DNA from: Rhizobiales bacterium PAR1
GTDB taxonomy: Bacteria > Pseudomonadota > Alphaproteobacteria > Rhizobiales > Beijerinckiaceae
Assembly (NCBI GenBank): GCA_002256205.1
Contig: NKIW01000011.1
Span: 10,055-74,054 of the forward strand
Reading direction: 5' to 3'
Length of the DNA: 64,000 nt
In this document: piece by piece, positions 1 through 64,000 of the stretch
Layout: each line of letters opens with the position of its first letter
Position numbering within the stretch: position 1 is the stretch's first letter
The notes under the pieces: model-generated
Seen by the model: only the letters and a program-made list of their open reading frames with translations
What the model was told of the DNA's origin: nothing
The model's database searches: none
Translations under genes and position numbers: made by a program

Positions 1-234
1 GCGCACGAGACGCCAGAGATAATTGCCAAGCTGGGCCATGACGGAGAGGTCAAGACCGTAAAAGCGGCGGAGATCGCGCGCGGTTGCGGCATCGCCGCCC
101 CCCATCTGCGCCATCATCGCATCAACGGTATCCCCCGGTGCGAACTGCAACAGCAGGAACACCCCGATCAGGATCAGGAACAGCGTGGGGATGGAGGCGA
201 CAAGACGCCGCCCCGCAAGCGCGAAAATACGCAT
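1..234 (-). CDS. ABC peptide/nickel transporter permease (DppB/OppB family), 5' part only; runs off the window edge
   Basis: Manual translation from ATG at 234 gives MRIFALAGRRLVASIPTLFLILIGVFLLLQFAPGDTVDAMM..., the typical DppB N-terminus (hydrophobic helix then PGD). It lies directly downstream of a family-5 SBP gene and is not in the ORF track. Confidence 0.9.
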   Translation of the reverse strand, partial: MRIFALAGRRLVASIPTLFLILIGVFLLLQFAPGDTVDAMMAQMGGGDAATARDLRRFYGLDLSVMAQLGNYLWRLVR

Positions 235-248
235 TCTAAAGTCCTCGC

Positions 249-274
249 GTGACGGCGCGAAACTGCGCCGTCAC
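249..274 (-). terminator. GC-rich intercistronic hairpin after the SBP gene
   Basis: GTGACGGCGC-gaaact-GCGCCGTCAC, a perfect 10-bp stem between the SBP stop and the permease start. Confidence 0.6.
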
Positions 275-299
275 AGGTATTGCACTCACTCGGATGCTC

Positions 300-1904
300 T
301 CATTTGGCCAACCACAAATCGTGCCAAGATGCAGAGCCCCAGCGCGGCGTGTTGGAGTGGTTGCGCGCCTTGGCATTGATCACGGTGAGGAAGATCTGCT
401 CAATCGGCGTCCAGATCGGCAATTCGGTGTTCGCGCGCCGCACGAAATCACCATAGAGCCCCTTGCGCTTGGCCGGGTCCACCTCGGTCGCGGCATCGTC
501 AATGATCTTGTCAATGGTCGGATCGGTCCAGTTCCATTGGTTGGTCCAGGGCGCGCCAGCCGGCTGGCCAGAGCGATACCACACGGTCGTCGAAACCGCC
601 GGATCGTTGCGATACTGGTGCCAACCCGACGCCAAATCGAAGGCATGATCGGCATAGACCTGCTTGAGGAAGCCGCCGCCGTCGTTTCGGACGATCTCAA
701 CCTTGATCCCCACCGCCGCCAGCGACTGCTGGATGAAGGTCGCGAACAGTGAAATATCCTCGCCCCACGGCGCCGGCAGAAGGCGGAGCGAGAAGCGCGT
801 GCCATCGGCACCGGGCTTGAAACCGGCCTCATCGAGCAGCTTGATCGCCGTCGCTTTGTCGAAGGGATACTGCGGGCCGTTGTCTGCGGGGTAGAAATCG
901 GTCGAGACCGAGGGAACCGGTCCGGTGCCGCGCTTGGCGAAGTCGCCGAGGAAGTTCTCGATGAAGAACGGGATATCAAGCGCATGGGCAATCGCGCGGC
1001 GCACGCGGATGTCCGCGAGTTCCTTGCGGCGGAAGTTGAACTCCACCGTATTCGTGCGGGCATTGCCCTCATTGCCCTTGGTGGAAACGATGAAGCGCGG
1101 GTCTTTGGCGAGGCGCGCCGAATCCGAAATCGTCAGGCCCGAGAACGGGCTGTAGTGGATCTGCCCGGCTTCCATCTGCGCCGCCGCCGCGGCGCGATCC
1201 GTCACCACGCGCCAGACGATACGATCGAGATACGGCAGGTTCGGACGCCAATAGTCCGCGTTCCGATCCGCGATAATGTGCTGGCCGCGCTCGTAGGAGA
1301 CGAACTTGAACGGGCCGGTGCCGACCGGCGCAAGGTTCACCTGGTTCTGGCGGATATCGCCCTTGCCCTCGTAGAGATGGCGCGGCGAGATGTAACCGAG
1401 GTCCGGCAGCGCGCGCAGCAGCAGGTTCAGCGGCATCGGGCGCTCGTAGCGGAATATCGCGGTATGCGCATCCGGGGTATCGACGGCGGTCAGGAAGAGC
1501 TGGAGCGTCGAGCCATAGTTGAGGATCTTCTTCCACATCTCCATGGCGGTGTATTGCACATCCGCCGAGGTGAAGGGTTTGCCGTCATGCCAGGTGACGC
1601 CCTTTCGCAATTTGAAGGTAATTGTCTTGCCATCCGCCGACGATTCCCAGCTCTCCGCGAGCACGCCGACCGGCTGGCCCTTGGCGTCGAGATCGACGAG
1701 CTGCTCCTGAATCTTGCCGCCGATGATGTAAACACCGGTCGAGGCCTGAAGGCTCGGGTTAAGCTGGCGCTGCTCGGCACCGTAATGCACGGTGAAAACG
1801 CCACCCTTTTGCGGTGTTTCCTGCGCAAAAGCGCGGAACGGGTTGATCACATTGGCGGCGATGGCGGCACTGGTCATCAGCGCGGCGCGACGGGTCATAT
1901 CCAT
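300..1904 (-). CDS. ABC transporter substrate-binding protein, family 5 (DppA-like), with twin-arginine-like signal
   Basis: 534 aa; N-terminal TRRAAL; LAESWESSADGKTITFKLRKGVTWHDGKPFTSADV is the family-5 signature; VGTGPFKF. Confidence 0.93.
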   Translation of the reverse strand: MDMTRRAALMTSAAIAANVINPFRAFAQETPQKGGVFTVHYGAEQRQLNPSLQASTGVYIIGGKIQEQLVDLDAKGQPVGVLAESWESSADGKTITFKLRKGVTWHDGKPFTSADVQYTAMEMWKKILNYGSTLQLFLTAVDTPDAHTAIFRYERPMPLNLLLRALPDLGYISPRHLYEGKGDIRQNQVNLAPVGTGPFKFVSYERGQHIIADRNADYWRPNLPYLDRIVWRVVTDRAAAAAQMEAGQIHYSPFSGLTISDSARLAKDPRFIVSTKGNEGNARTNTVEFNFRRKELADIRVRRAIAHALDIPFFIENFLGDFAKRGTGPVPSVSTDFYPADNGPQYPFDKATAIKLLDEAGFKPGADGTRFSLRLLPAPWGEDISLFATFIQQSLAAVGIKVEIVRNDGGGFLKQVYADHAFDLASGWHQYRNDPAVSTTVWYRSGQPAGAPWTNQWNWTDPTIDKIIDDAATEVDPAKRKGLYGDFVRRANTELPIWTPIEQIFLTVINAKARNHSNTPRWGSASWHDLWLAK

Positions 1905-1970
1905 GGGGTCGTCTCCTCGAAGGTCAAACAGGGTCGAAGGCCGTAAAACCGGGCGGAATAGATTGAAGGC

Positions 1971-2822
1971 TCAGCCCTTGGTGAAGCTTACGATGATGCC
2001 GTTGGCGGCATTCGCAGGCACGCTGACCACACCGTCATGCTGGACGGCGGGCGCGCCGATCGCCTTGGCCGCCGCGTCAACATCGGCGGTTCCCAGCACG
2101 ATCGCCGCCGCACCGCCCGGCGCCGCACCGGCACGCACCGCCTCGGGATAGCGCCGCGCGAAACCCGTCACGTCATAAAACAGGAAATCGGCGCGCTTAC
2201 CGCCCGAGGGCACGCGCCAGCCATCGCCTGACACTGAGGCCGGCTCGTCGATGAGGTGGCTCATATGTTCCGCCGCGGCTTTCGGATCTGCCGCGAGGAT
2301 TTCGACGCGCATGATCCGCTTCGCGCCATTGGCGTGGCGCTGCAATTCGGGAATCCAGACCGTCTCACGCGTCAGATGCTGACAGGCGAAAATCCGCATA
2401 CCGCCGGGATTTTCGTGCAAGGGCCACCGGAAAACGTTGAATTTCGCTTCCCCTACCGTGCCGTCTGGCAGCTCCACAGGACGGCCGAAATGCACCGGCC
2501 CGAGGGGCGAAAGCCCACGCGCTTTCAGCTCTTCCGCGCCTTCCGCAGCGCTATCGGTGGTAAAGGCGGCGCGTTCAAGCCCCTCGCGCTGGCTGAGAAA
2601 ATCGCGCGTCGGCTTGTTATGCTCGGTTTCCTGCAAGACGCCGATGAGCTCGAGGTAATCCTCGCCAAACATCATCGTGTAATTGCCAGTGCCGAGGAGC
2701 GCCGAATGCGTACCACGCGGCGACACCGTAAAGCCGCGCCCGGCCCATTGGCGCGCGGCGGCATCCAGATCACGCACCGTGACGACAACATGATCGAGGC
2801 CGAGAATATGGGAGAGCGACAT
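1971..2822 (-). CDS. VOC/glyoxalase-like family protein (Glyoxalase_3)
   Basis: Start re-called to ATG 2822 (MSLSHILGLDHVVVTVRDLD...GFTVSPRGTHS..GTGNYTMMFGEDYLELIG), a two-domain glyoxalase-like pattern. Confidence 0.85.
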   Translation of the reverse strand: MSLSHILGLDHVVVTVRDLDAAARQWAGRGFTVSPRGTHSALLGTGNYTMMFGEDYLELIGVLQETEHNKPTRDFLSQREGLERAAFTTDSAAEGAEELKARGLSPLGPVHFGRPVELPDGTVGEAKFNVFRWPLHENPGGMRIFACQHLTRETVWIPELQRHANGAKRIMRVEILAADPKAAAEHMSHLIDEPASVSGDGWRVPSGGKRADFLFYDVTGFARRYPEAVRAGAAPGGAAAIVLGTADVDAAAKAIGAPAVQHDGVVSVPANAANGIIVSFTKG

Positions 2823-3117
2823 AGAACATCCTTCCGACGCGGGCGCCTGCCGGGCGTCACGGTCACTGTTGACCACAGATAACGACCGAACGGATTTAAA
2901 TTCAATCCTTGGACGTAGCCGAGAGAAAATTAAACAGGTTCTCCATTGCGCTAGAGCCAGGTGTAGAAAAATTTTCTTCTCGCACCGGAATCGCCGGCAG
3001 AAATCCACGAAACGCCTTGAGGTGCCGAATAGCCTTGCGATCCCGGCGCGAGAGGACAAGGATAGCGGCAAAATCGGCTTCCCCGATCCAAACGACCATT
3101 TCACGAAAGAGTTCCCG

Positions 3118-4446
3118 ATGGCTCCGCTCCCCTCCGTTGTCTGGCCGCCCTCGCTCTGGGCCGCGACAGCCCCGCCCGGCCCGGCGCTGACCCCGCTTGC
3201 CGGCGATGTGACCACCGATGTCGTGATCATCGGCGCGGGCTTCACTGGGCTATCGACTGCGATTCATCTGCGGGAAAGCGGGGTGGAAACCCTCGTGCTG
3301 GAGGCGGCTGAGCCCGGATGGGGGGCTTCCGGTCGCAACAACGGGCAAGTGATCCCGACGCTCGCGGGGCATGATCCTTCGGCGATGACACAGCGCCATG
3401 GGGAAGCGGGTGAACGCTTCAACGCGCTTTTGCGCGACAGCGCGCAGTATCTTTTCGACCTCGTCCAGAAATACGATATCGCCGCCGAGGCCGAACAGGC
3501 GGGCTGGGTGCAGCCGGTCCATTCACCGGGCCGCTTCAAGCTCGCGGAAAAGCGCGTGCGAGAATGGTCTGCACTCGGCGCGCCGGTGGAGTTGCTGGAC
3601 CGTGACGCCATGGCCCGGATGCTTGGTTCAACAGCGTGGTTCGGCGGATTCTGGAACCGCACCGGTGGGCATATCAACCCGCTGGCGCTGGCGCGCGGTA
3701 TGGCGGATGTCGCGCTCAAACTCGGTGCGGTGATTCACTCCCGCTCACCCGCAGCCTCGATGCGTCATGAAAACGGGCGCTGGATCGTCAAAACGGCAAA
3801 CGGCAGTGTAACCGCCCGCGCCCTCATTCTCGCCACCAACGCTTATACCGGCGAGATCGAGAGCGATCTCGCGCCCGAGATCGCCAACGAAGTGATCCCG
3901 GTGCTCTCGTGGCAAATGGCGACGAAGCCAGTCAGCGACAACATCGCGAAAACCATCATCCCGGATCGGCAGGCCATGTCGGATACCCACCGCGAGCTCT
4001 ATTTCGCGCGCTGGGATGCTCGCAACCGCCTCGTCACGGGGGGTGCTGCGGTGTTCCCCGGCGAAGGTGGCTTCAACCTCCGTGCCGATGTCGGCGCAAG
4101 GCTCAAGCGGCTCTGGCCGCAGCTTGGCGAGGTAGAATTCGATTACGTCTGGTCCGGCTACATCGGCATGACGCCGGATAATCTCCTCAAGCCGCAAGTG
4201 CCGGGTTTCCCGCGCGTCCATCGCCTCGGCCCGGAGGCCTATGGCTGGGTGGGGTGCAACGGCCGCGCCGTCGCGCTGTCGATCTCGCTTGGGCGCGAGC
4301 TGGCGCTGGCAACACGCGGCGTCGCGGCGGAAACGCTGGCTTTGCCGTTTTCGGAGACCAAGACGCAGCCCTTCCGCAGCATCGTCCGGAAGATCGCGCC
4401 GCTCGCACTGCCGCTCTATCGGCAGCTCGATGCGCAGGAAATATGA
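3118..4446 (+). CDS. FAD-dependent oxidoreductase, DAO/PuuB family (amine or amino-acid oxidase-like)
   Basis: GAGFTGLS dinucleotide motif, GASGRNNG, ATNAYT, WSGYIG, GCNGRAV. Start re-called to ATG 3118. Confidence 0.88.
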   Translation: MAPLPSVVWPPSLWAATAPPGPALTPLAGDVTTDVVIIGAGFTGLSTAIHLRESGVETLVLEAAEPGWGASGRNNGQVIPTLAGHDPSAMTQRHGEAGERFNALLRDSAQYLFDLVQKYDIAAEAEQAGWVQPVHSPGRFKLAEKRVREWSALGAPVELLDRDAMARMLGSTAWFGGFWNRTGGHINPLALARGMADVALKLGAVIHSRSPAASMRHENGRWIVKTANGSVTARALILATNAYTGEIESDLAPEIANEVIPVLSWQMATKPVSDNIAKTIIPDRQAMSDTHRELYFARWDARNRLVTGGAAVFPGEGGFNLRADVGARLKRLWPQLGEVEFDYVWSGYIGMTPDNLLKPQVPGFPRVHRLGPEAYGWVGCNGRAVALSISLGRELALATRGVAAETLALPFSETKTQPFRSIVRKIAPLALPLYRQLDAQEI

Positions 4447-4455
4447 CGGGCGCGG

Positions 4456-5985
4456 CTACTCCCGTACGCCCGGTGCATAACCAAACCCGACGGCGGGTTC
4501 AGCCGCCGTCTCAACCCAGACGCTTTTAACCTGCGTGTATTCGTAAAGCGCCTCGACGCCGCTTGAGCGGCCATGACCCGAATGGTTGAAGCCGCCAAAG
4601 GGCGAAGCGACGTTGATCGTCTTGTACGAATTGATCCAGAAGGTCCCGGACTTCACCGCTGCCGCGACGCGATGCGCGCGCCCGACGTCCCGCGTCCAGA
4701 CTGCACCGGCGAGCCCGAAATCGCTGTCGTTGGCGATGGCAATCGCCTCGGCCTCGGTCTCGAAAGGAATGGCCACGACAACCGGTCCGAAGACCTCGCG
4801 CCGCGCGATCCCCATGGCATTAGTCACGCCTTTGAGCACGGTGGGGCGAACGAAATAGCCGCCTTCGGCTAGCTCTCCGGTCTCACCCGTAGCGATCACC
4901 GCCCCCTCTTCCGCGCCTTCCCGCACGAGCGCGAGAACATGGCTATACTGCTTGCGGTTGTTGATCGGCCCGACCTCGGTTTCGGCGAGCGCCGGATCGC
5001 CGACGCGGATTTTCGCGGCTCCTTTCGCAACAAGATCAACAAAGTGGTCATATATAGAGCGCTGGACAAGAAGCCGTGACCCCGCGACGCAGCTTTGCCC
5101 AGCGCCCGAAAAAATCGCGGACTGCGCACCAATCGCCGCGCGTTCAAGATCCGCATCCTCGAAGACGATATTGGCGGATTTGCCGCCGAGTTCGAGCACG
5201 CAGGGCAAGAGGCGTTTTGCCGCAGCCTCTGCGATCAGCCGGCCTGTCGGCACGGAGCCAACAAACACAACCTTTTTCACCGCGTGTTCGGCCAACGCCG
5301 CCTGCCCGGTCGAATGGCCGAAACCCGCAAGCACATTGATGACGCCCTTCGGCAGGCCCGCCTGCTCCGCAAGGAGCGCCAGCGCGAGCGAGGTCAGCGG
5401 CGTGAGTTCGGAGGGTTTCAGGATCACCGCATTGCCCATGGCGATCGCCGGCGCGATCTGCCAGCCTGCCGTGAAAATCGGCGCATTCCAGGGGGTGATC
5501 TGGAGCACGACGCCCATCGGCTCGCGGCGGGTGTAATTGAGGTGGCTGGAAGGAACCGGAATCACCTCGCCGTGGAATTTATCTGCCCAGCCCGCGTAAT
5601 ACTCGAACATCTCAGCGACCTTGGCGACCTCGACGCGGGTATCGCGGATCGGCTTGCCGGCGGAGAGCGATTCGAGCTTCGCCAGCGCTTCCGCCGAGGC
5701 GAGCACGGCCCGGGCAATTGCCTGCATGACACGACCCCGCGCCGCGGCGGTCAGTTTGGCCCATTCGGCTTGCCCGGCCTGCGCGGCCGCAACGGCTTTG
5801 GCGGCCACAGGGGCCCCGGCATCGGGATAAGCAAGCAACAGCTTTCCGGTGACGGGATCATCCACAGAAACGCGCGCGCCGGTTCCGGCGATCATCACAC
5901 CCCCGACGTGCGATCCCACCTCGGCGAGATCGGGCCAGAACGGATGGAGCGCCTCGGCAAGACGCGGATCAAGAAAAGAAGTCAT
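4456..5985 (-). CDS. Aldehyde dehydrogenase family protein
   Basis: ITPWNAP, LKPSELTP, catalytic Glu in LELGGKS, catalytic Cys in GQSCVAG, EVFGPV. Confidence 0.95.
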   Translation of the reverse strand: MTSFLDPRLAEALHPFWPDLAEVGSHVGGVMIAGTGARVSVDDPVTGKLLLAYPDAGAPVAAKAVAAAQAGQAEWAKLTAAARGRVMQAIARAVLASAEALAKLESLSAGKPIRDTRVEVAKVAEMFEYYAGWADKFHGEVIPVPSSHLNYTRREPMGVVLQITPWNAPIFTAGWQIAPAIAMGNAVILKPSELTPLTSLALALLAEQAGLPKGVINVLAGFGHSTGQAALAEHAVKKVVFVGSVPTGRLIAEAAAKRLLPCVLELGGKSANIVFEDADLERAAIGAQSAIFSGAGQSCVAGSRLLVQRSIYDHFVDLVAKGAAKIRVGDPALAETEVGPINNRKQYSHVLALVREGAEEGAVIATGETGELAEGGYFVRPTVLKGVTNAMGIARREVFGPVVVAIPFETEAEAIAIANDSDFGLAGAVWTRDVGRAHRVAAAVKSGTFWINSYKTINVASPFGGFNHSGHGRSSGVEALYEYTQVKSVWVETAAEPAVGFGYAPGVRE

Positions 5986-6000
5986 GGCAGATCCTGTGGC

Positions 6001-6882
6001 TCAACTTGTGGCAACCGGCCCGAGTTGAAGGGAGACGATGCGGTTGAAATCTTCCGTATCGGGGATGGTGGCTTCGCTTGTCGCCCAGAGGCGCGCGGTA
6101 TCCGCCGCAAGCGGGAGATCGAGCCCGAGTTCACCGACAAATTGCGCGGCGAGGCGCACATCCTTGCGCATCAGCTTCATCGTGAAGCCGGAATCAAAAG
6201 CACCGTTGAGCACCCAGGTCGGAAAATTTACCTGCGTCACGCCCGAACGCCCCGAGCCAGCGTTGAGCCCTTCAAGGAGGCGCTCGGCGTCCACCCCTGC
6301 CTCGCGCGCGATGCGGAGCGCCTCGGCGCCGGTCAGGAGATGTGCGGCACAGAGAAGATTATTGACGATTTTGGTCACGTGCCCCGCCCCGACAGGGCCG
6401 ATATGGACGCGCTTGGCGCTCATCGCTTCGAGCACCGGCATCGCACGGGCAACGTCGGCCTCCGTCCCGCCGATCACCATGGTCATGGTGCCGGTGATCG
6501 CGCCCTTTGGCCCGCCACTGACCGGAGCATCGACCATTGCCATGCCCGCTGCTTCAAGGCGCGCGGCGAGTTTGCGCGTAACTTCCGGGTGCGAGGTTGA
6601 GGTATCGACGATGAGCAGACCGGGCTTTGGATGGGCAAGAAGACCGCCCGGCCCTGTGATCACGGCCTCGACGATCTCGGCATTCGGCAGCGAGAGGATG
6701 ATGATCTCCGCTTCGCGGCAGAGCGGCGCCATATCCGGAAAGGTCTCGATCCCTTCGCCGGCGAGCGCGGCGCGCGTGGCTTCCACGGCGTCAAATCCAA
6801 GTACCCGATGCCCGCCGCGCGTGAGGCTGAGCGCCATGCCGCGCCCCATGTTGCCCAGACCGATAACCCCGACCGTCGCCAT
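6001..6882 (-). CDS. NAD(P)-dependent beta-hydroxyacid dehydrogenase (3-hydroxyisobutyrate/tartronate semialdehyde reductase family)
   Basis: Start at ATG 6882: MATVGVIGLGNMG; DAPVSGG; catalytic K in TKIVNN; KDVRLA. Confidence 0.92.
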   Translation of the reverse strand: MATVGVIGLGNMGRGMALSLTRGGHRVLGFDAVEATRAALAGEGIETFPDMAPLCREAEIIILSLPNAEIVEAVITGPGGLLAHPKPGLLIVDTSTSHPEVTRKLAARLEAAGMAMVDAPVSGGPKGAITGTMTMVIGGTEADVARAMPVLEAMSAKRVHIGPVGAGHVTKIVNNLLCAAHLLTGAEALRIAREAGVDAERLLEGLNAGSGRSGVTQVNFPTWVLNGAFDSGFTMKLMRKDVRLAAQFVGELGLDLPLAADTARLWATSEATIPDTEDFNRIVSLQLGPVATS

Positions 6883-6973
6883 ATCCTGCCTCTGGAATCC
6901 CACGTTTCTGATGACCAGCATACACGCCGGAAGAGGCACGCCAAGCGCACAATGAAAACTGGAATTCGTTTAT

Positions 6974-6992
6974 TGCAAATCGTTTCGTTGCA
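6974..6992. promoter_or_regulatory. Inverted repeat in a divergent promoter; candidate operator for the local IclR regulator
   Basis: TGCAA-atcgtttcg-TTGCA in an AT-rich spacer between divergent operons. Assignment to IclR is inference. Confidence 0.35.
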
Positions 6993-7078
6993 TCATAGAC
7001 TTTTGTCCATGGCCTTCTGGATGGGAACATTCCTTTCCTGAAAGGGCAATAAAAAACAAGATCTTAGGGAGGTAAACT

Positions 7079-8269
7079 ATGCGCAGGCATCTCGCGCGGG
7101 CCGTGCTCGCAGCGGCATCGATCACCGCGACCGCGCTGGCGGTTTCGGCTCAGGATATCAAGGTCGGCTTCAACGGCGACGTCTCGGCCTCCCCCTCAGC
7201 GCTCAGCGGCCAGGCTGGCGTGATCGGCATTCAGGCCGCGATCGACGATATCAACGCTGCCGGTGGTCTTCTCGGCCGCAAGGTCGTGCTGGTGGTGCGC
7301 GATGATCTCTCGCAGCCGCCGAAATCGATCCAGAACATGTCGGACCTGATCGACAACGAGAAGGTCGCGGCGGTGTTCGGGCCGACGAATTCGGGCAATG
7401 CGCTCGCCTGGAAGCATATCGCCAACCAGAAGCAGGTTCCGGTGCTCGGCATGATCGGCTCGGCGACGGACATCACCAAAGCGGCGCCGGGCGTGCCGAA
7501 CTATATGTTCCGCGTCTCGATGGTTGACCGCTCGCAGGTCGCGGGGCTGATGGCCTATGTGAAGGCGGGCGGGGCGGGCAAGAAGGTCGGCTACATGGCC
7601 GAAACTACCGGCTACGGTCAGGGCGGCCTCAAGGATATTCAGGAGATCGGCGCGTTGCACGGCATCAAGCCGGAAGCGGTCGAGGCTTTCGCGGTCGGCG
7701 ATACCGACATGACCTCGCAGCTCAACAAGATGAAAGCGGCGGGCGTCGATACGCTCGTCATCTGGGGTCAGGGCACGCCGCTCGGGCATATCCTGCGCTC
7801 GATGGAGAAGATCAACTATTTCCCGACCTACCTCACCTCCTGGGCGGCAGATAACAAGAGCTTCTTCGATGCCGCTGGACCGCAGCTCGCGGAAAAGCCG
7901 CTGTTCATGCGCACGATCACCGATAGCCGCACGCCCAAGCAGCAGCAGCTCTATGATCGCGTTTCTGCCAAGCTGCCGACGCCGAGCGCCTTCGGCTTCC
8001 TCGCGCATGGCTATGATTCGATGATGCTCCTTGGCGCGGCGATCAAGCAGGCGAAATCCACCGAAGGCCCGAAAGTGAAGGCCGCGCTCGAAGCGCTCGA
8101 AGGCAAGCACGAGGGCTTCATGAAGACCTATGAGAAGCCTTTCTCGGCCGAAAATCGCGAAGGCCTTGGTGCGGCTGACTACAAGTGGACGCGCTGGAAA
8201 GACGGCAAGCTGGTGATTGCCGAAGATGGCGTGATCTCCTCGCTCAAGCTCTCCGACTTCAAGATGTGA
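7079..8269 (+). CDS. Branched-chain amino acid-type ABC substrate-binding protein (LivK family)
   Basis: Signal peptide; INAAGGLLGRKVVLVVRDD; FGPTNSG; RBS GGAGG upstream. Confidence 0.92.
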   Translation: MRRHLARAVLAAASITATALAVSAQDIKVGFNGDVSASPSALSGQAGVIGIQAAIDDINAAGGLLGRKVVLVVRDDLSQPPKSIQNMSDLIDNEKVAAVFGPTNSGNALAWKHIANQKQVPVLGMIGSATDITKAAPGVPNYMFRVSMVDRSQVAGLMAYVKAGGAGKKVGYMAETTGYGQGGLKDIQEIGALHGIKPEAVEAFAVGDTDMTSQLNKMKAAGVDTLVIWGQGTPLGHILRSMEKINYFPTYLTSWAADNKSFFDAAGPQLAEKPLFMRTITDSRTPKQQQLYDRVSAKLPTPSAFGFLAHGYDSMMLLGAAIKQAKSTEGPKVKAALEALEGKHEGFMKTYEKPFSAENREGLGAADYKWTRWKDGKLVIAEDGVISSLKLSDFKM

Positions 8270-8280
8270 TGCCAGAGGCA

Positions 8281-8301
8281 GGGGTGGCTGCGCGCCACCC
8301 C
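8281..8301 (+). terminator. Intercistronic hairpin after the SBP gene
   Basis: GGGGTGGC-tgcgc-GCCACCCC. Confidence 0.55.
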
Positions 8302-8329
8302 TCCACGCGTCTGCCCGGAGTGTCATTTC

Positions 8330-9220
8330 ATGGAAGCCTATGTTCAGGCGCTTCTGAGCGGTCTGGCGGTCGGTGGGATTTATGCCCTGATCGCGCTCAG
8401 TTTCTCGATCACCTTCACCACGACGCGGACGCTGAACTTCGCGCAGGGCGAATTCGTGAGCTTCGGCGCCTTTGTCGGCGTCACCGCGCTCCTGGTGCTT
8501 ACGGGAACCGCGAGCCTCAGCCTCACCTATCCGTTTGCGCTCGTCGTGGCGGGCGTGGTTGCGGGCGTCGTCGGCATTCTGGTGTTCGTGCTTGCGGTGC
8601 GGCCCTTTGCAGGCAAACCCGGCATGTCGTGGGTGATGAGCACCATCGGCTTCGGGATCATTCTGCAAAGCGCGGGCCTCGCGCTCTGGGGACCGGCGCC
8701 GGCGAAGCTGCCCGGCCCATTCGGTGAGGGCATTATTCGCATCGCCGGTGCGGGCGTCCGGCCGCAGGAAGTGCTGATCCTTGTTGCGGCGATTGTCATT
8801 CTCTTCGGCTTCGAGGCGGTGATGCAGCATACCCGGCTCGGCAAGGCGACCCGGGCCGTTGCGCATTCGCCGGACGTCGCAAGCCTGATGGGTATCAACG
8901 TACCCGTCGTGATGATGGGCGCCTTTGCTGCGTCGAGCGCGCTGGCGGGCGTTTCCGGCGTCTTGATCGCGCCGATTTCCACCGCCTCGCTCTACATGGG
9001 TCTTGGCTTTGCGCTGAAAGCTTTTGCCGGCGCCATCATTGGCGGGCTCGATAACCCGCGCGGCTGCATCTATGGCGGCTTCATGCTGGGCGTCGTGGAA
9101 AGCTACGTCGGCCTCTGGCATTCGCAATGGCGCGAAATCGCGGTGTTCCTGCTGATCATCCTCGTGCTGGCGATACGCCCGAACGGGATTTTCGGTGCCC
9201 GCACCTTGCAGAAGGTCTGA
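8330..9220 (+). CDS. livH: LivH-family ABC permease
   Basis: GGIYALIALSFS, LNFAQGEF, TRLGKATRAVA, AIIGGLDNPRG, RPNGIFG. Confidence 0.92.
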   Translation: MEAYVQALLSGLAVGGIYALIALSFSITFTTTRTLNFAQGEFVSFGAFVGVTALLVLTGTASLSLTYPFALVVAGVVAGVVGILVFVLAVRPFAGKPGMSWVMSTIGFGIILQSAGLALWGPAPAKLPGPFGEGIIRIAGAGVRPQEVLILVAAIVILFGFEAVMQHTRLGKATRAVAHSPDVASLMGINVPVVMMGAFAASSALAGVSGVLIAPISTASLYMGLGFALKAFAGAIIGGLDNPRGCIYGGFMLGVVESYVGLWHSQWREIAVFLLIILVLAIRPNGIFGARTLQKV

Positions 9221-9224
9221 GCCG

Positions 9225-10987
9225 ATGCGGCAGGCCCTTCTTGCGCTTCTCGTCGGGATGATCGCGGCGACCTTGGCCTCTATGATCACGAACGACTTCT
9301 ATCTGCGCATCCTCTTTTCCATCGCGACCTATTTCCTCTGTGCCGCCGGGATGAACGTGCTTCTCGGCTATGCCGGGCAGAAATCGCTCGGGCAGGCCGG
9401 ACTTTTCGCCGCGGGAGCCTATACCGCCGCGTTGATGACGACGCGCTGGGGCTTTGGGCCGTGGACGGCGTTTCTCGCGGCAGGCGTGGTCGCAGGGCTT
9501 TTCGGCATCCTGATCGCCCTCCCCTCCTTGCGCGTGAAAGGGCCGAGCCTTGCGATGGTCACACTCGCCTTCGGCATTGTCGTCGAGAAGGTCGTCAGCG
9601 AATTCACCGATCCCTTCGGCGGCGCCATGGGGCTTTACGCTATCCAGCCGCTGACCTGGAAAGGCGCGCCCTTCACCATGCAGCACTGGGTGCTGTTTGC
9701 GATTTTCCTCTCGGTCGTTACGCATATCCTGCTCGCCAACCTGCTGACCGGGCGGTTCGGGCGGGCGTTGCTCTCGCTTCAGGCGGATGAACTGGCGGCG
9801 AGCAGTGTCGGGGTGCCGGTCTATGCCACGAAGGTGCTCGCCTTCGTGATCGCCGCCGTCACCTGCGGCCTCGCGGGGGCGCTGGTGGCGCAGCAGAACC
9901 AGTATCTCAACTCTGATTTCATCTCGTTCCATCTCTCGATCTTCATCATCCTGATGGTGCTGTTCGGTGGCGCGGGTTCGCTTGCAGGGCCGTTCCTTGG
10001 CGCAGTTGTGCTGGTGATCCTCGGCGCCTATCTCGCGCGCTGGAGCTGGCTGGAGCATTTCGTCAACGGCGCGCTGTTGCTCTTCGCGCTCTACGCCATG
10101 CCGAAGGGCCTTGCGGGGCTGTTCCGCCCCAAACCAGCCGCACGCATCGGCGGCGCGCTCGGACAAGCCGTGGATGTCGCCCTGCCGATCCGCCCTCGTG
10201 CATCGGCAAGCGCCGATACCCCGCTTCTCGCCGTCACGGGTATCTCCAAGGCCTATGGCGGCGTGAAGCCGGCGCGCGATGTCTCGTTTTCCCTCACCGA
10301 AGGCCATATTCATGCGTTGATCGGCCCAAATGGCGCGGGCAAGACGACGATGATCAACATGCTCTCGGGTGTGATTACACCGGATGCAGGCACGATCCAT
10401 TTCCTCGGACAGGCGATCGAGGGGCGCGGCACGGAAGACATCGCCCGGCTCGGACTTGCGCGCAGCTTTCAGAATTTGCGCCTCTTCACCGATCTTTCGG
10501 TGCGTGACAATGTGCTGCTCGGCCAGCACTCGCGGATGCAGAACGGCTTTTTCGCCTCACTACTGGCACTGCCTTTCGCGGGCCGCGAGGAGCGGCAAGC
10601 GGAGGCCAAGGTCGCGGCGATCCTCACCTTCTGCGGCCTTTCCGCTCATGCGGATCTTCCTGCAGGAAGCCTGCCTTACGGGCTGCAACGCCGCGTGGAA
10701 CTCGCCCGCGCGCTTGCGCTGGAACCGCGCCTCCTGCTGCTCGATGAACCGGCAGCAGGTCTCAACCCGAGCGAGACCGCGCTCCTCGGCGATCTTCTGG
10801 AAGCCATCCGCCGGCAAGGAATCACAATCCTGATCGTCGAACATCACATGGATCTCGTGATGCGCATCTCGGACCATGTCATCGTGCTCGATTACGGCAC
10901 CAAGATCGCAGAAGGACCACCCGCGAAGGTGCAGGCCGACCCCAAGGTTATCACTGCCTATCTCGGTATCGACGAGGAGGCCGCGTG

Positions 10988-10988
<1 letters not shown>
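9225..10988 (+). CDS. LivM-family permease fused to a LivG-family ATPase
   Basis: N-terminal LLGYAGQKSLGQAG...LRVKGPSLAMVTLAFG; C-terminal Walker A GPNGAGKTT and LLDEPAAG. Confidence 0.92.
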
Positions 10989-11702
<714 letters not shown>

Positions 11703-11710
<8 letters not shown>

Positions 11711-12554
11711 CGCGCTCGATATTTCCACGAAGCCGGAATCCGTCGGGCGCGGCGTTCAGGCGATCGAGGTCGGCGGCAAACTGCTGGCTGCGATGGTAGC
11801 CGCAGGTGCCCCCGCCATGCTGCGCGACATCGCTCTTGCCGCAGGGCTCACTCCCGCGCAGGCCCATGCCTATCTGCGGAGCTTCCGCACTATCGGGCTT
11901 GTGGAGCAGGATGGCGACACCGGGCGTTACGCCCTCGGCCCCTTCGCGCTTCAGCTCGGCATGACACGGCTCAAGAGCTTCGATCCGCTCCGGATGGCGG
12001 GACAAGTGGCAATCACGCTCTCAGGTGAACTCGGATTGATGGTCGCGATCCTCGTCTGGGGGACCTATGGCCCCACCGTAGTGCAGGTGCAGGAAGGGAC
12101 CGATCAGCTTCATGTCAATGTGCGCGCCGGGACGGTTTTCACCCTCTCCGGCACTGCGAGCGGCGCGGTTTTTGCCGCTTTCATGAAGGGTCGCGCGGCG
12201 GCAGAGATGCTCGCCGCCGAACTTCAGGAAGGCTCGCGCACGCAGAAGATCGGCCCGCCCGCCGCGCCAGAAGATGTGGCACAAACCATCCGCGCCGTGC
12301 GGGAACAGGGCTATGCGACCACCGAGGGGCGACCTGTTCCCGGCGTCAACGCTATTTCTGCCCCCGTTTTCGACAGCACCGGGCAAATCCAGCTCGCGCT
12401 GACGTTGATTGGCCCGGCAGCGGCACTCCCGCTGGAGGCAGGAAATCCCTTCGTTCTCCGCCTCATGGAAGCCACCCGTCAGCTTTCGCAACACCTGGGT
12501 TGGGCGGGCGAGGTCTTGCCCGAACGTTCCCCCCTCAAAAGGAAAACCGCATGA
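11703..12554 (+). CDS. IclR-family transcriptional regulator
   Basis: Start ATG 11703; GVQAIEVG..LL HTH, YALGP, G-N-I-S-APVFD..G effector-domain motif. Confidence 0.92.
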
Positions 12555-13330
12555 TCACGGCCTGGGAAGAAAAAGTCGGCGATCTGCTGGCCGGGCAGCT
12601 AGCGCTTGTAACCGGGGCCGGGCAAGGCAATGGCGCGGCGATTGCGCGCGGCCTCGCCCGCCACGGCTCGGGCGTGATCGTGACCGATATCAACGCCGAC
12701 ACCGTCGCCGAAACCGCGAAGTCCATCCGCGATGCAGGCGGAAAAGCCTGGTCATTTGTGCTCGATGTGGCAGATCCCGCAGCCTGCGAAGCGCTGGCGT
12801 CCCGCGTCGAAAAGGAGATCGGGCAAGTCTCGATCCTCATCAACAATGCTGGCATCTGCCCGCGTCATACCATTGACGATCCTAACCTGCGTGCCGCCTG
12901 GGACAGCGTGATGTCGGTCAATGTTGACGGGACGCTGAATACCGCACTCGCCTTCGTCGCGCAGTTGCGCGCAACGAAAGGCGCCATCGTCAATACGGCC
13001 TCCATCGCGGCCTATGTTTCGACCGCAACCTCAGTAGGCTATTCTGCGTCGAAAGCCGCTGTGCGGCTCCTAACCCAGAACCTCGCGCAGGAACTCGCGA
13101 AGGATGGCGTGCGTGTGAACGCCATCGCCCCCGGCCCCTTCATCACCGCGATGACCGCGCCGACGCGCGAAAACCCGGAGCGCAGCGCGAGCTTCCTCTC
13201 GCGTATCCCGATGGGGCGCTATGGCGAGCCGGATGAACTCGTCGGGCCGATCCTTTTTCTCGTCTCGCCGATGGCGAGCTACATCACCGGCACGACGCTG
13301 GCCATCGATGGCGGCTATCTCGCCGTTTGA
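12551..13330 (+). CDS. Short-chain dehydrogenase/reductase (classical SDR)
   Basis: TGAGQGNG, NNAG, YSASK catalytic motif, VNAIAPG, DGGY. Confidence 0.95.
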   Translation: MITAWEEKVGDLLAGQLALVTGAGQGNGAAIARGLARHGSGVIVTDINADTVAETAKSIRDAGGKAWSFVLDVADPAACEALASRVEKEIGQVSILINNAGICPRHTIDDPNLRAAWDSVMSVNVDGTLNTALAFVAQLRATKGAIVNTASIAAYVSTATSVGYSASKAAVRLLTQNLAQELAKDGVRVNAIAPGPFITAMTAPTRENPERSASFLSRIPMGRYGEPDELVGPILFLVSPMASYITGTTLAIDGGYLAV

Positions 13331-13381
13331 CCTCTTTTTGCCGCCCGTCGGGCTGGTGAGCACCAAGACAAGAGAACCGTT

Positions 13382-15082
13382 ATGAGCGACACCATCAAAA
13401 CCGTCACCACCGATGTTCTCGTCGTCGGCTCCGGCGCAGGTGGGCTTTCCGCCGCCGTCACCGCCGCACATCGCGGGCTGGAGGTGATCGTCGCGGAGAA
13501 GGATGCTGTTTATGGCGGCACCACCGCCCGCTCCGGTGGCTGGCTGTGGATTCCGGTCAACCCGCACGCGCAAGCCGCGGGGATGCCAGATTCAAAGGAA
13601 GCCGCCCGGCGCTACCTCCAGCACGAGGCGGGCAACCAGTTCAACGCCGAGACAGTCGATGCCTTCCTCGACAACGGCCCGAAGGCGGTGGCGTTCTTCG
13701 AGAAGAATACCGCCCTGCAGTTCGATCTAGGGCCTGGATTTTCCGATTACCACCCCGAGGCACCCGGCGCCGTCAATGGCGGACGCTCGATTGTAGCCCA
13801 AGCCTTCGACGCGCGTGCACTTGGAGAGGAGGTCAAGCGGCTCAGACCGCCGCTGAAAGAGATCACCTTCGTCGGCATGATGATCGGCTCGCAGCGCGAA
13901 TTGCTGCATTTCTTCAACGTAACGCGCTCGATCAAATCGGCGGGCTATGTCGCGCTGCTTCTGGCGAAATACATCCGCGATCTCGCCTTTCATGGCCGTG
14001 CAATGCGGCTCACGAATGGCAGCGCGCTGGCGGGAAGGCTCGCCAAATCCGCCTTCGATAAAGGGGTGAAAATCTGGACTTCCGCGCCGGTCGTCGAAAT
14101 ACTGCGCGAGGGTGAAGCGGTCATCGGCGCGATTGTCGAGACGCCGGAAGGCCGCTTGCGGGTTGAAACACGCAAGGGCGTGGTGCTCGCAGCGGGCGGC
14201 TTTCCGCAGGATATCGCGCGCCGCAAAGCGAGTTTCCCGCATGCGCCGACGGGTAAGGAGCATTGGTCTCCCGCGCCAGAGACCAACACCGGTGATGGTT
14301 TGCGCCTCGGCGAGAGTGTCGGTGGCGGGGCGGTCGAGGGGTATCCGAATGCCGCCGCCTGGGTTCCCGTCTCGCTCGTGCCGCGCGGCGATGGCACCAA
14401 CGGCGTCTTCCCGCATTTCATCGATCGCGGCAAACCGGGTGTGATCGCTGTGCTCCGCGACGGCAAGCGCTTCGTCAACGAAGGCAATTCCTACCACGAC
14501 TTCATTCAGGCGATGGTGGCGAAAACCCCGGCCGGCCAGCCGCCGGTCGCCTGGCTGATCGCGGATCATCCCACGCTCCGGCGCTATGGCATCGGTCATG
14601 TGAAGCCGTTTCCGGTGCCGCTCTCGGGCGCACTGAAATCCGGCTACCTCACGCGCGGGGCAACCCTCGCCGAACTCGCGGGGAAGATCGGCATAGACGC
14701 GAAGAATTTCGAAGCCACCATTGCGCGCGTCAACGAGACCGCCGCACGCGGCGAAGACCCGGACTTCGGCAAGGGCGGGAATGCCTACAACCGCTACCTC
14801 GGTGATGCCACCGTGAAACCCAACCCCTGCATCGGACCGGTGGCAAAGGGGCCGTTCTATGCGGTGAAGGTCGTACCGGGTGATCTCGGCACCTTCGCGG
14901 GCCTCGTCACCAACGGCGAGGGACAAGTGCTCGACGAGGCGAAAGCGCCGATCCGGGGGCTCTACGCGTCCGGTAACGACATGGCCTCGATCATGGGCGG
15001 CAATTATCCCGGCGGCGGGATTACCCTCGGCCCGGCATTGACCTTCGGCTATATCATCGGCAATCACCTCGCAGACGCATGA
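13382..15082 (+). CDS. FAD-dependent oxidoreductase, 3-ketosteroid delta-1-dehydrogenase (KstD)-like family
   Basis: GSGAGG, GGTTARSGGWLWIP, SDYHPE, RFVNEG.SYHDF, GDLGT, C-terminal NYPGGGITLGPA. Confidence 0.85.
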   Translation: MSDTIKTVTTDVLVVGSGAGGLSAAVTAAHRGLEVIVAEKDAVYGGTTARSGGWLWIPVNPHAQAAGMPDSKEAARRYLQHEAGNQFNAETVDAFLDNGPKAVAFFEKNTALQFDLGPGFSDYHPEAPGAVNGGRSIVAQAFDARALGEEVKRLRPPLKEITFVGMMIGSQRELLHFFNVTRSIKSAGYVALLLAKYIRDLAFHGRAMRLTNGSALAGRLAKSAFDKGVKIWTSAPVVEILREGEAVIGAIVETPEGRLRVETRKGVVLAAGGFPQDIARRKASFPHAPTGKEHWSPAPETNTGDGLRLGESVGGGAVEGYPNAAAWVPVSLVPRGDGTNGVFPHFIDRGKPGVIAVLRDGKRFVNEGNSYHDFIQAMVAKTPAGQPPVAWLIADHPTLRRYGIGHVKPFPVPLSGALKSGYLTRGATLAELAGKIGIDAKNFEATIARVNETAARGEDPDFGKGGNAYNRYLGDATVKPNPCIGPVAKGPFYAVKVVPGDLGTFAGLVTNGEGQVLDEAKAPIRGLYASGNDMASIMGGNYPGGGITLGPALTFGYIIGNHLADA

Positions 15083-15116
15083 AGCCCCCGGAGATATCCC
15101 GTTGAACCCGCCCAAA

Positions 15117-15521
15117 ATGCCCGAGAGCTATCCGTTCTGGACCATGGACAAGATCCGCTACGGCGACACCGACAAGCTTGGCCATGTCAACAACGCGGTC
15201 TTCGCAACCTTCCTCGAAACCGGGCGGGTCGATATGCTCTGCCATCCGACCATGTCGCTGAACGACCCCGGTACGGCCTATGTGCTGGCACGCCTCGCTT
15301 GCGATTTTCACGGCGAGGTGGTCTGGCCCGGCGAAGTGAAGATCGGCACGCGCATCGCGTCGATCGGGCGCTCCTCGCTCCAGTTGCAACAGCTCGTGCT
15401 GCAAAACGATGTCGCAGTCGCCAGTGGTGAAACCGTGCTGGTGCAGATGGATGAGACAACGCGAAAATCGCGCTCTTTCTCACCGGAACTGCGCGAGATG
15501 CTCGAAAAAATGGTGAAGTAG
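15117..15521 (+). CDS. Acyl-CoA thioesterase (4-hydroxybenzoyl-CoA thioesterase/YbgC hot-dog family)
   Basis: RYGDTDKLGHVNNAVFATFLETGR motif. Start may be 15102 or 15117. Confidence 0.9.
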   Translation: MPESYPFWTMDKIRYGDTDKLGHVNNAVFATFLETGRVDMLCHPTMSLNDPGTAYVLARLACDFHGEVVWPGEVKIGTRIASIGRSSLQLQQLVLQNDVAVASGETVLVQMDETTRKSRSFSPELREMLEKMVK

Positions 15522-15544
15522 AGGCCCGGCGCAAAGGCCGATGA

Positions 15545-15862
15545 TCATTGCATCGGCGAGAAGAACGCCGGTTTGACGATCTTGTTTTCCATCTTCTCGA
15601 TATAGGCGCCCGTCTTCGGGATGAAGGCCAGCCAATCGGGGTCGGCGTAGAGCTTTTCACGGCGCTGCTCGCGCTCGGCGTGGCTCTCATAACGCCACAT
15701 CATCATGATCTGGTTGAGCGCGCCGACCTCGGTATAGAACCAGCCGACCGAGGGGCCGAGATAGCGGCAGTGAATCTCGAAGCCCTCCTGATGATAGAAC
15801 TTCAGGTAATCCTGCAGAAGGCCCGGCTTGATCGTGTAGGTGCGGATTTCAAAAATCGCCAT
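15545..15862 (-). CDS. NIPSNAP family protein
   Basis: IFEIRTYTIKPG...GALNQIMMMWRYES..ERE.RR..L..DPDW pattern; 105 aa. Confidence 0.9.
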   Translation of the reverse strand: MAIFEIRTYTIKPGLLQDYLKFYHQEGFEIHCRYLGPSVGWFYTEVGALNQIMMMWRYESHAEREQRREKLYADPDWLAFIPKTGAYIEKMENKIVKPAFFSPMQ

Positions 15863-15864
15863 TT

Positions 15865-17265
15865 TCAGCTCCTTGCGCCAAGGTAGCGCGGCAGATAGCG
15901 CCCCTTGCCAATCGCGCTCTCCATCAGCGCGCCATCGCGCAGGATGAAATCGCCACGGAGCACGGTATGCACGACGCGGCCCTTGAATTTCATCCCATCG
16001 TAAAGCGAATAACCGGCGCTGGATCGGAGATCATCAAGCGAGAGAACCCAGTCGACGGCAAGGTCCACCACCGCGAAATCAGCGTCGCGCCCCACGGCAA
16101 TCGCGCCCTTGGCATGGGCGAGTCCCATGGCGTTGGCGGCGTTGGTTGAGGTGAGTTCAGCGATGCGCTTGAGCGGCATTCCGCGCTTGTGATGCCCCTC
16201 AGTAAGCATCACCGGCAGCATGGTCTCCAGCCCCGGACAGCCGGGCGAAGCATCCCAGACCGAACCTGACTTGCTTGAGACATCGCGGTGGATGTGGTCG
16301 GTGCCGATGATATCGACGTGGCCATCAAGAATGCCTTGCCAGAGAGCATCGCAGTCCCTGCGGCTCCTGAGCGGTGGGTTGATCTTGCCGACATTCCCGC
16401 GACCCCAATCCTCATCGTGGGTGAGGTAATGCGGGCAGGTCTCGATACTGATCGCCGCGCCAGCGTTACGCTGCATCACGCCGGCCTCCAGCGCGGCGGC
16501 GGACGAGGTATGGACAATATGAATACGTGCGCCGTTCACCCGCGCGAGATAGGCGGCGCGCTGCACCGCATCGGCCTCGACGAAATCGGGGCGCGAGGCA
16601 TTCCAGGTTTTCAGCCCACCCTTGCCCTCGGGATCGCGCGCCTTCTCGCGGTTGCGTAACACCCAGGCGATTTCAATCGTCTCCGGATGCGGGCAAACAA
16701 CGCCGTTTGATGCAGCGGCCGCCTCACAGAGCCGGAAGAGGAAGCCGTCGTCGATATCCGGCAAGCCGAGGCGCGCGCCCTCGCCGCCCCGGTTGTTCAT
16801 GAAAATCTTGAACGAGGGCACGCCATAGCGCGCAGCGTAATCCGCTACACCCGCAAGCTGCGGCTCGGTAGAGATCACGAAATGATAGCCAAAATCAATG
16901 CGGCTTCCGGCTTCCGTGACCGCTTTCACGTCATCGAACAAGGTGTCGAAAGGCTCGGTCGCCATGAGGTAGGGGATGAAGGAGGTCACCCCACCGACCG
17001 CCGCCGCCGCCGTTTCCTGCGCAGCATCGCCTGCCACACGCGGGCGGGAAATATCCTTGCCGTGGCCGAGGTGGAGATGCGGATCAATCAAACCCGGCAA
17101 AACGACAAGGCCCGAGAGATCAATACGCTCGACCGGGGAACTTCCTGCATCGTAGGCCCCCAGCGCGATGATCTTGCCGCCTTTTGTGACGATATCACAC
17201 ACGGCGGGCTCACGATCCGGCAGCACAACCAGCCCGCCGGAAAAAAGGATGATCGGCTCGCTCAT
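15865..17265 (-). CDS. Cyclic amidohydrolase (dihydroorotase/allantoinase/hydantoinase family)
   Basis: PGLIDPHLH (HxH), SFKIFM (carbamylated Lys), HPE, HIVHTSS, ETCPHYL, KINPPLR, GTDH. Confidence 0.9.
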   Translation of the reverse strand: MSEPIILFSGGLVVLPDREPAVCDIVTKGGKIIALGAYDAGSSPVERIDLSGLVVLPGLIDPHLHLGHGKDISRPRVAGDAAQETAAAAVGGVTSFIPYLMATEPFDTLFDDVKAVTEAGSRIDFGYHFVISTEPQLAGVADYAARYGVPSFKIFMNNRGGEGARLGLPDIDDGFLFRLCEAAAASNGVVCPHPETIEIAWVLRNREKARDPEGKGGLKTWNASRPDFVEADAVQRAAYLARVNGARIHIVHTSSAAALEAGVMQRNAGAAISIETCPHYLTHDEDWGRGNVGKINPPLRSRRDCDALWQGILDGHVDIIGTDHIHRDVSSKSGSVWDASPGCPGLETMLPVMLTEGHHKRGMPLKRIAELTSTNAANAMGLAHAKGAIAVGRDADFAVVDLAVDWVLSLDDLRSSAGYSLYDGMKFKGRVVHTVLRGDFILRDGALMESAIGKGRYLPRYLGARS

Positions 17266-18644
17266 GGTGAACTCCCTTGTTGCGCCCCGGTGGCAAGCGC
17301 CTCGGCAAGAGGCGAAAAATCACACGCACCGGTCACGAGAAAGAAGGTTTCAAGCGCCTGAATGGCCGTGACGGGTAGCTGCCGCGCCGCATTGGCGCGG
17401 AATTTCGCCAGAACATCGATCTCATTGGCCGGGCGGCTCGCATTGCCGAACACATCATCGATGCGCGCCGACAAGGTGCGGCCATCGGCAAGGTGACAGA
17501 GAATTTCCGCCTCGAAGGCTTGCGGAAAGCGGTTCGGCTCCAATGGCTCCCAGCGGCTCTTTGCCGCAAGCGCAAGCACGGCTGGAAAAGCCTTTGCCGC
17601 GAAGGTATCGAGATCAACCTTGCCATCGATGAAGCGCGCGGCCACCGCAATCGGCAGGCTCCAACGCGCTGCATGGCCATCCGGTGGGTCAAGCTTGTCC
17701 GACCATGGCTCGCACACAATCGGCGCCGCACCGGGCGCGATGCGCAAAACCAGTTCGGAAATCCCGGTCGGATCGCGGATCTCACCCGCAAGCTTGCCAG
17801 CCGCTTCGACGAACGGGTGGAGATAATGACAACAGGGCAGGAATTTGAACGCGACATCCGCCATGTGCCAGGTCGAGCCCAAATCTGCCAGGAGCGCAGC
17901 AAGTCGCGCAGGAGCGGCATCATCGCGCGCAAACGCAGCAAACAGCCCGCGCGTACCTTCAATGGCGGTCTCCGGCCCCGTCAGGCCCGCGATTGCGAGC
18001 CGCGCGGCAAGAATACCGGCATGGGCCGCCCAACCGGGGTGCATGGATTTGACCGAGGAGCCGTTCGAGAGAAACTCGAAAACACCCGAAGCCTGACTGA
18101 GCGCAATGCCCATGGCATGAACGCTCGCGTCCTCATCAGCACCCATCAGTTCCGCCGCCATCAGCGCCGCGACGAGCGACCCCGCGACCGAGGTGATCTG
18201 GAAACCGTTGCGCTGGAAGCCACCTTGCGCCGCAAGCCCGATGCGGATCAGCACCTCATAGCCAAGAATATAGGCCCGGAGTGCAGCCTCTGGCGCAACC
18301 GCACGATCCTGCGCCACGGCAAGCACGGTCGGCACCAGCACCGCGCTGCCATGGACGATGGAACCGGTATGGGTGTCATCAAATTCGAGCGAATGAATGA
18401 GCCCGCCATTCACCAGCGCCGCATCGGCCGCACTCGCGAGAGTACCGCCATTGAGCAGGCTGATCTTGCCTTCTCCTCCAGCAGAAAAGCGCCGGTAGGG
18501 CTCGCCCTGCGGGGTGGAACTCGCGGCGACACCAACGCCGACAATGTCGAGCATATGCAGCCGAGCCGCCGCGCACACCGCATCTGGAATCGGCGCATCC
18601 CTGAGGTTCCGCCAGCGCCGGACGATGTTCCGCGAGAGGGTCAC
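17262..18644 (-). CDS. MmgE/PrpD family protein (copy B)
   Basis: Start re-called to GTG 18644 (GTGA overlap with upstream gene); NGGLIHSLEFDDTH, HGSAV, KSMHPGWAA, FKFLPCCHYLH. Confidence 0.9.
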   Translation of the reverse strand: MTLSRNIVRRWRNLRDAPIPDAVCAAARLHMLDIVGVGVAASSTPQGEPYRRFSAGGEGKISLLNGGTLASAADAALVNGGLIHSLEFDDTHTGSIVHGSAVLVPTVLAVAQDRAVAPEAALRAYILGYEVLIRIGLAAQGGFQRNGFQITSVAGSLVAALMAAELMGADEDASVHAMGIALSQASGVFEFLSNGSSVKSMHPGWAAHAGILAARLAIAGLTGPETAIEGTRGLFAAFARDDAAPARLAALLADLGSTWHMADVAFKFLPCCHYLHPFVEAAGKLAGEIRDPTGISELVLRIAPGAAPIVCEPWSDKLDPPDGHAARWSLPIAVAARFIDGKVDLDTFAAKAFPAVLALAAKSRWEPLEPNRFPQAFEAEILCHLADGRTLSARIDDVFGNASRPANEIDVLAKFRANAARQLPVTAIQALETFFLVTGACDFSPLAEALATGAQQGSSP

Positions 18645-20011
18645 GCGGCTATCCCCCCGATTTCGCTGGCGGCCGTCAATCCCGCGAGGCGCCCAAGCGC
18701 GATTGCTGTGAGCAGCCCGTTGCCGGAAGCATAACCCAACGCGCCCGCCTTGCCGGAAATGCCCGCTGCCGCGCCGCCGCCCGCAAAAAGACCGGGAACC
18801 GGCGTGCCATCGGTGCAGAGCACGCGCGCATTGCCATCCACACGAAGTCCACCCTGTGTATGGAAGAGGCCCGGCACGACACGACAACCGTAGAATGGCC
18901 CCTTGAGCGCGCCGAGGCCAAAATTGGAGCGCCCGAAAGTGTCCTTTGCCTCGCCATTTGCCGCGAGATTGTAGGCCTCCACAGCATGCACGAGTTCCGT
19001 GCCATCCAGCTCGAACATCGCGGCGAGTTCGGGAAGCGTTTCCGCCTTTTTCACCCCGCCGTAGCGGACGAGTTCCATGAACTCTTCTTCAAGCGCGGCA
19101 ACCTCGAAAATCTTCTGATCGAACACTGCAAAGGCGTATTCGCCCTGCTCAAGCACGACGCGGGCATAGCCGGAGTAGCCCAGACTCTCGTCGCCGAAGC
19201 GCTTCGCATCGGCCCCGACAAGAATGCCGCCCTTCTCCATCGTGGTCCAAGACAGGAGGCTCCCGTGCGGATAAGCCACCGCTGCATAGCCCTGATAGGC
19301 GCCCATATTGGCAAGCGCTGCGCCGATCTTCAGGCCCCAGCGCACCGCTTCACCATGCGAGCCGAGCGCGCCGAAATACTGCGCACCCGCGATTTCTGGG
19401 CAATATTGCTTCACGAGCGTGGGATCGGCGGCAAAGCCATTGACCGCAAGGATGGTCTTTTGCGCGCGGATTTCAAACGCTCCTTCGCCCGCATTGACCC
19501 GCGCGCCGAGAACCGTGCCGTTCTCGACAATCAAGTCTTCCACCGCATTGCCGACTGCGAGCGGGATTTCACGTTTGGCAATCGCTGCGAGAAAATCATC
19601 GACAAGGTCCTGCCCGCGCCGCGAGACCGGTGCATGCAGCCGCTGGATCGAATGCCCGATGTGCTTGTAGGCCGTGATCAGCACGATGCGCGCGCCCACC
19701 GTATCAACGAGCCACTCCACGGTTTCGGCAGAAACCTCGGCCATGCGCCGGACAAGCGCGAGATCCTCGGTCTCCTTGGCGATGCCCATCAGATCCGCGA
19801 CCATTTTTTCAGGCGAATCCGTAAGGCCTGCTTCGCGCTGAAAACGCGAGTTCGCCGCCGGAACCGAGCCTGTCGAAAGCGAGGAATTGCCGCCGGGGCG
19901 CTCACGCTTCTCGACAATCGCCACCGAAGCGCCAGCGTCATGCGCGGCGATTGCCGCGGCGAGCCCGCAGGCGCCCGCGCCGATCACGAGGACATCGACG
20001 TCGAAATTCAT
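18641..20011 (-). CDS. FAD-dependent oxidoreductase (fumarate reductase/TcuA flavoprotein-like, FAD_binding_2)
   Basis: GAGACG, GGNSSLSTG, KRFGDE, FHTQGG, GLFAGG, GYASGNGLLTA. Confidence 0.85.
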   Translation of the reverse strand: MNFDVDVLVIGAGACGLAAAIAAHDAGASVAIVEKRERPGGNSSLSTGSVPAANSRFQREAGLTDSPEKMVADLMGIAKETEDLALVRRMAEVSAETVEWLVDTVGARIVLITAYKHIGHSIQRLHAPVSRRGQDLVDDFLAAIAKREIPLAVGNAVEDLIVENGTVLGARVNAGEGAFEIRAQKTILAVNGFAADPTLVKQYCPEIAGAQYFGALGSHGEAVRWGLKIGAALANMGAYQGYAAVAYPHGSLLSWTTMEKGGILVGADAKRFGDESLGYSGYARVVLEQGEYAFAVFDQKIFEVAALEEEFMELVRYGGVKKAETLPELAAMFELDGTELVHAVEAYNLAANGEAKDTFGRSNFGLGALKGPFYGCRVVPGLFHTQGGLRVDGNARVLCTDGTPVPGLFAGGGAAAGISGKAGALGYASGNGLLTAIALGRLAGLTAASEIGGIAA

Positions 20012-21417
20012 GACTGTTTTCCCATCTCAATGACGCAGTCGCGCCACGGCCGATCATCCGCTGCCGAGGGCTTGAGTAGTGCCACCAGCGGTGAGACCAT
20101 GCCGGGAAGCGCGGTGCCGGCGTTCTCGGCAAGCTTGGCAATCAGTGTCGCCTCGTCAAAAGGCTGATCCGCGCCGCCGCGTGCATTGAGGCAGGAGGCA
20201 GTATGACGCTCGCCATTCGCCATCACCCAGGTGAGGCGCGCTGCGCGATCATTCGGCCAGGGCTCAAGTTTTTCGAGCGGCTTCAGCGTGACCTTACGCC
20301 GCAGGGCAGAGATGCTGGGATCGACTCGCGCCGCGCTTGAGAAGGCGGCCTGTCCGCCGGTGCCGAGCCGGGCGACCGCTGCCGACGCATGCGGCATGGA
20401 GAATTTGGCGGCAAGCACGGTGGCCGGTTCCACGCCGGTCAGCGTGAGCCCACGCGGATGCGTCTCAACCTCGATGGCGGCAATCTGGTTCCGCGCGTCC
20501 GGCCCGAGGCGGGCATGGAGTTCCAGCGCCGCCTCGATCATCGAATGCGCATACTGGCAGCAGGCGAAAATCTTGTGATAGCCCTGTGCGATGGCCCAGC
20601 GCATGCCGAGCTCGCGGTCGAGTTCATCCGGCTTGCAGGTGGTGCCGAAGCAGACCGCGAAAACATCGTAAGCCGTCTCAGGGATTCCCGCGATACCCGC
20701 CAGCGCCCAATCCACCGCGCGGAAGGCGATGAACCCGTTCGCCGCCGTCCAGGCGTTACGGATCAGCGCGCCATCAATCGCATGGCCATAGGGGCCGGCG
20801 AAGGTCATGCTGGCCGCCCCGGTGATCGCATCGAGAAGCTGGTTTGGTGTGAGCCTTCGCAACAGGCCGATGCCGGCGGTCGCACCAATCGTGGCGTAAG
20901 CGGCATGCGGATGCACGCTCATGGTCGCAAAGGGAAAGGCCTCGGCAAAGCGCGCGGTGATGTCATAGGCAATCGCGAGGGCGCGCAGGGTCTCACCGGT
21001 CGTGGCACCGCTGGCCTCGGATTCCGCGACCAGCGTCGGCCAGATACAGGCGCCGGCGTGACAGGGGGCGAGGCGATACCCCTCATCCAGCTCGCACCAA
21101 GTCGCCGCCATGCCGTTGGCGATGGCCGAACCGACGCGGTTGAGGCGCGGCAAGCCGCTTGCGAAAACGCCCGCCTCGTCACCCGGAAAGGCGCGTGTTT
21201 CAACGGCGCGCGCGGCGATGACTTCCGGCTCGGTCGAGGCCGCTACAGCTGCACCAAGATCATCCATCAGCACGAGGGCCGCGCGGTAGCGGATCGCCTC
21301 GGGCAAGGGCTTGGCGAAGGCGGAAACCGCCCATGAGCAGAGGTTTTCGAGCGCTTGCGCCGAGCGCGCCCGCTCGTCCGCATTCACACCGGGCGCAACG
21401 CTCAGAACCATTTCCAC
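20008..21417 (-). CDS. MmgE/PrpD family protein (copy A)
   Basis: ANGMAATWCELDEGY, HAGAC, YHKIFACCQYAH, AAKFSMP, RGGADQP. Confidence 0.9.
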   Translation of the reverse strand: MEMVLSVAPGVNADERARSAQALENLCSWAVSAFAKPLPEAIRYRAALVLMDDLGAAVAASTEPEVIAARAVETRAFPGDEAGVFASGLPRLNRVGSAIANGMAATWCELDEGYRLAPCHAGACIWPTLVAESEASGATTGETLRALAIAYDITARFAEAFPFATMSVHPHAAYATIGATAGIGLLRRLTPNQLLDAITGAASMTFAGPYGHAIDGALIRNAWTAANGFIAFRAVDWALAGIAGIPETAYDVFAVCFGTTCKPDELDRELGMRWAIAQGYHKIFACCQYAHSMIEAALELHARLGPDARNQIAAIEVETHPRGLTLTGVEPATVLAAKFSMPHASAAVARLGTGGQAAFSSAARVDPSISALRRKVTLKPLEKLEPWPNDRAARLTWVMANGERHTASCLNARGGADQPFDEATLIAKLAENAGTALPGMVSPLVALLKPSAADDRPWRDCVIEMGKQS

Positions 21418-22085
21418 AAATCCGTATTGGCCGAGAGTTCGGCTGCTGCCCCGTCAAAAACAATGCCGCCGGACTTGATGATCACGGCGCGATCGACGAG
21501 TTTCAGCGTCGCGGGGACATTCTGCTCGACGACAATCAGCCCCATGCCAAAGCGCGCATTCACATCGCGCAGGCGGTCCATCACATTGCGCACGATGACC
21601 GGCGCAAGACCGGTCGAGGGTTCGTCGAGCAACAGCCACTTCGGTCGGGTCATGATCGCCATGCCGAGCGCCAGCATCTGCTGTTCGCCACCGGACATCG
21701 AACCCGCGCGCTGGGCGCGGCGCTCATGCAGCACCGGGAAGAGGTTGAACACCTCGGGCAGAAGGTCCGAGCCGAAGGGCAGGCCCGCAATCTTGAGGTT
21801 CTGCTCGACCGAGAGCGTCGGGAAGACATTGTGCCCCTGCGGCACAAAGGCGATGCCCTTCGACACCGTCTCCGGCACATTGCCCTCCGGCAGGGCTTCA
21901 CCGTTCCAGGTGATCGACCCGCCGCTCTTGGCATGCGCGCCGATGATGGAGCGCAGCAGCGTGGTCTTGCCCGCGCCGTTATGGCCGAAAATCCCGACCT
22001 TCGTGCCATCCGGGATCGAGAGCGAGAGATCGCCGATCACGGTGAGAAGGCCATAGCGGGCAACGAGGTTCCTGATTTCCAGCAT
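21402..22085 (-). CDS. livF: LivF-family ABC ATPase
   Basis: GHNGAGKTT, MSGGEQQMLAL, LLDEPSTGLAP. Confidence 0.93.
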   Translation of the reverse strand: MLEIRNLVARYGLLTVIGDLSLSIPDGTKVGIFGHNGAGKTTLLRSIIGAHAKSGGSITWNGEALPEGNVPETVSKGIAFVPQGHNVFPTLSVEQNLKIAGLPFGSDLLPEVFNLFPVLHERRAQRAGSMSGGEQQMLALGMAIMTRPKWLLLDEPSTGLAPVIVRNVMDRLRDVNARFGMGLIVVEQNVPATLKLVDRAVIIKSGGIVFDGAAAELSANTDLWKWF

Positions 22086-22088
22086 GGT

Positions 22089-22847
22089 TCAGGTCCCGAA
22101 ATAGAGTTCAGTGAGTTGCGGATCGGCGATCAGGGTCTCGACCGTGCCGCGCGCCAGCACCTTGCCCGCGAACATGAAGACGCCCTCGTCGCAAAGATCG
22201 CGGATGAAGGCGACGTTATGCTCGACGACGCAGATCGCGACGCCACTCGCGGCGATATCGCGCACGACCTTCTGGATCAGCGCATAGGCCTGCCCCTCAA
22301 CGCCGGCCATCGGCTCATCCAGCAGCAGGCATTGGGCGTCGTTCATCAGCGCGCGGGCGACGCCAACGAGCTTCTGCTGGCCGAAGGTGATATCGCGGAT
22401 CGGCTGATGCGCGATACCCGCCAGACCGGTGCGCTCCAGCACGGCGAAGGCCCGCTCGCGGCTTTCACGCTCGGAGTCGGCAACATGGCCGGGCCGGAAG
22501 ACGACATCGAGCAGGTTGTCGGCGCTATAGGCGCGTGGGCCAAGCATCAGATTGTCGAGCACCGACAGCGAGGAAAAGAGGCGCAAATTCTGCCAGGTCC
22601 GCGCAAGACCCATGCGGGCGCGCTCGCGGATCGGCAGACCGTTGATCTCCTGCCCGACAAGCGTGATCGAACCGGAATCCGGCTTTACCACACCACAGAC
22701 GAGGTTGAAGAACGAGGTCTTCCCGGCACCATTTGGCCCGATCAGGCCGAGCACGCGCCCCTTGGCCAGCGCGAGGTCGATATTGTCGGCGACAACAATG
22801 CCGCCGAAGCGCTTGTTGAGGCCGGAGACTTTGAGCACATCAGCCAT
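22089..22847 (-). CDS. livG: LivG-family ABC ATPase
   Basis: Start ATG 22847; GPNGAGKTS, GLARTWQ, LLDEPMAG. Confidence 0.93.
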   Translation of the reverse strand: MADVLKVSGLNKRFGGIVVADNIDLALAKGRVLGLIGPNGAGKTSFFNLVCGVVKPDSGSITLVGQEINGLPIRERARMGLARTWQNLRLFSSLSVLDNLMLGPRAYSADNLLDVVFRPGHVADSERESRERAFAVLERTGLAGIAHQPIRDITFGQQKLVGVARALMNDAQCLLLDEPMAGVEGQAYALIQKVVRDIAASGVAICVVEHNVAFIRDLCDEGVFMFAGKVLARGTVETLIADPQLTELYFGT

Positions 22848-23730
22848 CCCGGCGCTCCTTGCTGTCACGCCCCGCCCAGATATCGGGCGCAGCGAGAAGG
22901 CCTTGCGGGCGCGCGAACATGAAAACGAGCACAAGGCCGGAGAACATCAGCCCCTGCAACGGTCCGAGAATGCTCGGCGGCAAGCCGAAAAACGTGATCG
23001 CCTGCGGCAGGATCTGGAGAACAATGGCGCCGATCACCGGCCCGAGTGTTGTCCGCATTCCGCCGACCACAACCATCGTGAGGATCGCGGAGGATTGCAA
23101 AAGCCCGAACTGATCCGGCTCAAGAAAGCGGAAATAATGCGCGTAGAGCCCGCCGGCGATGCCCGCGATGCCCGAGCCAATCGCAAAGATTGACACTTTC
23201 ACCCAGATCGCGTTGCGCCCGAGCATGGAGAAGGCGAGTTCGTCATCGCGCATCGCTGCCATCATCCGGCCATAGGGACCGCGCGTCAGCCAGCGTACGA
23301 AGAGCACCGTCAGCAAGGCAATCGCCAGCACGAGAAGCACGTAGCTCACTCGGCCATAAGTGTTGACAAGGAACGGCGGGATATTCGTGAGCCCACCCGC
23401 GCCACCGATGCTGTGAATATGCTTGGCGAACTCAATAAGCCCTAATTGAAAGCCGATGCTGGCGATCAGGAGATAATCGCCCGAAACCCGCAGCGAAGGC
23501 AGCGCCACCAGTACCGAGGCAGCAAAAGCCGCCGCTCCACCCGCCAGCATCGCGAGAGGGATCGGCATGCCGCCTTCTTTCGCAAGCATCGCCGAGACAT
23601 AGGCACCGATGGCGTAGAAGATCGGATGGGCGATGGAGATCAGCCCGCAATGCCCGATCACGAGATCGAAGCTTGAGGCGAGGATCACGAAAAGGCCGAT
23701 CAGGATCAGAATGGTGTAGACATAATCCAT
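22840..23730 (-). CDS. livM: LivM-family ABC permease
   Basis: GHCGLISIAH, LRVSGDYL, GRMMAAMRDDE, VVGGMRTTLGP. Confidence 0.92.
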   Translation of the reverse strand: MDYVYTILILIGLFVILASSFDLVIGHCGLISIAHPIFYAIGAYVSAMLAKEGGMPIPLAMLAGGAAAFAASVLVALPSLRVSGDYLLIASIGFQLGLIEFAKHIHSIGGAGGLTNIPPFLVNTYGRVSYVLLVLAIALLTVLFVRWLTRGPYGRMMAAMRDDELAFSMLGRNAIWVKVSIFAIGSGIAGIAGGLYAHYFRFLEPDQFGLLQSSAILTMVVVGGMRTTLGPVIGAIVLQILPQAITFFGLPPSILGPLQGLMFSGLVLVFMFARPQGLLAAPDIWAGRDSKERRDG

Positions 23731-23733
23731 TGC

Positions 23734-24672
23734 TCAGCCCCCCTTCCCGTCCGCCGCGATCACGGGCGCGGCGACGGTGCGTTTGAGAGCCTTGCTGCGC
23801 TCGGGCAGGCGGAACCCACTCGGAAACAGCACGATGGCGAAGAACAGGAAAGCGTAGAGCAGGAACCCCTGCCAGGCCGAGGGGATGAACAGGATCGAGC
23901 TGTTCTGCACCACGCCGAGGACAACCGCAGCCAGTGCCGCACCCCAGAGATTGCCGATGCCGCCGAGAATGGTCGCGGCCACCGCGAAGAGCATGAGCTC
24001 GGTCGCCGCCGCTGGCTGAACCTGCGCGCGGGTGCCATAGAGAAACATGCCGACGCCGCAGATGAGCCCCGCGATCAGCATCGAAACCATCAGCACGCGG
24101 TCCTTGCGGATGCCATAGAGTTCCGCAAGATCGGCGTTATCCGCCACTGCGATCATGAACTGGCCATAGCGCGTGAAGCGCAGGAAGGCCCAGAGGCCAC
24201 TAAGCACAGCGACGGTCGCGAGGATCGCGGGGATATCCCAGGCGCTCACAGCAACATCGGCGACCAACGTCACCGGCCAGAACATCGAGGCGAAGATCGT
24301 CGTTGGCCAGGTGCCGAAGATCATCGTCATCGCGTAGGTGATGAACTGCGAAGCGACGAGCGTGAAGATGAAGACGAACATCGGCGAGGCCTTGCGGTGC
24401 CGCAGCACGGAAAAGCCGAAGCGTTCGAGCACGAAGGCCATAGCGGCACCGCCTGCCAAAGCCGCGATAAAACCTGCCGGTCCCGGCAGACCAACAACAC
24501 GCACGGCAACATAAGCCGCATAAAATCCGCAGGTCATCATGCCAGCTTGGGCAAAATTGAAGACCTTGTTGACCTTCAGAACCAGCGCGAACGCCAGTGC
24601 GAACAGCACGAAGTAACTGGAGGTCGCAAGCGACGTCCAGAGAATCTGGCTGATCACGGTAGCGTTCAACAT
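23734..24672 (-). CDS. livH: LivH-family ABC permease
   Basis: VFNFAQAG, TRYGQFMIAVADN, ILGGIGNLWG. Confidence 0.92.
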   Translation of the reverse strand: MLNATVISQILWTSLATSSYFVLFALAFALVLKVNKVFNFAQAGMMTCGFYAAYVAVRVVGLPGPAGFIAALAGGAAMAFVLERFGFSVLRHRKASPMFVFIFTLVASQFITYAMTMIFGTWPTTIFASMFWPVTLVADVAVSAWDIPAILATVAVLSGLWAFLRFTRYGQFMIAVADNADLAELYGIRKDRVLMVSMLIAGLICGVGMFLYGTRAQVQPAAATELMLFAVAATILGGIGNLWGAALAAVVLGVVQNSSILFIPSAWQGFLLYAFLFFAIVLFPSGFRLPERSKALKRTVAAPVIAADGKGG

Positions 24673-24699
24673 GGTGGGTTATCCTTGGTCAGACGCGAA

Positions 24700-24722
24700 C
24701 CGGAGGGCGGAAGGCCCTCCGG
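24700..24722 (-). terminator. Intercistronic hairpin after the SBP gene
   Basis: CCGGAGGGC-ggaag-GCCCTCCGG. Confidence 0.55.
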
Positions 24723-24749
24723 CTTTGCTGCGTTACAGAGTACGCCCGC

Positions 24750-25919
24750 TCACTTGTTGACGACGGCCTTGCCGGTCCATTTGCCGCCCTTTACCTCGAC
24801 GAGGTAGACGGGCTTGTTGACGGTGTGATCATCCGCAAAGGTCACCTTGCCGGTCAGCGGCAGATCAAAGGTCTTGATCGTCAGCATCTCTTTACGGAAA
24901 TTCTCGCCGGTGATCGGGGTGCCCTTCTTGTCGAGCGAAGCGAATACCGCCGCCACGAGATAGGGCGAGTCATAGAGATACTGCGTATAGGGGAGGCCGT
25001 TCGGCGGGCGACCCACTTCCTTCACCCAGCGCTCGACGTAGGTCTTCACAGCGGGGGAATCCTCAACGCCCGGCGCGAGCGAGGTTGCGATCACGCCTTC
25101 TGCTGCCGCACCGAGCTGTTCGATGAGCTTGGGGTTGTAGATGCCCGAATAGGAAGTAATCGGCACGGTGATGCCAAGCTGGCGCGCCTGAGCGATCACC
25201 TGCGGTGATTCCGAGACAAGGCCCTGAAGGTGGATGATCTCGGGGTTCGACGCACGGATCTTGAGCAGCGGACCGGTAAAGTCGGTGGCCTTCTGGTCAT
25301 AGGCCTCATAGGCCACGACCTGCCCGCCCGACTTGGTGAAGGTATCGCGATAGACCTCCGCCGAACCAATACCGGTCTCGTTGTTGATGAAGAGCACGGC
25401 GGCCTTCTTCTTGCCCATCTCCTTGGCGGAATAGGCCGCGACAGCGCGGATATCGACGTCCGCCAGCGGGAAGGTCGTGTAGACATAATCGCCGAGCTTG
25501 GCGATATCCGGCGCATTCGCCCCAACCGAGAGTTCGACAATCTTGTTGTCGTTGGCGATCGGCGCAACGGCCTTCACAACCCCCGACCACGCGGTGATGA
25601 ACACCGGCGTCTTGTCTACGCTGATCATGCGGTTGACCGCCTGAATGCCGACCTGCGGATCGGCCTGCGTATCGAGGACGACCATCTCGAACTTCTTGCC
25701 GTTGATGCCGCCTGCCTTGTTGATCTCGTCCACCGCCCACTGAGCAGCCTTGACCTGATCATTGCCGTAAAGCGCCTGTCCGCCAGTCAGCGGCATGGCG
25801 AGGCCAAACTTCAGCGAGGCCTGCTGCGCGAGCGCAAGGCCCGAGGTGGCGGAAAGAAGCACGAGGGCAAGCGCCGTCCTGCGTCCGATGGAAAGTCCCG
25901 TCATGGTCCTGTTGGTCAT
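24750..25919 (-). CDS. LivK-family ABC substrate-binding protein
   Basis: GRRTALAL signal; INKAGGINGKKFEMVVLDTQAD; DFTGPLLKI. Confidence 0.92.
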   Translation of the reverse strand: MTNRTMTGLSIGRRTALALVLLSATSGLALAQQASLKFGLAMPLTGGQALYGNDQVKAAQWAVDEINKAGGINGKKFEMVVLDTQADPQVGIQAVNRMISVDKTPVFITAWSGVVKAVAPIANDNKIVELSVGANAPDIAKLGDYVYTTFPLADVDIRAVAAYSAKEMGKKKAAVLFINNETGIGSAEVYRDTFTKSGGQVVAYEAYDQKATDFTGPLLKIRASNPEIIHLQGLVSESPQVIAQARQLGITVPITSYSGIYNPKLIEQLGAAAEGVIATSLAPGVEDSPAVKTYVERWVKEVGRPPNGLPYTQYLYDSPYLVAAVFASLDKKGTPITGENFRKEMLTIKTFDLPLTGKVTFADDHTVNKPVYLVEVKGGKWTGKAVVNK

Positions 25920-25940
25920 GTCTGCACTCCCGTTATTGGT

Positions 25941-26642
25941 TCAGGTTGTTTTGGGGATCGATTTCAGGGCCGAAAGGATGTCGTCGGTCGGCATGACATC
26001 CGCATATTTCTCCGACATGTCGAAAAGGTTCACCGCATGCGAGACCTCCGAGCGGTCGAACACCGCATCCTGAGGCACCATCACTCGGAAATTATAGGCA
26101 AAACCGTCGACCACCGTGCCGCGCACGCATCCAGATGTAGAGCAACCGGTGACAATCAAGGTGTCCGCCCCCGTGTTGATCAGGTAGCTCGCAAGTGGCG
26201 TGCCGAAAAACGCGCTCGGATGCTTCTTGGGAACGAGAATGTCCTTCTCTGAAGGTGCTATCTCGGCCACGAACTCGTAGCCTTTTGCGGCAACACCCAT
26301 GATCGCCGGCACCTTGTCCGAGAGGCGCCCCGCGTCAAAAGTCTGCTTGGGCGAAACGTAAGGGTAAAGCACCGGCCAGCCATTCTCGCGGAAGACCGCC
26401 AGAAGCCGCGCGATATTACCAACAGCATCCCACGCGACCTCACCGCAGGAGGTCGGGAATTCTTTGATCGCTTCCCAGAACGGGCGGCGCTCGGTGCCGA
26501 CAGTGCGATATTGTACGTCGATGATCAGCAGTGCTGGCTTCTTGCCAAAACCGGTCGGACGACCAAATCCGGCAGCGCGATAGGCCTTCTGCTCGTTTTC
26601 GGAAATCAGGTGATCCCAGGGACGTTTGGGGGGCGTGCTCAT
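25941..26642 (-). CDS. Isochorismatase-family cysteine hydrolase (maleamate/N-carbamoylsarcosine amidase-like)
   Basis: Start ATG 26642; Asp-Lys-Cys triad in IIDVQ, KKHPSAFFGT, GCSTSGCVRGT. Confidence 0.9.
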   Translation of the reverse strand: MSTPPKRPWDHLISENEQKAYRAAGFGRPTGFGKKPALLIIDVQYRTVGTERRPFWEAIKEFPTSCGEVAWDAVGNIARLLAVFRENGWPVLYPYVSPKQTFDAGRLSDKVPAIMGVAAKGYEFVAEIAPSEKDILVPKKHPSAFFGTPLASYLINTGADTLIVTGCSTSGCVRGTVVDGFAYNFRVMVPQDAVFDRSEVSHAVNLFDMSEKYADVMPTDDILSALKSIPKTT

Positions 26643-26652
26643 GGGGGGCTCC

Positions 26653-27516
26653 TCAGACCTTGTATTTCGCTTCAAGCGCATCCCAGCGCGGCTTGGCGAC
26701 CGCGTTCTGGCGCTCCTCGAAGGAGGCAAGCTTATCGGCCACGCGGTCGAGCGAACCATGCTCCTTGAGCGAGGATAGCACCTCGAAAGAAGCACGCAGC
26801 GCCGCCTGCAAGGCCGCATTGGCATAGAGCACGCCCGCGAAACCCATCTCGGCGAGTCGCGCACGGCCGGGGTCCGGCGTCTTGCCGCCGAAGACGATGT
26901 TGGCGATCTGCGGCACCGGGAGTTCCTTCGCGATGCGCACCATCTCGTCAAATGAGGTCGGCGCCTCGACAAAAGTCGCCGTCGCGCCCGCCTCGATGAA
27001 CGCATGGGCGCGGTCGATTGCGGCATCAAGCCCCTCGATCGCCCGGGCATCGGTCCGCGCGACGATCTGGAAATCCGCATCGCCACGCGCATCGACGGCT
27101 GCCTTGATCTTGGCGATCATTTCGGAGAGTGGAATGACTTCCTTGCCGTTGAAGTGGCCGCATTTCTTCGGGAAAACCTGATCCTCGATCTGGATGCCCG
27201 CGGCCCCTGCCCGCTCCAGCACTTTCACCGTGCGCGTCATGTTCACAGCATTGCCGAAACCGGTATCGGCATCGACAAGCATCGGCAGGTTGATGGCGTC
27301 CGCCGTTGCCGCCGTGACATTGGCAATTTCGGTGAGGGTTGTGAGGCCAATATCCGGCGCGCCGAGGTGCATGTTGGCGATGCCCGCGCCAGTTAGGTAG
27401 CAGACCTCAAAGCCCAATTCCTCGATCACGCGCGCAAACATCGCGTTGGCCGCACCGGGAAAGGTGATGCCCCGACGCGCGCCAAGCAGCGTCTTGAGCC
27501 GGGTGGTCGTCCTCAT
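26653..27516 (-). CDS. Isocitrate lyase/PEP mutase superfamily C-C lyase (PrpB/2,3-dimethylmalate lyase-like)
   Basis: DADTGFG, IEDQVFPKKCGH (catalytic Cys loop), ARTDA, FVEAP. Confidence 0.92.
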   Translation of the reverse strand: MRTTTRLKTLLGARRGITFPGAANAMFARVIEELGFEVCYLTGAGIANMHLGAPDIGLTTLTEIANVTAATADAINLPMLVDADTGFGNAVNMTRTVKVLERAGAAGIQIEDQVFPKKCGHFNGKEVIPLSEMIAKIKAAVDARGDADFQIVARTDARAIEGLDAAIDRAHAFIEAGATATFVEAPTSFDEMVRIAKELPVPQIANIVFGGKTPDPGRARLAEMGFAGVLYANAALQAALRASFEVLSSLKEHGSLDRVADKLASFEERQNAVAKPRWDALEAKYKV

Positions 27517-28202
27517 ATGCGCGGCTCCGACGTGCTGGTTTGGGTGCGGAAGGTGGTTTGAGTATTACGCCACGAAGAGCGGATATGTGCCCGCATCGCT
27601 TCTTCGGCGCGCGCGGGATCACGACTGCGCAGCGCTTCGACAATCGCGCGGTGCTCGTTGCGCGCCTCGATGGCGCGGCCCGGCGTGAGGCTGGAACGGA
27701 AGCGGTAGAGCCGCATCACGTCGTAGAGCTCGTCCGAAAGCGCCCGGAACAGGCGCTGGTTGTGGCTCGCGCGGGCAATACCGAAATGGAAATCCTGATC
27801 GCCGCCCGGTTGGTAATACGACTGCCCCGAGGCCACTTCAGGCCGCACCGCATGACCGCGCAGGCTCTCCTCGAGCACCACAAGCTCCGCATCGGTGATC
27901 CGCTCGGCGGCAAGACGGCAAGCCATGCCCTCCATCGCCTCGCGCAATTCGAAGAGGCTCCTGAGATCATCGAGCGTGAGATCCACGACTCGGGCGCCGA
28001 AATGCGCAACGCGCGTCGCAAGGCCCTTGGCCTCAAGGCGAAAAATTGCCTCGCGCGCCGGGCCGCGACTAACCCCGAACCTCAGCGCGATCTCGTTCTC
28101 GCTGATCGGGCTGCCGGCCTCGATCTCACCAACGACAATGGCTTCCACCACACGGGCGAAAACCTGATCGGCGAGGGTCTGGCGGGTGACGCTGTCTCTC
28201 AT
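27513..28202 (-). CDS. GntR/FCD-family transcriptional regulator
   Basis: Start ATG 28202; GVSRGPAREAIFRLEAKGL wHTH; DQDFHFGIA, EHRAIVEAL, AMRAHI FCD motifs. Confidence 0.93.
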   Translation of the reverse strand: MRDSVTRQTLADQVFARVVEAIVVGEIEAGSPISENEIALRFGVSRGPAREAIFRLEAKGLATRVAHFGARVVDLTLDDLRSLFELREAMEGMACRLAAERITDAELVVLEESLRGHAVRPEVASGQSYYQPGGDQDFHFGIARASHNQRLFRALSDELYDVMRLYRFRSSLTPGRAIEARNEHRAIVEALRSRDPARAEEAMRAHIRSSWRNTQTTFRTQTSTSEPRI

Positions 28203-28209
28203 GTCGTAA

Positions 28210-28237
28210 ACTGTAGACAGTATGCGATTTGTGTCAA
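28210..28237 (-). promoter_or_regulatory. Sigma70-type promoter with an overlapping palindromic GntR-type operator
   Basis: Minus strand TTGACA (28237-28232), 16 nt, TACAGT (28215-28210). The palindrome ACTGT-AG-ACAGT (28210-28221) overlaps the -10. Confidence 0.6.
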
Positions 28238-28392
28238 CGGCCCTGATGCGCCTTTTGAACGCACGTTCAAAGACTGGGTTCGGGAACCGGTTTGGCTGAG
28301 CAAAGCGCATCAGGACGACGGCACGCGGGGTCGATTGCCAGTAGCAAGACAGCCGGGGGAAATATGCGTCCGGGAGGTATTCCAGCGAGAAA

Positions 28393-28425
28393 ATCCCGGC
28401 GCAGCGTAGCGTACCGCGCCGGGAT
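28393..28425 (-). terminator. Hairpin downstream of tctA
   Basis: ATCCCGGCGC-13nt-GCGCCGGGAT, followed on the minus strand by TTTCTC. Confidence 0.6.
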
Positions 28426-28437
28426 GTGAGGCGATCC

Positions 28438-29937
28438 TCAGTCTTCGTTCGCCTTGAACTTGTTCAAACCGCCCGCCACATAGGGTGCGATGAGCGCGAG
28501 GAAGGCGACACCGAGCAGCGTCGCGGCAATCGGGCTTTGCACCAGCACGAGCGGATCGCCAATGCTGATCTGAAGCGCGCGGCGGAACTGGCTTTCGGCC
28601 ATCGGCCCGAGGATCAGCCCCACGACCATCGGCGCGACAGGATAGTCATAGCGCCGCATCAGGAAGCCGATGATGCCGAAACCGAGCAGCATCAGGAGTT
28701 CAGCAATCGAGCCCTTGGTCGCGATCGACCCCATCGCGGCGAACATCAGGATGCCGGCATAGAGCCACGGTGTCGGGATTTTCAGCAGCTTCACCCAAAT
28801 GCCAACCAGCGGCAGGTTCAGCACCACGAGCATCGCGTTGGCGATGAAGAGGCTGGCGATGAGGCCCCAGACGAGATCAGGCTTCTCCGCGAACAACAGT
28901 GGGCCGGGGTTGAGTCCGAACTGCTGGAAGCCCGCAAGCATGATGGCCGCGGTCGCCGAGGTTGGCAAGCCGAGCGAGAGCAGCGGCACCAGCGTACCGG
29001 CCACCGAGGCATTGTTGGCCGCCTCAGGCCCCGCGACGCCTTCAATCGCGCCAATGGTGTCCCATTCCTCGGGGTGCTTCGAGAGCCGTTTCTCGGTCGA
29101 ATACGACAGGAAGGTTGGGATTTCCGCACCGCCCGCTGGCAGCGCGCCAATCGGGAAGCCATACATGGTGCCGCGCAGCCACGGCTTCCACGAACGCTTC
29201 CAGTCCTCCTTCGACATCCAGAGCGAGCCGGTCATCTGCATGACTTCCTCGGCAACCCGGTGACGCGAGACAACAAACATCGCTTCGCCAATGGCAAAGA
29301 GTCCCACCGCCAACGTCGTGACTTCCACGCCGTCGAGCAGTTCCGGCAGGCCGAACGTCAGTCGAGACTGGCCCGTCAGTTTGTCAATGCCGATGAGACC
29401 GAAGGCGAGACCGCAAAACAGACTGATGAGCCCCTTGAGCGGCGAATCACCGAAGGTCGCCGAGACGGTGATGAAGGCCACCACCATCAGCGCGAAGTAA
29501 TCCTCCGGGCCGAATTGCACCGCGAACTTCACCATCCACGGCGCCAGAAATGCGATGCCCGCCGTCGCGATAAAACCGGCGATGAAGGAGCCGATGGCCG
29601 AGGTCGCAAGCGCAGGCCCGGCGCGGCCGCTTTTGGCCATCAGGTTGCCTTGCAAGGCCGTCGCCATCGAGGCGCTTTCGCCCGGCGTGTTGATGAGGAT
29701 CGAGGTCGTCGAGCCGCCGTACATCGCGCCGTAGTAGATGCCGGCGAACATGATCAGTGAGCCAGAGGGGTCAAGCTTGAAGGTGATCGGCAGAAGAAGC
29801 GCCACCGTTACCGCCGGGCCGATACCCGGTAACACACCAACCGCCGTACCAAGCAGCACGCCGACAGAAGCATAAAGGAGGTTTGCCGCCGTCATTGCGA
29901 CGGTGAAACCCGACATCAAGGCATAAAAGGATTCCAT
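28438..29937 (-). CDS. tctA: Tripartite tricarboxylate transporter large permease
   Basis: [37 protein letters not shown]. Confidence 0.95.
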
Positions 29938-29946
29938 CGCCGCACC

Positions 29947-30429
29947 TCAGCCCAGAAGCCGTTCAAGCGGGCCTTGCGGCAGCGAGAGCGTCAGGAGTTT
30001 CGAAAACAGGAGGTAGATAAGCGTCGAGAGCACAACCCCGATCGCGAGATCAACCAGAACCGCGCGGCGACCGAAGGCGAATGATGTGATCGCAAAGAGC
30101 ACTGCCATAGCCGGGACGAACCCGCCGCCAAAACCGATCATCGCCGTAAGTACGAGGAACCCGATCACCAGAATGCCGACCGGGCCAAAATCCGCTTCTT
30201 CAGGCTCGGTTCCGGCACTGCGGAAGCCGGAGAGGATAGAGAGCAACCCGAGCAGAACAAGTCCAGCCGCAATGATCTTCGGCACTACAGCAGGGCCGAT
30301 ACCGTAGGCCACGACGCTGCCAAGACTCACAGCGTCGGCCCAGAGAATACCGGCCAGCGCCAGCATGAGAAAGCCGACAACAATGGCCGGCTTGTCACGC
30401 CCCTTGGGCGCGCTTGTGGATTGAGACAT
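29947..30429 (-). CDS. tctB: Tripartite tricarboxylate transporter small permease
   Basis: Four TM segments, GIGPAVVPKI, C-terminal LTLSLPQGPL; lies between tctC and tctA. Confidence 0.9.
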   Translation of the reverse strand: MSQSTSAPKGRDKPAIVVGFLMLALAGILWADAVSLGSVVAYGIGPAVVPKIIAAGLVLLGLLSILSGFRSAGTEPEEADFGPVGILVIGFLVLTAMIGFGGGFVPAMAVLFAITSFAFGRRAVLVDLAIGVVLSTLIYLLFSKLLTLSLPQGPLERLLG

Positions 30430-30489
30430 GGTTCCCCCCCTGAACGTCCCTGATGCCAGCCTTCTTGTCGGGCGGCTTTTTGAAATGAT

Positions 30490-30512
30490 CCTTCCCGCCA
30501 GAGGCGGGAAGG
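30490..30512 (-). terminator. Intercistronic hairpin after tctC
   Basis: CCTTCCCGCC-aga-GGCGGGAAGG, a perfect 10-bp stem. Confidence 0.6.
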
Positions 30513-30530
30513 CAACGTCTTACATTGTGC

Positions 30531-31499
30531 TTACTTCACGAGGCCTACAGATTTCAGCACCGCCTCGACGCGGACCTGCTCCGTCTTCAGGAATTCACCG
30601 AAGGCCGGTTCGGGCAGGTAGGCATCATCCCAACCACGCTGGACGAGGACTTCCTTCCATTCCTTAGACTTGACCATCTTGTCGATAACGTCCGAAATCG
30701 CCTTTTTCTGGTCCGCCGTGATCCCCGGCGCCGCCATCACAGAACGCCAGTTAATGAGTTCAAGGTTGATGCCCTGCTCTTTCAGCGTCGGCGTAGGGTT
30801 GTCCTTGAGACGGTCCGGAGTAGCGAGCGCGATGGCGCGCAGCTTGCCGGCCTTGATCTGGCCCTCGAACTCGCCCCAGCCGGAGATGCCCGCCGTAACG
30901 CGGCCTGAAAGCATCGCCGCCAGCGCTTCGCCACCACCCGAAAACGGCACGTAGTTGACCTTCGAGCCATCAAGCCCAACCGTGCCTGCAAGAAGACCGG
31001 CGAGGATGTGATCAACACCGCCCGCCGAACCGCCGGCGAAAGTCACCTTGGCGAGATCAGCCTTCATCGCAGCGACGAGATCCTTCGCATCCTTGATCGG
31101 CGAAGTAGCCGGCACAACGATAACTTCCGCCTCGGCGGTAATCCGCGCGATCGGTGTCACCATGCCGAGGTTGACCGGCGACTTGTTGGTGATCAGCGAG
31201 CCGACCATCACGAAGCCATTGACCATGATCTGGTTCGGGTCGCCCTTGGCCGTATTCACGAACTGGGCAAGGCCAATCGCGCCACCAGCACCCGGAATAT
31301 TATTGACCTGAACGCTCTTGCCGATTCCGGTTGCGGTCAGAACCTGCTGCATCGCGCGCGCGGTGCCATCCCAGCCGCCACCCGGCGCAGCAGGGGCGAG
31401 AATCTTGAGTTCCATCTGGGCACTGGCCGTTCCAATGGATGCCGCCATTAACAGCGTTGCAGCCGCGCCCGCGATGAAGTCTCGTTTTTTGATTGGCAT
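30531..31499 (-). CDS. tctC: Tripartite tricarboxylate transporter substrate-binding protein (Bug/TctC)
   Basis: Start ATG 31499; PAAPGGGWDGTAR, NIPGAGG, GGSAGGVDH, VPFSGGGEA. Confidence 0.95.
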   Translation of the reverse strand: MPIKKRDFIAGAAATLLMAASIGTASAQMELKILAPAAPGGGWDGTARAMQQVLTATGIGKSVQVNNIPGAGGAIGLAQFVNTAKGDPNQIMVNGFVMVGSLITNKSPVNLGMVTPIARITAEAEVIVVPATSPIKDAKDLVAAMKADLAKVTFAGGSAGGVDHILAGLLAGTVGLDGSKVNYVPFSGGGEALAAMLSGRVTAGISGWGEFEGQIKAGKLRAIALATPDRLKDNPTPTLKEQGINLELINWRSVMAAPGITADQKKAISDVIDKMVKSKEWKEVLVQRGWDDAYLPEPAFGEFLKTEQVRVEAVLKSVGLVK

Positions 31500-31626
31500 T
31501 TTGTTCCCTCCAACTGACGCCCGACAGGGCGTGCGTCGGTTAGGAAAGTAGCGTCGTTCTTTTCCCAGACAAGGAAAAACAACGACGAGAAGATGCAATC
31601 AGGGCCGGACCTCGCCCTTCAGCTGA

Positions 31627-32125
31627 TTACAACACCTGCCGCATCCACCCGGCCAGGGCGCCCATCGCCTCATTCGAGCGATCTACGAGCCAGACCCAGT
31701 TGAGAAAGCCGTGGTTCATGTCGTCGTAGAGCCTCAGATCGACTGCAATGCCTGCTTCGCATAAGCCTCGCCTTCATCGCGCAAGAGGTCGTATTCACCT
31801 GCGATGAGGTAGGTGCGCGGCAGATTGGTGAAGGATTTTGTGCGCGGCGGCGAGACCATCGGGTTGTCGGCATCCGACTTGTTCGGCAGATAAAATCCCA
31901 GAACCATTTCATGCCGTCCACCGTCAGTCCAAAGCCGCTGCCGCGTTCCGGCCACGAGGGGTAGGAAACTGAGCAATGATCCGTGACCGGATAGACGAGG
32001 ATCGCCGCCAATCTCGCGCGCATGTTTCGCGGCCCAAAGCCTTGCAACATTACAATCGCCGGGTGCGGCGGGAAACGGGTTTTCCGGCGCCATCCGGACC
32101 GATGATCGAGGTCAGCGCGCCTGTT
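31627..32125 (-). pseudogene. Decayed HSL-family alpha/beta-hydrolase (esterase), C-terminal two-thirds only
   Basis: Spliced across frames: SV.RMAPENPFPAA.GDC..ARLWAAKHAREIGGDPRL / LVYPVTDH.SVSYPSWPERGSGFGLTVDGMKWFWD / YLPNKSDADNPMVSP..LPRTYLIAGEYDLLRDEGEAYA / AGIAVDLRLYDDMNHGFLNW...VL*. GDSAG and HGGG segments are absent. Confidence 0.88.
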
Positions 32126-32510
32126 GATCGCCAGGAAAATAGGCCAGCACTTTCTGGTCTTGCGACAGCAGGTGCATGGGCTCAGTCCTCGCTTGCGCGA
32201 CGAGCATCCGGTCAAACGGATCGGCATGCAGCGGAGGCAACGTCTCGACGGCCAGCGCATGCCGGGCCGTCATATCCAGAACGTGGTAACCTGCTTCGAG
32301 GAAATAGCGGTGGGCAGCTTCGGCCGAGAAGGGCAAGGCATCCACGCGGCCACGCGACAGCGGAAATTTGATCGCGATTTCCCAAAGGCTGACGCTGGAC
32401 ACGAATTCCTCGTTCTCGAGTGAGGCGATCAGCGTCTGTTCAGCCTGCGTTAGCCGATCGGGCGCGACCAGAGCCCAGATCGCGATATGCGTGTCGAGCA
32501 AAAGCCGCAT
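32112..32510 (-). CDS. vapC: Type II TA toxin, PIN domain (VapC)
   Basis: MRLLLDTH, SSVSLWEIAIK, HADPFDRMLVAQA, LLSQD; 132 aa; stop/start overlap with the antitoxin. Confidence 0.93.
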   Translation of the reverse strand: MRLLLDTHIAIWALVAPDRLTQAEQTLIASLENEEFVSSVSLWEIAIKFPLSRGRVDALPFSAEAAHRYFLEAGYHVLDMTARHALAVETLPPLHADPFDRMLVAQARTEPMHLLSQDQKVLAYFPGDQQAR

Positions 32511-32773
32511 CAGCGTGAGAACCCATCGCCGAGGAAAGCGGCGGCGATCAACTCGTTGTCAGCATCCAAACCTTCGAGCGACGGCGCCGAAAAACGCCCG
32601 GCAAGAAGCCCGAGACGAATACCCGGCCGGGGATCCTGAACAGGCACCAGACGTGCGGCAGGCTTGCCATTGCGGGCAATCACAATTTCCGCCATCGCCC
32701 CGCTCTCGACCGCTTCGACAAGGCGTGACAGCTGCGATTTCGCTTCGAACATGTTGACTTGCGAGGAAGGCAT
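32510..32773 (-). CDS. Type II TA antitoxin, Phd/YefM family
   Basis: VNMFEAKSQLSRLVEAVESG..EIVIARNGKPAARLVP; ATG 32773 with GGGAG RBS. Confidence 0.92.
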   Translation of the reverse strand: MPSSQVNMFEAKSQLSRLVEAVESGAMAEIVIARNGKPAARLVPVQDPRPGIRLGLLAGRFSAPSLEGLDADNELIAAAFLGDGFSR

Positions 32774-32827
32774 GAACACTCCCGTCAGCTCCAGACTTAG
32801 CTAGGCCCGACTAACCCTTATCACACC

Positions 32828-34150
32828 TTAGTCCGATCGAAAAGTTTCCCGTTTCTGCCCTCTTGCCTCCTTCAGTCTGGCACTGATCAACGCCATAAGG
32901 ATCGGGCCCACGGAGAAATGCCCCTCACGCTTTTTCTCGGTCAATGCACGCAAATAACCACCGGGGAAGCGGATATCATCACCCTTTTGCAAGATTGCGG
33001 CGATCACGATCGAGGCATCGACAAGACCCATCGTCTCGACGGCATCCTGCCAGGCATCCGGGGAAATCCCGAGCATGGCCCGGACGAGAGCCGCCGTTTT
33101 CAGGAAAGCCGCCCAATTGCGGATCGTCGGGGTCTCGAGTTGCCCCTCCCCTGTCGGGGCTTCGGCATAGTCGAGGATATCCGGGCAGGCCTCGAGCACC
33201 ATGCCGAGTGGTGTTCCCATCGCCGGGTGGGCTTCGGCAGGTGCGGTAAGTGGGTCGTCGAGTTCTGAAATGGCATGTTCTGACTGCTCTGGCTGAAGCG
33301 CGTCGATTTCGCCCCTGTCATTTTTGGAGGCAGGTTCAGATTCATGAAGATCAGTTTTTGAATTCTGTTTGTGAGCGCCATTTTGGGATTCATTGGCGTC
33401 TGGAATCGATGAATTCACGAAAAGTTCGAGATGGTTGGCGATGGCACAAGCAAGATCCGTCAAATCCGCTGCGGTCGTTGTCAGGGCGGCAACGTCCGCC
33501 GACCGTCTCAACCCAGCGATGATACCGAGATATGCAGCGTGAAGACCCATCCAGTCGCCCGGCAGGGCCTCCTCAAGCCCCAGGGCGATCATCTTGGTGA
33601 TATCCCGTCGCGCCAGCGTCACGCGCTCCCGTGCGAGCCGGAGCGCCTTCTTCCGCGCCTGCACCTCGGCCGCAAGCGCCTCGAACTCTTCGGCACGGGC
33701 CACAAGCGGCGTCAGGTCAAACCCGAAGGCTTCACTGACCGCCCCACCCTCCCCGCGCCGTGCGTAGCGCTTGCCGTTGGGACTGTCGCGCCGGATCACG
33801 ATGCCAGCATCGACGAGAATCGCGAGGTGTCGCCGCAATGTTGTCGGCGCGACGCCATGGGCGCGCGCGGCCAGTTTTTCATTGGAGGGAAACACCACCA
33901 GCGGATCGCCCGCCGTGAGCGTCGTCTCCTGATGAAATGATAGCAGCGCATTCAAAATCGCCAGCGCCCGATCCGGCAAGCCGAGCCGGTCCTTGGCTTC
34001 CGTTAGCGCCGTGAACACCTTCCATTTGTGGACGGTCTTCTCCGGCTCCACTGCTCTCGCCTGCGCCTGGGTTGCAATCAGACCAAGCGACATCGAGCGC
34101 CGCCCGAAGGGCGTCGTTGCCAATCCATGTGTCATTGTCTTTGCCTTCAA
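32828..34150 (-). CDS. repC: Plasmid replication initiator RepC
   Basis: TTPFGRRSMS, VFPSNEKL, RHLAILVDAGIVIRRDSPNGKRYARR, FGFDLTPL, VLEACP, LGISPDAW, PGGYLR.L. Confidence 0.96.
   Translation of the reverse strand: MKAKTMTHGLATTPFGRRSMSLGLIATQAQARAVEPEKTVHKWKVFTALTEAKDRLGLPDRALAILNALLSFHQETTLTAGDPLVVFPSNEKLAARAHGVAPTTLRRHLAILVDAGIVIRRDSPNGKRYARRGEGGAVSEAFGFDLTPLVARAEEFEALAAEVQARKKALRLARERVTLARRDITKMIALGLEEALPGDWMGLHAAYLGIIAGLRRSADVAALTTTAADLTDLACAIANHLELFVNSSIPDANESQNGAHKQNSKTDLHESEPASKNDRGEIDALQPEQSEHAISELDDPLTAPAEAHPAMGTPLGMVLEACPDILDYAEAPTGEGQLETPTIRNWAAFLKTAALVRAMLGISPDAWQDAVETMGLVDASIVIAAILQKGDDIRFPGGYLRALTEKKREGHFSVGPILMALISARLKEARGQKRETFRSD
33330..33430. other. Probable oriV core inside repC (AT-rich, GANTC cluster)
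   Basis: AT-rich patch with GANTC at 33339, 33387 and 33403. repABC origins are known to lie within repC; the boundaries are inference. Confidence 0.5.
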
Positions 34151-34201
34151 TCAGGCAAAAGAATTACGGCCGCCGAAATGGCAGTTTCCTCAAAGGGACT
34201 C

Positions 34202-34230
34202 TTGACAGCGATTCGCGGAAGTGGGATTCT
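34202..34230 (+). promoter_or_regulatory. ctRNA promoter
   Basis: TTGACA-17nt-GATTCT in the repB-repC spacer, antisense to repC; contains two GANTC sites. Confidence 0.8.
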
Positions 34231-34236
34231 CAGGGT

Positions 34237-34290
34237 GCTTAGATCTGAGGAAGGCTTCCGGTGGAAACGTCGGGGGCCTTTTTCTTTTGT
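34237..34290 (+). ncRNA. repABC counter-transcribed RNA (ctRNA/incalpha)
   Basis: Follows the promoter above; stem AAGGCTTCCG/CGGGGGCCTT then TTTCTTTT U-tract; canonical position. Ends are approximate. Confidence 0.8.
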
Positions 34291-34344
34291 CAGGTTGCTC
34301 CGTGGTTAAGGGGTGTCGTGACTGTAAACGTGTTTGCCTGCCGA

Positions 34345-35394
34345 TTATCTCGGTGCCTTCCTCGTGGAAGACGTGGACGTCGCCTGATCGAGATAGCGGC
34401 GGTAGAAATTCGGCAGTTCACTGGCAAGAAAACTCATGAAGCCGGGTGCCAGGGTTTCGTTGAAAATCAGCTGTGACGTAGACTTGCCACGCTTCCGGGA
34501 GACGATGCCCTTCCCCGCAGGATCCTCCACCAGAACATCCGGTTCCGCTTTTTCATCTTCTCGTGCAGATGGCACATCGAGCGCCCGCATCGCTTCAAGA
34601 AAACGACGATCGGAATCGAACGCACTGAACGTGCTTCGCTCCAGAACAGCCCCGAGACGCCGCTCGGCGCCCGGCGCCTGAAGCAACTCGGCAAGCGCCA
34701 TCCAGCGTGCGCGGCCGGCCTTGGGTGCCGAACCAATTCTCTTGGCAATTGCCTCGGGCACGGAACGCGCGACCTGTATCAGACGACTGAGGTCTGCCTT
34801 GTCGGTCGAGAGCGACGTGCCGATCACCGCGCGATCATAGCCCGCTTCTTCAAGCCGGCGCGCGAACAGCGCCTTCTCGATGAACGAAAGATCGCGACGC
34901 TCGCTGTTCTCCTTGCCCTGCGCCGTGATTAGCGCCTCATCCGTCAGAGCCTGAACGATCGCGCGAACAGGTTGGCCGAGGCGACGCGTTGCCTCGATCC
35001 GGCGGTGCCCGTAGGCGGCCTGAAAGCGCCCTGTCTGGTTCGGGTGTGGCCGCACCAGAATCGGCACCTGTTGACCTGCCTCCGCAATCGATTTGACGAG
35101 TTCATCGAGTGAAGGGTCGTGCTCGATCACGAGCCGATCGCGCACAGGTGCAGGATCGATGCTCTGCGGGTCCAGTTCCACGATGGTCTTTGCATTCGCG
35201 ATTTGCGCCTGCAAATCTTCCGAAGCTTTAGCCGCCGCGGACCATTGCTGGAGCGAGGCCCCCATGGCAGCGACGGCACCCGTCCTCACGGCTGGCACGG
35301 CGCGTTCCATGCTGTTGGGAGCTCCCAACGGTTCAATCGGCTTATCGACTGGCTTCTTGGCAAAGAGGGCGTCGATGGTGGTTTTGCGGCTCAT
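34345..35394 (-). CDS. repB: Plasmid partitioning protein RepB (ParB family)
   Basis: GQQVPILVRPHP, YGHRR (CTPase motif), QGKENSERRDLSFIEKALFA. Confidence 0.96.
   Translation of the reverse strand: MSRKTTIDALFAKKPVDKPIEPLGAPNSMERAVPAVRTGAVAAMGASLQQWSAAAKASEDLQAQIANAKTIVELDPQSIDPAPVRDRLVIEHDPSLDELVKSIAEAGQQVPILVRPHPNQTGRFQAAYGHRRIEATRRLGQPVRAIVQALTDEALITAQGKENSERRDLSFIEKALFARRLEEAGYDRAVIGTSLSTDKADLSRLIQVARSVPEAIAKRIGSAPKAGRARWMALAELLQAPGAERRLGAVLERSTFSAFDSDRRFLEAMRALDVPSAREDEKAEPDVLVEDPAGKGIVSRKRGKSTSQLIFNETLAPGFMSFLASELPNFYRRYLDQATSTSSTRKAPR
35314..35329. repeat. parS-like palindrome, copy 1 (inside repB)
   Basis: GTTGGGAGCTCCCAAC, a perfect 16-bp palindrome with GTT...AAC ends. Confidence 0.72.
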
Positions 35395-36644
35395 GCTTCA
35401 CCCCTCGCCCGCAGGCTTCGACCCCATGCCGAGCGGATCAAATTCTCGATCTCGACATGCACCGCCTCAAGCGCCTCGGCCGCGCGGTCATAGGTCGAAC
35501 GCGTCAGGTTTTCGCGCCCGATCTCATAGAGCGTCTGCTTGGTCAGACCGGCATCGGACATTGCGGTCGATTTCACCATCGGGTTGGTCAGCACATGATC
35601 GCCGAAGAGGTTGCGCAGCAGGGCGACCACCTTGGTTTGCGGACCATCCTGAGGCTCATAGCGTGTGATCAGGTAGCGCAGGAAGTCGTAGTTGAGACGC
35701 GCACCAGCCTCGCGCACCACGGCGAGAAGGTCGCGCGTCATCAGCAGGAATTGGCTCATCGAAGCAATATCGAGCATCTGTGGATGCACCGTAACGAGTA
35801 CGCCGGTGGCGGCACAAATACCGGAGAGCGTGAGATAGCCGAGCTGCGGCGGGCAATCGATGATCACCACATCGAAGTCGTCCGCCACCGGATCAAGCGC
35901 CTGCGCCACGCGTGCAAAAAACACCTGGTCTGGTGCACGCATTCCGGCGGAGAGCGCACGCGGCGTTTCATGCTCGAACTCCATCAGTTCGAGATTGCCC
36001 GGCACCAGCGAGAGCCCGTCGAAATAAGTCCTGCGGATAATATCCTTCAACGGCCGCCGCTCGCCATCATAGCGGATCGCGGCATAGAGCGTTTCGTTCG
36101 GACCAACCTCAAATTCCGGCGTCAGGCCGAGGAGGGCGGAAAACGACGCTTGCGGGTCAAGGTCGATGCCGAGCACGCGGTAGCCGCGCAGCGCGAGATA
36201 TTGCGCAAGATGCGCTGACGTCGTGGTCTTGCCCGAACCACCCTTGAAATTGGTGACCGCGATGACCTGAAGATGATCACCCTCTGCCCGGCGCGGGAGG
36301 TATTCGAGCGCATCCTTGCGGCCACGGGCAGAGCGCGCCAGCAGGACACGCAGCTCGTTGATTTCCTCAAGGCTGTAACGTCGCTGGCCATTGCCCACGG
36401 TTTCGGGCTGCGGGCCTTCCCCGGCAAGCGAGAGCTGGCGTAGGCGCGAATCCGTGACACCAATCAGCTTCGCGGCTTCCCCCGAGGTGAACTTGCGCAG
36501 CACCTTCTCCGATGTCGGCGGGAAGAGGGCCGCGCTGATGGTGCGCAGCTGATCACTGAGCAAGCCGGCATGCTCACCAATCGTCTCGTCGATTGACGGC
36601 AAATGCGGTTTTGTCTCGCTTGAAGCACGGTTCACGATGGGCAC
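35391..36644 (-). CDS. repA: Plasmid partitioning ATPase RepA (ParA family)
   Basis: RKFTSGEAAKL HTH, NFKGGSGKTT, DLDPQAS, IDCPPQLGYLT, VHPQMLD, TKQTLYE. Confidence 0.96.
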   Translation of the reverse strand: MPIVNRASSETKPHLPSIDETIGEHAGLLSDQLRTISAALFPPTSEKVLRKFTSGEAAKLIGVTDSRLRQLSLAGEGPQPETVGNGQRRYSLEEINELRVLLARSARGRKDALEYLPRRAEGDHLQVIAVTNFKGGSGKTTTSAHLAQYLALRGYRVLGIDLDPQASFSALLGLTPEFEVGPNETLYAAIRYDGERRPLKDIIRRTYFDGLSLVPGNLELMEFEHETPRALSAGMRAPDQVFFARVAQALDPVADDFDVVIIDCPPQLGYLTLSGICAATGVLVTVHPQMLDIASMSQFLLMTRDLLAVVREAGARLNYDFLRYLITRYEPQDGPQTKVVALLRNLFGDHVLTNPMVKSTAMSDAGLTKQTLYEIGRENLTRSTYDRAAEALEAVHVEIENLIRSAWGRSLRARGEA

Positions 36645-36748
36645 CCAAATTCACGGCAAAGCGCGGGGAACAGCGCCTTTGACGTTAGGGTGCCAGTTTA
36701 GCCGATTCTGGCAAGCGATTTTTCGTTAACCAAACCCTAATGGCGCGT

Positions 36749-36764
36749 ATTGGGAGCTCCCAAC
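36749..36764. repeat. parS-like palindrome, copy 2 (upstream of repA)
   Basis: ATTGGGAGCTCCCAAC, 15/16 identical to copy 1. Confidence 0.72.
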
Positions 36765-36773
36765 ACCGCCTTC

Positions 36774-37829
36774 CTACCGTAAGCCAGCATTGATTTTGAC
36801 CAGCGCAGCGCGACCTGGCACCAACGCCTCATCCGGCAGACTGTTGAGCGGCGCAGCCACCGTGTTCAGCCCCTCGTGAAGATCGCGGGGCAGCGGATCG
36901 AGATAGAGGAGACCCGTTGCCACTTCACCGGCCGCCGCACGCTCCTGAATATGGGCGAGGGCGCCTGCCTTGTCCGACGGATCATAATCCTCGGCGAGCT
37001 TGCGGAGCCGCAACGTCGTGCCGTCGTGCTGAAGCACGTCCGTGACCGTCCCCGGCGCGTAATCCGCCGTGATTGGCTCCTGCCCGGTAATGAAATCAAG
37101 GCGGTTCATCGCCTCGTTATGCTCGCGGATGTAATCGTAGCTCTTGGTCGAGCCGGCGTGATTGTTGAACGCAACACACGGCGAAATCACATCGAGGATG
37201 GCCGCGCCCTGATGGCTGATCGCCGCCTTGATCAGAGGCACAAGCTGCGTCTTGTCGCCCGAGAACGAGCGCGCCACGAAAGTCGCGCCCATCAGGATCG
37301 CGAGGCTCGCGAGATCAATCGCGGAATCCTGATTGACCGCGCCCTTCTTGGATTTGGAACCGCGATCCGCCGTTGCCGAGAACTGACCCTTGGTGAGGCC
37401 ATAGACGCCGTTGTTCATCACGACATAGACCATGTTCACGCCACGCCGCATGACATGCGCGAACTGTCCGAGGCCGATGGAAGCCGAATCGCCATCGCCC
37501 GAAACGCCGAGGTAAATGAGTTCGCGGTTTGCCAGATTGGCCCCGGTCAGCACCGAGGGCATGCGCCCATGCACGGTGTTGAAGCCGTGGGAATTGCCGA
37601 GAAAATACGTCGGTGATTTCGACGAGCAGCCAATGCCCGAGAGCTTGGCAACGCGGTGCGGCTCGATGTTCAACTCGAAACAGGCGTGGATGATTGCCGC
37701 CGAGATCGAGTCGTGGCCGCAGCCAGCGCAGAGCGTCGAGATCGTGCCTTCATAGTCGCGGCGGGTGAAACCGGCGGCGTTATGCGTCAGCGCCGGGTGA
37801 TGCAGCTTGGGCTTGGCAATGTAGGTCAT
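36774..37829 (-). CDS. korB: 2-oxoacid:ferredoxin oxidoreductase beta subunit
   Basis: LCAGCGH, SGIGCSSK, HGRMPS, GDGDSASIG (ThDP motif), NNGVYGLTKGQ, SPCVAFN. Confidence 0.94.
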   Translation of the reverse strand: MTYIAKPKLHHPALTHNAAGFTRRDYEGTISTLCAGCGHDSISAAIIHACFELNIEPHRVAKLSGIGCSSKSPTYFLGNSHGFNTVHGRMPSVLTGANLANRELIYLGVSGDGDSASIGLGQFAHVMRRGVNMVYVVMNNGVYGLTKGQFSATADRGSKSKKGAVNQDSAIDLASLAILMGATFVARSFSGDKTQLVPLIKAAISHQGAAILDVISPCVAFNNHAGSTKSYDYIREHNEAMNRLDFITGQEPITADYAPGTVTDVLQHDGTTLRLRKLAEDYDPSDKAGALAHIQERAAAGEVATGLLYLDPLPRDLHEGLNTVAAPLNSLPDEALVPGRAALVKINAGLR

Positions 37830-39676
37830 GAGTGCACCAGCGTCTTGGTGGCGGCATCGGTCTTGCCGAGATGGGTGGAGATCGCCTTGACGATGAATCG
37901 CGCCGTGATCGGCGTGCCATCGAAATGCAGCACAGCAATGATCTTCGCCGGATCGACGCCAATCTCGTTGATCAGCATCGAGCGGAGCTGACCATCACGG
38001 TTCTGCTCAACGACAAATACCTGCTCGTGGTTGGCGATGAATTCGGCCACGCTGTCCGCGAACGGGAAGGCGCGGATGCGCATGGCATCGAGCGGCGCAT
38101 CGGCCTCGGCAAGGTTATCGAGCGCCTCGGCCATCGCCGGCGCGGTCGAGCCGAAATAGAGCACGCCGCAGCGGGACGGGGAGGGCGCGAGATGCGCAAT
38201 CGGCGCCGGCGCATAGGTCTTGGCCGTCTCGAATTTCTTGAGCAGCCGCTCCATGTTCTCGACGTAATCCGGCCCGGCTTCGGAATAACCCGCCATGCGA
38301 TTCTTGGAGGTGCCGCGCGTGAAATACGAGCCCTTGGTCGCGTGCGTGCCGGGGAAAGTGCGGTAGGGGATGCCGTCGCCATCGACATCGAGGTAGCGCC
38401 CGAAGGTCTTGCCTGCATCGAGATCCTCGGCCGTCATTACCTTGCCGCGATCAAGACTGCGGTTTTCATCCCACTCGAAGGGTTTGCAGAGCCGGTAATT
38501 CATGCCGATATCGAGATCGGTCATCACGAAGATCGGGGTTTGCAGCCGGTCTGCGAGGTCGAGCGCAGCGGCCGAAAAATCGAAGCACTCCTTCGGGTCT
38601 TCCGGGAACAGCAGGACGTGCTTGGTGTCGCCGTTGGAGGCATAGGCACAGGAGAGCAGGTCCGCCTGCTGCGTGCGTGTCGGCATGCCGGTGGAAGGCC
38701 CGCCACGCTGCACGTTGATGAGCACCGCCGGGATTTCCGCGAAATAGGCGAGACCGATGAATTCGGTCATCAGCGAGATGCCGGGGCCAGAGGTCGCGGT
38801 GAAGGCGCGCGCGCCATTCCAGGCGGCGCCGATCACCATGCCAATGGAGGCGAGCTCATCTTCCGCCTGCACAATCGCGTAGCGCGCCTCGCCCGTTTCC
38901 GGATCGTGTCGCAGCTTCTTGCAGTAGCTCTGGAAGGCTTCGACAACAGACGTGGAAGGGGTAATAGGATACCACGCACAAACTGTCGCGCCGCCGTAAA
39001 CGCAGCCGAGCGCAGCCGCGCTGTTGCCCTCAACGAAAATCATGTCACCAACGGCATCGGCGCGCCGCACCTTGAGATGGCAGGTGCCCGTCGCGACGTT
39101 GTCACGGGCATAATCACGCCCGAGGTTCAGGGCCTTCACGTTGGAGGCGAGAAGTGCCTCCTTGCCCTTATATTGCTCGGAGAACAGCCGCTCAATTTCC
39201 TTCGGCTCAATCTCGAACAGCCAGGAGAGCACGCCGAGGCAGATGATGTTCTTGAACAGCTGACGCTGGCGCACATCGGCATAGGTCGCGTTGCAGATCG
39301 CGGTCAGCGGAATGCCGATCACCGTGATGTCATCGCGGAAGGCCGAGGCGGGCATGGGCCGGGTGGAATCGTAGAGGAGATAGCCACCGGCCTCGATTTC
39401 CTTGAGGTCCTGCGCCCAGGTCTGCGGGTTCATCGCGACCATCATGTCGACGCCGCCGCGCCGGCCGAGATACCCCTTCTCGGTGACGCGGACCTCGAAC
39501 CAGGTCGGCAACCCCTGAATGTTGGAGGGGAAGATGTTGCGCGGACTGACCGGCACACCCATGCGCAAAATCGCGCGGGCGAACAGCTCATTCGCCGAAG
39601 CGGAGCCGGAACCGTTCACATTCGCGAACTTGACGACGAAATCATTGATCGCCGCGATGGGCGTCCTTGTGTGCAT
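37826..39676 (-). CDS. korA: 2-oxoacid:acceptor oxidoreductase alpha subunit (gamma-alpha fusion)
   Basis: Start ATG 39676; ANVNGSGS, WYPITPS, QAEDE, TSGPG, QRGGPSTGMPT, VEQNRDGQL. Confidence 0.94.
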   Translation of the reverse strand: MHTRTPIAAINDFVVKFANVNGSGSASANELFARAILRMGVPVSPRNIFPSNIQGLPTWFEVRVTEKGYLGRRGGVDMMVAMNPQTWAQDLKEIEAGGYLLYDSTRPMPASAFRDDITVIGIPLTAICNATYADVRQRQLFKNIICLGVLSWLFEIEPKEIERLFSEQYKGKEALLASNVKALNLGRDYARDNVATGTCHLKVRRADAVGDMIFVEGNSAAALGCVYGGATVCAWYPITPSTSVVEAFQSYCKKLRHDPETGEARYAIVQAEDELASIGMVIGAAWNGARAFTATSGPGISLMTEFIGLAYFAEIPAVLINVQRGGPSTGMPTRTQQADLLSCAYASNGDTKHVLLFPEDPKECFDFSAAALDLADRLQTPIFVMTDLDIGMNYRLCKPFEWDENRSLDRGKVMTAEDLDAGKTFGRYLDVDGDGIPYRTFPGTHATKGSYFTRGTSKNRMAGYSEAGPDYVENMERLLKKFETAKTYAPAPIAHLAPSPSRCGVLYFGSTAPAMAEALDNLAEADAPLDAMRIRAFPFADSVAEFIANHEQVFVVEQNRDGQLRSMLINEIGVDPAKIIAVLHFDGTPITARFIVKAISTHLGKTDAATKTLVHS

Positions 39677-39678
39677 GT

Positions 39679-41499
39679 TCACGACCGGCATCCCGCATGG
39701 GTCATTTCCAAGAAATACTTGTGCATGTCCCACGCGCCGGTGGGGCACCGCTCGGCGCAAAGGCCACAGTGGAGGCAAACGTCCTCGTCCTTCACCATGA
39801 TCCGCCCGGTTTTCAGGGCAGGGGAGACGTAGAGGCTCTGTTCAAAGTTGGTGGCAGGCGCGGAGAGGCGCGTGCGTAGCTCGGCTTCCTCGCCGTTGGG
39901 CGTAAAGGTGATGCAATCCATAGGACAGATGTCGAGGCAAGCATCGCATTCGATGCACTTCGGCCCTTCAAACACGGTCTGGACATCGCAGTTGAGGCAG
40001 CGCTGGGCTTCCTTCACCGCCAGCGCCACGTCAAACCCTAGTTCGACCTCGGCGCGGATGTTCTTCAACGCGGCTTCCTTCGCGAGATGCGGCACCTTGG
40101 TGCGCGGATCAATCGCGACGTTGTTGTCGTAGCTCCATTCATGAATGCCCATCTTCTGGCTGATGACGGTGACACCGGGGGCAGGGCGCTCGGAAAGGCT
40201 TTCACCCTCGCAATGCTTGTGGATCGAGATGGCGGCATCATGGCCATGCGCGACAGCCCAGATGATATTCTTCGGCCCGAACGCCGCATCGCCGCCGAAA
40301 AAGACAGTCGGCAAACTGGATTGGAAAGTCGTGGCATCGAGCTTGGGCAGGCCCCAGCGGTCGAATTCGAGGCCGATATCACGCTCGATCCACGGGAAGG
40401 CATTCTCCTGCCCGACCGCGACCAGCACATCATCGCCTTCGATGAAGCGATCCGACTCGCCCGTGGGGACGAGATCGCGGCGACCCTTGTCGTCGTAAAC
40501 GGCTTTGACCGGCTCGAACATCATGCCAACGAGTTTGCCGCCCTCGACCACGAAGCTCTTGGGCGCGAGGAAGTTGAGGATCGGAATATCCTCGGCAATG
40601 GCATCATCCTTTTCCCAGGGCGAGGCCTTCATTTCCTCAAAGCCAGAGCGGACGACCACCGTCACCTTCTCGCCACCAAGACGACGCGCCGTGCGGCAGC
40701 AATCCATCGCGGTATTGCCGCCTCCGAGCACAATCACGCGCTTGCCGATGGTCGTGAAATGACCGAACGAGACATTCGCCAGCCACTCGATGCCGGTGTG
40801 GATATTCTTTTCGCCCTCGGTCTTGCCAGGCAGATCGAGCGCACGGCCGCGCGGCGCACCGGTGCCGACGTAGATCGCGTCAAAGCCCTCGCCGAGCATG
40901 TCTTTCAGCGAATTCACCCGCGTCTGGTGCACGACAACGTCGCCCGCACCGACCGCGTAACCACATTCCTCGTCAATCACCTCTTCTGGCAGGCGGAAGC
41001 GGGGGATTTGCGTGCGGACCATGCCGCCGAGCTTGGCGCCCTCGTCAAACACTTCGACGCGGTAGCCAATGGCCGCCAAATCACGCGCGACAGTCAATGA
41101 GGACGGCCCGCCGCCGATGCAGGCGATGCGGCGCCCGTTCGAGGGCAGCGGTTTGGGGAGACGGCCCGTCAGGTCATCCTTGAAATCGGCCGCAACGCGC
41201 TTGAGACGGCAGATCGCCACCGGCTCCTTGCGGCTTCCCGACAGCGTCTCGTCCTCGACACGCCCGCGTCGACAGGCCGGCTCGCAGGGGCGATCACAGG
41301 TGCGGCCGAGAATGCCGGGGAACACATTGGATTTCCAGTTGATCATATAGGCATCGTCATAGCGGCCATGCGCGATCAACCGGATGTATTCCGGCACAGG
41401 CGTATGAGCCGGGCAGGCCCATTGGCAGTCGACAACCTTGTGGAAATACGACGGATTACGGATATCGGTGGGCTGCAAGTCGTTTCCCCTGATCGTCAT
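39679..41499 (-). CDS. GltD-like FAD/Fe-S NAD(P)H:ferredoxin oxidoreductase with C-terminal 2x[4Fe-4S] domain (KorC-like)
   Basis: CQWACP, GRTCDRPCEPACRR, GGGPSS, GGGNTAMD, CIECDACLDICP, CLHCGLCAERCP. Confidence 0.9.
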   Translation of the reverse strand: MTIRGNDLQPTDIRNPSYFHKVVDCQWACPAHTPVPEYIRLIAHGRYDDAYMINWKSNVFPGILGRTCDRPCEPACRRGRVEDETLSGSRKEPVAICRLKRVAADFKDDLTGRLPKPLPSNGRRIACIGGGPSSLTVARDLAAIGYRVEVFDEGAKLGGMVRTQIPRFRLPEEVIDEECGYAVGAGDVVVHQTRVNSLKDMLGEGFDAIYVGTGAPRGRALDLPGKTEGEKNIHTGIEWLANVSFGHFTTIGKRVIVLGGGNTAMDCCRTARRLGGEKVTVVVRSGFEEMKASPWEKDDAIAEDIPILNFLAPKSFVVEGGKLVGMMFEPVKAVYDDKGRRDLVPTGESDRFIEGDDVLVAVGQENAFPWIERDIGLEFDRWGLPKLDATTFQSSLPTVFFGGDAAFGPKNIIWAVAHGHDAAISIHKHCEGESLSERPAPGVTVISQKMGIHEWSYDNNVAIDPRTKVPHLAKEAALKNIRAEVELGFDVALAVKEAQRCLNCDVQTVFEGPKCIECDACLDICPMDCITFTPNGEEAELRTRLSAPATNFEQSLYVSPALKTGRIMVKDEDVCLHCGLCAERCPTGAWDMHKYFLEMTHAGCRS

Positions 41500-41586
41500 G
41501 AGCCAGCGTCCGTTCCGGAGAGGCGCTGTTATTTAGTTAGGCAATTTGATCACTGCATTGGCGCGACAGCAAGTCTCGGATTGAGA

Positions 41587-41602
41587 ATTTTACCGGTAAA
41601 AT
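41587..41602. promoter_or_regulatory. Perfect palindrome upstream of the kor operon; LacI-family-like operator
   Basis: ATTTTACCGGTAAAAT, with a central CG typical of LacI-family sites. Confidence 0.5.
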
Positions 41603-41667
41603 GTCACGCGTACACAATCGCCGCGCTCCCAAAGCCCCGTTATGCCATCCGGAAAAGGTGAAAGGCA

Positions 41668-42513
41668 CTATTCCGCTTTTTGCGAGGAGAACAGCGCGAC
41701 CATCACTGCCATCGACCCGGCAACGACCATCAGAAGCAGGCTTGCAGCATTGAGCGCCGGAGTCGCGCCCTCGCGCATCTGGCCATACATGTAGATCGGC
41801 AGCGGCGCATCCGAGCCAACGAGGATCAGCGTCGTGTTGAAATTCTCGAACGACATCAGCATCGCCACCAGCCCCGCGCCGATCATCGCCGGCTTGAGGA
41901 AGGGCAGGGTGACAGTCCAGAGCACCCGCCAGCGACTTGCGCCAAGGTCAAAAGCCGCTTCCTCAAGGGAGCGATCGAACTTTTTCAGCCGCGCGCCGAT
42001 AATCAAGGTCGAGATCGTCAGGACGAAGGACAGCTGCCCGAGGATGACGAGAAAGAGGCCGGGGCGGAGGAAATCGAGATCCATGTTCAGCCAATCCTCG
42101 AGGCTATTGGCGATCCGCGAGGAAAACGCGAGGATCGAGATGCCAAGGATCACGCCGGGGATGACAAGCGGCCAGAGCATCATCATCGAGAGGAGCGCCT
42201 TGCCAGGGAAATTCCGCCGCTCCAGCAGGAAGGCATTCGCGGTCCCCAGCACCACCGCCAGCACCGTCACCGGGAGGGCGATTTTCAGCGAATTGAGGAT
42301 CGCGGTGAGCATCGCCGGGTCTTTGAGGATGCCTGGTTTACCGAAAACAGCACCGGTTCCAGTGAACCATTCGACTGTAAAACCCTTCCACGGCGGGGCG
42401 GGAAACAGGCTCGCGTTGAAGGCAAACAGCGCGACCACCACCAGCGGCGCAAACAGGAACAAGTAGAACGCCGCCACATAGAGCCGGAAGGAGAGCGAAG
42501 CCTTCTGCATCAC
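41668..42513 (-). CDS. PotC-family ABC permease
   Basis: LEEAAFDLGASRWRVLWTVTLP (EAA motif), SFENFNTT, TPALNA. Confidence 0.92.
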   Translation of the reverse strand: MMQKASLSFRLYVAAFYLFLFAPLVVVALFAFNASLFPAPPWKGFTVEWFTGTGAVFGKPGILKDPAMLTAILNSLKIALPVTVLAVVLGTANAFLLERRNFPGKALLSMMMLWPLVIPGVILGISILAFSSRIANSLEDWLNMDLDFLRPGLFLVILGQLSFVLTISTLIIGARLKKFDRSLEEAAFDLGASRWRVLWTVTLPFLKPAMIGAGLVAMLMSFENFNTTLILVGSDAPLPIYMYGQMREGATPALNAASLLLMVVAGSMAVMVALFSSQKAE

Positions 42514-43400
42514 GCTTTCCTCAACGTCTCTGCAAAGCCCTGCCCGGTGAGGCGCAGGCCGAGCCAGACAATCACCGTCGAAAGCAGGAGTAACATGAAG
42601 CCGAAGGCCGAGCCTTGCGGCCAGTTGAAGCGCGTGATGAACTGCGAATAGATCTGCTCGGTAAACCAGAGTCCGTTTTTGCCGCCGAGCATCACGGGGG
42701 TGACGAAATTCCCCACAGTCAGCATGAAAACGACGATAGAACCCGCGACGATGCCCGGCATTGCATGCGGAATGATAATCCGTCGGAGCACGGTGAGGTG
42801 CGAACCGCCCAGATCATACCCCGCCTCGATCTGCGCGGTTTCGAGACTTTCGAGCGCGTTGGTCAACGGCACAATCATGAACAGCATCCCGCCGTAGACG
42901 AGGCCGAGCACCACAGAGGCATCGTTATAAAGCATCTCGACCGGCCCGCTCGCGAGCCCAGCCTTCTGGAGCAGGAAGGAAAGCACGCCGGTTTCGCGCA
43001 GCATCATCATCCAGCCCAGCGTGCGCACGAGTTCCGAAGCCCAGAACGGGATCAGGCACATCAGGAACAAGAGCGGCTTCGATTTCCCGCTCGCGAATTT
43101 GGCGATGTAGAGCGCGACCGGAAACGAGATCACCAGCGTGATCAGCGTCACGAGGATCGAGAGGAACGCTGTGCGCGCAAACGTCCGCCAGTAGATCGGC
43201 TCGCCGAGGAATTCGAGGTAATTGCCGAAACCAAAGGCATAGACGCGCGGCGCGATGCGCTCGGAGAACGAGAGAACCGCGATCTCGACATGCGGCAGGA
43301 TCACCAGCACACCGAGCCAGAGCACCGCCGGCGCGAGCAGCAGAAAAAGCCCGAGCTTTTCGGCGAAAAGCGATCTCTCGGAGGAGGGAAGGGCGGTCAT
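42510..43400 (-). CDS. PotB-family ABC permease
   Basis: PFWASELVRT, EAGYDLGG, FNWPQGSA. Confidence 0.92.
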   Translation of the reverse strand: MTALPSSERSLFAEKLGLFLLLAPAVLWLGVLVILPHVEIAVLSFSERIAPRVYAFGFGNYLEFLGEPIYWRTFARTAFLSILVTLITLVISFPVALYIAKFASGKSKPLLFLMCLIPFWASELVRTLGWMMMLRETGVLSFLLQKAGLASGPVEMLYNDASVVLGLVYGGMLFMIVPLTNALESLETAQIEAGYDLGGSHLTVLRRIIIPHAMPGIVAGSIVVFMLTVGNFVTPVMLGGKNGLWFTEQIYSQFITRFNWPQGSAFGFMLLLLSTVIVWLGLRLTGQGFAETLRKA

Positions 43401-43407
43401 TTCTCTC

Positions 43408-44487
43408 TCACGCCGGGAAAATCTTCAGCGCTTCGGGCGCAAAGCCAAAGCCGATCGGCGCGCCCGCCATGATCCCGGCGAGCGGCCCCGCCTGCGGCAG
43501 CGTCGCACGCAAATGGGGGAAGCCCTCGGCCTTGATGACCAGCGTTGAAGCCGCGCCGTCGAACAACACGGTCGAAACCGTGCCGGCAAAGCGGTTAGGC
43601 AGCGAGGAAAGCTCGCCGGGCACAGCCGCCAGCGCAATGGCCTCGGGGCGGAGATAGGCGGAAACCGCTCCGCTCCCTGATCCGGCTCCCACCAACGCTG
43701 CACCCGTCGAGAGCTTTATGCCGAGGCCGGTGGCCTGTGCCCCAAAGGTCGAACCATTCCAGACATTGGCATCGCCGACAAAACCGGCAACGAAGCTCGT
43801 CAGGGGATTGTGATAGAGTTCGCGCGGCGAGCCGACCTGCTCAAACCGGCCTTTGTTCATCACCGCGACACGGTCCGACATCACCAACGCCTCGGATTGG
43901 TCGTGGGTGATGTAGAGAAAGGTCGTGTTGAAGGCTGCCTGAAGCTGCTTCAGCTCCAATTTCATATGTTCACGCAGCTTGAGATCGAGCGCGCCGAGCG
44001 GCTCATCGAGCAGTACCAGCGTCGGTTCGAGCACGAGGCAGCGGGCAATCGCCACACGCTGACGCTGACCGCCGGAGAGCTTCGTCACCGGGCGATCCTC
44101 AAAGCCTGCAAGGCCGACGCGATCAAGAATCCGCGTGATCCGTTGTCCGGCCTCGATTTTATCGACACCCGCGCAGGCCAAACCATAGCCGACGTTCTCC
44201 CCCACGCTCATCATCGGGAACAGCGCGAGGCTCTGGAACACCATGTTCACCGGACGCTTGTTCGCCGGCACAGCGAGCATGGATTTGCCGCGAATGCGGA
44301 TATCCCCGCTCGTCGGATGCTCGAACCCGGCAATCATCCGCATCAGCGTGGTCTTGCCACAGCCGGAAGGACCGAGAATCGAAAAAAACTCACCAGGCGC
44401 CACGTCGAACGTCACGGAATCGACGGCACGATGCGCGCCAAATTCCTTGACGACCGAGAGAAGCGCGAGATCGGCGCTATCGGACAT
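43408..44487 (-). CDS. PotA-family ABC ATPase
   Basis: Start ATG 44487; [35 protein letters not shown]. Confidence 0.93.
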   Translation of the reverse strand: MSDSADLALLSVVKEFGAHRAVDSVTFDVAPGEFFSILGPSGCGKTTLMRMIAGFEHPTSGDIRIRGKSMLAVPANKRPVNMVFQSLALFPMMSVGENVGYGLACAGVDKIEAGQRITRILDRVGLAGFEDRPVTKLSGGQRQRVAIARCLVLEPTLVLLDEPLGALDLKLREHMKLELKQLQAAFNTTFLYITHDQSEALVMSDRVAVMNKGRFEQVGSPRELYHNPLTSFVAGFVGDANVWNGSTFGAQATGLGIKLSTGAALVGAGSGSGAVSAYLRPEAIALAAVPGELSSLPNRFAGTVSTVLFDGAASTLVIKAEGFPHLRATLPQAGPLAGIMAGAPIGFGFAPEALKIFPA

Positions 44488-44582
44488 GAAATCCCCCCGG
44501 ACGCCATTCCCCACAAGCGTCATAACAGGAAAACCGCCCCGCGCTCGTGGCGCGGAGCGGGCTCGAAAAGAGGCGCAAGGCC

Positions 44583-45653
44583 TCAGTTCGCGGATTTCAC
44601 CTTGTCGAGCACCTTGCCCTCGATGGCCTCAAGCCCGGCCGGGACCGCCGGATACCACTTGATATTCTCGATCGCCGCGAGCGGGAAGCTCTCCGCGAAC
44701 TGGTCCTTCAGCTTGCCGGCGGCGAGCTTGTCCGCGCCTTGAGACGCGGAGAAATTGCCGGCGGAAGCTGCAACCTTTGCCGCGATATCCGGGCGCATGT
44801 TGAAGTTGATCCACTTGTAGGCGGCGTCATCCGCACGCCCCTTCGCCGGGATCGCGAAGGTATCGACCCAGCCGAGCGCACCCGACTTCGGTGCGATGAA
44901 CTTGATTTCGGGGTTCTCGCTGTTGAGCTTCCAGCCGCCGGTATCCCAGGCCATCGCGGCGGTGACTTCACCGGCGCGCAGGCCCGCGAGCAGCGCGTCC
45001 TTGCCATCCCAGAAGAACTTAAGGTTGGCCTTGCACTCGGTCAGCTTGGCACCAACCTTGTCCATCATCTCGGAATAGGCCTTCTCGTTGCTGTAGGCCG
45101 CAAAGGGGTTCATGCCCATCGAGAAGGCGAAGGCGATCAGCGTCGGGCGCTTGGCACGAAGGCTCGCCTTGCCTTTCACCTCAGGCCCGCAAAGGTCGAG
45201 ATAATCCTTCACCCCCGGTGCCGCCTTGGTGTTCACCACGAGGCCATCCGTGCCCCAGATATGTGGCAGGCCATAGACCTTGCCGCCGGCGGTGGTATTG
45301 GCCTTGGTGGCTTCCAGCATCGAGCCGATGAAGAGCTTGGCGTCGATCTTCGAAAGGTCGAGCGGCTTGTAGATCCCGAATTCCGCCTGCGGGCCGGTGA
45401 TGCGATCCTGACTCGGCTGGGCGAGATCAAAACCCGCGCCTTGCGTGGCGCGCAGCTTGGATATCATCTCTTCGTTGTTGGAAAGTGTGATCTCGACCTC
45501 GATGCCGGTCTCCTTGGTGAAGGCATCCACGACTTCCTTGGGCGCGTAATCGGCCCAGGTCAGCAGACGCAGCTTCTCGGCAGCTTGCGCTCCCCCCGCG
45601 GCCAGAAGCGCGGCAAAGGCAACAGAACCGATCACAAAAGACCATTTTTTCAT
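44583..45653 (-). CDS. PotD/PotF-like ABC substrate-binding protein
   Basis: Start ATG 45653; LLTWADY, SNNEEM, PHIWGTDGL, WVDTFAIP. Confidence 0.9.
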   Translation of the reverse strand: MKKWSFVIGSVAFAALLAAGGAQAAEKLRLLTWADYAPKEVVDAFTKETGIEVEITLSNNEEMISKLRATQGAGFDLAQPSQDRITGPQAEFGIYKPLDLSKIDAKLFIGSMLEATKANTTAGGKVYGLPHIWGTDGLVVNTKAAPGVKDYLDLCGPEVKGKASLRAKRPTLIAFAFSMGMNPFAAYSNEKAYSEMMDKVGAKLTECKANLKFFWDGKDALLAGLRAGEVTAAMAWDTGGWKLNSENPEIKFIAPKSGALGWVDTFAIPAKGRADDAAYKWINFNMRPDIAAKVAASAGNFSASQGADKLAAGKLKDQFAESFPLAAIENIKWYPAVPAGLEAIEGKVLDKVKSAN

Positions 45654-45816
45654 CAAAAGTACCTCCCTGAAGTCAATCACATGTCGATGGCTGATTTTGT
45701 CGTTCCCAATCGACCAGCCAGCATGTTCGTGCGGAACTGTTTCGTTGTCTAATAAAAATTTTGCTTCGGCTTTCGGGCCGGATTTTCGCCAGACACAGGG
45801 TTATTGGACCGTGCGT

Positions 45817-45834
45817 TCGACAGTTTTATGACTG
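45817..45834 (-). promoter_or_regulatory. PhoB (Pho) box-like tandem repeat
   Basis: Minus strand CAGTCAT-AAAA-CTGTCGA versus consensus CTGTCAT-AWAW-CTGTCAY. Confidence 0.5.
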
Positions 45835-46005
45835 TTTGGTGTCTGGAGATATCGGATTGCGGCGTTTGAAGTGGATTTGCGCCAATCCAACGCACGTTGG
45901 AGCAAAAGCAGGCGTTGCAATGCGCGCCAGCTTTTGCATCAATACGCCCCGATAGCCGGCAAACGGGCGATTTCGGCCCGTTGCGGCATGCTGGAGGGGC
46001 GAAGC

Positions 46006-47037
46006 ATGAAATCGAAATTCCTTGTGGGCGTGGGTCTTTGTCTTGCGGCCTTGATCGCGAGCGCGCCGATCGCTTCCGCGCAGACGCGCACGAAAGTCAC
46101 GGCCTATACCGCGCTTGAAAATGACCAGCTTCAGCCGTTCAAGGCAGCGATCGAGGCGGGCGTGCCGGATGTTGAAATCGTCTGGGTTCGCGATTCCACC
46201 GGCGTCATCACCGCGCGATTCCTTGCGGAGAAGGATAACCCGCGCGCCGATCTCGTGATCGGCCTCGTCGCCACCAGCCTCCTGCTGTTCGAAAAGCAGA
46301 ACCTGCTGGACGAATACAAGCCAAAAGACTCGGACAAGCTCCGTCCCGGCTTCCGGGACACAGCAGGCCCCTATACCTGGACCGGGATGGACGCGATCCT
46401 CGCAGTCGTTTGCTTCAACACGGTTGAAGCAAAGAAGGACAGCGCCGCCGCGCCCGTCTCTTGGGAAGACCTCACCAAGCCTGCATTCAAGGGCAAGATC
46501 GTGATGCCGCATCCGGCCTCCTCCGGCACGGGTTACCTTCAGGTCGCGGCGTGGCTGCAGATCATGGGCGAGGAAAAGGGCTGGGCTTTCATGGACAAGC
46601 TCCATGAGAACATCGCCGTCTATACCCATTCCGGCTCTGCCCCATGCGTGCAAGCCGCGAAGGGGGAGCGCATGGTCGGCATTGGCTTCGACATGCGCGG
46701 CGCCAAGGAAAAGACCAATGGCGCGCCGATCGACCTCATCGTGCCGAAGGAAGGCGTGGGCTGGGACCTCGAAGCGACCGCTGTCGTCAAGGGCTCGAAG
46801 AACCTGGAAGCAGCGCGCAAGGTTGCCGAATGGTCCGCCACCAAGGCCGCTAATGATCTCTACGGCAAGTATTCCGCCATTGTCGCGCATCCCGATGTCA
46901 AGAGCGCACCGCCGAACTACCCGGCGGATGCCGAGGCGAAACTCGTGAAGAATGATTTCGCGTGGATGGCCAACGATCGCGAGCGCATTCTCAAGGAATG
47001 GGTGAAGCGTTACGAAGGCAAGGCCGCGCCGAAGTAA
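46006..47037 (+). CDS. Putative 2-aminoethylphosphonate ABC substrate-binding protein (PhnS2/AepX-like)
   Basis: VYTALENDQL, WVRDSTGVITA, MPHPASSGTG, YTHSGSAPC are recognisable family motifs. Confidence 0.85.
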   Translation: MKSKFLVGVGLCLAALIASAPIASAQTRTKVTAYTALENDQLQPFKAAIEAGVPDVEIVWVRDSTGVITARFLAEKDNPRADLVIGLVATSLLLFEKQNLLDEYKPKDSDKLRPGFRDTAGPYTWTGMDAILAVVCFNTVEAKKDSAAAPVSWEDLTKPAFKGKIVMPHPASSGTGYLQVAAWLQIMGEEKGWAFMDKLHENIAVYTHSGSAPCVQAAKGERMVGIGFDMRGAKEKTNGAPIDLIVPKEGVGWDLEATAVVKGSKNLEAARKVAEWSATKAANDLYGKYSAIVAHPDVKSAPPNYPADAEAKLVKNDFAWMANDRERILKEWVKRYEGKAAPK

Positions 47038-47106
47038 GCAACGGAACAGGCTTTGAGTGGGCCCGGTCGGCAAGGCCGGGCCGTGTTGTTGGGAATCGGG
47101 GGACGT

Positions 47107-48210
47107 ATGGCGGGTGAAGCCGGGGCTGAGGCGGTGTTCGTCGCCATCCGCAATCTTTCCAAGCATTTCGGCGCGTTTCAGGCGCTGAAGGATATTCATC
47201 TCGACGTCAAACGCGGCGAATTCGTCAGCTTTCTCGGCCCCTCGGGCTGTGGCAAGACAACGCTCCTGCGCGCCATCGCCGGGCTTGATCGCCAAAGCGG
47301 CGGGACAATTGCGATTAATGGCCGCGATGTCTCGAACGCCCCGCCGTCGGAGCGCGATTTCGGTATCGTGTTCCAGTCCTACGCGCTGTTTCCGAACCTG
47401 ACGATTGCCGACAACGTGGGCTATGGCCTCGTCAACCAACGCCGCTCCAAGGCCGAGATCACGGCGCGCGTTGCCGAGTTGCTGGCGATGGTCGGGCTTT
47501 CCGGCCAGCTCACGAAATATCCGGCGCAGCTCTCAGGCGGCCAGCAACAGCGTGTCGCACTGGCGCGGGCGCTCGCGACCTCCCCCAGCCTGCTTCTGCT
47601 GGATGAACCGCTTTCCGCGCTCGATGCGCAAGTGCGCCTCCGGCTGCGCGAGGAAATCCGCGATGTGCAGCGCCGCCTCGGCGTGACAACCTTCATGGTC
47701 ACGCACGATCAGGAAGAGGCACTCTCGATGGCCGAGCGGATCGTGGTGATGAACCACGGCGTCATCGAGCAGATCGGCACGCCGGAGGAAATCTACCGCA
47801 ACCCGGCGACAACCTTTGTCGCGGAATTTGTCGGCCGCATCAGCCTGCTGCCGGGCGTGGCGCATGGTATCGACGCCGTGGAAATGGCGGGGCGGCGGTT
47901 TCTCGCCACCCGCGCAGCGGAGATCGCCGATGGCGCGGCTGTTGAGGTCGGAATCCGCCCCGAAGCGATCCGCGTCCGCGGTGTCACCGGCTCGGAGCCG
48001 AATGCCTTGCCGGTCCGGATCACGGATCTTGAATTCCTCGGTGCCTTCTGCCGCGCAACACTCGTTGCGGAAGGCGCGCCCGGCCTCACGCTGATCGCCG
48101 ACTTCTCGGCCAACCTCCTGCGTGACCTCGGCCTGCAACAGGGGGCAGCTATCACGGTCGATTTGCCCGCCGACGCTTTGCGGGTCTTCCCAGCACGAGC
48201 TTCGGCATGA
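47107..48210 (+). CDS. Putative 2-AEP ABC ATPase (PhnT2-like)
   Basis: [37 protein letters not shown]. Confidence 0.88.
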
Positions 48211-49892
48211 GCGGCGATGCGCGCCTTCGTCGCCCCCTGATCCGCGAACAAACAGTCGCGACGCTGCTGGTTCTCGCGCTGATCATCGTTCTGGTGCTGA
48301 TCATTGCGCTGCCGCTGTGGTCGCTCCTGTCGAAGAGCCTGCAGAACGCCTCCGGCGGCTATGTCGGCCTTGCCAACTTCGCGACCTATTTCGCAACACC
48401 CTCGATGGTCTCGGCGTTGTTCAACAGCCTTGGCGTCGCGCTGATGACGACACTGCTCGTCGTGCCACTTGCCTTCGCTTATGCCTATGCGCTCACCCGC
48501 AGCCGCATGCCGGCAAAGGGCGTTTTCATGGGCATTGCCTTGTTGCCGATCTTTGCGCCCTCGCTTCTGGGCGCGATTTCGCTGATCTATCTTTTCGGCA
48601 ATCAGGGTGTGCTCAAGGGGTTGCTGTTCGGTCATTCGATCTACGGCCCAATCGGCATTGTCTTCGCTGAAGTCTGCTACTGTTTTCCTCATGCCGTGAT
48701 GATCATCGCGACCGGTCTGCGCCTCGCGGATGGGCGGCTCTACGAGGTCGCAGAAGCGCTCGGCACCAAGCCGACACGCGTGTTCTTCACCATCACCCTG
48801 CCGGGCGTGCGCTATGCCGCGATCAGCGCCGCCTTTGTGGTCTTCACGCTGGTGATCACAGATTTCGGTATTCCCAAGGTGATCGGCGGGCAATTCACGG
48901 TGCTCGCGACCGATGCCTACAAGCAGATCGTCGGGCAGCAGAACTTCGAGATGGGCGCAGTCGTCGGCCTCATTCTGCTGGTGCCGGCAGTGCTGGCGTT
49001 TTTTGTCGACCGGCAAATCCAGAAGCGTCAGGTGGCGCTCCTCTCGGCGCGCGCGGTGGCCTATGAGCCCAAGCCCGCCCCGATGCGTGATGCCCTGCTG
49101 CTCGCGTTTTCGTCCGTCATCGGCCTTGTGCTCGTTGCGATGCTCGGCATGGCGATCTGGGCCTCATTCATCCGCTACTGGCCCTACAATTTGTCGCTGA
49201 CCCTGGCGCATTACAATTTCGGCGAGTTCGAGCCGGGCGGCTGGGAGCCTTATCTCACTTCGCTTGCCATGGCGGGCTGCGTGGCGACCTTTGGCACGGG
49301 ACTCGTCTTTCTCGGCGCCTATCTCGTCGAAAAGACCAAAGTGCCGATGCCCCTGCGCAGTCTCGCGCATTTTCTCGCCATGTTACCGATGGCGGTTCCG
49401 GGGCTGGTGCTCGGCCTTGGCTATGTCTTTTTCATCAACGCCAAGAGCAGCCCGTTTGGATGGCTCTATGGCACGCTCGCGGTGCTAGTGATCAACACTA
49501 TCGCGCATTTCTATACCGTCGGACACATTACAGCAACGACCGCGCTCAAGCAGATCGACGGCGAGTTCGAAGCGGTTTCCGCCTCGCTCAAGGTGCCGTT
49601 CTGGACCACCTTCCGGCGTGTGACGGTGCCGATTTCGATGCCCGCGATCCTCGACATTGCGGTCTACATGTTCGTCAACGCACTGACGACGATTTCCGCC
49701 GTGGTGTTCCTCTACGGCCCTTCAACCAAGCTGGCCTCGATCTCGATCATTCACATGGATGAAAGCGGCGCGACGGCCCCCGCCGCCGCCATGGCCACCT
49801 GCATCGTGCTCACCGCGATCGGAGCCAAGACGCTGCATGTCGTGCTGGACCGATTAGTGTTCAGCCGCCTGCAGGTGTGGCGGAAGCGATAG
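48207..49892 (+). CDS. Putative 2-AEP ABC permease, duplicated domain (PhnU2-like)
   Basis: Two permease repeats; TDFGIPKVIGG, QQNFEMGA, AHFYTV, FVNALTT. Confidence 0.87.
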   Translation: MSGDARLRRPLIREQTVATLLVLALIIVLVLIIALPLWSLLSKSLQNASGGYVGLANFATYFATPSMVSALFNSLGVALMTTLLVVPLAFAYAYALTRSRMPAKGVFMGIALLPIFAPSLLGAISLIYLFGNQGVLKGLLFGHSIYGPIGIVFAEVCYCFPHAVMIIATGLRLADGRLYEVAEALGTKPTRVFFTITLPGVRYAAISAAFVVFTLVITDFGIPKVIGGQFTVLATDAYKQIVGQQNFEMGAVVGLILLVPAVLAFFVDRQIQKRQVALLSARAVAYEPKPAPMRDALLLAFSSVIGLVLVAMLGMAIWASFIRYWPYNLSLTLAHYNFGEFEPGGWEPYLTSLAMAGCVATFGTGLVFLGAYLVEKTKVPMPLRSLAHFLAMLPMAVPGLVLGLGYVFFINAKSSPFGWLYGTLAVLVINTIAHFYTVGHITATTALKQIDGEFEAVSASLKVPFWTTFRRVTVPISMPAILDIAVYMFVNALTTISAVVFLYGPSTKLASISIIHMDESGATAPAAAMATCIVLTAIGAKTLHVVLDRLVFSRLQVWRKR

Positions 49893-49934
49893 CGTTTGCG
49901 AGCGAAGTGGGCACCGGTTCGCATGAAGCAAACG
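49891..49934. repeat. Degenerate Rhizobiales interspersed palindromic repeat
   Basis: AGCGTTTGCGAGCGAAGTGGGCACCGGTTCGCATGAAGCAAACG with nested inverted arms (CGTTTGC/GCAAACG, GCGAA/TTCGC). Recalled as resembling the GAGCGAAGTGGATACCGGTTCGCG repeat of Bradyrhizobium-like genomes. One copy here, between convergent genes. Confidence 0.6.
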
Positions 49935-49965
49935 AGCCAAAGACCGAAAAACGGATCATCGCCCC

Positions 49966-50811
49966 CTACTGCAACCGGATCAGCACCAGCCCTGTCACGA
50001 TCAGCACGGCGGCGATGATCCGGTTGAGGCGTAGCGGCTCCTTCAGGAATACTACCGCAATCACCGCGCCGAAAAGAACGCTTGTTTCACGCACGGCCGC
50101 CACGAGCGGAATCGGCGCCTTGGTCATCGCCCAGACAGCGATGGAATAGGCGGAAAACGCGAGCGTGCCACCCGCAATCCCCGGTCCGGCAAAACCGAGC
50201 ATCGGCTTGAGGCCCTTCGGACCGCGCAGGATGAGCGCCAAAAGCGTGATGATGCCGCCATCGAGGATGAACATCGCCGCCATATAGGCAAAGACATTGC
50301 CCGAGGCTCGGGCGCCCGAGCCATCGGTGATCGAATAGCCGCAGATCATCACCGCCGTCAGCCCCGCCACCATCAGAGCGGCGCGATCCAAATGCGCGCT
50401 CTCGGAGGCCTTGCGCATCGACATCGTGAAAATGCCGATGCCGAGGATCGCAATCCCCGCCGCGCCAACCGCCGAAAGCGGCTCACCGAGCAATGCGACC
50501 GAGAAGATCGCCGTCAGCAGAGGCGCGGAGCCGCGTGCGACCGGATAGACAAGGCTCATATCCGCGAGGCGATAGGCCTGCGCAAGGAGGAGGTTATACG
50601 CCGTGTGCAGCGCCGCCGAAGCCGCAAGCCAAGGGTAGCTTGACGGCGCAGGCCAGCCGAACCAGTAGAGCGCGGGCAGGGCGATGATCCCCGCGCAAGC
50701 ATTGATCAGCACCATCGCGAGGAAGGGGTCGAGCCGGATCTTGAGCAGGGCATTCCAGCTCGCGTGCATCGCGCCCGCCGCGATGACGGCCAGAAAGATC
50801 TCGAGCGACAC
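49966..50811 (-). CDS. EamA/DMT family transporter
   Basis: HASWNAL, VYPVARGSAP, VAAVRETSV; about 10 TM segments. Confidence 0.9.
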   Translation of the reverse strand: MSLEIFLAVIAAGAMHASWNALLKIRLDPFLAMVLINACAGIIALPALYWFGWPAPSSYPWLAASAALHTAYNLLLAQAYRLADMSLVYPVARGSAPLLTAIFSVALLGEPLSAVGAAGIAILGIGIFTMSMRKASESAHLDRAALMVAGLTAVMICGYSITDGSGARASGNVFAYMAAMFILDGGIITLLALILRGPKGLKPMLGFAGPGIAGGTLAFSAYSIAVWAMTKAPIPLVAAVRETSVLFGAVIAVVFLKEPLRLNRIIAAVLIVTGLVLIRLQ

Positions 50812-50814
50812 GCC

Positions 50815-52488
50815 TTACCCCCTGAGCCGCGATTGGCGGATTTCGCCGAGGGCCTCGAGGATCGGATGCGCGACCGAGACGATATGAGCATTGATACGCT
50901 TCATGTCGCGCAACATATCGAGGTGCAGCGCGCTCGTTTCGATCGAGGCGGCCGTGCCTTCGCGGAGCCGGGCGAGATGCTGTTCGGTCGCGGATTTCTC
51001 CGCTTCCCGGATCAAATCCTTCTCGTTGACAAGTTCGCGCGCCATCGCCGCATCCTTCGTCATGAAGACGGTCATCGCCAGCGTCATCTGGCGCACGATG
51101 CGGGCGTGAAAAATGGTGAGTTCACTCCAGCCAGCCGCCGAAAAGCTCATGGCATAGCGCTGCTTCTTGGCGGCGAGTTCAAGGAGGTTTTTGTCGATGA
51201 TATCGCCCACGGCCTCAAGATTGGTCGTGAAGAGAATGAGATCAAAGGCCCGGCGCGCGTCATCCTCACTCAGTGGCTGGCGCGTGAGACGGGTCAGATA
51301 GAGCTTGATCGCCTCCTGAAGCGTATCCACCTCATCGTCGAGCTTACGGATGGCAAGGCGACGCTTGTCATCATTGTCGGTGAAGGTGTGGATGGTATCC
51401 GAGAGCATGGTTTCGACACGTTCGGCGAGCCGCATCACCTCGCGCGAAGCCGCCCCGAGCGCCAGCGCCGGCTGATCGAGCAGGGCCTCATCAAGGTGGA
51501 GCGGGCGGCTGACCCCCGCATCATGGCCAGGATCATCCGGCATGGTGCGGTTCAGCAAAGCGGCGACCTTCTCGCTGAAGGGCAGGAAGACAAGCGCCAG
51601 CACCACATTGAACAGCATATGCGCGCTGGCGATCGCGCGTTCCGGGCTCGCCATGCCAGTGGAAACCTGGGCAGAGAGTGTCGAGAGGAACATCAGCGCC
51701 ACAACCGCGCCCACTAGGCGGAACAGGAAGTTCCCGACGAGAATTCGCCGCGCAACCTGCGGCTCGCGCCAGCCCAGACCCAGCGGAATGAGCCCGGCAC
51801 CGATATTCGCGCCGAGCAGCAGAGTGAGCGCTAGCGGGAGGGTCACAATTTCCGAGCCCGCAAGCGCCATGATAAACAGCACCATAGCCACACTGGAATG
51901 CAGTAGCCATGTCAGGCCGGCGGCGAAGATCACCGTCAGCACCGGCTCGCTGCCGAGGTGGCCAAGGAGATAAGTGATCGTCTCGTGCTGGCGCATCCCG
52001 GCGCTCGTCCCGACGATCATGCCGAGCGAAAGGATCATCAGCGCGAGGCCGATAAAGATACGCCCGGCCTGCCGCACCGTCGCATTGCCAGAAAGCATGA
52101 ACATCCCGACCCCGAGGAGCAGCAGAACGGGAATGAAGCTTTTGAGATCGAAGCTCAGTGCCTGAACCACCAGCGTCGAGCCGATATCGGCACCGAGCAT
52201 CACGGCCAGCGCTGGCCCCAGCGCGATCAACCCGCGCGTTGCGAAAGACACCAGCAGCAGCGCCGTCGCTGTCGAGCTTTGCAGTGCCGTCGCGACGACC
52301 ACACCAAGTCCGCAGGCGCGGAAGCGATTCTCGGTCGCCAGCTGGAGCAACGCGCGCAATTCCTCGCCGAAGGCCCGGAGAACGCCTGTCTTGACCAGTC
52401 GCGTCGACCAGAGCAGGAGCGCAATGCCGCCGAAAAGATTGAGAAGCAGCGAGCCGCCGTTATTCACCCGTTCCGCCACCCTTTGCAC
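50815..52488 (-). CDS. Na/Pi cotransporter (NptA/YjbB) with C-terminal PhoU domain
   Basis: LQSSTAT, LGADIGST, LHSSVA, LGANIG; PhoU-like ETSALHLD..RDMKRINAH. The start may be GTG 52467. Confidence 0.9.
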   Translation of the reverse strand: MQRVAERVNNGGSLLLNLFGGIALLLWSTRLVKTGVLRAFGEELRALLQLATENRFRACGLGVVVATALQSSTATALLLVSFATRGLIALGPALAVMLGADIGSTLVVQALSFDLKSFIPVLLLLGVGMFMLSGNATVRQAGRIFIGLALMILSLGMIVGTSAGMRQHETITYLLGHLGSEPVLTVIFAAGLTWLLHSSVAMVLFIMALAGSEIVTLPLALTLLLGANIGAGLIPLGLGWREPQVARRILVGNFLFRLVGAVVALMFLSTLSAQVSTGMASPERAIASAHMLFNVVLALVFLPFSEKVAALLNRTMPDDPGHDAGVSRPLHLDEALLDQPALALGAASREVMRLAERVETMLSDTIHTFTDNDDKRRLAIRKLDDEVDTLQEAIKLYLTRLTRQPLSEDDARRAFDLILFTTNLEAVGDIIDKNLLELAAKKQRYAMSFSAAGWSELTIFHARIVRQMTLAMTVFMTKDAAMARELVNEKDLIREAEKSATEQHLARLREGTAASIETSALHLDMLRDMKRINAHIVSVAHPILEALGEIRQSRLRG

Positions 52489-52739
52489 GGCTATCCTACG
52501 CCATGGAGAGCGCGGAGCAGCCGGATCAAGCCTTTGAAAACAATGGCGGATATTGAATCGGCCATCTCCTGTTCGCGGGCATGATGAGCATAAGCAGCCA
52601 CGCGATCAAGGGTAGCGACCCGAAATGGGACAAATTATTTTGACGGCTACACAAAAAACGCATTGCCAGCCGGTTTTCGCCGCGCATGATTGTGCCGGAT
52701 CGAAGGGTTTCAAACGATAAACAGTCCGGGAGGGACGGT

Positions 52740-54107
52740 ATGGCGGGAATGCTGGATTTTGGAACGCTGAAGGCGGCTGTTGCCTCGGGTGAGATCGATA
52801 CGGTTCTCGTCTGCATGGTCGATATGCAGGGGCGCCTCATCGGCAAGCGGTTCCATGGCGAGTTCTTCGTCAACGGCGGCCATGAGGAAACTCATGCCTG
52901 CGATTACCTCCTCGCCGATGACATCGATATGGAGCCGGTGCCAGGCTATAAGGCCGCGAGCTGGGAGAAAGGCTACGGCGACTTCGTGCTGAAGCCGGAT
53001 ATGGCGACGCTGCGCCGCCTGCCATGGCTCCCCGGTACCGCCATGGTGCTCTGCGACGTGCAGGACCACCATCACCACGATATTCCCCATTCGCCGCGCG
53101 GCATTCTCAAGCGACAGCTTGCCCGGCTTGAAGAACGAGGCATGCGCGCCTTTTTTGCCTCGGAGCTGGAATTCTATCTCTTCGACGAGAGCTATGAGTC
53201 CATCCGCGCCAAGCGTTACCACGCGCCGAAAACCGCTGGCGAATACATCGAGGACTACCACATTCTCCAGACCTCCAAGGAAGAGGATGTGATGCGCGCC
53301 GTGCGCAACGGCCTCGCGGGGGCCGGTATTCCGGTCGAAAATTCCAAGGGCGAATGGGGTCCGGGGCAGGAGGAAATCAACGTCCGCTATGCCGATGCAC
53401 TCGACATGGCGGACCGCCACGTCATCATCAAGAACGGGATCAAGGAAATAGCTTGGGGTAAGGGCAAGGCCGTGACCTTCATGGCAAAATGGCGCGCGGA
53501 CCTTGCGGGCTCTTCCAGCCATGTCCATGCCTCGCTCTGGAGCAAGGACGGCAAGACTCCGCTCTTCCTCGACAAAAGCGCCGAATACGGCATGTCCAGC
53601 CTGATGCGCTCTTTCGTTGCCGGGCAGATCAAATACGCGAAAGACATGACCGTGTTTCTCGCGCCCTACATCAACTCCTACAAGCGCTTCATGGCCGGCA
53701 CTTTCGCGCCGACCAAGACGGTATGGAGCCGGGATAATCGCACCGCCGGTTTCCGTCTCTGCGGGGAGGGGACCAAGGGCATCCGCATCGAGTGCCGCAT
53801 TGGCGGCGCGGACCTTAACCCCTACCTCGCCTTCGCCGCGCTGGTTGCGGCGGGCCTTGCCGGCATCGACGAGAAGCTCGAACTCGGTGCCCCTCACGGC
53901 GGCGACGCCTATGGCGGCAAGCGCCTGCCGGAAGTGCCGAAGACCTTGCGCGACGCCACCGAAGTGCTCGACAAATCAAAGTTCATGCGCGCCACCTTTG
54001 GCGATGACGTCGTCGATCATTACGTGCATACCGCGCGCTGGGAACAATCCGAATTCGACAAGAAGGTCACGGATTGGGAGCTCTTCCGCGGCTTCGAGCG
54101 CTACTGA
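52740..54107 (+). CDS. Glutamine synthetase-like gamma-glutamyl-amine ligase
   Basis: DMQGRLIGKR, SELEFYLF, KGEWGPGQEEIN, GSSSHVH, DNRT, ECRIGGADLNPY. Confidence 0.9.
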   Translation: MAGMLDFGTLKAAVASGEIDTVLVCMVDMQGRLIGKRFHGEFFVNGGHEETHACDYLLADDIDMEPVPGYKAASWEKGYGDFVLKPDMATLRRLPWLPGTAMVLCDVQDHHHHDIPHSPRGILKRQLARLEERGMRAFFASELEFYLFDESYESIRAKRYHAPKTAGEYIEDYHILQTSKEEDVMRAVRNGLAGAGIPVENSKGEWGPGQEEINVRYADALDMADRHVIIKNGIKEIAWGKGKAVTFMAKWRADLAGSSSHVHASLWSKDGKTPLFLDKSAEYGMSSLMRSFVAGQIKYAKDMTVFLAPYINSYKRFMAGTFAPTKTVWSRDNRTAGFRLCGEGTKGIRIECRIGGADLNPYLAFAALVAAGLAGIDEKLELGAPHGGDAYGGKRLPEVPKTLRDATEVLDKSKFMRATFGDDVVDHYVHTARWEQSEFDKKVTDWELFRGFERY

Positions 54108-54122
54108 TTTATTGGAAAAACC

Positions 54123-55508
54123 ATGACTGAGATCACCTGTATTTCTCCCATCGATGGCAGCGAAGTCGCGCGCCTCAAGGTCGCCTCCGGCGCCGAAATT
54201 GCTGGTGCGGTCGCCGCAGCGAGGAAGGCGCAAGCGGATTGGAAGAAGCTCCCGATTGCCGAGCGCGCGGCTTTCCTCACCCGCTTCGTTGACGCGATGC
54301 TGGCGATGAAGGACGAGATCGGCCCCGAGCTCACCCGCATGATGGGTCGCCCGATCCGCTATGCGGCGGGCGAACTGAACGGCTTTGCCGAGCGCGCGCG
54401 GCATATGATTGCCATTGCAGAAACCGCGCTGGCGCCGGTCAAGCCGGAGGCGAAGGAAGGTTTCACCCGCTATATTCGCCGCGATCCCGTGGGTCTCGTG
54501 TTGACGATCGCGCCGTGGAATTACCCGTACCTCACGGCGGTGAATACGGTGGTTCCCGCACTGATGGCAGGCAATGCGGTGATCCTGAAACACGCCGCAC
54601 AGACGATCCTCGTCGGCAAGCGTTTCCAGATGGCGGCGGATGCGGCGGGCCTGCCGAAAGGCCTCTTCCAGTGGCTCGTGCTCGGCCATGAGGATACGAC
54701 GAAGCTCATCGCCTCTGGTGCGATCGATCATGTCGCCTTCACCGGTTCGGTTGAGGCTGGACGTGCGATCGAACATGCAGCGGCAGGCACTTTCGCTTCC
54801 GTCGGCCTTGAGCTTGGCGGCAAGGATCCGGCCTATGTGCGGGCCGATGCGGACCTTCAGCAGGCCATCGATACGGTGGTCGATGGCGCCTTCTTCAACT
54901 CCGGGCAGTGCTGCTGCGGGATCGAGCGCGTCTACGTTCACAAGGACGTCTACGCCAAATTCGTCGAGGGCGCGGTGGCGCTGACACAAACCTATGTGCT
55001 CGGCAATCCGCTGGAGGAAGCCACGACACTCGGCCCGATGGCGCAGCTGCGCCTTGCCGAAACCGTCCGCAAACACAACGCGGATGCGCTCGCCAAGGGC
55101 GCGAAAGCCCATCTCGACCCCAAGGCCTTCGCAGCGGACAAGGCTGGCACGCCCTATCTCGCGCCGCAGATTTTCACCGGTGTTGATCACTCGATGCTGG
55201 TGATGAACGAGGAAACCTTCGGCCCGGTCATCGGAGTCATGCCCGTTGCCTCGGATGAAGAGGCCATCCGGCTGATGAATGACAGCCGATACGGCCTTAC
55301 CGCGGCACTGTTCACGCGCGACGAGGCGGCAGCGGAACGCATCGGCGAGGCGCTTGAAACCGGCACTGTGTTCATGAACCGCTGTGACTACCTCGACCCC
55401 GGTCTCGCCTGGACAGGCGTCAAGGAAACCGGGCGCGGCGCGAGCCTTTCGAGCCTTGGCTATGAGAGCCTGACGCGGCCGAAATCCTTCCATCTGAAGA
55501 AACTTTGA
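54123..55508 (+). CDS. Aldehyde dehydrogenase family protein
   Basis: APWNYP, FTGS, LELGGKDP, GQCCCGIER, EETFGPV. Confidence 0.94.
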   Translation: MTEITCISPIDGSEVARLKVASGAEIAGAVAAARKAQADWKKLPIAERAAFLTRFVDAMLAMKDEIGPELTRMMGRPIRYAAGELNGFAERARHMIAIAETALAPVKPEAKEGFTRYIRRDPVGLVLTIAPWNYPYLTAVNTVVPALMAGNAVILKHAAQTILVGKRFQMAADAAGLPKGLFQWLVLGHEDTTKLIASGAIDHVAFTGSVEAGRAIEHAAAGTFASVGLELGGKDPAYVRADADLQQAIDTVVDGAFFNSGQCCCGIERVYVHKDVYAKFVEGAVALTQTYVLGNPLEEATTLGPMAQLRLAETVRKHNADALAKGAKAHLDPKAFAADKAGTPYLAPQIFTGVDHSMLVMNEETFGPVIGVMPVASDEEAIRLMNDSRYGLTAALFTRDEAAAERIGEALETGTVFMNRCDYLDPGLAWTGVKETGRGASLSSLGYESLTRPKSFHLKKL

Positions 55509-55517
55509 GAGACGATC

Positions 55518-56669
55518 ATGCAGCTTCGCGGCAACTGGAACTACCCGACCTCCATCAAATTCGGTGCGGGCCGCATCGCGGAACTCGCCGAAGCAGTCAA
55601 GGCAGCGGGAATCAGCCGGCCTCTGCTCGTCACCGACCCGGTGCTCGCCAAGCTGCCGATGGTCGCGGCGGCAAAGGCACAACTCGATGCGGCGGGCCTG
55701 CCCTGCACGGTCTTCTCGGACGTGAAGCCGAACCCGGTCGCGGCGAATGTCGAGGCCGGCATCGCCGTGCTGCGTGCCGGCAAGCATGACGGGGTTGTCG
55801 CGTTCGGCGGCGGCTCGGCGCTCGATGCCGGCAAGGTCATTGCCTTCATGGCCGGCCAGACCCGCCCGATGTGGGATTTCGAGGATGTCGGAGATTGGTG
55901 GACCCGCGCCGACCCAAAGGGCATCGCGCCGATTATCGCCGTCCCAACCACTGCCGGTACAGGTTCCGAGGTTGGTCGCGCCGGCGTCATTACCGATGAG
56001 GCGACGCACACCAAAAAGGTGATCTTCCACCCTTTGATGATGCCGAAGACCACGATCTGCGACCCGGAACTCACGGTTGGCATGCCGAAGATGATCACCA
56101 TCGGCACCGGCATGGATGCCTTCGCCCATTGCCTTGAGGCCTATTGCGGACCGTTCTACCACCCGCTCGCGGACGGTATCGCGCTTGAGGGCATGCGCCT
56201 TGTGAAGGAATATCTCCCGCGTGCCGCGAAAGACGGCACCGATCTTGAAGCGCGGGCGCAGATGATGTCCGCCGCCGCGATGGGCGCTACAGCGTTCCAG
56301 AAGGCGCTGGGCGCGATCCATGCGCTCAGCCATCCGGTCGGCTCGCTCTACAATACCCATCACGGCATGACCAACGCGGTCTTCATGCCCTATGTGCTCG
56401 AGTTCAACCGCCCGGTAATCGAGGAGAAGATGGGCCGGGTCGCGGCCTATCTCGGCCTCGGGACGACCTATTCAGCGTTCTATGATTTTGTGATGCAACT
56501 CCGGCGCGATCTTGGCGTGCCGCACACGCTGCCAGAACTCGGCGTCACGGACCCGGATATCCAGCTCATGGCGACGATGTCCCCGAACGACCCGACAGCC
56601 GGCGGCAACCCGGTTCTCCTCGACGAATCCGCCGCGCGGATGCTGTTTGAGCAGGCCATGCGGGGATAA
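55518..56669 (+). CDS. Iron-containing alcohol dehydrogenase
   Basis: GGGSALD, PTTAGTGSE, GMDAFAHCLE, HALSH, HHG. Confidence 0.94.
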   Translation: MQLRGNWNYPTSIKFGAGRIAELAEAVKAAGISRPLLVTDPVLAKLPMVAAAKAQLDAAGLPCTVFSDVKPNPVAANVEAGIAVLRAGKHDGVVAFGGGSALDAGKVIAFMAGQTRPMWDFEDVGDWWTRADPKGIAPIIAVPTTAGTGSEVGRAGVITDEATHTKKVIFHPLMMPKTTICDPELTVGMPKMITIGTGMDAFAHCLEAYCGPFYHPLADGIALEGMRLVKEYLPRAAKDGTDLEARAQMMSAAAMGATAFQKALGAIHALSHPVGSLYNTHHGMTNAVFMPYVLEFNRPVIEEKMGRVAAYLGLGTTYSAFYDFVMQLRRDLGVPHTLPELGVTDPDIQLMATMSPNDPTAGGNPVLLDESAARMLFEQAMRG

Positions 56670-56711
56670 CACCACCACTATTACCCATTCGACATCATGT
56701 TGTTGAGGATC

Positions 56712-56748
56712 AATGGCCTCGCCCTCCGGCGGGGCCATTTCCTTTTGA
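56712..56748 (+). terminator. Intrinsic terminator of the GS-ALDH-ADH operon
   Basis: AATGGCCTCGCC-ctcc-GGCGGGGCCATT followed by TCCTTTTG. Confidence 0.65.
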
Positions 56749-56826
56749 GTGCCTGCTCGGGGAAATTCGGGAACTCCTTCCTGTCTGCGGAATTGATCGA
56801 ACGCAAACATATTCAAGAGGCTTTAC

Positions 56827-56843
56827 ATTAGAAAGATTCCAAA
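56827..56843. promoter_or_regulatory. Iron control element (ICE, Irr box)-like site
   Basis: ATTAGAA-AGA-TTCCAAA versus the Rhizobiales ICE consensus TTTRGAA-N3-TTCYAAA (one mismatch), 51 bp upstream of the ATPase start. Confidence 0.7.
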
Positions 56844-56894
56844 CTAGGCGTCGTGCCTGATCCATTGCTCTTGCCTGCCGAAAGGATTTTCCTC

Positions 56895-58850
56895 GTGTCC
56901 CAAATTCTTACCACCGAGGATTCCGCCCTTCCTTCCGAACCGCATGATGAGACCGTGCATGATCACGCGCCCTTCGAGCGTATGGCGCTTGTGCGCATTG
57001 CGGTGGCCATTCTGGGCGCTGCGGCTGTCTGGTTCCGCCTCTGGGAGCCCTTGCCGAGCGTCAGCGTAATCGGCGTGGCCGCGCTGGCCTTTGTCGGATG
57101 GCCTATTTTTCGCGAAGCCTTCGAGAACCTTCTCGAACGCCGGATGACGATGGAACTCTCGATGACCATCGCGATCATCGCTGCTGCCGCGATTTCGGAA
57201 TGGTTCACGGCGCTGGTGGTCTCGCTCTTTGTGCTTGTGGCGGAGGAACTGGAGCATCTCACGCTGGCGCAGGGCCGCGTCGCGATCCGCGATCTTGTCG
57301 AGTTCATCCCGCGTGAGGCCCGCGTGCGCCGGAACGGCGAGGTCGCCATGGTGCCACTCGATACGGTCGAGGCCGGCGAATTCGTGATGGTTTCTCCCGG
57401 TGAGAAAGTCCCGGTCGATGGCGCGGTGGTCGAGGGGCATTCCTATGTCGATCAGTCGCGCATCACCGGTGAAGCGATGCCTGCCGAGAAGGCAGCCGGC
57501 AGTGCGGTCTTCGCGGGCTCGATCAACCAGATGGGCGCGCTCGAGATCCGCGTCGAGAACGTCGGGCGGGACACCAGCTATGGCCGTATCATTCAGGCAG
57601 TGGAGGCCGCCGAGCAGACCCGTGCTCCAGTACAGAAGCTGGCCGACCGGCTGGCAGGCTACCTCGTTTATGTCGCTTTTGCCGCCGCCGCGCTGACCTA
57701 TTTCATCACCCGCGACATCCGCGACACCATCTCGGTGATCATCGTCGCCGGTGCCTGCGGGATCGCGGCGGGGACGCCACTAGCAATCCTCGGCGGCATC
57801 GGCCGCGCGGCCAAGCTTGGCTCGATCATCAAGGGCGGCATTCACCTCGAGACACTGGGCCGGGTCAACACCGTGGTGCTCGACAAAACCGGCACGCTGA
57901 CCCTTGGCGAACCCGCCGTGCAGGCAATCAATCCCTCGTCCGCCTTCGCGGAAAGCGACCTGCTGCGCCTCGCCGCTGCCGCGGAGTTCCATTCCGAGCA
58001 CCCGCTGGCGCGCGCAATTGTTGCGGAAGCGCTGGCGCGCGGGATCACCATCCCCGAGCCGGAGCGGTTCCACTATACGATCGGGCGCGGCATCACCGCG
58101 ATGATCGACCGCCAGCCGGTTCTCGTCGGCAACCGCAAGCTGCTCACCGAGAATGGCATCACGCCGCCGGATCGGGTCGACGGGCGCATCGGCTCGGATA
58201 TTGTCGTCGCGGCGGGCGGGGTTTATGCGGGCGAAATCGTCGTGGCGGATACGCTACGCCCCGAAGCCAAATCCGCGCTGGCGAACCTCCATGCCCTCGG
58301 CATCCATACCATTCTGCTCACCGGTGATACCCGCGCCGTGGCTGAAGCCGTGGGCAAAGAACTCGGCATCAGCGAGGTCGGCGCCGAGATGATGCCGGAT
58401 GACAAGCTCACCCGCGTAAAAGTGCTCGTTGCGAGTGGGCGGATCGTCGCGATGGTCGGTGATGGCGTCAATGATGCACCGGCTCTGACCGCCGCGAGCC
58501 TCGGCATTGCGATGGGCTCAGGCACCGATATCGCCAAGGAAAGCGCCGATGTCGTGCTGATCGGCAACCACCTCGGCAAACTCGTTGAAACGCTGCGGAT
58601 CGCACGGAAAACACGCGGAATCATCTGGCAGAATTTTGCCGGCACGCTCGGGGTGGATGCCCTCGGCATTCTTCTCGCCGCCTTCGGCTTTCTCAACCCG
58701 TTGATTGCCGCCTTCATCCACGTCGGATCGGAACTGCTGTTTATCCTCAATTCCGCGCGTTTGCTCGCGCTTGATGGCGCGCCGACGACAACCACTTTCT
58801 CTCAAACGAGCCCTGCAAAGGAGCCGGACCATGCACCCGCTGCACCGTGA
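56895..58850 (+). CDS. Heavy-metal P1B-type ATPase with a non-canonical TM4 motif (GAC)
   Basis: GTG 56895 with AAGGA RBS; ITGEAMP, VAGACGIAAGTP, DKTGTLT, SEHPLA, TGD, GDGVNDAPAL, HVGSE. Confidence 0.92.
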   Translation: MSQILTTEDSALPSEPHDETVHDHAPFERMALVRIAVAILGAAAVWFRLWEPLPSVSVIGVAALAFVGWPIFREAFENLLERRMTMELSMTIAIIAAAAISEWFTALVVSLFVLVAEELEHLTLAQGRVAIRDLVEFIPREARVRRNGEVAMVPLDTVEAGEFVMVSPGEKVPVDGAVVEGHSYVDQSRITGEAMPAEKAAGSAVFAGSINQMGALEIRVENVGRDTSYGRIIQAVEAAEQTRAPVQKLADRLAGYLVYVAFAAAALTYFITRDIRDTISVIIVAGACGIAAGTPLAILGGIGRAAKLGSIIKGGIHLETLGRVNTVVLDKTGTLTLGEPAVQAINPSSAFAESDLLRLAAAAEFHSEHPLARAIVAEALARGITIPEPERFHYTIGRGITAMIDRQPVLVGNRKLLTENGITPPDRVDGRIGSDIVVAAGGVYAGEIVVADTLRPEAKSALANLHALGIHTILLTGDTRAVAEAVGKELGISEVGAEMMPDDKLTRVKVLVASGRIVAMVGDGVNDAPALTAASLGIAMGSGTDIAKESADVVLIGNHLGKLVETLRIARKTRGIIWQNFAGTLGVDALGILLAAFGFLNPLIAAFIHVGSELLFILNSARLLALDGAPTTTTFSQTSPAKEPDHAPAAP

Positions 58851-59526
58851 AAACCATCTCGTCGAGCGCATCGGTTGGCTGCGTGCCGCGGTTCTCGGCG
58901 CCAATGACGGGATTATTTCCACCGCGAGCCTTGTGGTCGGTGTGGCTGCGGCGGCAAAATCGACCGACGAGATTTTCGTTGCCGGCGTTGCCGGGCTGGT
59001 GGCTGGCGCGATGGCCATGGCTGCCGGTGAATATGTCTCGGTGAGTTCGCAAGCCGATACCGAGCAGGCGGATATCGCCCGCGAGAAGCGCGAGCTTGCC
59101 GAAACACCCGAAGCCGAACTCAACGAGTTGACGCAGATCTACGTCTCGCGCGGTGTTGAGCCGGATCTTGCCCGCAAGGTCGCCAAGCAAATGACCGCGA
59201 AAGACGCTTTCGCCGCCCATGCGCGCGATGAACTCGGATTGTCGGACCATGGCTCGGCGCGCCCGGTTCAGGCAGCGATCACCTCGGCCATTACCTTTGC
59301 GGCCGGCGCGGCCATTCCACTGCTGATCGCGATGGCTTCCCCAATGAAAAGCATGGCCTGGACCGTATCAGGCGGCTCGCTCATCTGCCTTGCCGTGCTG
59401 GGTGCCCTCGGTGCCAGAGTCGGCGGTGCCCCGGTGCTCAGGCCGGCAGTCCGTGTGACTTTCTGGGGTGCCTTTGCCATGGCCGCGACATCAGCCATCG
59501 GCGCCATAGTCGGCCACGCGGTCTAG
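58831..59526 (+). CDS. VIT1/CCC1 family Fe/Mn transporter
   Basis: WLRAAVLGANDGIISTASL, MAAGEYVSVSSQ, E-rich AREKRELAETPEAELNELT, HARDELG; start overlaps the ATPase 3' end. Confidence 0.93.
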   Translation: MHPLHRENHLVERIGWLRAAVLGANDGIISTASLVVGVAAAAKSTDEIFVAGVAGLVAGAMAMAAGEYVSVSSQADTEQADIAREKRELAETPEAELNELTQIYVSRGVEPDLARKVAKQMTAKDAFAAHARDELGLSDHGSARPVQAAITSAITFAAGAAIPLLIAMASPMKSMAWTVSGGSLICLAVLGALGARVGGAPVLRPAVRVTFWGAFAMAATSAIGAIVGHAV

Positions 59527-60692
59527 CGCAAGGCGGTCTTGCCCGTCTCTCGCTGAAGGCGCGCGATCCCCAGAAAGCTGACCACCAGAATGCCGATGCC
59601 ATTGGCAATCAGCGTCGGCCCGAAGCCAATAGCGCTGGAGGCGATCTGAAACAGGATGGGGCCGGAGGCTATACCGAGAAACAGGAAGAATGCGTGCAGC
59701 GACACCGCCGAGGCGCGCGCTTCCGGCATCACCTCCGTCACGCGGGTTTGCAAGCCGGAATGGAGCATGTAGAACCCGAAGCCATTGATCATGAACACCA
59801 CAAGCATCGATTGCCAGCTCCATACCACCGGCATGGTGATCAGGCACAGACCCATCACCGCGCCGCCGGTCTGCATGATCCGGAACGGATCGAACCGCCG
59901 GACCATGGTCTTGACCGCCACGGTGAAAGCAAGGCCGCCGAGCCCGACGCCCGCCAGCACATAGCCCGCCTCGGTGACATCACCGAAGCCACGCGCCTTG
60001 AGAAACAGCGCGATATGCGGCGTAAAGCCGAGAACACAGAGCCCTTCGAAAAATACCGTAATGTAACAGGCGCGGGCGCGCGGATCTTTCAAAAGCGCCC
60101 GGTATGTCGCGAGCGAACGCGCTACCGAGAACGGCGGCCGGGGAATATCCGGGCGTGGCTTGATGTATTTGATCAGAAGCAGGAGGCTCGCAACGCAAAC
60201 GACCGCCGCGACCAGCAGCACGCGATGCCAATTCCACGCTTGCGCGATGGCGGCAGACAACGGCGAGGCAAAAACCTGTCCGACCATCAGTGCGACCATG
60301 AAATGGCTCATCGCGACCTGTCGCTCGGCCAACGGATAGCGATCCGCGATCAACGCGAGCGAAGCCGGAATGACTCCGCCCCCGGCAAGCCCTGCCAGAA
60401 GGCGCATCGGTAACAGGGTTGCGTAATCCGGCGCGATGGCTGCCGCGATGGTGGAGAGAGTCAGCACGATGATGCAGACCTTGAGCACCAGTGCCTTGCC
60501 GAAACTATCGCCCACCGGCCCGAGGAACGGTTGAACGAGCGCATAAGGCAGCGTGAAAGCCGGCGAGAGCATGACAACGAGATGCGGATCGACGTTGAGT
60601 TCCGTGGCGATCAACGCCGTCAACGGATCAAGAACCCGCTGGTTGAACGACACCGCGAGGCCAATACAGCCAAGCACGAGCAGGAGAGGCAT
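59523..60692 (-). CDS. MFS transporter
   Basis: About 12 TM; GPVGDSFGK (motif A), RLLAGLAGGG, ADRYPLAERQ. Confidence 0.9.
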   Translation of the reverse strand: MPLLLVLGCIGLAVSFNQRVLDPLTALIATELNVDPHLVVMLSPAFTLPYALVQPFLGPVGDSFGKALVLKVCIIVLTLSTIAAAIAPDYATLLPMRLLAGLAGGGVIPASLALIADRYPLAERQVAMSHFMVALMVGQVFASPLSAAIAQAWNWHRVLLVAAVVCVASLLLLIKYIKPRPDIPRPPFSVARSLATYRALLKDPRARACYITVFFEGLCVLGFTPHIALFLKARGFGDVTEAGYVLAGVGLGGLAFTVAVKTMVRRFDPFRIMQTGGAVMGLCLITMPVVWSWQSMLVVFMINGFGFYMLHSGLQTRVTEVMPEARASAVSLHAFFLFLGIASGPILFQIASSAIGFGPTLIANGIGILVVSFLGIARLQRETGKTALR

Positions 60693-60859
60693 GCGTCAAT
60701 TTCCCTGCCCATTCCGGGCATTCCGCGTCACAGCCACGCCGGAAAACGGTCGTATCGCAAGGCTTGATCCATTCGTATAAGTCATGGAGCGGCTATGCAA
60801 GAGCAGAAGGGCACATTTGGCCGACCATTCCTTCACAAGCCGGTGAGCCCGCGATCTTC

Positions 60860-62230
60860 TCAAGAAAGAAGCGCCTCGAAAGCCTCCGCCACCGCAAGAA
60901 CCTTCCAATCCGAACCCACCGGACCAATGATTTGCATGCCGACCGGAAGACCTAGCGAATCCTTGCCGCAGGGTATCGATATGGCCGGCGTCTGGGCGTG
61001 GTTGAACATCGGCGTCAGCACCGCATGACCGCGCGGCTCGACCGGCACGCCGCCGATGGTCGCGGGTGCGGTGCGGTCATTTTTCCAGGCCGTGCAAGGC
61101 GTTGTCAGCGAGACAAGAATGTCGTGCTCCTCGAAAAACGCACCGACATTGCGCCGGATCGTCTGGCTCGTTTCCAGCGCGGACGCGACCTCGACACCGG
61201 ACAGCGTGAAGCCTCGCTCGATCTGAACCGCAATATCCGGATCGAAAAGCTCAGGCGTCTTGCGCCATGTTGCACCATGGATGGCGGCAAGACCGGCGTG
61301 CTGGGCGGCCATCAGCATCTGCGGTGTCATATCTGCGGGCCATTGCGGCGCGGCGTGCGTGAAGGAAAACACCCCCGAGAGCTTTGCAAGGGCCCGCTCG
61401 AAGATTTCCAGCACCTCGGTATCGACCGGCGCGGCAAGCCCAAGCATCGGTGCGACCGCCATACGCAGGCTCGGCACCGAAATCGTCACTTTCGGCGCAA
61501 TCCCCCGGCTGTCCGGATCGCTGCCATCCGGCCCGGCGATCACCTCGAACAGAAGCGCAGTATCCGCTACATCGCGCGCAATCGGAGCAAGACAGGTGAT
61601 GTTCCAGAACGGCTCGGCAAAACCGTAGGGGTGGGGGATCGCGCCGTAGGTTGGCTTGAACCCAACAAGCCCGACATGCGCCGGAGGCCTTCGGCTCGAA
61701 CCGCCGCCATCCGTACCAAGACTGATTGGCGCATAACCCGCCACGACGCCCGCGACATTGCCGCCGGAGGAGCCGCCGGGTGTGCGATCCGGATGCGTCG
61801 GGTGCCGCGTGATTCCGCGCTGCGCTGTATTCGTAAAACCCTTGCAGGCAAATTCCGGGCAGGCGCCGATGCCGATGATGATCGCACCCGCGGCCTTGAG
61901 CCGCGCCACGGCCAGTGCATCGCGCGGTGGCTGGAATCCGGCAAAAAGACGCGATCCCTGCGTAATCGGCATGCCCTCGACCCAGACATTGTCCTTCACG
62001 ATAATCGGCACACCGGCGAGCAGCAGAGCTTCACCGGCCCCGATCCGCGCCTTGATGCCACCTGCCGTGGCGCGCGCTTCGGCTTCTGCAACATAGGTCA
62101 GGGCCCCAAGATCGGCATCGCGTTCCCGGATGCGCGCAAGACAGGCCTCGACAACCTCCTGCGGATCGAGCGTTCCCGCGCGCACTTCTTGAGCGATATT
62201 TCGGGCGGAAAAGGCAGTCATATCGCGCAT
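60860..62230 (-). CDS. Amidase signature family protein
   Basis: IIVKDN (Lys), TPGGSSGG (cis-Ser), LGTDGGGSSRRP (nucleophile Ser), GFKPTYG. Confidence 0.92.
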   Translation of the reverse strand: MRDMTAFSARNIAQEVRAGTLDPQEVVEACLARIRERDADLGALTYVAEAEARATAGGIKARIGAGEALLLAGVPIIVKDNVWVEGMPITQGSRLFAGFQPPRDALAVARLKAAGAIIIGIGACPEFACKGFTNTAQRGITRHPTHPDRTPGGSSGGNVAGVVAGYAPISLGTDGGGSSRRPPAHVGLVGFKPTYGAIPHPYGFAEPFWNITCLAPIARDVADTALLFEVIAGPDGSDPDSRGIAPKVTISVPSLRMAVAPMLGLAAPVDTEVLEIFERALAKLSGVFSFTHAAPQWPADMTPQMLMAAQHAGLAAIHGATWRKTPELFDPDIAVQIERGFTLSGVEVASALETSQTIRRNVGAFFEEHDILVSLTTPCTAWKNDRTAPATIGGVPVEPRGHAVLTPMFNHAQTPAISIPCGKDSLGLPVGMQIIGPVGSDWKVLAVAEAFEALLS

Positions 62231-62366
62231 GCCAAGGCCTCGCTGAACGTGTCACGTCAGCATACAAGCGGTTGACGCGAAAAGATAAGCCCCGAAATGA
62301 AGGTCTCCGATTGGCAACACAGGAAATCGCGCTACATCTCGCCCGGCCCTGCCGGAAGGAGCGACC

Positions 62367-63839
62367 ATGACAAACCGCTTGGCGCTGGAAAATACCTATG
62401 CCCGTGACCTCGAAGGCCTTTCCGTGCCGTGGAAAGGCGCAGAAGTGCCAGCACCCGGCCTTGTCCGCTTCAACAAGCTGCTGGCGGAAGAACTCGGCCT
62501 TGCCGATGCGGGACTGGAGAGTGAGGCGGGCGCGGCGATCCTCTGCGGTGCTGCCGTTCCGGAAGACACCACGCCGCTCGCGATGGCCTATGCCGGGCAT
62601 CAGTTCGGGCAGTTCTCGCCGCAACTCGGCGACGGGCGTGCGCTGCTGATTGGAGAAATCATCGACCGCAAGGGCAAGCGGCGCGATCTCCATCTCAAAG
62701 GGTCTGGCCGCACGCCGTTTTCGCGCAGCGGCGATGGAAAGGCCGCTCTCGGGCCGGTGCTGCGGGAATATCTCATCGGCGAAGCGATGCATGCGCTCGG
62801 CATCCCGACGACGCGCGCACTCGCGGCTGTGACGACCGGCGAGACCATCTACCGGGATCGCCTTGTGCCCGGTGCGGTGCTGACTCGCGTGGCGGCGAGC
62901 CATATCCGGGTTGGAACCTTCCAGTTCTTCGCGGCGCGCGGTGAGGCGGAGAAGGTTCAACGGCTGATGGACTACACCATCGCGCGGCACTACCCTGATC
63001 TCACTGGCATGCCGGATCGCGCGATCAGATTACTCGAACGGGTCTGCGAGAGGCAGGCACGGCTCATCGCACAGTGGATGCTCGTCGGTTTCGTTCACGG
63101 CGTCATGAACACGGATAACATGGCGATCTCAGGCGAAACGATCGATTACGGCCCCTGCGCCTTCCTCGATACCTACGATCCGGCGATGATGTTCAGCTCG
63201 ATTGATCATGGCGGACGCTATGCCTATGGCCGCCAGCCCGCCATAGCCCAGTGGAATCTCGCGCGCTTTGCCGAAACGCTGATCGATCTGATCAACCCGG
63301 ATGATTCCGATGCCGCGATTGAGGGGGCGAGTGCCGTCATCACCGATTTCGGCGGCCGCTATCGGGACGCCTGGCTCACAGGCATGCGCGCCAAACTCGG
63401 ACTGAAGCAGGCCCACGACGCCGACGCCGACCTGGCCGAAGCGTTGCTCGGGCTAATGCCGGCGAAGCGCGTCGATTTCACGCAGCTTTTTCGTGCGCTG
63501 GGCGAGGCGGCGGCGGGCAACCCTGAACCGGCGCGGGCGCTGTTTTCAGAACCCGACGCGTTCGACAAATGGCTCGCTCGCTGGCAGACGCGGCTTGCAC
63601 AGGAACCTGTCGCACCAACCGAGCGCCGTGACGCCATGAATGCCGTGAACCCGGTCTATATCCCGCGCAATCACCATGTCGAAGCCGCGCTTGAAGCCGC
63701 AATCGCCGGAGACCTGGCGCCGTTCGACCGCCTCCTCGCTGTTCTGCAGGCGCCTTTCACGGTACAGGACGGCGCGGAGACTTATGCCCTGCCGGCACCT
63801 GCCGATTATGGCCCCTACCGCACCTTCTGCGGAACCTGA
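62367..63839 (+). CDS. selO: Protein adenylyltransferase SelO (YdiU)
   Basis: YAGHQFG..SPQLGDGRA, LKGSGRTPFSR.GDG, GFVHGVMNTDN, IDYGPCAF, NPVYIPRNH, TFCGT C-terminus. Confidence 0.95.
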   Translation: MTNRLALENTYARDLEGLSVPWKGAEVPAPGLVRFNKLLAEELGLADAGLESEAGAAILCGAAVPEDTTPLAMAYAGHQFGQFSPQLGDGRALLIGEIIDRKGKRRDLHLKGSGRTPFSRSGDGKAALGPVLREYLIGEAMHALGIPTTRALAAVTTGETIYRDRLVPGAVLTRVAASHIRVGTFQFFAARGEAEKVQRLMDYTIARHYPDLTGMPDRAIRLLERVCERQARLIAQWMLVGFVHGVMNTDNMAISGETIDYGPCAFLDTYDPAMMFSSIDHGGRYAYGRQPAIAQWNLARFAETLIDLINPDDSDAAIEGASAVITDFGGRYRDAWLTGMRAKLGLKQAHDADADLAEALLGLMPAKRVDFTQLFRALGEAAAGNPEPARALFSEPDAFDKWLARWQTRLAQEPVAPTERRDAMNAVNPVYIPRNHHVEAALEAAIAGDLAPFDRLLAVLQAPFTVQDGAETYALPAPADYGPYRTFCGT

Positions 63840-63841
63840 CT

Positions 63842-64000
63842 TCAGGCAGGCATCCAGACCGTTTCGGGATCGAGCGGGAAAATCGGTCGTCGCACCCGCG
63901 TATACGGCAGCTTCGTGAGGTCGGGCGTGCAAAGCGCACCGCTGTCGCAAACCATAACCTTGCCGGCGATGGGTTCGAAGGCTGCGCGGAAATGCTGCAT
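63842..64000 (-). CDS. C-terminus of an MlrC/M81-family metallopeptidase (partial)
   Basis: Manual translation MQHFRAAFEPIAGKVMVCDSGALCTPDLTKLPYTRVRRPIFPLDPETVWMPA*; HFRAAF and RRPIFPLD match the MlrC C-terminal pattern. Confidence 0.75.
   Translation of the reverse strand: MQHFRAAFEPIAGKVMVCDSGALCTPDLTKLPYTRVRRPIFPLDPETVWMPA

Follow-up and report, generated by a model that had tools for sequence, protein, structure and literature searches.

Thirteen minus-strand genes on a plasmid of Rhizobiales bacterium PAR1 (positions 15545–28202) raise the question of which compound they degrade, and by which steps. The window analysed here is the whole 64,000-nucleotide stretch of DNA in which they lie. 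A preliminary description of this DNA had proposed a route of import, ring opening, deamidation, desaturation, (de)hydration or epimerisation, and C–C cleavage. This route fits all of the findings reported below, from which we infer the substrate class, the sequence of the steps and what PrpD-A, PrpD-B and the flavoprotein each catalyse. With roughly even confidence, the genes are read from their sequences as one GntR-repressed operon for the catabolism of a carboxylated cyclic imide, or of a closely related cyclic amide.

Operon layout and control region

All 13 open reading frames are intact and abut or overlap their neighbours, as described earlier, and Pfam agrees with the named families gene by gene (Table 1). 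Gene coordinates were refined by start-codon checks and ortholog lengths; the GntR orthologs comprise 223–224 aa. The largest gap inside the operon is 77 nt, and 2 nt separate the amidohydrolase and NIPSNAP genes. Overlaps of 4 nt join GntR to the lyase, PrpD-A to the flavoprotein, the flavoprotein to PrpD-B, and PrpD-B to the amidohydrolase. A single predicted promoter would serve the 12–13 genes.

Table 1 Features of the operon and its upstream region, in order of transcription
Feature	Position	Strand	Evidence or remark
Perfect palindrome TTGAACGCACGTTCAA, upstream of promoter	28255–28270	.	Half-sites again at 28454–28467
Promoter-like site TTGACA-16 nt-TACAGT	28210–28237	-	10/12 consensus positions
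Operator palindrome ACTGT-NN-ACAGT (window form ACTGTAGACAGT)	28210–28221	.	Putative GntR/FCD repressor site
GntR-family regulator with FCD effector domain, 229 aa from ATG 28202	27513–28202	-	Pfam GntR + FCD
ICL/PEPM-superfamily C–C lyase, PrpB/petal-death-protein-like	26653–27516	-	Pfam PEP_mutase/ICL, 141 bits; KKCGH loop
Isochorismatase-family Cys-hydrolase (amidase)	25941–26642	-	Pfam isochorismatase
Periplasmic solute-binding protein, Liv type	24750–25919	-	Pfam Peripla_BP_6
LivH-type permease	23734–24672	-	Pfam BPD_transp_2
LivM-type permease	22840–23730	-	Pfam BPD_transp_2
LivG-type ATPase	22089–22847	-	Pfam ABC_tran
LivF-type ATPase	21402–22085	-	Pfam ABC_tran
PrpD-A, very divergent MmgE/PrpD protein	20008–21411	-	Pfam MmgE/PrpD
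Flavoprotein, 456 aa	18641–20011	-	Pfam FAD_binding_2
PrpD-B, MmgE/PrpD protein	17262–18644	-	Pfam MmgE/PrpD
Binuclear-metal cyclic amidohydrolase	15865–17265	-	Pfam Amidohydro_1
NIPSNAP-domain protein, 105 aa, last gene of operon	15545–15862	-	Pfam NIPSNAP, 97 bits

The palindrome ACTGT-NN-ACAGT occurs once in the window and nowhere else in the 4.2-Mb genome. Related loci totalling 1.37 Mb contain 17 copies; in 15 cases the copy precedes the first gene of the operon (the lyase or, in locus L088, the binding protein) by roughly 50–160 nt. In locus L007, the form with reversed half-sites, ACAGT-NN-ACTGT, stands directly upstream of GntR. The palindrome is presumed to be the site for the operon's own GntR/FCD repressor, and in the window it overlaps the −10 element of the promoter-like site. 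The −10 element ends 8 nt before the GntR ATG and no Shine–Dalgarno sequence was found before this ATG, so the operon transcript may be leaderless. The promoter scan yields no more sites than shuffled sequence, which leaves position as the sole argument for the promoter-like site. The half-sites of TTGAACGCACGTTCAA are present in only two copies in the 64-kb window (0.01 expected) and in four in the whole genome; a scan of upstream regions in orthologous loci did not show this motif.

Conservation, re-assortment and splitting of the gene set

A ten-gene core, composed of the isochorismatase-type amidase, the five Liv-type ABC genes, PrpD-A, the flavoprotein, PrpD-B and the cyclic amidohydrolase, is present in identical order in 25 loci of Hyphomicrobiales and Acetobacteraceae/Rhodospirillales, and its proteins are 50–90% identical among these complete loci. 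The flanking genes differ from genome to genome in all loci compared. The recurrence of the core in 25 independent loci, with different flanks every time, shows that the arrangement is not due to chance. Conservation as a unit, on which the preliminary description had staked its reading, thus extends over at least two alphaproteobacterial orders. Among the importer genes, the four permease and ATPase genes accompanying the binding protein are syntenic in every complete alpha-type locus. The GntR gene adjoins the cluster in 17 of the 25, either co-directional or divergent, and the lyase accompanies the core in 19. Seven complete loci without the lyase (L010, L025, L038, L046, L048, L070 and L071) are mostly labelled Acetobacteraceae or Rhodospirillales, which makes cleavage an optional step of the unit. 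PrpD-B is absent from two Microvirga loci.

Twelve of the 13 genes originally grouped together form a conserved unit in Hyphomicrobiales. The NIPSNAP gene, by contrast, directly follows the amidohydrolase in only six loci of one subclade, the window counted, and is accessory to the core. TctCBA, which lies upstream of the operon, does not belong to the unit. The carriers are soil and lake bacteria, including Methylobacterium, Microvirga, and lake and soil metagenome-assembled genomes.

Approximately 30 betaproteobacterial loci hold the same enzyme set in a different order, with TRAP transport, a LysR regulator and a bona fide AcnA aconitase that adjoins the lyase. The amidase in this version is 67–69% identical, and an ortholog was found genome-wide in nine of ten beta genomes with PrpD-A and PrpD-B, even when it lay outside the fetched flank. 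A gene of the Asp/Glu/hydantoin-racemase family lies beside the PrpD pair in 22 fetched loci, all of the betaproteobacterial group; in many beta loci an Asp/Glu-racemase-family protein is paired with an alpha/beta hydrolase. The beta loci also have an ene-reductase-like Zn-ADH (PIG3 family) and a second dihydropyrimidinase-like enzyme. The ABC system is replaced by TRAP transporters in the beta loci and in L055, or by Tct-type binding proteins. Both of these transporter types characteristically carry carboxylates, and the replacement suggests a carboxylate substrate. The complete genome of Humitalea has the genes for amidase and amidohydrolase side by side at one site and those for PrpD-A, the flavoprotein and PrpD-B about 0.6 Mb away, which divides the enzymes into a hydrolytic and an acid-processing module.

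Enzyme families and active-site residues

The cyclic amidohydrolase belongs to the clade of allantoinase, hydantoinase, dihydropyrimidinase and dihydroorotase. The window protein has the HxH motif, the carboxylated Lys, the two His and the Asp of the metal centre, and none of these varies among 46 orthologs. The best matches are allantoinase and L-hydantoinase, and the enzyme is equidistant from allantoinase, hydantoinase and dihydroorotase, with scores of 266.6, 239.9, 207 and 203 bits against equivalog cut-offs of 357.85 (AllB), 393.25 (dihydropyrimidinase), 482 (dihydroorotase) and 600 (ErtD). The amidase is assigned to the maleamate amidase/N-carbamoylsarcosine amidase group of isochorismatase-fold Cys-hydrolases, being as close to the one as to the other (PDB matches 4l07/4l08, 3ot4/3uao and, over the full length at 2e-29, N-carbamoylsarcosine amidohydrolase). 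Its Asp-Lys-Cys triad is invariant in 44 orthologs, and with 67–85% identity it is the best-conserved enzyme across classes.

The lyase is classed in the ICL/PEPM superfamily by a KKCGH gating loop with the predicted catalytic Cys and by Mg-binding Asp/Asp/Glu. Across 33 orthologs its K, C, D, D, E and R residues never vary, and K, G and H of KKCGH are near-invariant. The best PDB match is petal death protein (1e-63), followed by 2-methylisocitrate lyases, with 2,3-dimethylmalate lyase at 8e-39; the prpB model TIGR02317 gives 285.4 bits (cut-off 354.4). The invariance of catalytic residues in all three hydrolase and lyase families strengthens the pathway logic proposed earlier, as do the pairing of amidohydrolase and amidase in the split genome and the position of AcnA beside the lyase in beta loci, as in PrpD, aconitase and PrpB chemistry. 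Among solved structures, the binding protein comes closest to LIVBP homologs that bind amino acids, at only 1e-27.

PrpD-A and PrpD-B, 26% identical to each other, are MmgE/PrpD members by predicted fold. The NCBIfam model for PrpD (2-methylcitrate dehydratase), the only PrpD model that matches, gives 32.5 and 28.6 bits against a cut-off of 950. The sole PDB match of PrpD-A is IDS epimerase (2e-9). PrpD-A keeps the positions aligned with Glu91 and with CAD His103, His159 and Lys272, and has fixed changes among 70 orthologs at His88 (to Thr/Ala), Thr97 (to Gly) and Lys207 (to Arg). PrpD-B is closest to iminodisuccinate epimerase (1e-33) and IRG1/CAD, and keeps the family carboxylate ligands except CAD His159, which is Gln or Met in 57 of 58 orthologs. 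In methylsuccinate isomerase, the carboxylate ligands are His88, Glu91, His102, His152, Lys202 and Lys266 (PMC12290011); against this set, PrpD-A has Thr/Ala at His88 and Arg at Lys202/207, and PrpD-B has Gln/Met at His152/159. Given these fixed changes at carboxylate-binding positions, the chemistry of both proteins may differ from that of any known member.

The flavoprotein has no cytochrome or FMN domain, and scores 174 bits with the TcuA model NF006130 (cut-off 369). The genome encodes a true TcuA elsewhere (715 bits; G000:C18), together with its transporter. Among 53 flavoprotein orthologs, the fumarate-site residues of Fcc3 are replaced: Arg402 by Tyr in all 53 and Glu378 by Trp in 52, with Tyr (alpha) or His (beta) at His365, Phe/Thr at His504, and Arg545 absent or non-Arg. 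The bona fide TcuA of the genome carries the same Tyr at Arg402. By these residues the active site is TcuA-like and not SdhA/Frd-like, which keeps the first half of the earlier label 'TcuA/SdhA-like' and drops the second. Assignment as a soluble fumarate reductase or as an SdhA-FrdA-NadB-type enzyme was rejected, as the set of His365, Arg402, His504 and Arg545 is not retained. No electron-transfer partner for the flavoprotein (for example, TcuB) is encoded in the operon.

Candidate pathways and relation to known systems

In the cyclic-imide reading, the Liv-type ABC system (TRAP or Tct-type systems in other lineages) would import a carboxylate-bearing cyclic imide or amide, which the cyclic amidohydrolase would open to a half-amide. 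The maleamate-amidase-like Cys-hydrolase would then remove NH3, leaving a nitrogen-free substituted succinate or tricarboxylate. PrpD-B as an epimerase-type helper, desaturation by the TcuA-like flavoprotein, and PrpD-A as a (de)hydratase-type enzyme would lead to a malate- or isocitrate-type 2-hydroxy acid, and the PrpB/petal-death-protein-like lyase would split this into a 2-oxo acid and a carboxylic acid. The substrate or an intermediate would free the GntR/FCD repressor from the single operator. With no aminotransferase, deaminase or carbamoylase in the conserved set, the most economical reading is that two hydrolyses leave an acid free of nitrogen, as imide logic implies.

A ureide is also a possible substrate, because the amidase is equally near to N-carbamoylsarcosine amidase and the amidohydrolase is equidistant from its named relatives. 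A carboxylated hydantoin or dihydropyrimidine (for example, a dihydroorotate, 5-carboxymethylhydantoin or hydantoin-5-propionate analogue) would be opened to an N-carbamoyl amino-dicarboxylate and epimerised by PrpD-B, as IDS epimerase does with N-substituted aspartate; the isochorismatase-type enzyme would act as decarbamoylase, and the amino acid would be oxidised and cleaved. Consistent with this are the allantoinase and L-hydantoinase matches, the full-length N-carbamoylsarcosine amidohydrolase match, IDS epimerase as the nearest relative of PrpD-B, the racemase-family gene by the PrpD pair in the 22 betaproteobacterial-group loci, and the amino acids bound by the nearest structures of the binding protein. 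The route is nevertheless rather doubtful: the conserved set has no aminotransferase, ammonia-lyase or amino-acid oxidase of known type, the flavoprotein is missing the NadB/Frd substrate residues, nitrogen-free acids are the substrates of the downstream enzymes (PrpB-like lyase and AcnA), and the named ureide enzyme models all score under cut-off. Alternatively, the order could be reversed, with PrpD-A, the flavoprotein and PrpD-B saturating, desaturating or tautomerising a pyridone- or pyrimidine-carboxylate (such as citrazinate, which is aconitate's cyclic imide tautomer, or a ring resembling orotate) before the two hydrolases yield an aconitate-type acid that would need only aconitase and the lyase. 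The 4-nt overlaps that translationally couple these three genes to the amidohydrolase, the desaturation of cyclic ketone carboxylates by FAD_binding_2 relatives (by family names), the PIG3-family and dihydropyrimidinase-like enzymes in beta loci, and the lyase next to AcnA would all accord with such an order. It is quite unlikely, however, as the characterised MmgE/PrpD enzymes all act on an open-chain C4 1,4-dicarboxylate backbone (PMC12290011), the trio lies apart from the hydrolases in Humitalea, and neither a molybdenum hydroxylase nor a ring oxygenase is linked.

The family names PrpD, PrpB-like and TcuA-like could also denote a variant of the methylcitrate or tricarballylate pathway, serving propionate or tricarballylate, that lies by chance beside an unrelated amino-acid ABC system and amidases. 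This is barely credible. Neither the 13 genes nor any map of a related locus includes a citrate-synthase-family gene (PrpC), the PrpD, PrpB and TcuA models are all under their cut-offs (28–32 versus 950, 285 versus 354 and 174 versus 369), and the genuine TcuA and its transporter sit elsewhere. Moreover, one putative operator and one promoter-like site serve the operon, and chance juxtaposition is contradicted by the identical synteny of 25 loci with unrelated flanks. The same scores led to rejection of the 2-methylcitrate cycle (prpBCD; PrpC missing) and of tricarballylate utilisation (TcuB and TcuC missing). Hydantoin utilisation was rejected as both an M20/nitrilase-type N-carbamoyl-amino-acid amidohydrolase and a hydantoin racemase are missing from the 13 genes.

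The earlier statement that the set matches no nameable pathway (methylcitrate, allantoin and tricarballylate included) stands, as no enzyme reaches the curated cut-off of PrpB, TcuA, allantoinase, dihydropyrimidinase or PrpD. A full-text literature search covering few subscription journals found no paper linking this gene set to one substrate, and such absence is not proof. The conserved operator, the TcuA-like active site, the fixed PrpD substitutions and the two-module split in one complete genome are new here.

A more specific proposal is that PrpD-A, the TcuA-like flavoprotein and PrpD-B are a new three-protein system that, with the metal imidase and a NicF-like half-amidase, might consume monopyrrole imides from the photo-oxidation of chlorophyll, haem and bilins; we regard this as highly improbable. 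Candidates would be hematinic acid and the ring-D-derived dihydro form (3-(2-carboxyethyl)-4-methyl-maleimide and -succinimide), giving a disubstituted malate and then pyruvate or 2-oxoglutarate plus a second acid. If true, the operon would fill a gap in the environmental cycling of nitrogen and carbon from tetrapyrroles. The leaf-surface, soil and lake habitats of the carriers are compatible with monopyrrole imides, and no finding is specific to that substrate.

Several known systems resemble parts of the operon. The cyclic-imide pathway of Blastobacter sp. A17p-4 (Ogawa/Shimizu), reportedly known biochemically and not as a gene cluster, is said to proceed by an imidase, a half-amidase and then dicarboxylate metabolism. 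It shares with the operon a ring-opening hydrolase, a half-amide amidase with NH3 release, and C4 dicarboxylate processing (maleate, D-malate). Its half-amidase is reportedly of the amidase-signature type, whereas the operon has an isochorismatase-fold Cys-hydrolase, and it is not known to include a PrpD pair, flavoprotein or ICL-family lyase. In the 2-methylcitrate cycle, likewise, a branched hydroxy-tricarboxylate passes in turn through an MmgE/PrpD enzyme, an aconitase (here, that of the beta loci) and a PrpB-like KKCGH lyase. However, the operon has no synthase, its acid would come from amide hydrolysis and not condensation, both PrpDs are far from 2-methylcitrate dehydratase with altered active sites, and the lyase is nearer to petal death protein. 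With TcuABC, the operon shares the flavoprotein fold and the Tyr at Fcc3 Arg402, but it has neither TcuB nor TcuC and its flavoprotein falls below the TcuA cut-off.

(S)-(R)-methylsuccinate isomerase is a helper epimerase that admits both stereoisomers of a substituted succinate to its pathway (PMC12290011). PrpD-B, nearest to iminodisuccinate epimerase (PDB 2hp0) and dispensable in Microvirga, is similar to these two enzymes, but its match is only 1e-33, His152/His159 is Gln/Met, and its context is unrelated to the itaconate cluster. Aerobic nicotinate and picolinate degradation differs in that no hydroxylase, monooxygenase or ring dioxygenase is linked to the operon, where the ring would be opened by a metal amidohydrolase. 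Its late steps (NicD, NicF and NicE) are closer: the amidase is related to NicF/Ami maleamate amidohydrolase, the lyase has a relative in 2,3-dimethylmalate lyase, which catalyses the Dml step when Eubacterium barkeri ferments nicotinate, and the alpha/beta hydrolase and Asp/Glu-racemase-family protein of many beta loci recall the pairing of NicD with NicE.

Gene content and borders

The operon probably joins hydrolytic cyclic-amide catabolism to methylcitrate-type acid chemistry, and it includes two uncharacterised MmgE/PrpD subfamilies. All 13 open reading frames (ORFs) on the minus strand are intact, and their Pfam assignments are identical to the families called in the preliminary description. 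Starts were refined using start codons and orthologue lengths, giving a 4-nt overlap at four junctions and internal gaps of at most 77 nt.

Features of the window, with Pfam content and scores against NCBIfam families
Feature	Position	Strand	Start	Pfam match or content	NCBIfam score (cut-off)
Second catabolic operon	7079-15521	+		Liv-type binding protein, permease, fused permease-ATPase, ATPase, IclR, SDR, KstD-like FAD oxidoreductase, 4HBT thioesterase	
Operon, 13 genes	15545-28202	-			
GntR regulator		-	ATG 28202	GntR+FCD	
Lyase, ICL/PEPM-type	26653-27516	-		PEP_mutase/ICL with FPKKCGHF	prpB 285 (354)
Amidase, isochorismatase-type	25941-26642	-	ATG 26642	Isochorismatase	
Binding protein		-		Peripla_BP_6	
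LivH-type		-		BPD_transp_2	
LivM-type		-		BPD_transp_2	
LivG-type		-	ATG 22847	ABC ATPase	
LivF-type		-		ABC ATPase	
PrpD-A	20008-21411	-	ATG 21411	MmgE/PrpD	PrpD about 30 (950)
Flavoprotein (FAD)	18641-20011	-		FAD_binding_2	TcuA 174 (369); flavocytochrome c subfamily 263 (285)
PrpD-B	17262-18644	-	GTG 18644	MmgE/PrpD	PrpD about 30 (950)
Amidohydrolase, cyclic	15865-17265	-		Amidohydro_1	Allantoinase 267 (358); dihydropyrimidinase 240 (393); ErtD 203 (600)
NIPSNAP		-		NIPSNAP	
ACTGT-NN-ACAGT	28210-28221				
TTGAAC/GTTCAA palindrome	28255-28270			Spacer 4 nt	
TTGAAC/GTTCAA palindrome	28454-28467			Spacer 2 nt	
TctC, TctB, TctA	28438-31598	-		Tripartite tricarboxylate transporter	
Hydrolase fragment, PIN/Phd pair	31734-34150			Abhydrolase_3 (C-terminal match only)	
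repC, repB	32828-35394				

The genes flanking the cluster vary by genome, which places sharp borders on the operon and leaves the tctCBA genes outside the unit. These lie immediately upstream and are co-directional, and were rejected as part of the operon because their linkage to it is seen in no other locus. Downstream, a second catabolic operon is convergent with the NIPSNAP gene. Its KstD-like FAD oxidoreductase (PRK06134, 803 bits versus a cut-off of 747) is related to 4-oxocyclohexene-carboxylate desaturases. Homologues occur by the cluster in only two related loci, L008 (49%) and L081 (41%, right after PrpD-B), so this operon was not counted as part of the unit; a functional tie to the cluster is possible, though it is not conserved. 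The window belongs to a repABC replicon of a 4.2-Mb genome, with a PIN/Phd toxin–antitoxin pair adjoining repC and repB. The pair and a 119-aa α/β-hydrolase fragment beside repC are typical of a plasmid maintenance context.

Conservation and modular variation

A pattern scan of one genome per species, covering 185,579 species genomes, revealed relatives in 139 genomes, and 80 loci were obtained; the final locus maps were built on tblastn and blastp searches with reference proteins. Many of the loci lie on MAG contigs that may carry a wrong taxonomic label. PrpD-A has many orthologues, at 55–93% identity. A ten-gene core in the order of the window, comprising the amidase, the binding protein, the LivH/M/G/F-type components, PrpD-A, the flavoprotein, PrpD-B and the amidohydrolase, is present in 25 complete loci (tblastn and ORF maps), and many contigs cut off within the cluster agree with this order. 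The lyase lies ahead of the core in 19 of the 25 complete loci, and a GntR gene is adjacent in 17. The preliminary description had treated all 13 genes as a unit; the ten-gene core is indeed co-ordered across loci, but NIPSNAP falls away: besides the window, just five close relatives have it after the amidohydrolase gene.

Among 300 further genomes sampled from the same order, a single one contains a PrpD-A orthologue; the two from the same genus contain none. Such sparse occurrence fits a mobile accessory operon. Cultured carriers include Methylobacterium platani, M. aquaticum, M. currus, Microvirga vignae, Enterovirga aerilata, Bradyrhizobium sp. LHD-71 and Humitalea sp. 24SJ18S-53. Two MAG loci, L012 (labelled Hydrogenophaga) and L077 (labelled Burkholderiales), have the alphaproteobacterial gene order at 57–84% identity, with NIPSNAP present in L012 and a Methylobacterium-type divergent GntR gene in L077; this reflects either horizontal transfer or a binning error.

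The composition of the cluster varies between lineages. The lyase is absent from seven complete loci (L010, L025, L038, L046, L048, L070 and L071), labelled mostly Acetobacteraceae or Rhodospirillales. A Salinarimonadaceae locus has TRAP DctPQM in place of the ABC system, and two Microvirga loci are devoid of PrpD-B. In the complete genome of Humitalea sp. 24SJ18S-53 the cluster is split, with PrpD-A, the flavoprotein and PrpD-B at about 2.04 Mb, and adjacent amidase, amidohydrolase, GntR and TctC-type binding protein genes at about 1.46 Mb; TctC-type binding proteins adjoin both modules. In about 30 betaproteobacterial loci, PrpD-A and PrpD-B are immediate neighbours, and the PrpB-like lyase adjoins a bona fide aconitase, AcnA (1264 bits versus a cut-off of 686). 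Relative to the window, the flavoprotein (36–38% identity) and amidohydrolase (38–40%) of these loci are distant orthologues, whereas the amidase (67–69%) is a close one. TRAP transport, LysR and CobW-type metallochaperones are also present, and frequent extras are an Asp/Glu/hydantoin-racemase-family protein, an α/β hydrolase, a PIG3-type Zn-ADH, a 2OG-Fe oxygenase and a second dihydropyrimidinase-like enzyme. From these variants we conclude that the pathway consists of five modules: ring opening with deamidation, the PrpD/FAD trio, the lyase with or without aconitase, a carboxylate transporter and a regulator.

Where the fetched flank of a betaproteobacterial locus contained no amidase, an orthologue was found elsewhere in nine of ten genomes. 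No consistent extra enzyme accompanies these unlinked amidases, whose neighbours include a methyltransferase, an aldo-keto reductase, an OYE-type reductase and a 302-aa protein. The last, conserved just after the unlinked amidase in two loci (L112, 8824–9732; L113, 8982–9890), has no Pfam match and could be an unrecognised ring-opening enzyme standing in for the amidohydrolase.

Active sites and proposed pathway

In the amidohydrolase (n = 46 sequences) the metal ligands do not vary, nor does the Asp-Lys-Cys triad in the amidase (n = 44). The lyase (n = 33) likewise has an invariant catalytic Cys, Arg and set of Mg ligands (Asp/Asp/Glu), and the remainder of its KKCGH loop is nearly invariant. 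On the basis of these invariant catalytic residues, all three are predicted to be working enzymes. The nearest solved structures are petal death protein, followed by 2-methylisocitrate lyases, for the lyase; maleamate amidohydrolases and N-carbamoylsarcosine amidase for the amidase; Shewanella fumarate reductases and urocanate reductase for the flavoprotein; and allantoinase and L-hydantoinase for the amidohydrolase. All enzymes score below the cut-off of the closest named NCBIfam family, in keeping with the earlier statement that the set matches no named pathway. No publication on this enzyme combination was found in a full-text literature search, the reach of which excludes most subscription journals. 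The ABC binding protein of the window (24750-25919; 1e-27) and the TRAP DctP of a related locus, L055 (1e-22), match solved structures too distantly to give a ligand clue.

The flavoprotein does not possess the Fcc3 fumarate-binding tetrad: Arg402 is replaced by Tyr in all 53 alpha- and betaproteobacterial orthologues, and Glu378 by Trp in 52 of them. The same genome also encodes, next to an MFS transporter, a true tricarballylate dehydrogenase, TcuA (715 bits; G000:C18:443732-445114, locus L092). This enzyme likewise has Tyr at Arg402 and lacks the other three tetrad residues. Given this shared pattern, the flavoprotein site is TcuA-like rather than SdhA/Frd/NadB-like. The original TcuA/SdhA-like designation is thus narrowed, its first half agreeing with the Tyr of true TcuA and its second conflicting with the absent tetrad. 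A neutral ring, suggested as the flavoprotein substrate by the loss of the Arg/His tetrad, was rejected because true TcuA, which acts on a tricarboxylate, has the same Tyr-for-Arg pattern.

Four activities have been characterised in the MmgE/PrpD family, namely 2-methylcitrate dehydratase, cis-aconitate decarboxylase, IDS epimerase and (S)-(R)-methylsuccinate isomerase, all acting on a C4 1,4-dicarboxylate backbone gripped by six conserved residues (PMC12290011). In PrpD-A (n = 70 sequences), His88 is replaced by Thr or Ala, Thr97 by Gly and Lys207 by Arg, and the sole solved-structure match is IDS epimerase (2e-9). PrpD-B (n = 58) retains all ligands except His152/159, replaced by Gln/Met, and is closest to IDS epimerase and IRG1/CAD (1e-33). 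The two share only 26% identity and are fixed, distinct subfamilies, with reactions not assignable from homology.

The most economical model, to which we give an even chance, is catabolism of a carboxylated cyclic imide. The substrate would be imported and its ring opened by hydrolysis to a half-amide, from which the maleamate-amidase-like enzyme would free NH3. The resulting substituted succinate or tricarboxylate would be converted to a malate- or isocitrate-type 2-hydroxy acid by PrpD-B together with the TcuA-like dehydrogenase and PrpD-A. In this scheme PrpD-B would help as an epimerase-type enzyme, one that Microvirga can dispense with, and PrpD-A would be of the (de)hydratase type, with AcnA joining in Betaproteobacteria. 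The KKCGH lyase would then cleave the 2-hydroxy acid. We infer this order of steps, and a ring-first order seems quite improbable. An imide is favoured over a ureide because two consecutive C–N hydrolases move as a pair. A ureide route is unlikely, since the conserved set contains no carbamoylase, aminotransferase or deaminase, and all downstream enzymes process nitrogen-free acids. The separate true TcuA indicates that tricarballylate itself is handled elsewhere than by the operon; an ordinary juxtaposition of methylcitrate and tricarballylate genes is scarcely credible. For the cyclic-imide model, we suggest as candidate substrates compatible with the chemistry the imides of tricarballylate or alkylsuccinates, 2,6-dioxopiperidine-4-carboxylate/citrazinate, and the tetrapyrrole-derived hematinic and dihydrohematinic imides.

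The operon represents a well-delimited conserved pathway under a single predicted operator, with relatives in about 140 of the 185,579 species genomes. It holds two fixed, divergent paralogues of a family with only four characterised activities, and a TcuA-like flavoprotein without a partner. Identifying the substrate, a question that the cultured carriers open to direct test, would give function to five enzyme subfamilies together and extend the MmgE/PrpD family by new reactions. It would also show which nitrogen-containing ring acid is abundant enough in soils and lakes to support a dedicated mobile operon.

Predicted regulatory sites

Related loci totalling 1.37 Mb contain 17 copies of the 12-bp palindrome ACTGT-NN-ACAGT (about 1.3 expected by chance), and the single copy in the window is the only one in the whole 4.2-Mb genome. 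In 15 of these 17 cases the palindrome precedes the first gene of the operon by roughly 50–160 nt; that gene is the lyase gene except in one locus (L088), where the lyase is relocated and the binding protein comes first. Another locus, L007, has the reversed-half form ACAGT-NN-ACTGT immediately upstream of the GntR gene. In the window, the palindrome overlaps the -10 element of a promoter-like site (TTGACA-16-TACAGT), 8 nt ahead of the GntR start codon. The simplest reading is that the palindrome is the operator of an autoregulated GntR/FCD repressor controlling the operon alone. The ATG (28200-28237) has no Shine-Dalgarno sequence ahead of it and falls 8 nt after the -10 element, which suggests that the mRNA for the regulator and the first gene may be leaderless.

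Nearby are two perfect palindromes with TTGAAC/GTTCAA half-sites. The 64-kb window contains no others (0.01 expected), and the 4.2-Mb genome only four in all. One precedes the -35 element of the operon promoter by about 20 nt; the second falls within the 3' end of tctA. The motif was not seen in orthologous upstream regions, and the two palindromes may be candidate sites for a second regulator.

Follow-up and report, generated by a model that had tools for sequence, protein, structure and literature searches.

In Rhizobiales bacterium PAR1, a gene encoding a P1B-type ATPase is followed by a gene encoding a VIT1/CCC1-family transporter, and both lie behind a putative operator of the iron regulator Irr, which raises the question of which metal the two transporters handle and under which conditions they are produced. 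The window analyzed here is a 64,000-nucleotide stretch of contig NKIW01000011.1, and all coordinates of the locus refer to its plus strand. Because a pump and a VIT1-type transporter sit behind a conserved Irr site, the operon most likely removes excess iron. The preferred reading, a bicistronic, Irr-repressed metal-efflux operon for excess iron, is assigned a probability of about 0.68 on the basis of sequence comparisons; within this model, the binding of Irr, the sense in which it acts, and the metal transported are predictions.

The two-gene operon is sited on a plasmid-like replicon, ~20 kb from repABC. No ATPase-VIT1 module was found in the congeners searched, and the module is accessory. 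Synteny with one congener (G098) stops at the stop codon of the upstream Fe-ADH gene, and no clean insertion site is definable because the MFS neighbor gene is also missing from both congeners. The base composition of the region (GC, 0.59 to 0.66) gives no hint of recent foreign origin. The intrinsic terminator of the Fe-ADH gene (positions 56712 to 56739), already noticed in the initial annotation, is a 12-pair hairpin with 8 G-C pairs followed by TCCTTTTGAG; the hairpin is kept in a 94%-identical relative (L207), and the terminator insulates the operon from transcription arriving from upstream.

The first gene (positions 56895 to 58850, with a GTG start at 56895) is preceded by a Shine-Dalgarno sequence, GAAAGGA (56880 to 56886), which is conserved in L207, and encodes a P1B-type ATPase of 651 amino acids without an HMA domain; an identical 651-aa protein is recorded as P0003. 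The family assignment, first made from the translation alone, is confirmed by a match to TIGR01525 of 538 bits (cut-off, 346) and by the P-type catalytic motifs DKTGT, ITGEAMP, SEHPLA, and VGDGVNDAPAL, with further matches to PF00122 and PF00702. Among proteins of solved structure, CopA, a Cd2+ ATPase, and ZntA match it best. The N terminus is short and His rich (HDETVHDH). TM4, VAGACGIAAGTP, reads AGAC(288)GIAAGTP, and in an alignment with AfCopA, the C-P-C of the latter corresponds to G-A-C of the pump, a motif that is invariant in ~60 orthologs. A TM4 proline is near universal in P-type ATPases; the family of this pump is without it. TM5 carries WQ579N580...D588, TM6 carries H609VGS612E613, and M2 ends in AEE118LEH121, and the candidate transmembrane ligands comprise one Cys plus His, Glu, Ser, and Asn/Gln. 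The pump has no CPx-type TM4 motif (CPC, CPH, or SPC, or PCP, SCA, and CSC in subgroups 5 to 7), and its GAC matches none of the TM4 motifs of P1B-1 to P1B-7 in PMC13460109; its placement outside these seven subgroups is made by TM4 motifs only, with the subgroup motifs taken from PMC13460109 and PMC7558416. By motif, the pump does not belong to P1B-4 either, having GAC in place of SPC in TM4 and HVGSE in place of HEGxT in TM6. The SPC/HEGxT ligand set is that of the P1B-4 Fe/Co pumps (PMC13460109, PMC7762939), and the candidate ligands of the PAR1 pump resemble it.

The second gene (positions 58831 to 59526, with an ATG start at 58831), whose Shine-Dalgarno sequence AAAGGAG (58817 to 58823) lies within the 3' end of the pump gene, encodes a plain VIT1/CCC1-family transporter of 231 aa without a ferritin-like domain. 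Its identity, also proposed from the translation, is borne out by its main domain match, PF01988, with 231 bits over the whole profile (positions 1 to 213 of 214), and TIGR00267 matches weakly. As regards MbfA, the protein has neither an NF045676 match nor an N-terminal ferritin-like (erythrin) domain. It aligns over its full length with Eucalyptus VIT1 (PDB 6IU3; E = 4e-20) and keeps the TM1 Asp (GanDG), the TM2 Met (MaaGeY), and the cytosolic Glu cluster (E..E....E..E), and, as judged from the alignment, it retains the residues of the EgVIT1 Fe2+ path. The two genes overlap by exactly 20 bp (positions 58831 to 58850), as the initial annotation had it, and the TGA of the pump gene falls within the Arg-Glu codons of MHPLHRE in VIT1. 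L207, L005, and L131 share this 20-bp overlap exactly, and translational coupling of the two genes is likely. Of the 18 loci placed in the clade of the pump, 5 pair the pump with VIT1; the 20-bp overlap is common to four of these, and one VIT1 is truncated. Conservation of the pair through the whole pump family is ruled out by this count, and the pairing is not obligatory, since most orthologs linked to an Irr box are without VIT1.

The region upstream of the pump gene was reported at first sight to hold a -35-like TTTACA (positions 56822 to 56827), an Irr box (ICE) filling the spacer behind it, and a weak -10, and each of these elements is upheld. TTTACA is the same element as the -35-like hexamer CTTTAC (56821 to 56826), shifted by 1 nt. 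The alphaproteobacterial -35 consensus is CTTGAC, with which CTTTAC agrees at five of six positions. The ICE, ATTAGAAAGATTCCAAA (unstranded; half-sites ATTAGAA and TTCCAAA around AGA; 56827 to 56843), agrees with the consensus TTTAGAA-N3-TTCTAAA at 12 of the 14 specified positions and makes up the entire 17-nt spacer between CTTTAC and a putative, weak -10-like hexamer, CTAGGC (56844 to 56849), which follows it immediately. Its two mismatches include T14 to C, and similar TTCCAA half-sites precede stand-alone VIT1 genes and recur in L006, L007, and L131. A 43-nt block (56812 to 56854) that includes CTTTAC and the ICE is fully conserved in L207, with diverged flanks. A strict sigma-70 scan found no plus-strand promoter ahead of the pump gene and did not detect CTAGGC. 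The promoter is read from the alignment of orthologous upstream regions, which share a layout of a -35-like hexamer, the ICE as the spacer, and CTA-type -10 hexamers; CTAGAT, CTATCC, ATAGCT, GTAGCT, GTAGAT, or CTATGA stands at the -10 position in the orthologs.

With a canonical ICE defined by up to two mismatches to the consensus, the 4.2-Mb genome contains nine sites, against ~2.8 expected under an order-2 Markov model, and the operon ICE is one of them. Of the remaining eight, six adjoin genes related to iron, namely mbfA, acnA, a NifS/SufS-like desulfurase gene, and genes for an FbpA-like binding protein, a TonB-dependent receptor, and FTR1, and the ICE matches thus mark what is predicted to be a typical Irr regulon including mbfA. 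The mbfA of this genome matches NF045676 with 518 bits and has its own ICE 20 bp from the start codon. An irr gene of the Bradyrhizobium type is located at G000:C21:51288-51536 on the minus strand, and its product matches NF045677 with 213 bits (cut-off, 170) and NF045678 with 214 bits, also above the cut-off, and carries the GCPVHD heme regulatory motif and an HHH motif. An RcnR/CsoR-family (PF02583) regulator able to act in trans was not found in the genome. ICE-like sites precede only 4 of the 59 stand-alone VIT1 genes of an order sample, by which VIT1 is ruled out as a general Irr target.

Conservation of the ICE in orthologs had been set beforehand as one of the checks by which the proposal could be refuted, and the ICE proved to be conserved. 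An ICE with at most two mismatches is present at 12 of the 18 clade loci, which belong to several Rhizobiales families, and lies 36 to 98 bp ahead of the start codon. It has no mismatch in Microvirga sp. G4-2, one in a Rhabdaerophilum MAG, G077, Bosea sp. TND4EK4, Xanthobacter autotrophicus Py2 (Xaut_4952), L082/L083, L208, and L209, and two in Azorhizobium doebereinerae, L132, and L207. A canonical ICE is missing at the six clade-assigned loci L006, L007, L045, L046, L047, and L131, and none with up to two mismatches occurs at the 46 loci of the sister clade. Together, the ortholog ICEs, the irr gene, and the genome-wide ICE regulon support Irr control of the operon as originally proposed, and such predicted regulation by Irr is well supported.

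Under the preferred reading, Irr would be stable when iron is low and would bind the ICE spanning the whole spacer between -35 and -10; as Irr on the ICE would fill this spacer, RNA polymerase is proposed to be excluded. With enough iron and heme, Irr would be inactivated or degraded and the operon transcribed, and the 20-bp overlap would couple the translation of VIT1 to pump translation. The ATPase would then use ATP to pump Fe2+, and maybe also Co2+/Ni2+, out of the cytoplasm, VIT1 would export Fe2+/Mn2+ by proton antiport, and the two may provide primary and secondary routes of iron detoxification in addition to the chromosomal MbfA.

The palindrome might instead have arisen by chance or serve another regulator, with the genes constitutive or otherwise controlled and the pump an ordinary heavy-metal pump beside VIT1, and the two mismatches, the weak -10, the result of the sigma-70 scan, and the six clade loci without a canonical ICE are all consistent with this. 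However, a site with up to two mismatches is expected by chance in any one 200-bp upstream region at ~1e-4, yet the ICE stands at 12 of 18 clade loci against 0 of 46 in the sister clade, and the same motif precedes mbfA, acnA, the desulfurase gene, and iron-uptake genes in the PAR1 genome, which makes this reading most improbable. Irr could also act as an activator at a functional ICE, so that scarce iron would switch the operon on, for instance to rid the cell of competing Mn, Co, or Zn. The roles of Irr are positive or negative depending on ICE position (PMC1698941), and the Irr of Brucella binds in the intergenic region of hemN and zntA, the latter a P-type ATPase gene whose expression is lower in an irr mutant (PMC10374146). 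At the PAR1 operon and in its orthologs, however, the ICE is flanked by the -35-like and -10-like hexamers, a position associated with repression, as at mbfA, and the VIT1 partner favors a role in iron excess; activation is accordingly considered very unlikely.

The more serious question concerns the metal. In the sister clade, a gene for an RcnR/DmeR-type Ni/Co sensor (DUF156) adjoins 42 of the 46 pumps, all 43 distinct regulators recovered carry the HCHH fingerprint of RcnR/DmeR (PMC7055735), and on p1META1 of Methylobacterium extorquens AM1, a regulator-pump pair of this clade lies beside HupE/UreJ. The motifs of TM4 to TM6 are the same in both clades, and because of this identity and of the RcnR/DmeR linkage, the transmembrane site of the pump may be a Ni/Co site. 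The pump could then be a Ni2+/Co2+ exporter like its sister-clade relatives, placed under Irr since Co/Ni toxicity is coupled to iron and heme status, with VIT1 handling Fe/Mn separately and merely sharing the promoter; in Agrobacterium, cobalt stress has known links to iron regulation (PMC7055735). An ICE in the spacer, however, predicts repression at low iron, just when Co/Ni toxicity should peak, and the predicted cotranscription with VIT1 and the iron-related neighbors of orthologs, namely, an FbpA-like gene (L006), Peripla_BP_2/FecCD (L130), and PepSY/cytochrome b561/ApbE (L129, L131, L209, and L210), point to iron. In addition, the region of the M2 entry-site Glu reads AEELEH, invariantly, in the ICE clade versus AEVLEG in the sister clade, and these invariant changes suggest a functional shift. 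A dedicated Ni/Co exporter is therefore judged unlikely, and Fe2+, perhaps along with Co/Ni, is the predicted substrate, although iron is only inferred since the sister clade is governed by Ni/Co-sensing repressors. The two readings overlap because cross-specificity for Fe2+, Co2+, and Ni2+ is common both among P1B-4 pumps and with the czcD riboswitch (PMC7762939, PMC9389577). One sister-clade locus also has a VIT1 gene, in a different order (VIT1-RcnR-pump).

VIT1 also occurs with an unrelated pump subfamily. Six further loci in Rhizobiales have a VIT1 that is 61 to 66% identical to that of PAR1 directly behind a P1B-5-type pump (TM4, ATPCPL), the pumps themselves being ~34 to 37% identical to the PAR1 pump. 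No ICE was found before these pairs in the stretches fetched, an ICE-like sequence with a 4-nt spacer in G221 being left uncounted. A more far-reaching version of the iron reading is that the P1B-ATPase and VIT1 form a genuine two-component iron-efflux system, either as a physical complex or as an ATP-driven high-affinity route alongside a proton-driven high-capacity route, with the GAC family representing an undescribed P1B subgroup whose Irr-controlled clade was retuned from Ni/Co to Fe2+ through Glu118 and His121 at M2. This is a tentative and doubtful proposal, kept open because the pairing arose with two unrelated pump subfamilies (GAC and P1B-5) and because the 20-bp overlap is conserved.

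Among known systems, the nearest counterpart is MbfA, the membrane-bound ferritin and erythrin-VIT1 iron exporter of Bradyrhizobium japonicum and Agrobacterium tumefaciens, which is Irr repressed via an ICE (PMC7762939, PMC4902296, PMC1698941). The PAR1 operon shares with it the type of regulator and operator, the PF01988 domain, and predicted iron export upon derepression at high iron, but its VIT1 has no N-terminal ferritin-like domain (231 versus 328 aa), is the second gene behind a P-type ATPase, and is plasmid borne and accessory. The P1B-4 Fe2+/Co2+ efflux ATPases include PfeT of Bacillus subtilis, FrvA of Listeria, CtpD of Mycobacterium tuberculosis, and PmtA of group A Streptococcus. 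Like them, the PAR1 pump has no HMA domain, is predicted to use ATP for the efflux of excess Fe2+, and has similar ligands, with one TM4 Cys and His/Glu/Ser in TM6; it differs in the TM4 and TM6 motifs and the missing TM4 proline described above and in its putative control by Irr/ICE rather than by Fur/PerR (PMC7762939). As to P1B-5, the PAR1 pump is likewise a rhizobial P1B pump implicated in iron, and the subgroup has its own VIT1 pairs, whereas sequence identity, the TM4 motif, and the absence of an ICE in the stretches fetched set the two apart. P1B-5 ATPases, such as Nia of Sinorhizobium meliloti, have a PCP motif and are linked to Ni2+/Fe2+. The sister clade, with its HCHH DUF156 repressors, resembles the dmeRF systems of Rhizobium and Agrobacterium and rcnRA of Escherichia coli, in which DmeF and RcnA are governed by such repressors (PMC7055735), whereas the PAR1 clade lost the regulator and gained the ICE, and the effector is a P-type ATPase rather than a CDF protein or RcnA. 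Finally, VIT1 of PAR1 has full-length homology and conserved metal-binding residues in common with the plant and yeast VIT1/CCC1 proteins (6IU3; PfVIT, an Fe2+/H+ exchanger) (PMC5309874), but as a bacterial inner membrane protein, it would mediate export and not vacuolar storage.

To our knowledge, MbfA is the only characterized Irr-controlled iron exporter in alphaproteobacteria. Four classes of bacterial iron exporters have been counted (PMC7762939). Literature searches for P-type ATPases under Irr control, or for P1B pumps paired with VIT1, turned up only the zntA/hemN intergenic site of Brucella (PMC10374146), and Rodionov et al. 2006 do not use the word "ATPase" in their main text; no published description of such an arrangement was found, in agreement with the initial annotation. 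An Irr-controlled P-type pump would, if true, constitute a second, ATP-driven branch of the Irr response to iron excess. The wiring of one pump family to a Ni/Co sensor or to Irr, depending on the clade, together with two invariant substitutions at the ion entry, would amount to a natural experiment on the coevolution of P1B selectivity and regulation, and the pairing of VIT1 with two P1B subfamilies suggests an unstudied functional partnership. X. autotrophicus Py2, which is cultured, has an ICE-linked pump (Xaut_4952), which makes the regulation directly testable.

The module consists of a P1B-type ATPase gene (56895 to 58850, plus strand) followed by a VIT1 gene (58831 to 59526, plus strand). 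The ATPase matches TIGR01525 (538 bits), PF00122, and PF00702, and a profile search found no HMA domain in it. Its likely start codon, GTG at 56895, is preceded by GAAAGGA and agrees with the identical 651-amino-acid protein on record (P0003) and with the starts of the orthologs. VIT1 starts with ATG at 58831, preceded by AAAGGAG, and matches PF01988 over its full length (231 bits). The initial annotation placed the 3′ end of the ATPase gene over a VIT1/CCC1 gene by 20 bp; both genes were confirmed by profiles, and the overlap is exactly 20 bp. A convergent MFS gene on the minus strand (59523 to 60692) and VIT1 overlap by 4 bp at the VIT1 stop codon (59523 to 59526), with no terminator between them; because the MFS gene abuts this stop codon, the unit comprises two genes. 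The MFS neighbor is also found in L207, the locus of a 94%-identical relative.

The promoter stretch of the module reads gcTTTACATTAGAAAGATTCCAAActaggcg. The features that had been noted upstream of the pump were all recovered: by sequence inspection, a −35-like TTTACA (56822 to 56827); the 17-mer ATTAGAA-AGA-TTCCAAA (56827 to 56843), which agrees with the iron control element (ICE) consensus, TTTAGAA-N3-TTCTAAA (PMC1698941), at 12 of its 14 specified positions; and a terminator, a hairpin of 12 pairs (8 G-C) with a T-rich tail at 56712 to 56739, located 3′ of the Fe-ADH gene, which ends at 56669. Upstream regions of orthologs aligned on the ICE have one layout in common: the −35-like hexamer and the ICE meet in a shared base, the last of the hexamer and the first of the ICE, and immediately past the ICE comes a CTA-type hexamer (CTAGGC, CTAGAT, CTATCC, ATAGCT, or GTAGCT), which indicates that the ICE constitutes the promoter spacer. 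Between flanks that have both diverged, the window and L207 share an unchanged 43-nt block spanning the −35, ICE, and −10.

Approximately 100 loci encoding relatives of the pump were gathered, and maximum-likelihood analysis divided the family into two clades, the window's clade with 14 rows (SH-aLRT, 99) and a sister clade with 46. Conservation of the ICE upstream of orthologs, proposed as a check, was confirmed in 12 of 18 nonredundant loci (the window's clade plus three further loci assigned by 72 to 77% identity), with ≤2 mismatches and 36 to 98 bp before the start codon. The match is perfect in Microvirga sp. G4-2; has one mismatch in a Rhabdaerophilum MAG, G077, Bosea sp. TND4EK4, L082/L083, L208, L209, and plasmid pXAUT01 of X. 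autotrophicus Py2 (Xaut_4952); and has two in the window, L207, Azorhizobium doebereinerae, and L132. At L006, L007, and L131, the ICE position is occupied by a related palindrome whose half-sites are of the TTCCAA type, and three of the 18 loci have neither. None of the 46 sister-clade loci has an ICE at this threshold. The variant palindrome TTGGAA-N3-TTCCAA, a symmetric change of ICE positions 4 and 14, recurs at the expected place in L131 (2452), L006 (2404), L007 (2450), and L129 (2409) and, in L151, L154, and L159, some 31 bp ahead of VIT1 genes that stand alone; the right half-site of the window, TTCCAAA, carries the same change. Irr may accept this palindrome as a variant box, or a related regulator may bind it instead.

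In the PAR1 assembly (4.2 Mb; 61% G+C), nine ICE matches with ≤2 mismatches were found versus about 2.8 expected under an order-2 Markov model. Besides the module site, six adjoin typical Irr-regulon genes, encoding a NifS/SufS-like desulfurase, an FbpA-like Fe3+-binding protein, a TonB-dependent receptor, an FTR1 permease, MbfA, and aconitase (acnA) (G000 C8:331855, C11:10329, C14:98581, C18:42120, C21:239719, and C23:285611). The ICE of mbfA (NF045676; 518 bits) lies 20 bp from the start codon. The remaining two, C5:182291 and C21:200808 (an Asp/Glu racemase-like gene adjacent; inside an ORF), look like chance matches. Irr is one of four Fur-family proteins encoded in the genome (NF045677, 213 bits; NF045678, 214 bits) and, like its Bradyrhizobium counterpart, has both an HHH motif and a heme regulatory motif (GCPVHD). 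Since ICEs also precede uptake genes, Irr is suggested to be the main iron regulator in PAR1, as it is in Bradyrhizobium.

The observed anatomy of the module, motif statistics, conservation, and gene linkage are consistent with an Irr-repressed, translationally coupled ATPase-VIT1 operon that lowers cytoplasmic iron, a reading to which we assign a probability of about 0.68; binding by Irr, repression as the mode of control, and the substrate are predictions from sequence. Under low iron, Irr would sit on the promoter spacer and repress the operon; with sufficient iron and heme, Irr would be lost and the operon transcribed. Translation of VIT1 would be coupled to that of the pump, and the ATPase, moving Fe2+ and perhaps Co2+/Ni2+ as well, and VIT1, an H+ antiporter of Fe2+/Mn2+, would lower cytoplasmic iron alongside MbfA. 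Irr-repressed MbfA, Fur/PerR-controlled P1B-4 iron pumps, the P1B-5 pump Nia, and DmeR-controlled Ni/Co efflux have been described. As the initial annotation anticipated, the literature searched yielded no description of a P-type pump that is paired with VIT1 and under Irr control; the nearest published case is in Brucella, where Irr binds between zntA, a P-type ATPase gene, and hemN (PMC10374146).

All members of the pump family have the TM4 sequence VAGACGIAAGTP, and TM5 WQN...VD and TM6 HVGSE are likewise family-wide. Where A. fulgidus CopA has C-P-C, the alignment places G-A-C, and this unusual family thus lacks the TM4 proline. This TM4 fits none of the motifs quoted for P1B-1 to P1B-7 in the single list compared (CPC, CPH, SPC, PCP, SCA, and CSC; PMC13460109). 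The candidate metal ligands, one Cys plus His, Glu, Ser, Asn, and Gln, appear closer to those of P1B-4 Fe/Co pumps than to those of Cu or Zn/Cd types.

A less probable reading is that the pump exports Ni/Co, as its sister clade probably does; the TM4-TM6 motifs of the two clades are identical. A DUF156 repressor gene (PF02583; 91 amino acids) immediately adjoins the pump gene, in nearly all cases directly upstream, at 42 of the 46 sister-clade loci, and all 43 distinct DUF156 copies have H3-C35-H60-H64 (HCHH), the signature of RcnR/DmeR-type Ni(II)/Co(II) sensors (PMC7055735). Such pairs (L009, L014, L040, and about 40 further loci) look like a Ni/Co-type resistance combination that has not been described, with a wide distribution in soil Alphaproteobacteria and on plasmids; the one on plasmid p1META1 of M. 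extorquens AM1 (L211; 27638 to 29794 of the record) lies beside HupE/UreJ. A profile search found no PF02583 protein in the PAR1 genome. At the cytoplasmic end of M2, the clades differ invariantly, AEELEH in the window's clade versus AEVLEG in the sister clade, which adds Glu118 and His121 beside the glutamate aligned with the entry-site Glu of CopA structures. Together, these contrasts suggest that the window's clade switched from Ni/Co to iron in its regulation and perhaps in its selectivity.

Over its whole length, the VIT1 of the module aligns with that of Eucalyptus (6IU3), whose TM1 Asp, TM2 Met, and cytosolic Glu cluster it retains. Within the ICE clade, VIT1 lies 3′ of the pump in the window, L207, the Rhabdaerophilum MAG, G077, and L131 and is missing at the other ICE-linked orthologs; the 20-bp overlap is identical in four of the five, with G077 having instead a 2-nt gap. 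The L131 VIT1 (4452 to 4865) is a truncated remnant (residues 1 to 122; 70% identity; same overlap), which makes this a decaying copy of the module. Plain VIT1 genes occur in 71 of 301 genomes of the order and in no other genome of the window's family. In a survey of 66 VIT1 loci, a GAC-type pump was upstream of VIT1 in one (G077), and a P1B-5-type pump (TM4 ATPCPL) was directly upstream in six: L163 and L198 (two copies in G036), L164 (G192), L165 (G221), L177 (G076), and L178 (G263). These pumps are ~34 to 37% identical to that of the window and their VIT1 neighbors 61 to 66%; the junctions in the three loci fetched in full are a 4-bp overlap (G192), a 10-bp gap (G221), and an ~550-bp gap (G036). 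As both GAC-type and P1B-5-type pumps adjoin VIT1, the pairing recurs with two pump subfamilies, and the P1B-5 version is a second, independent one. ApbE-like and flavoprotein reductase genes lie upstream of the P1B-5/VIT1 pair in G036 and G192. The G221 pump is preceded at about 45 bp by an ICE-like GTTAGAT-AAAA-TTCCAAA (L165, 2026 to 2043); its spacer is 4 nt rather than 3, and it was not counted as an ICE. Four stand-alone VIT1 genes in the survey have an ICE or the TTGGAA-N3-TTCCAA palindrome. The sister-clade metagenome contig L084 (744 to 3485) has the order VIT1-RcnR-pump, with a VIT1-like protein (40% identical; PF01988, 225 bits), an RcnR-type repressor, and a GAC-type pump, a third mode of VIT1 linkage to this pump family.

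The pump family is patchy, with members in 6 of 301 genomes from the order and none in either congener, and synteny with the congener G098 extends no further than the stop codon of the Fe-ADH gene. The window, positions 10055 to 74054 of contig C16 (109 kb), carries repC (32828 to 34150; PF03428/PF11800), repB (34345 to 35394; PF07506/ParB_N), and a ParA-type repA (35391 to 36644), all on the minus strand, which makes C16 a probable repABC plasmid or chromid. The operon lies about 20 kb from the repABC origin region, in unremarkable base composition. Related pumps are plasmid borne in Xanthobacter, Bosea, Novosphingobium, Rhodanobacter, and Methylorubrum. PepSY-domain, cytochrome b561/Ni_hydr_CYTB, ApbE, and flavodoxin-reductase genes, sometimes accompanied by a two-component system, recur just upstream of the ICE-linked pumps of L129, L131, L209, and L210, a neighborhood that could provide a membrane redox context, possibly an iron reductase.
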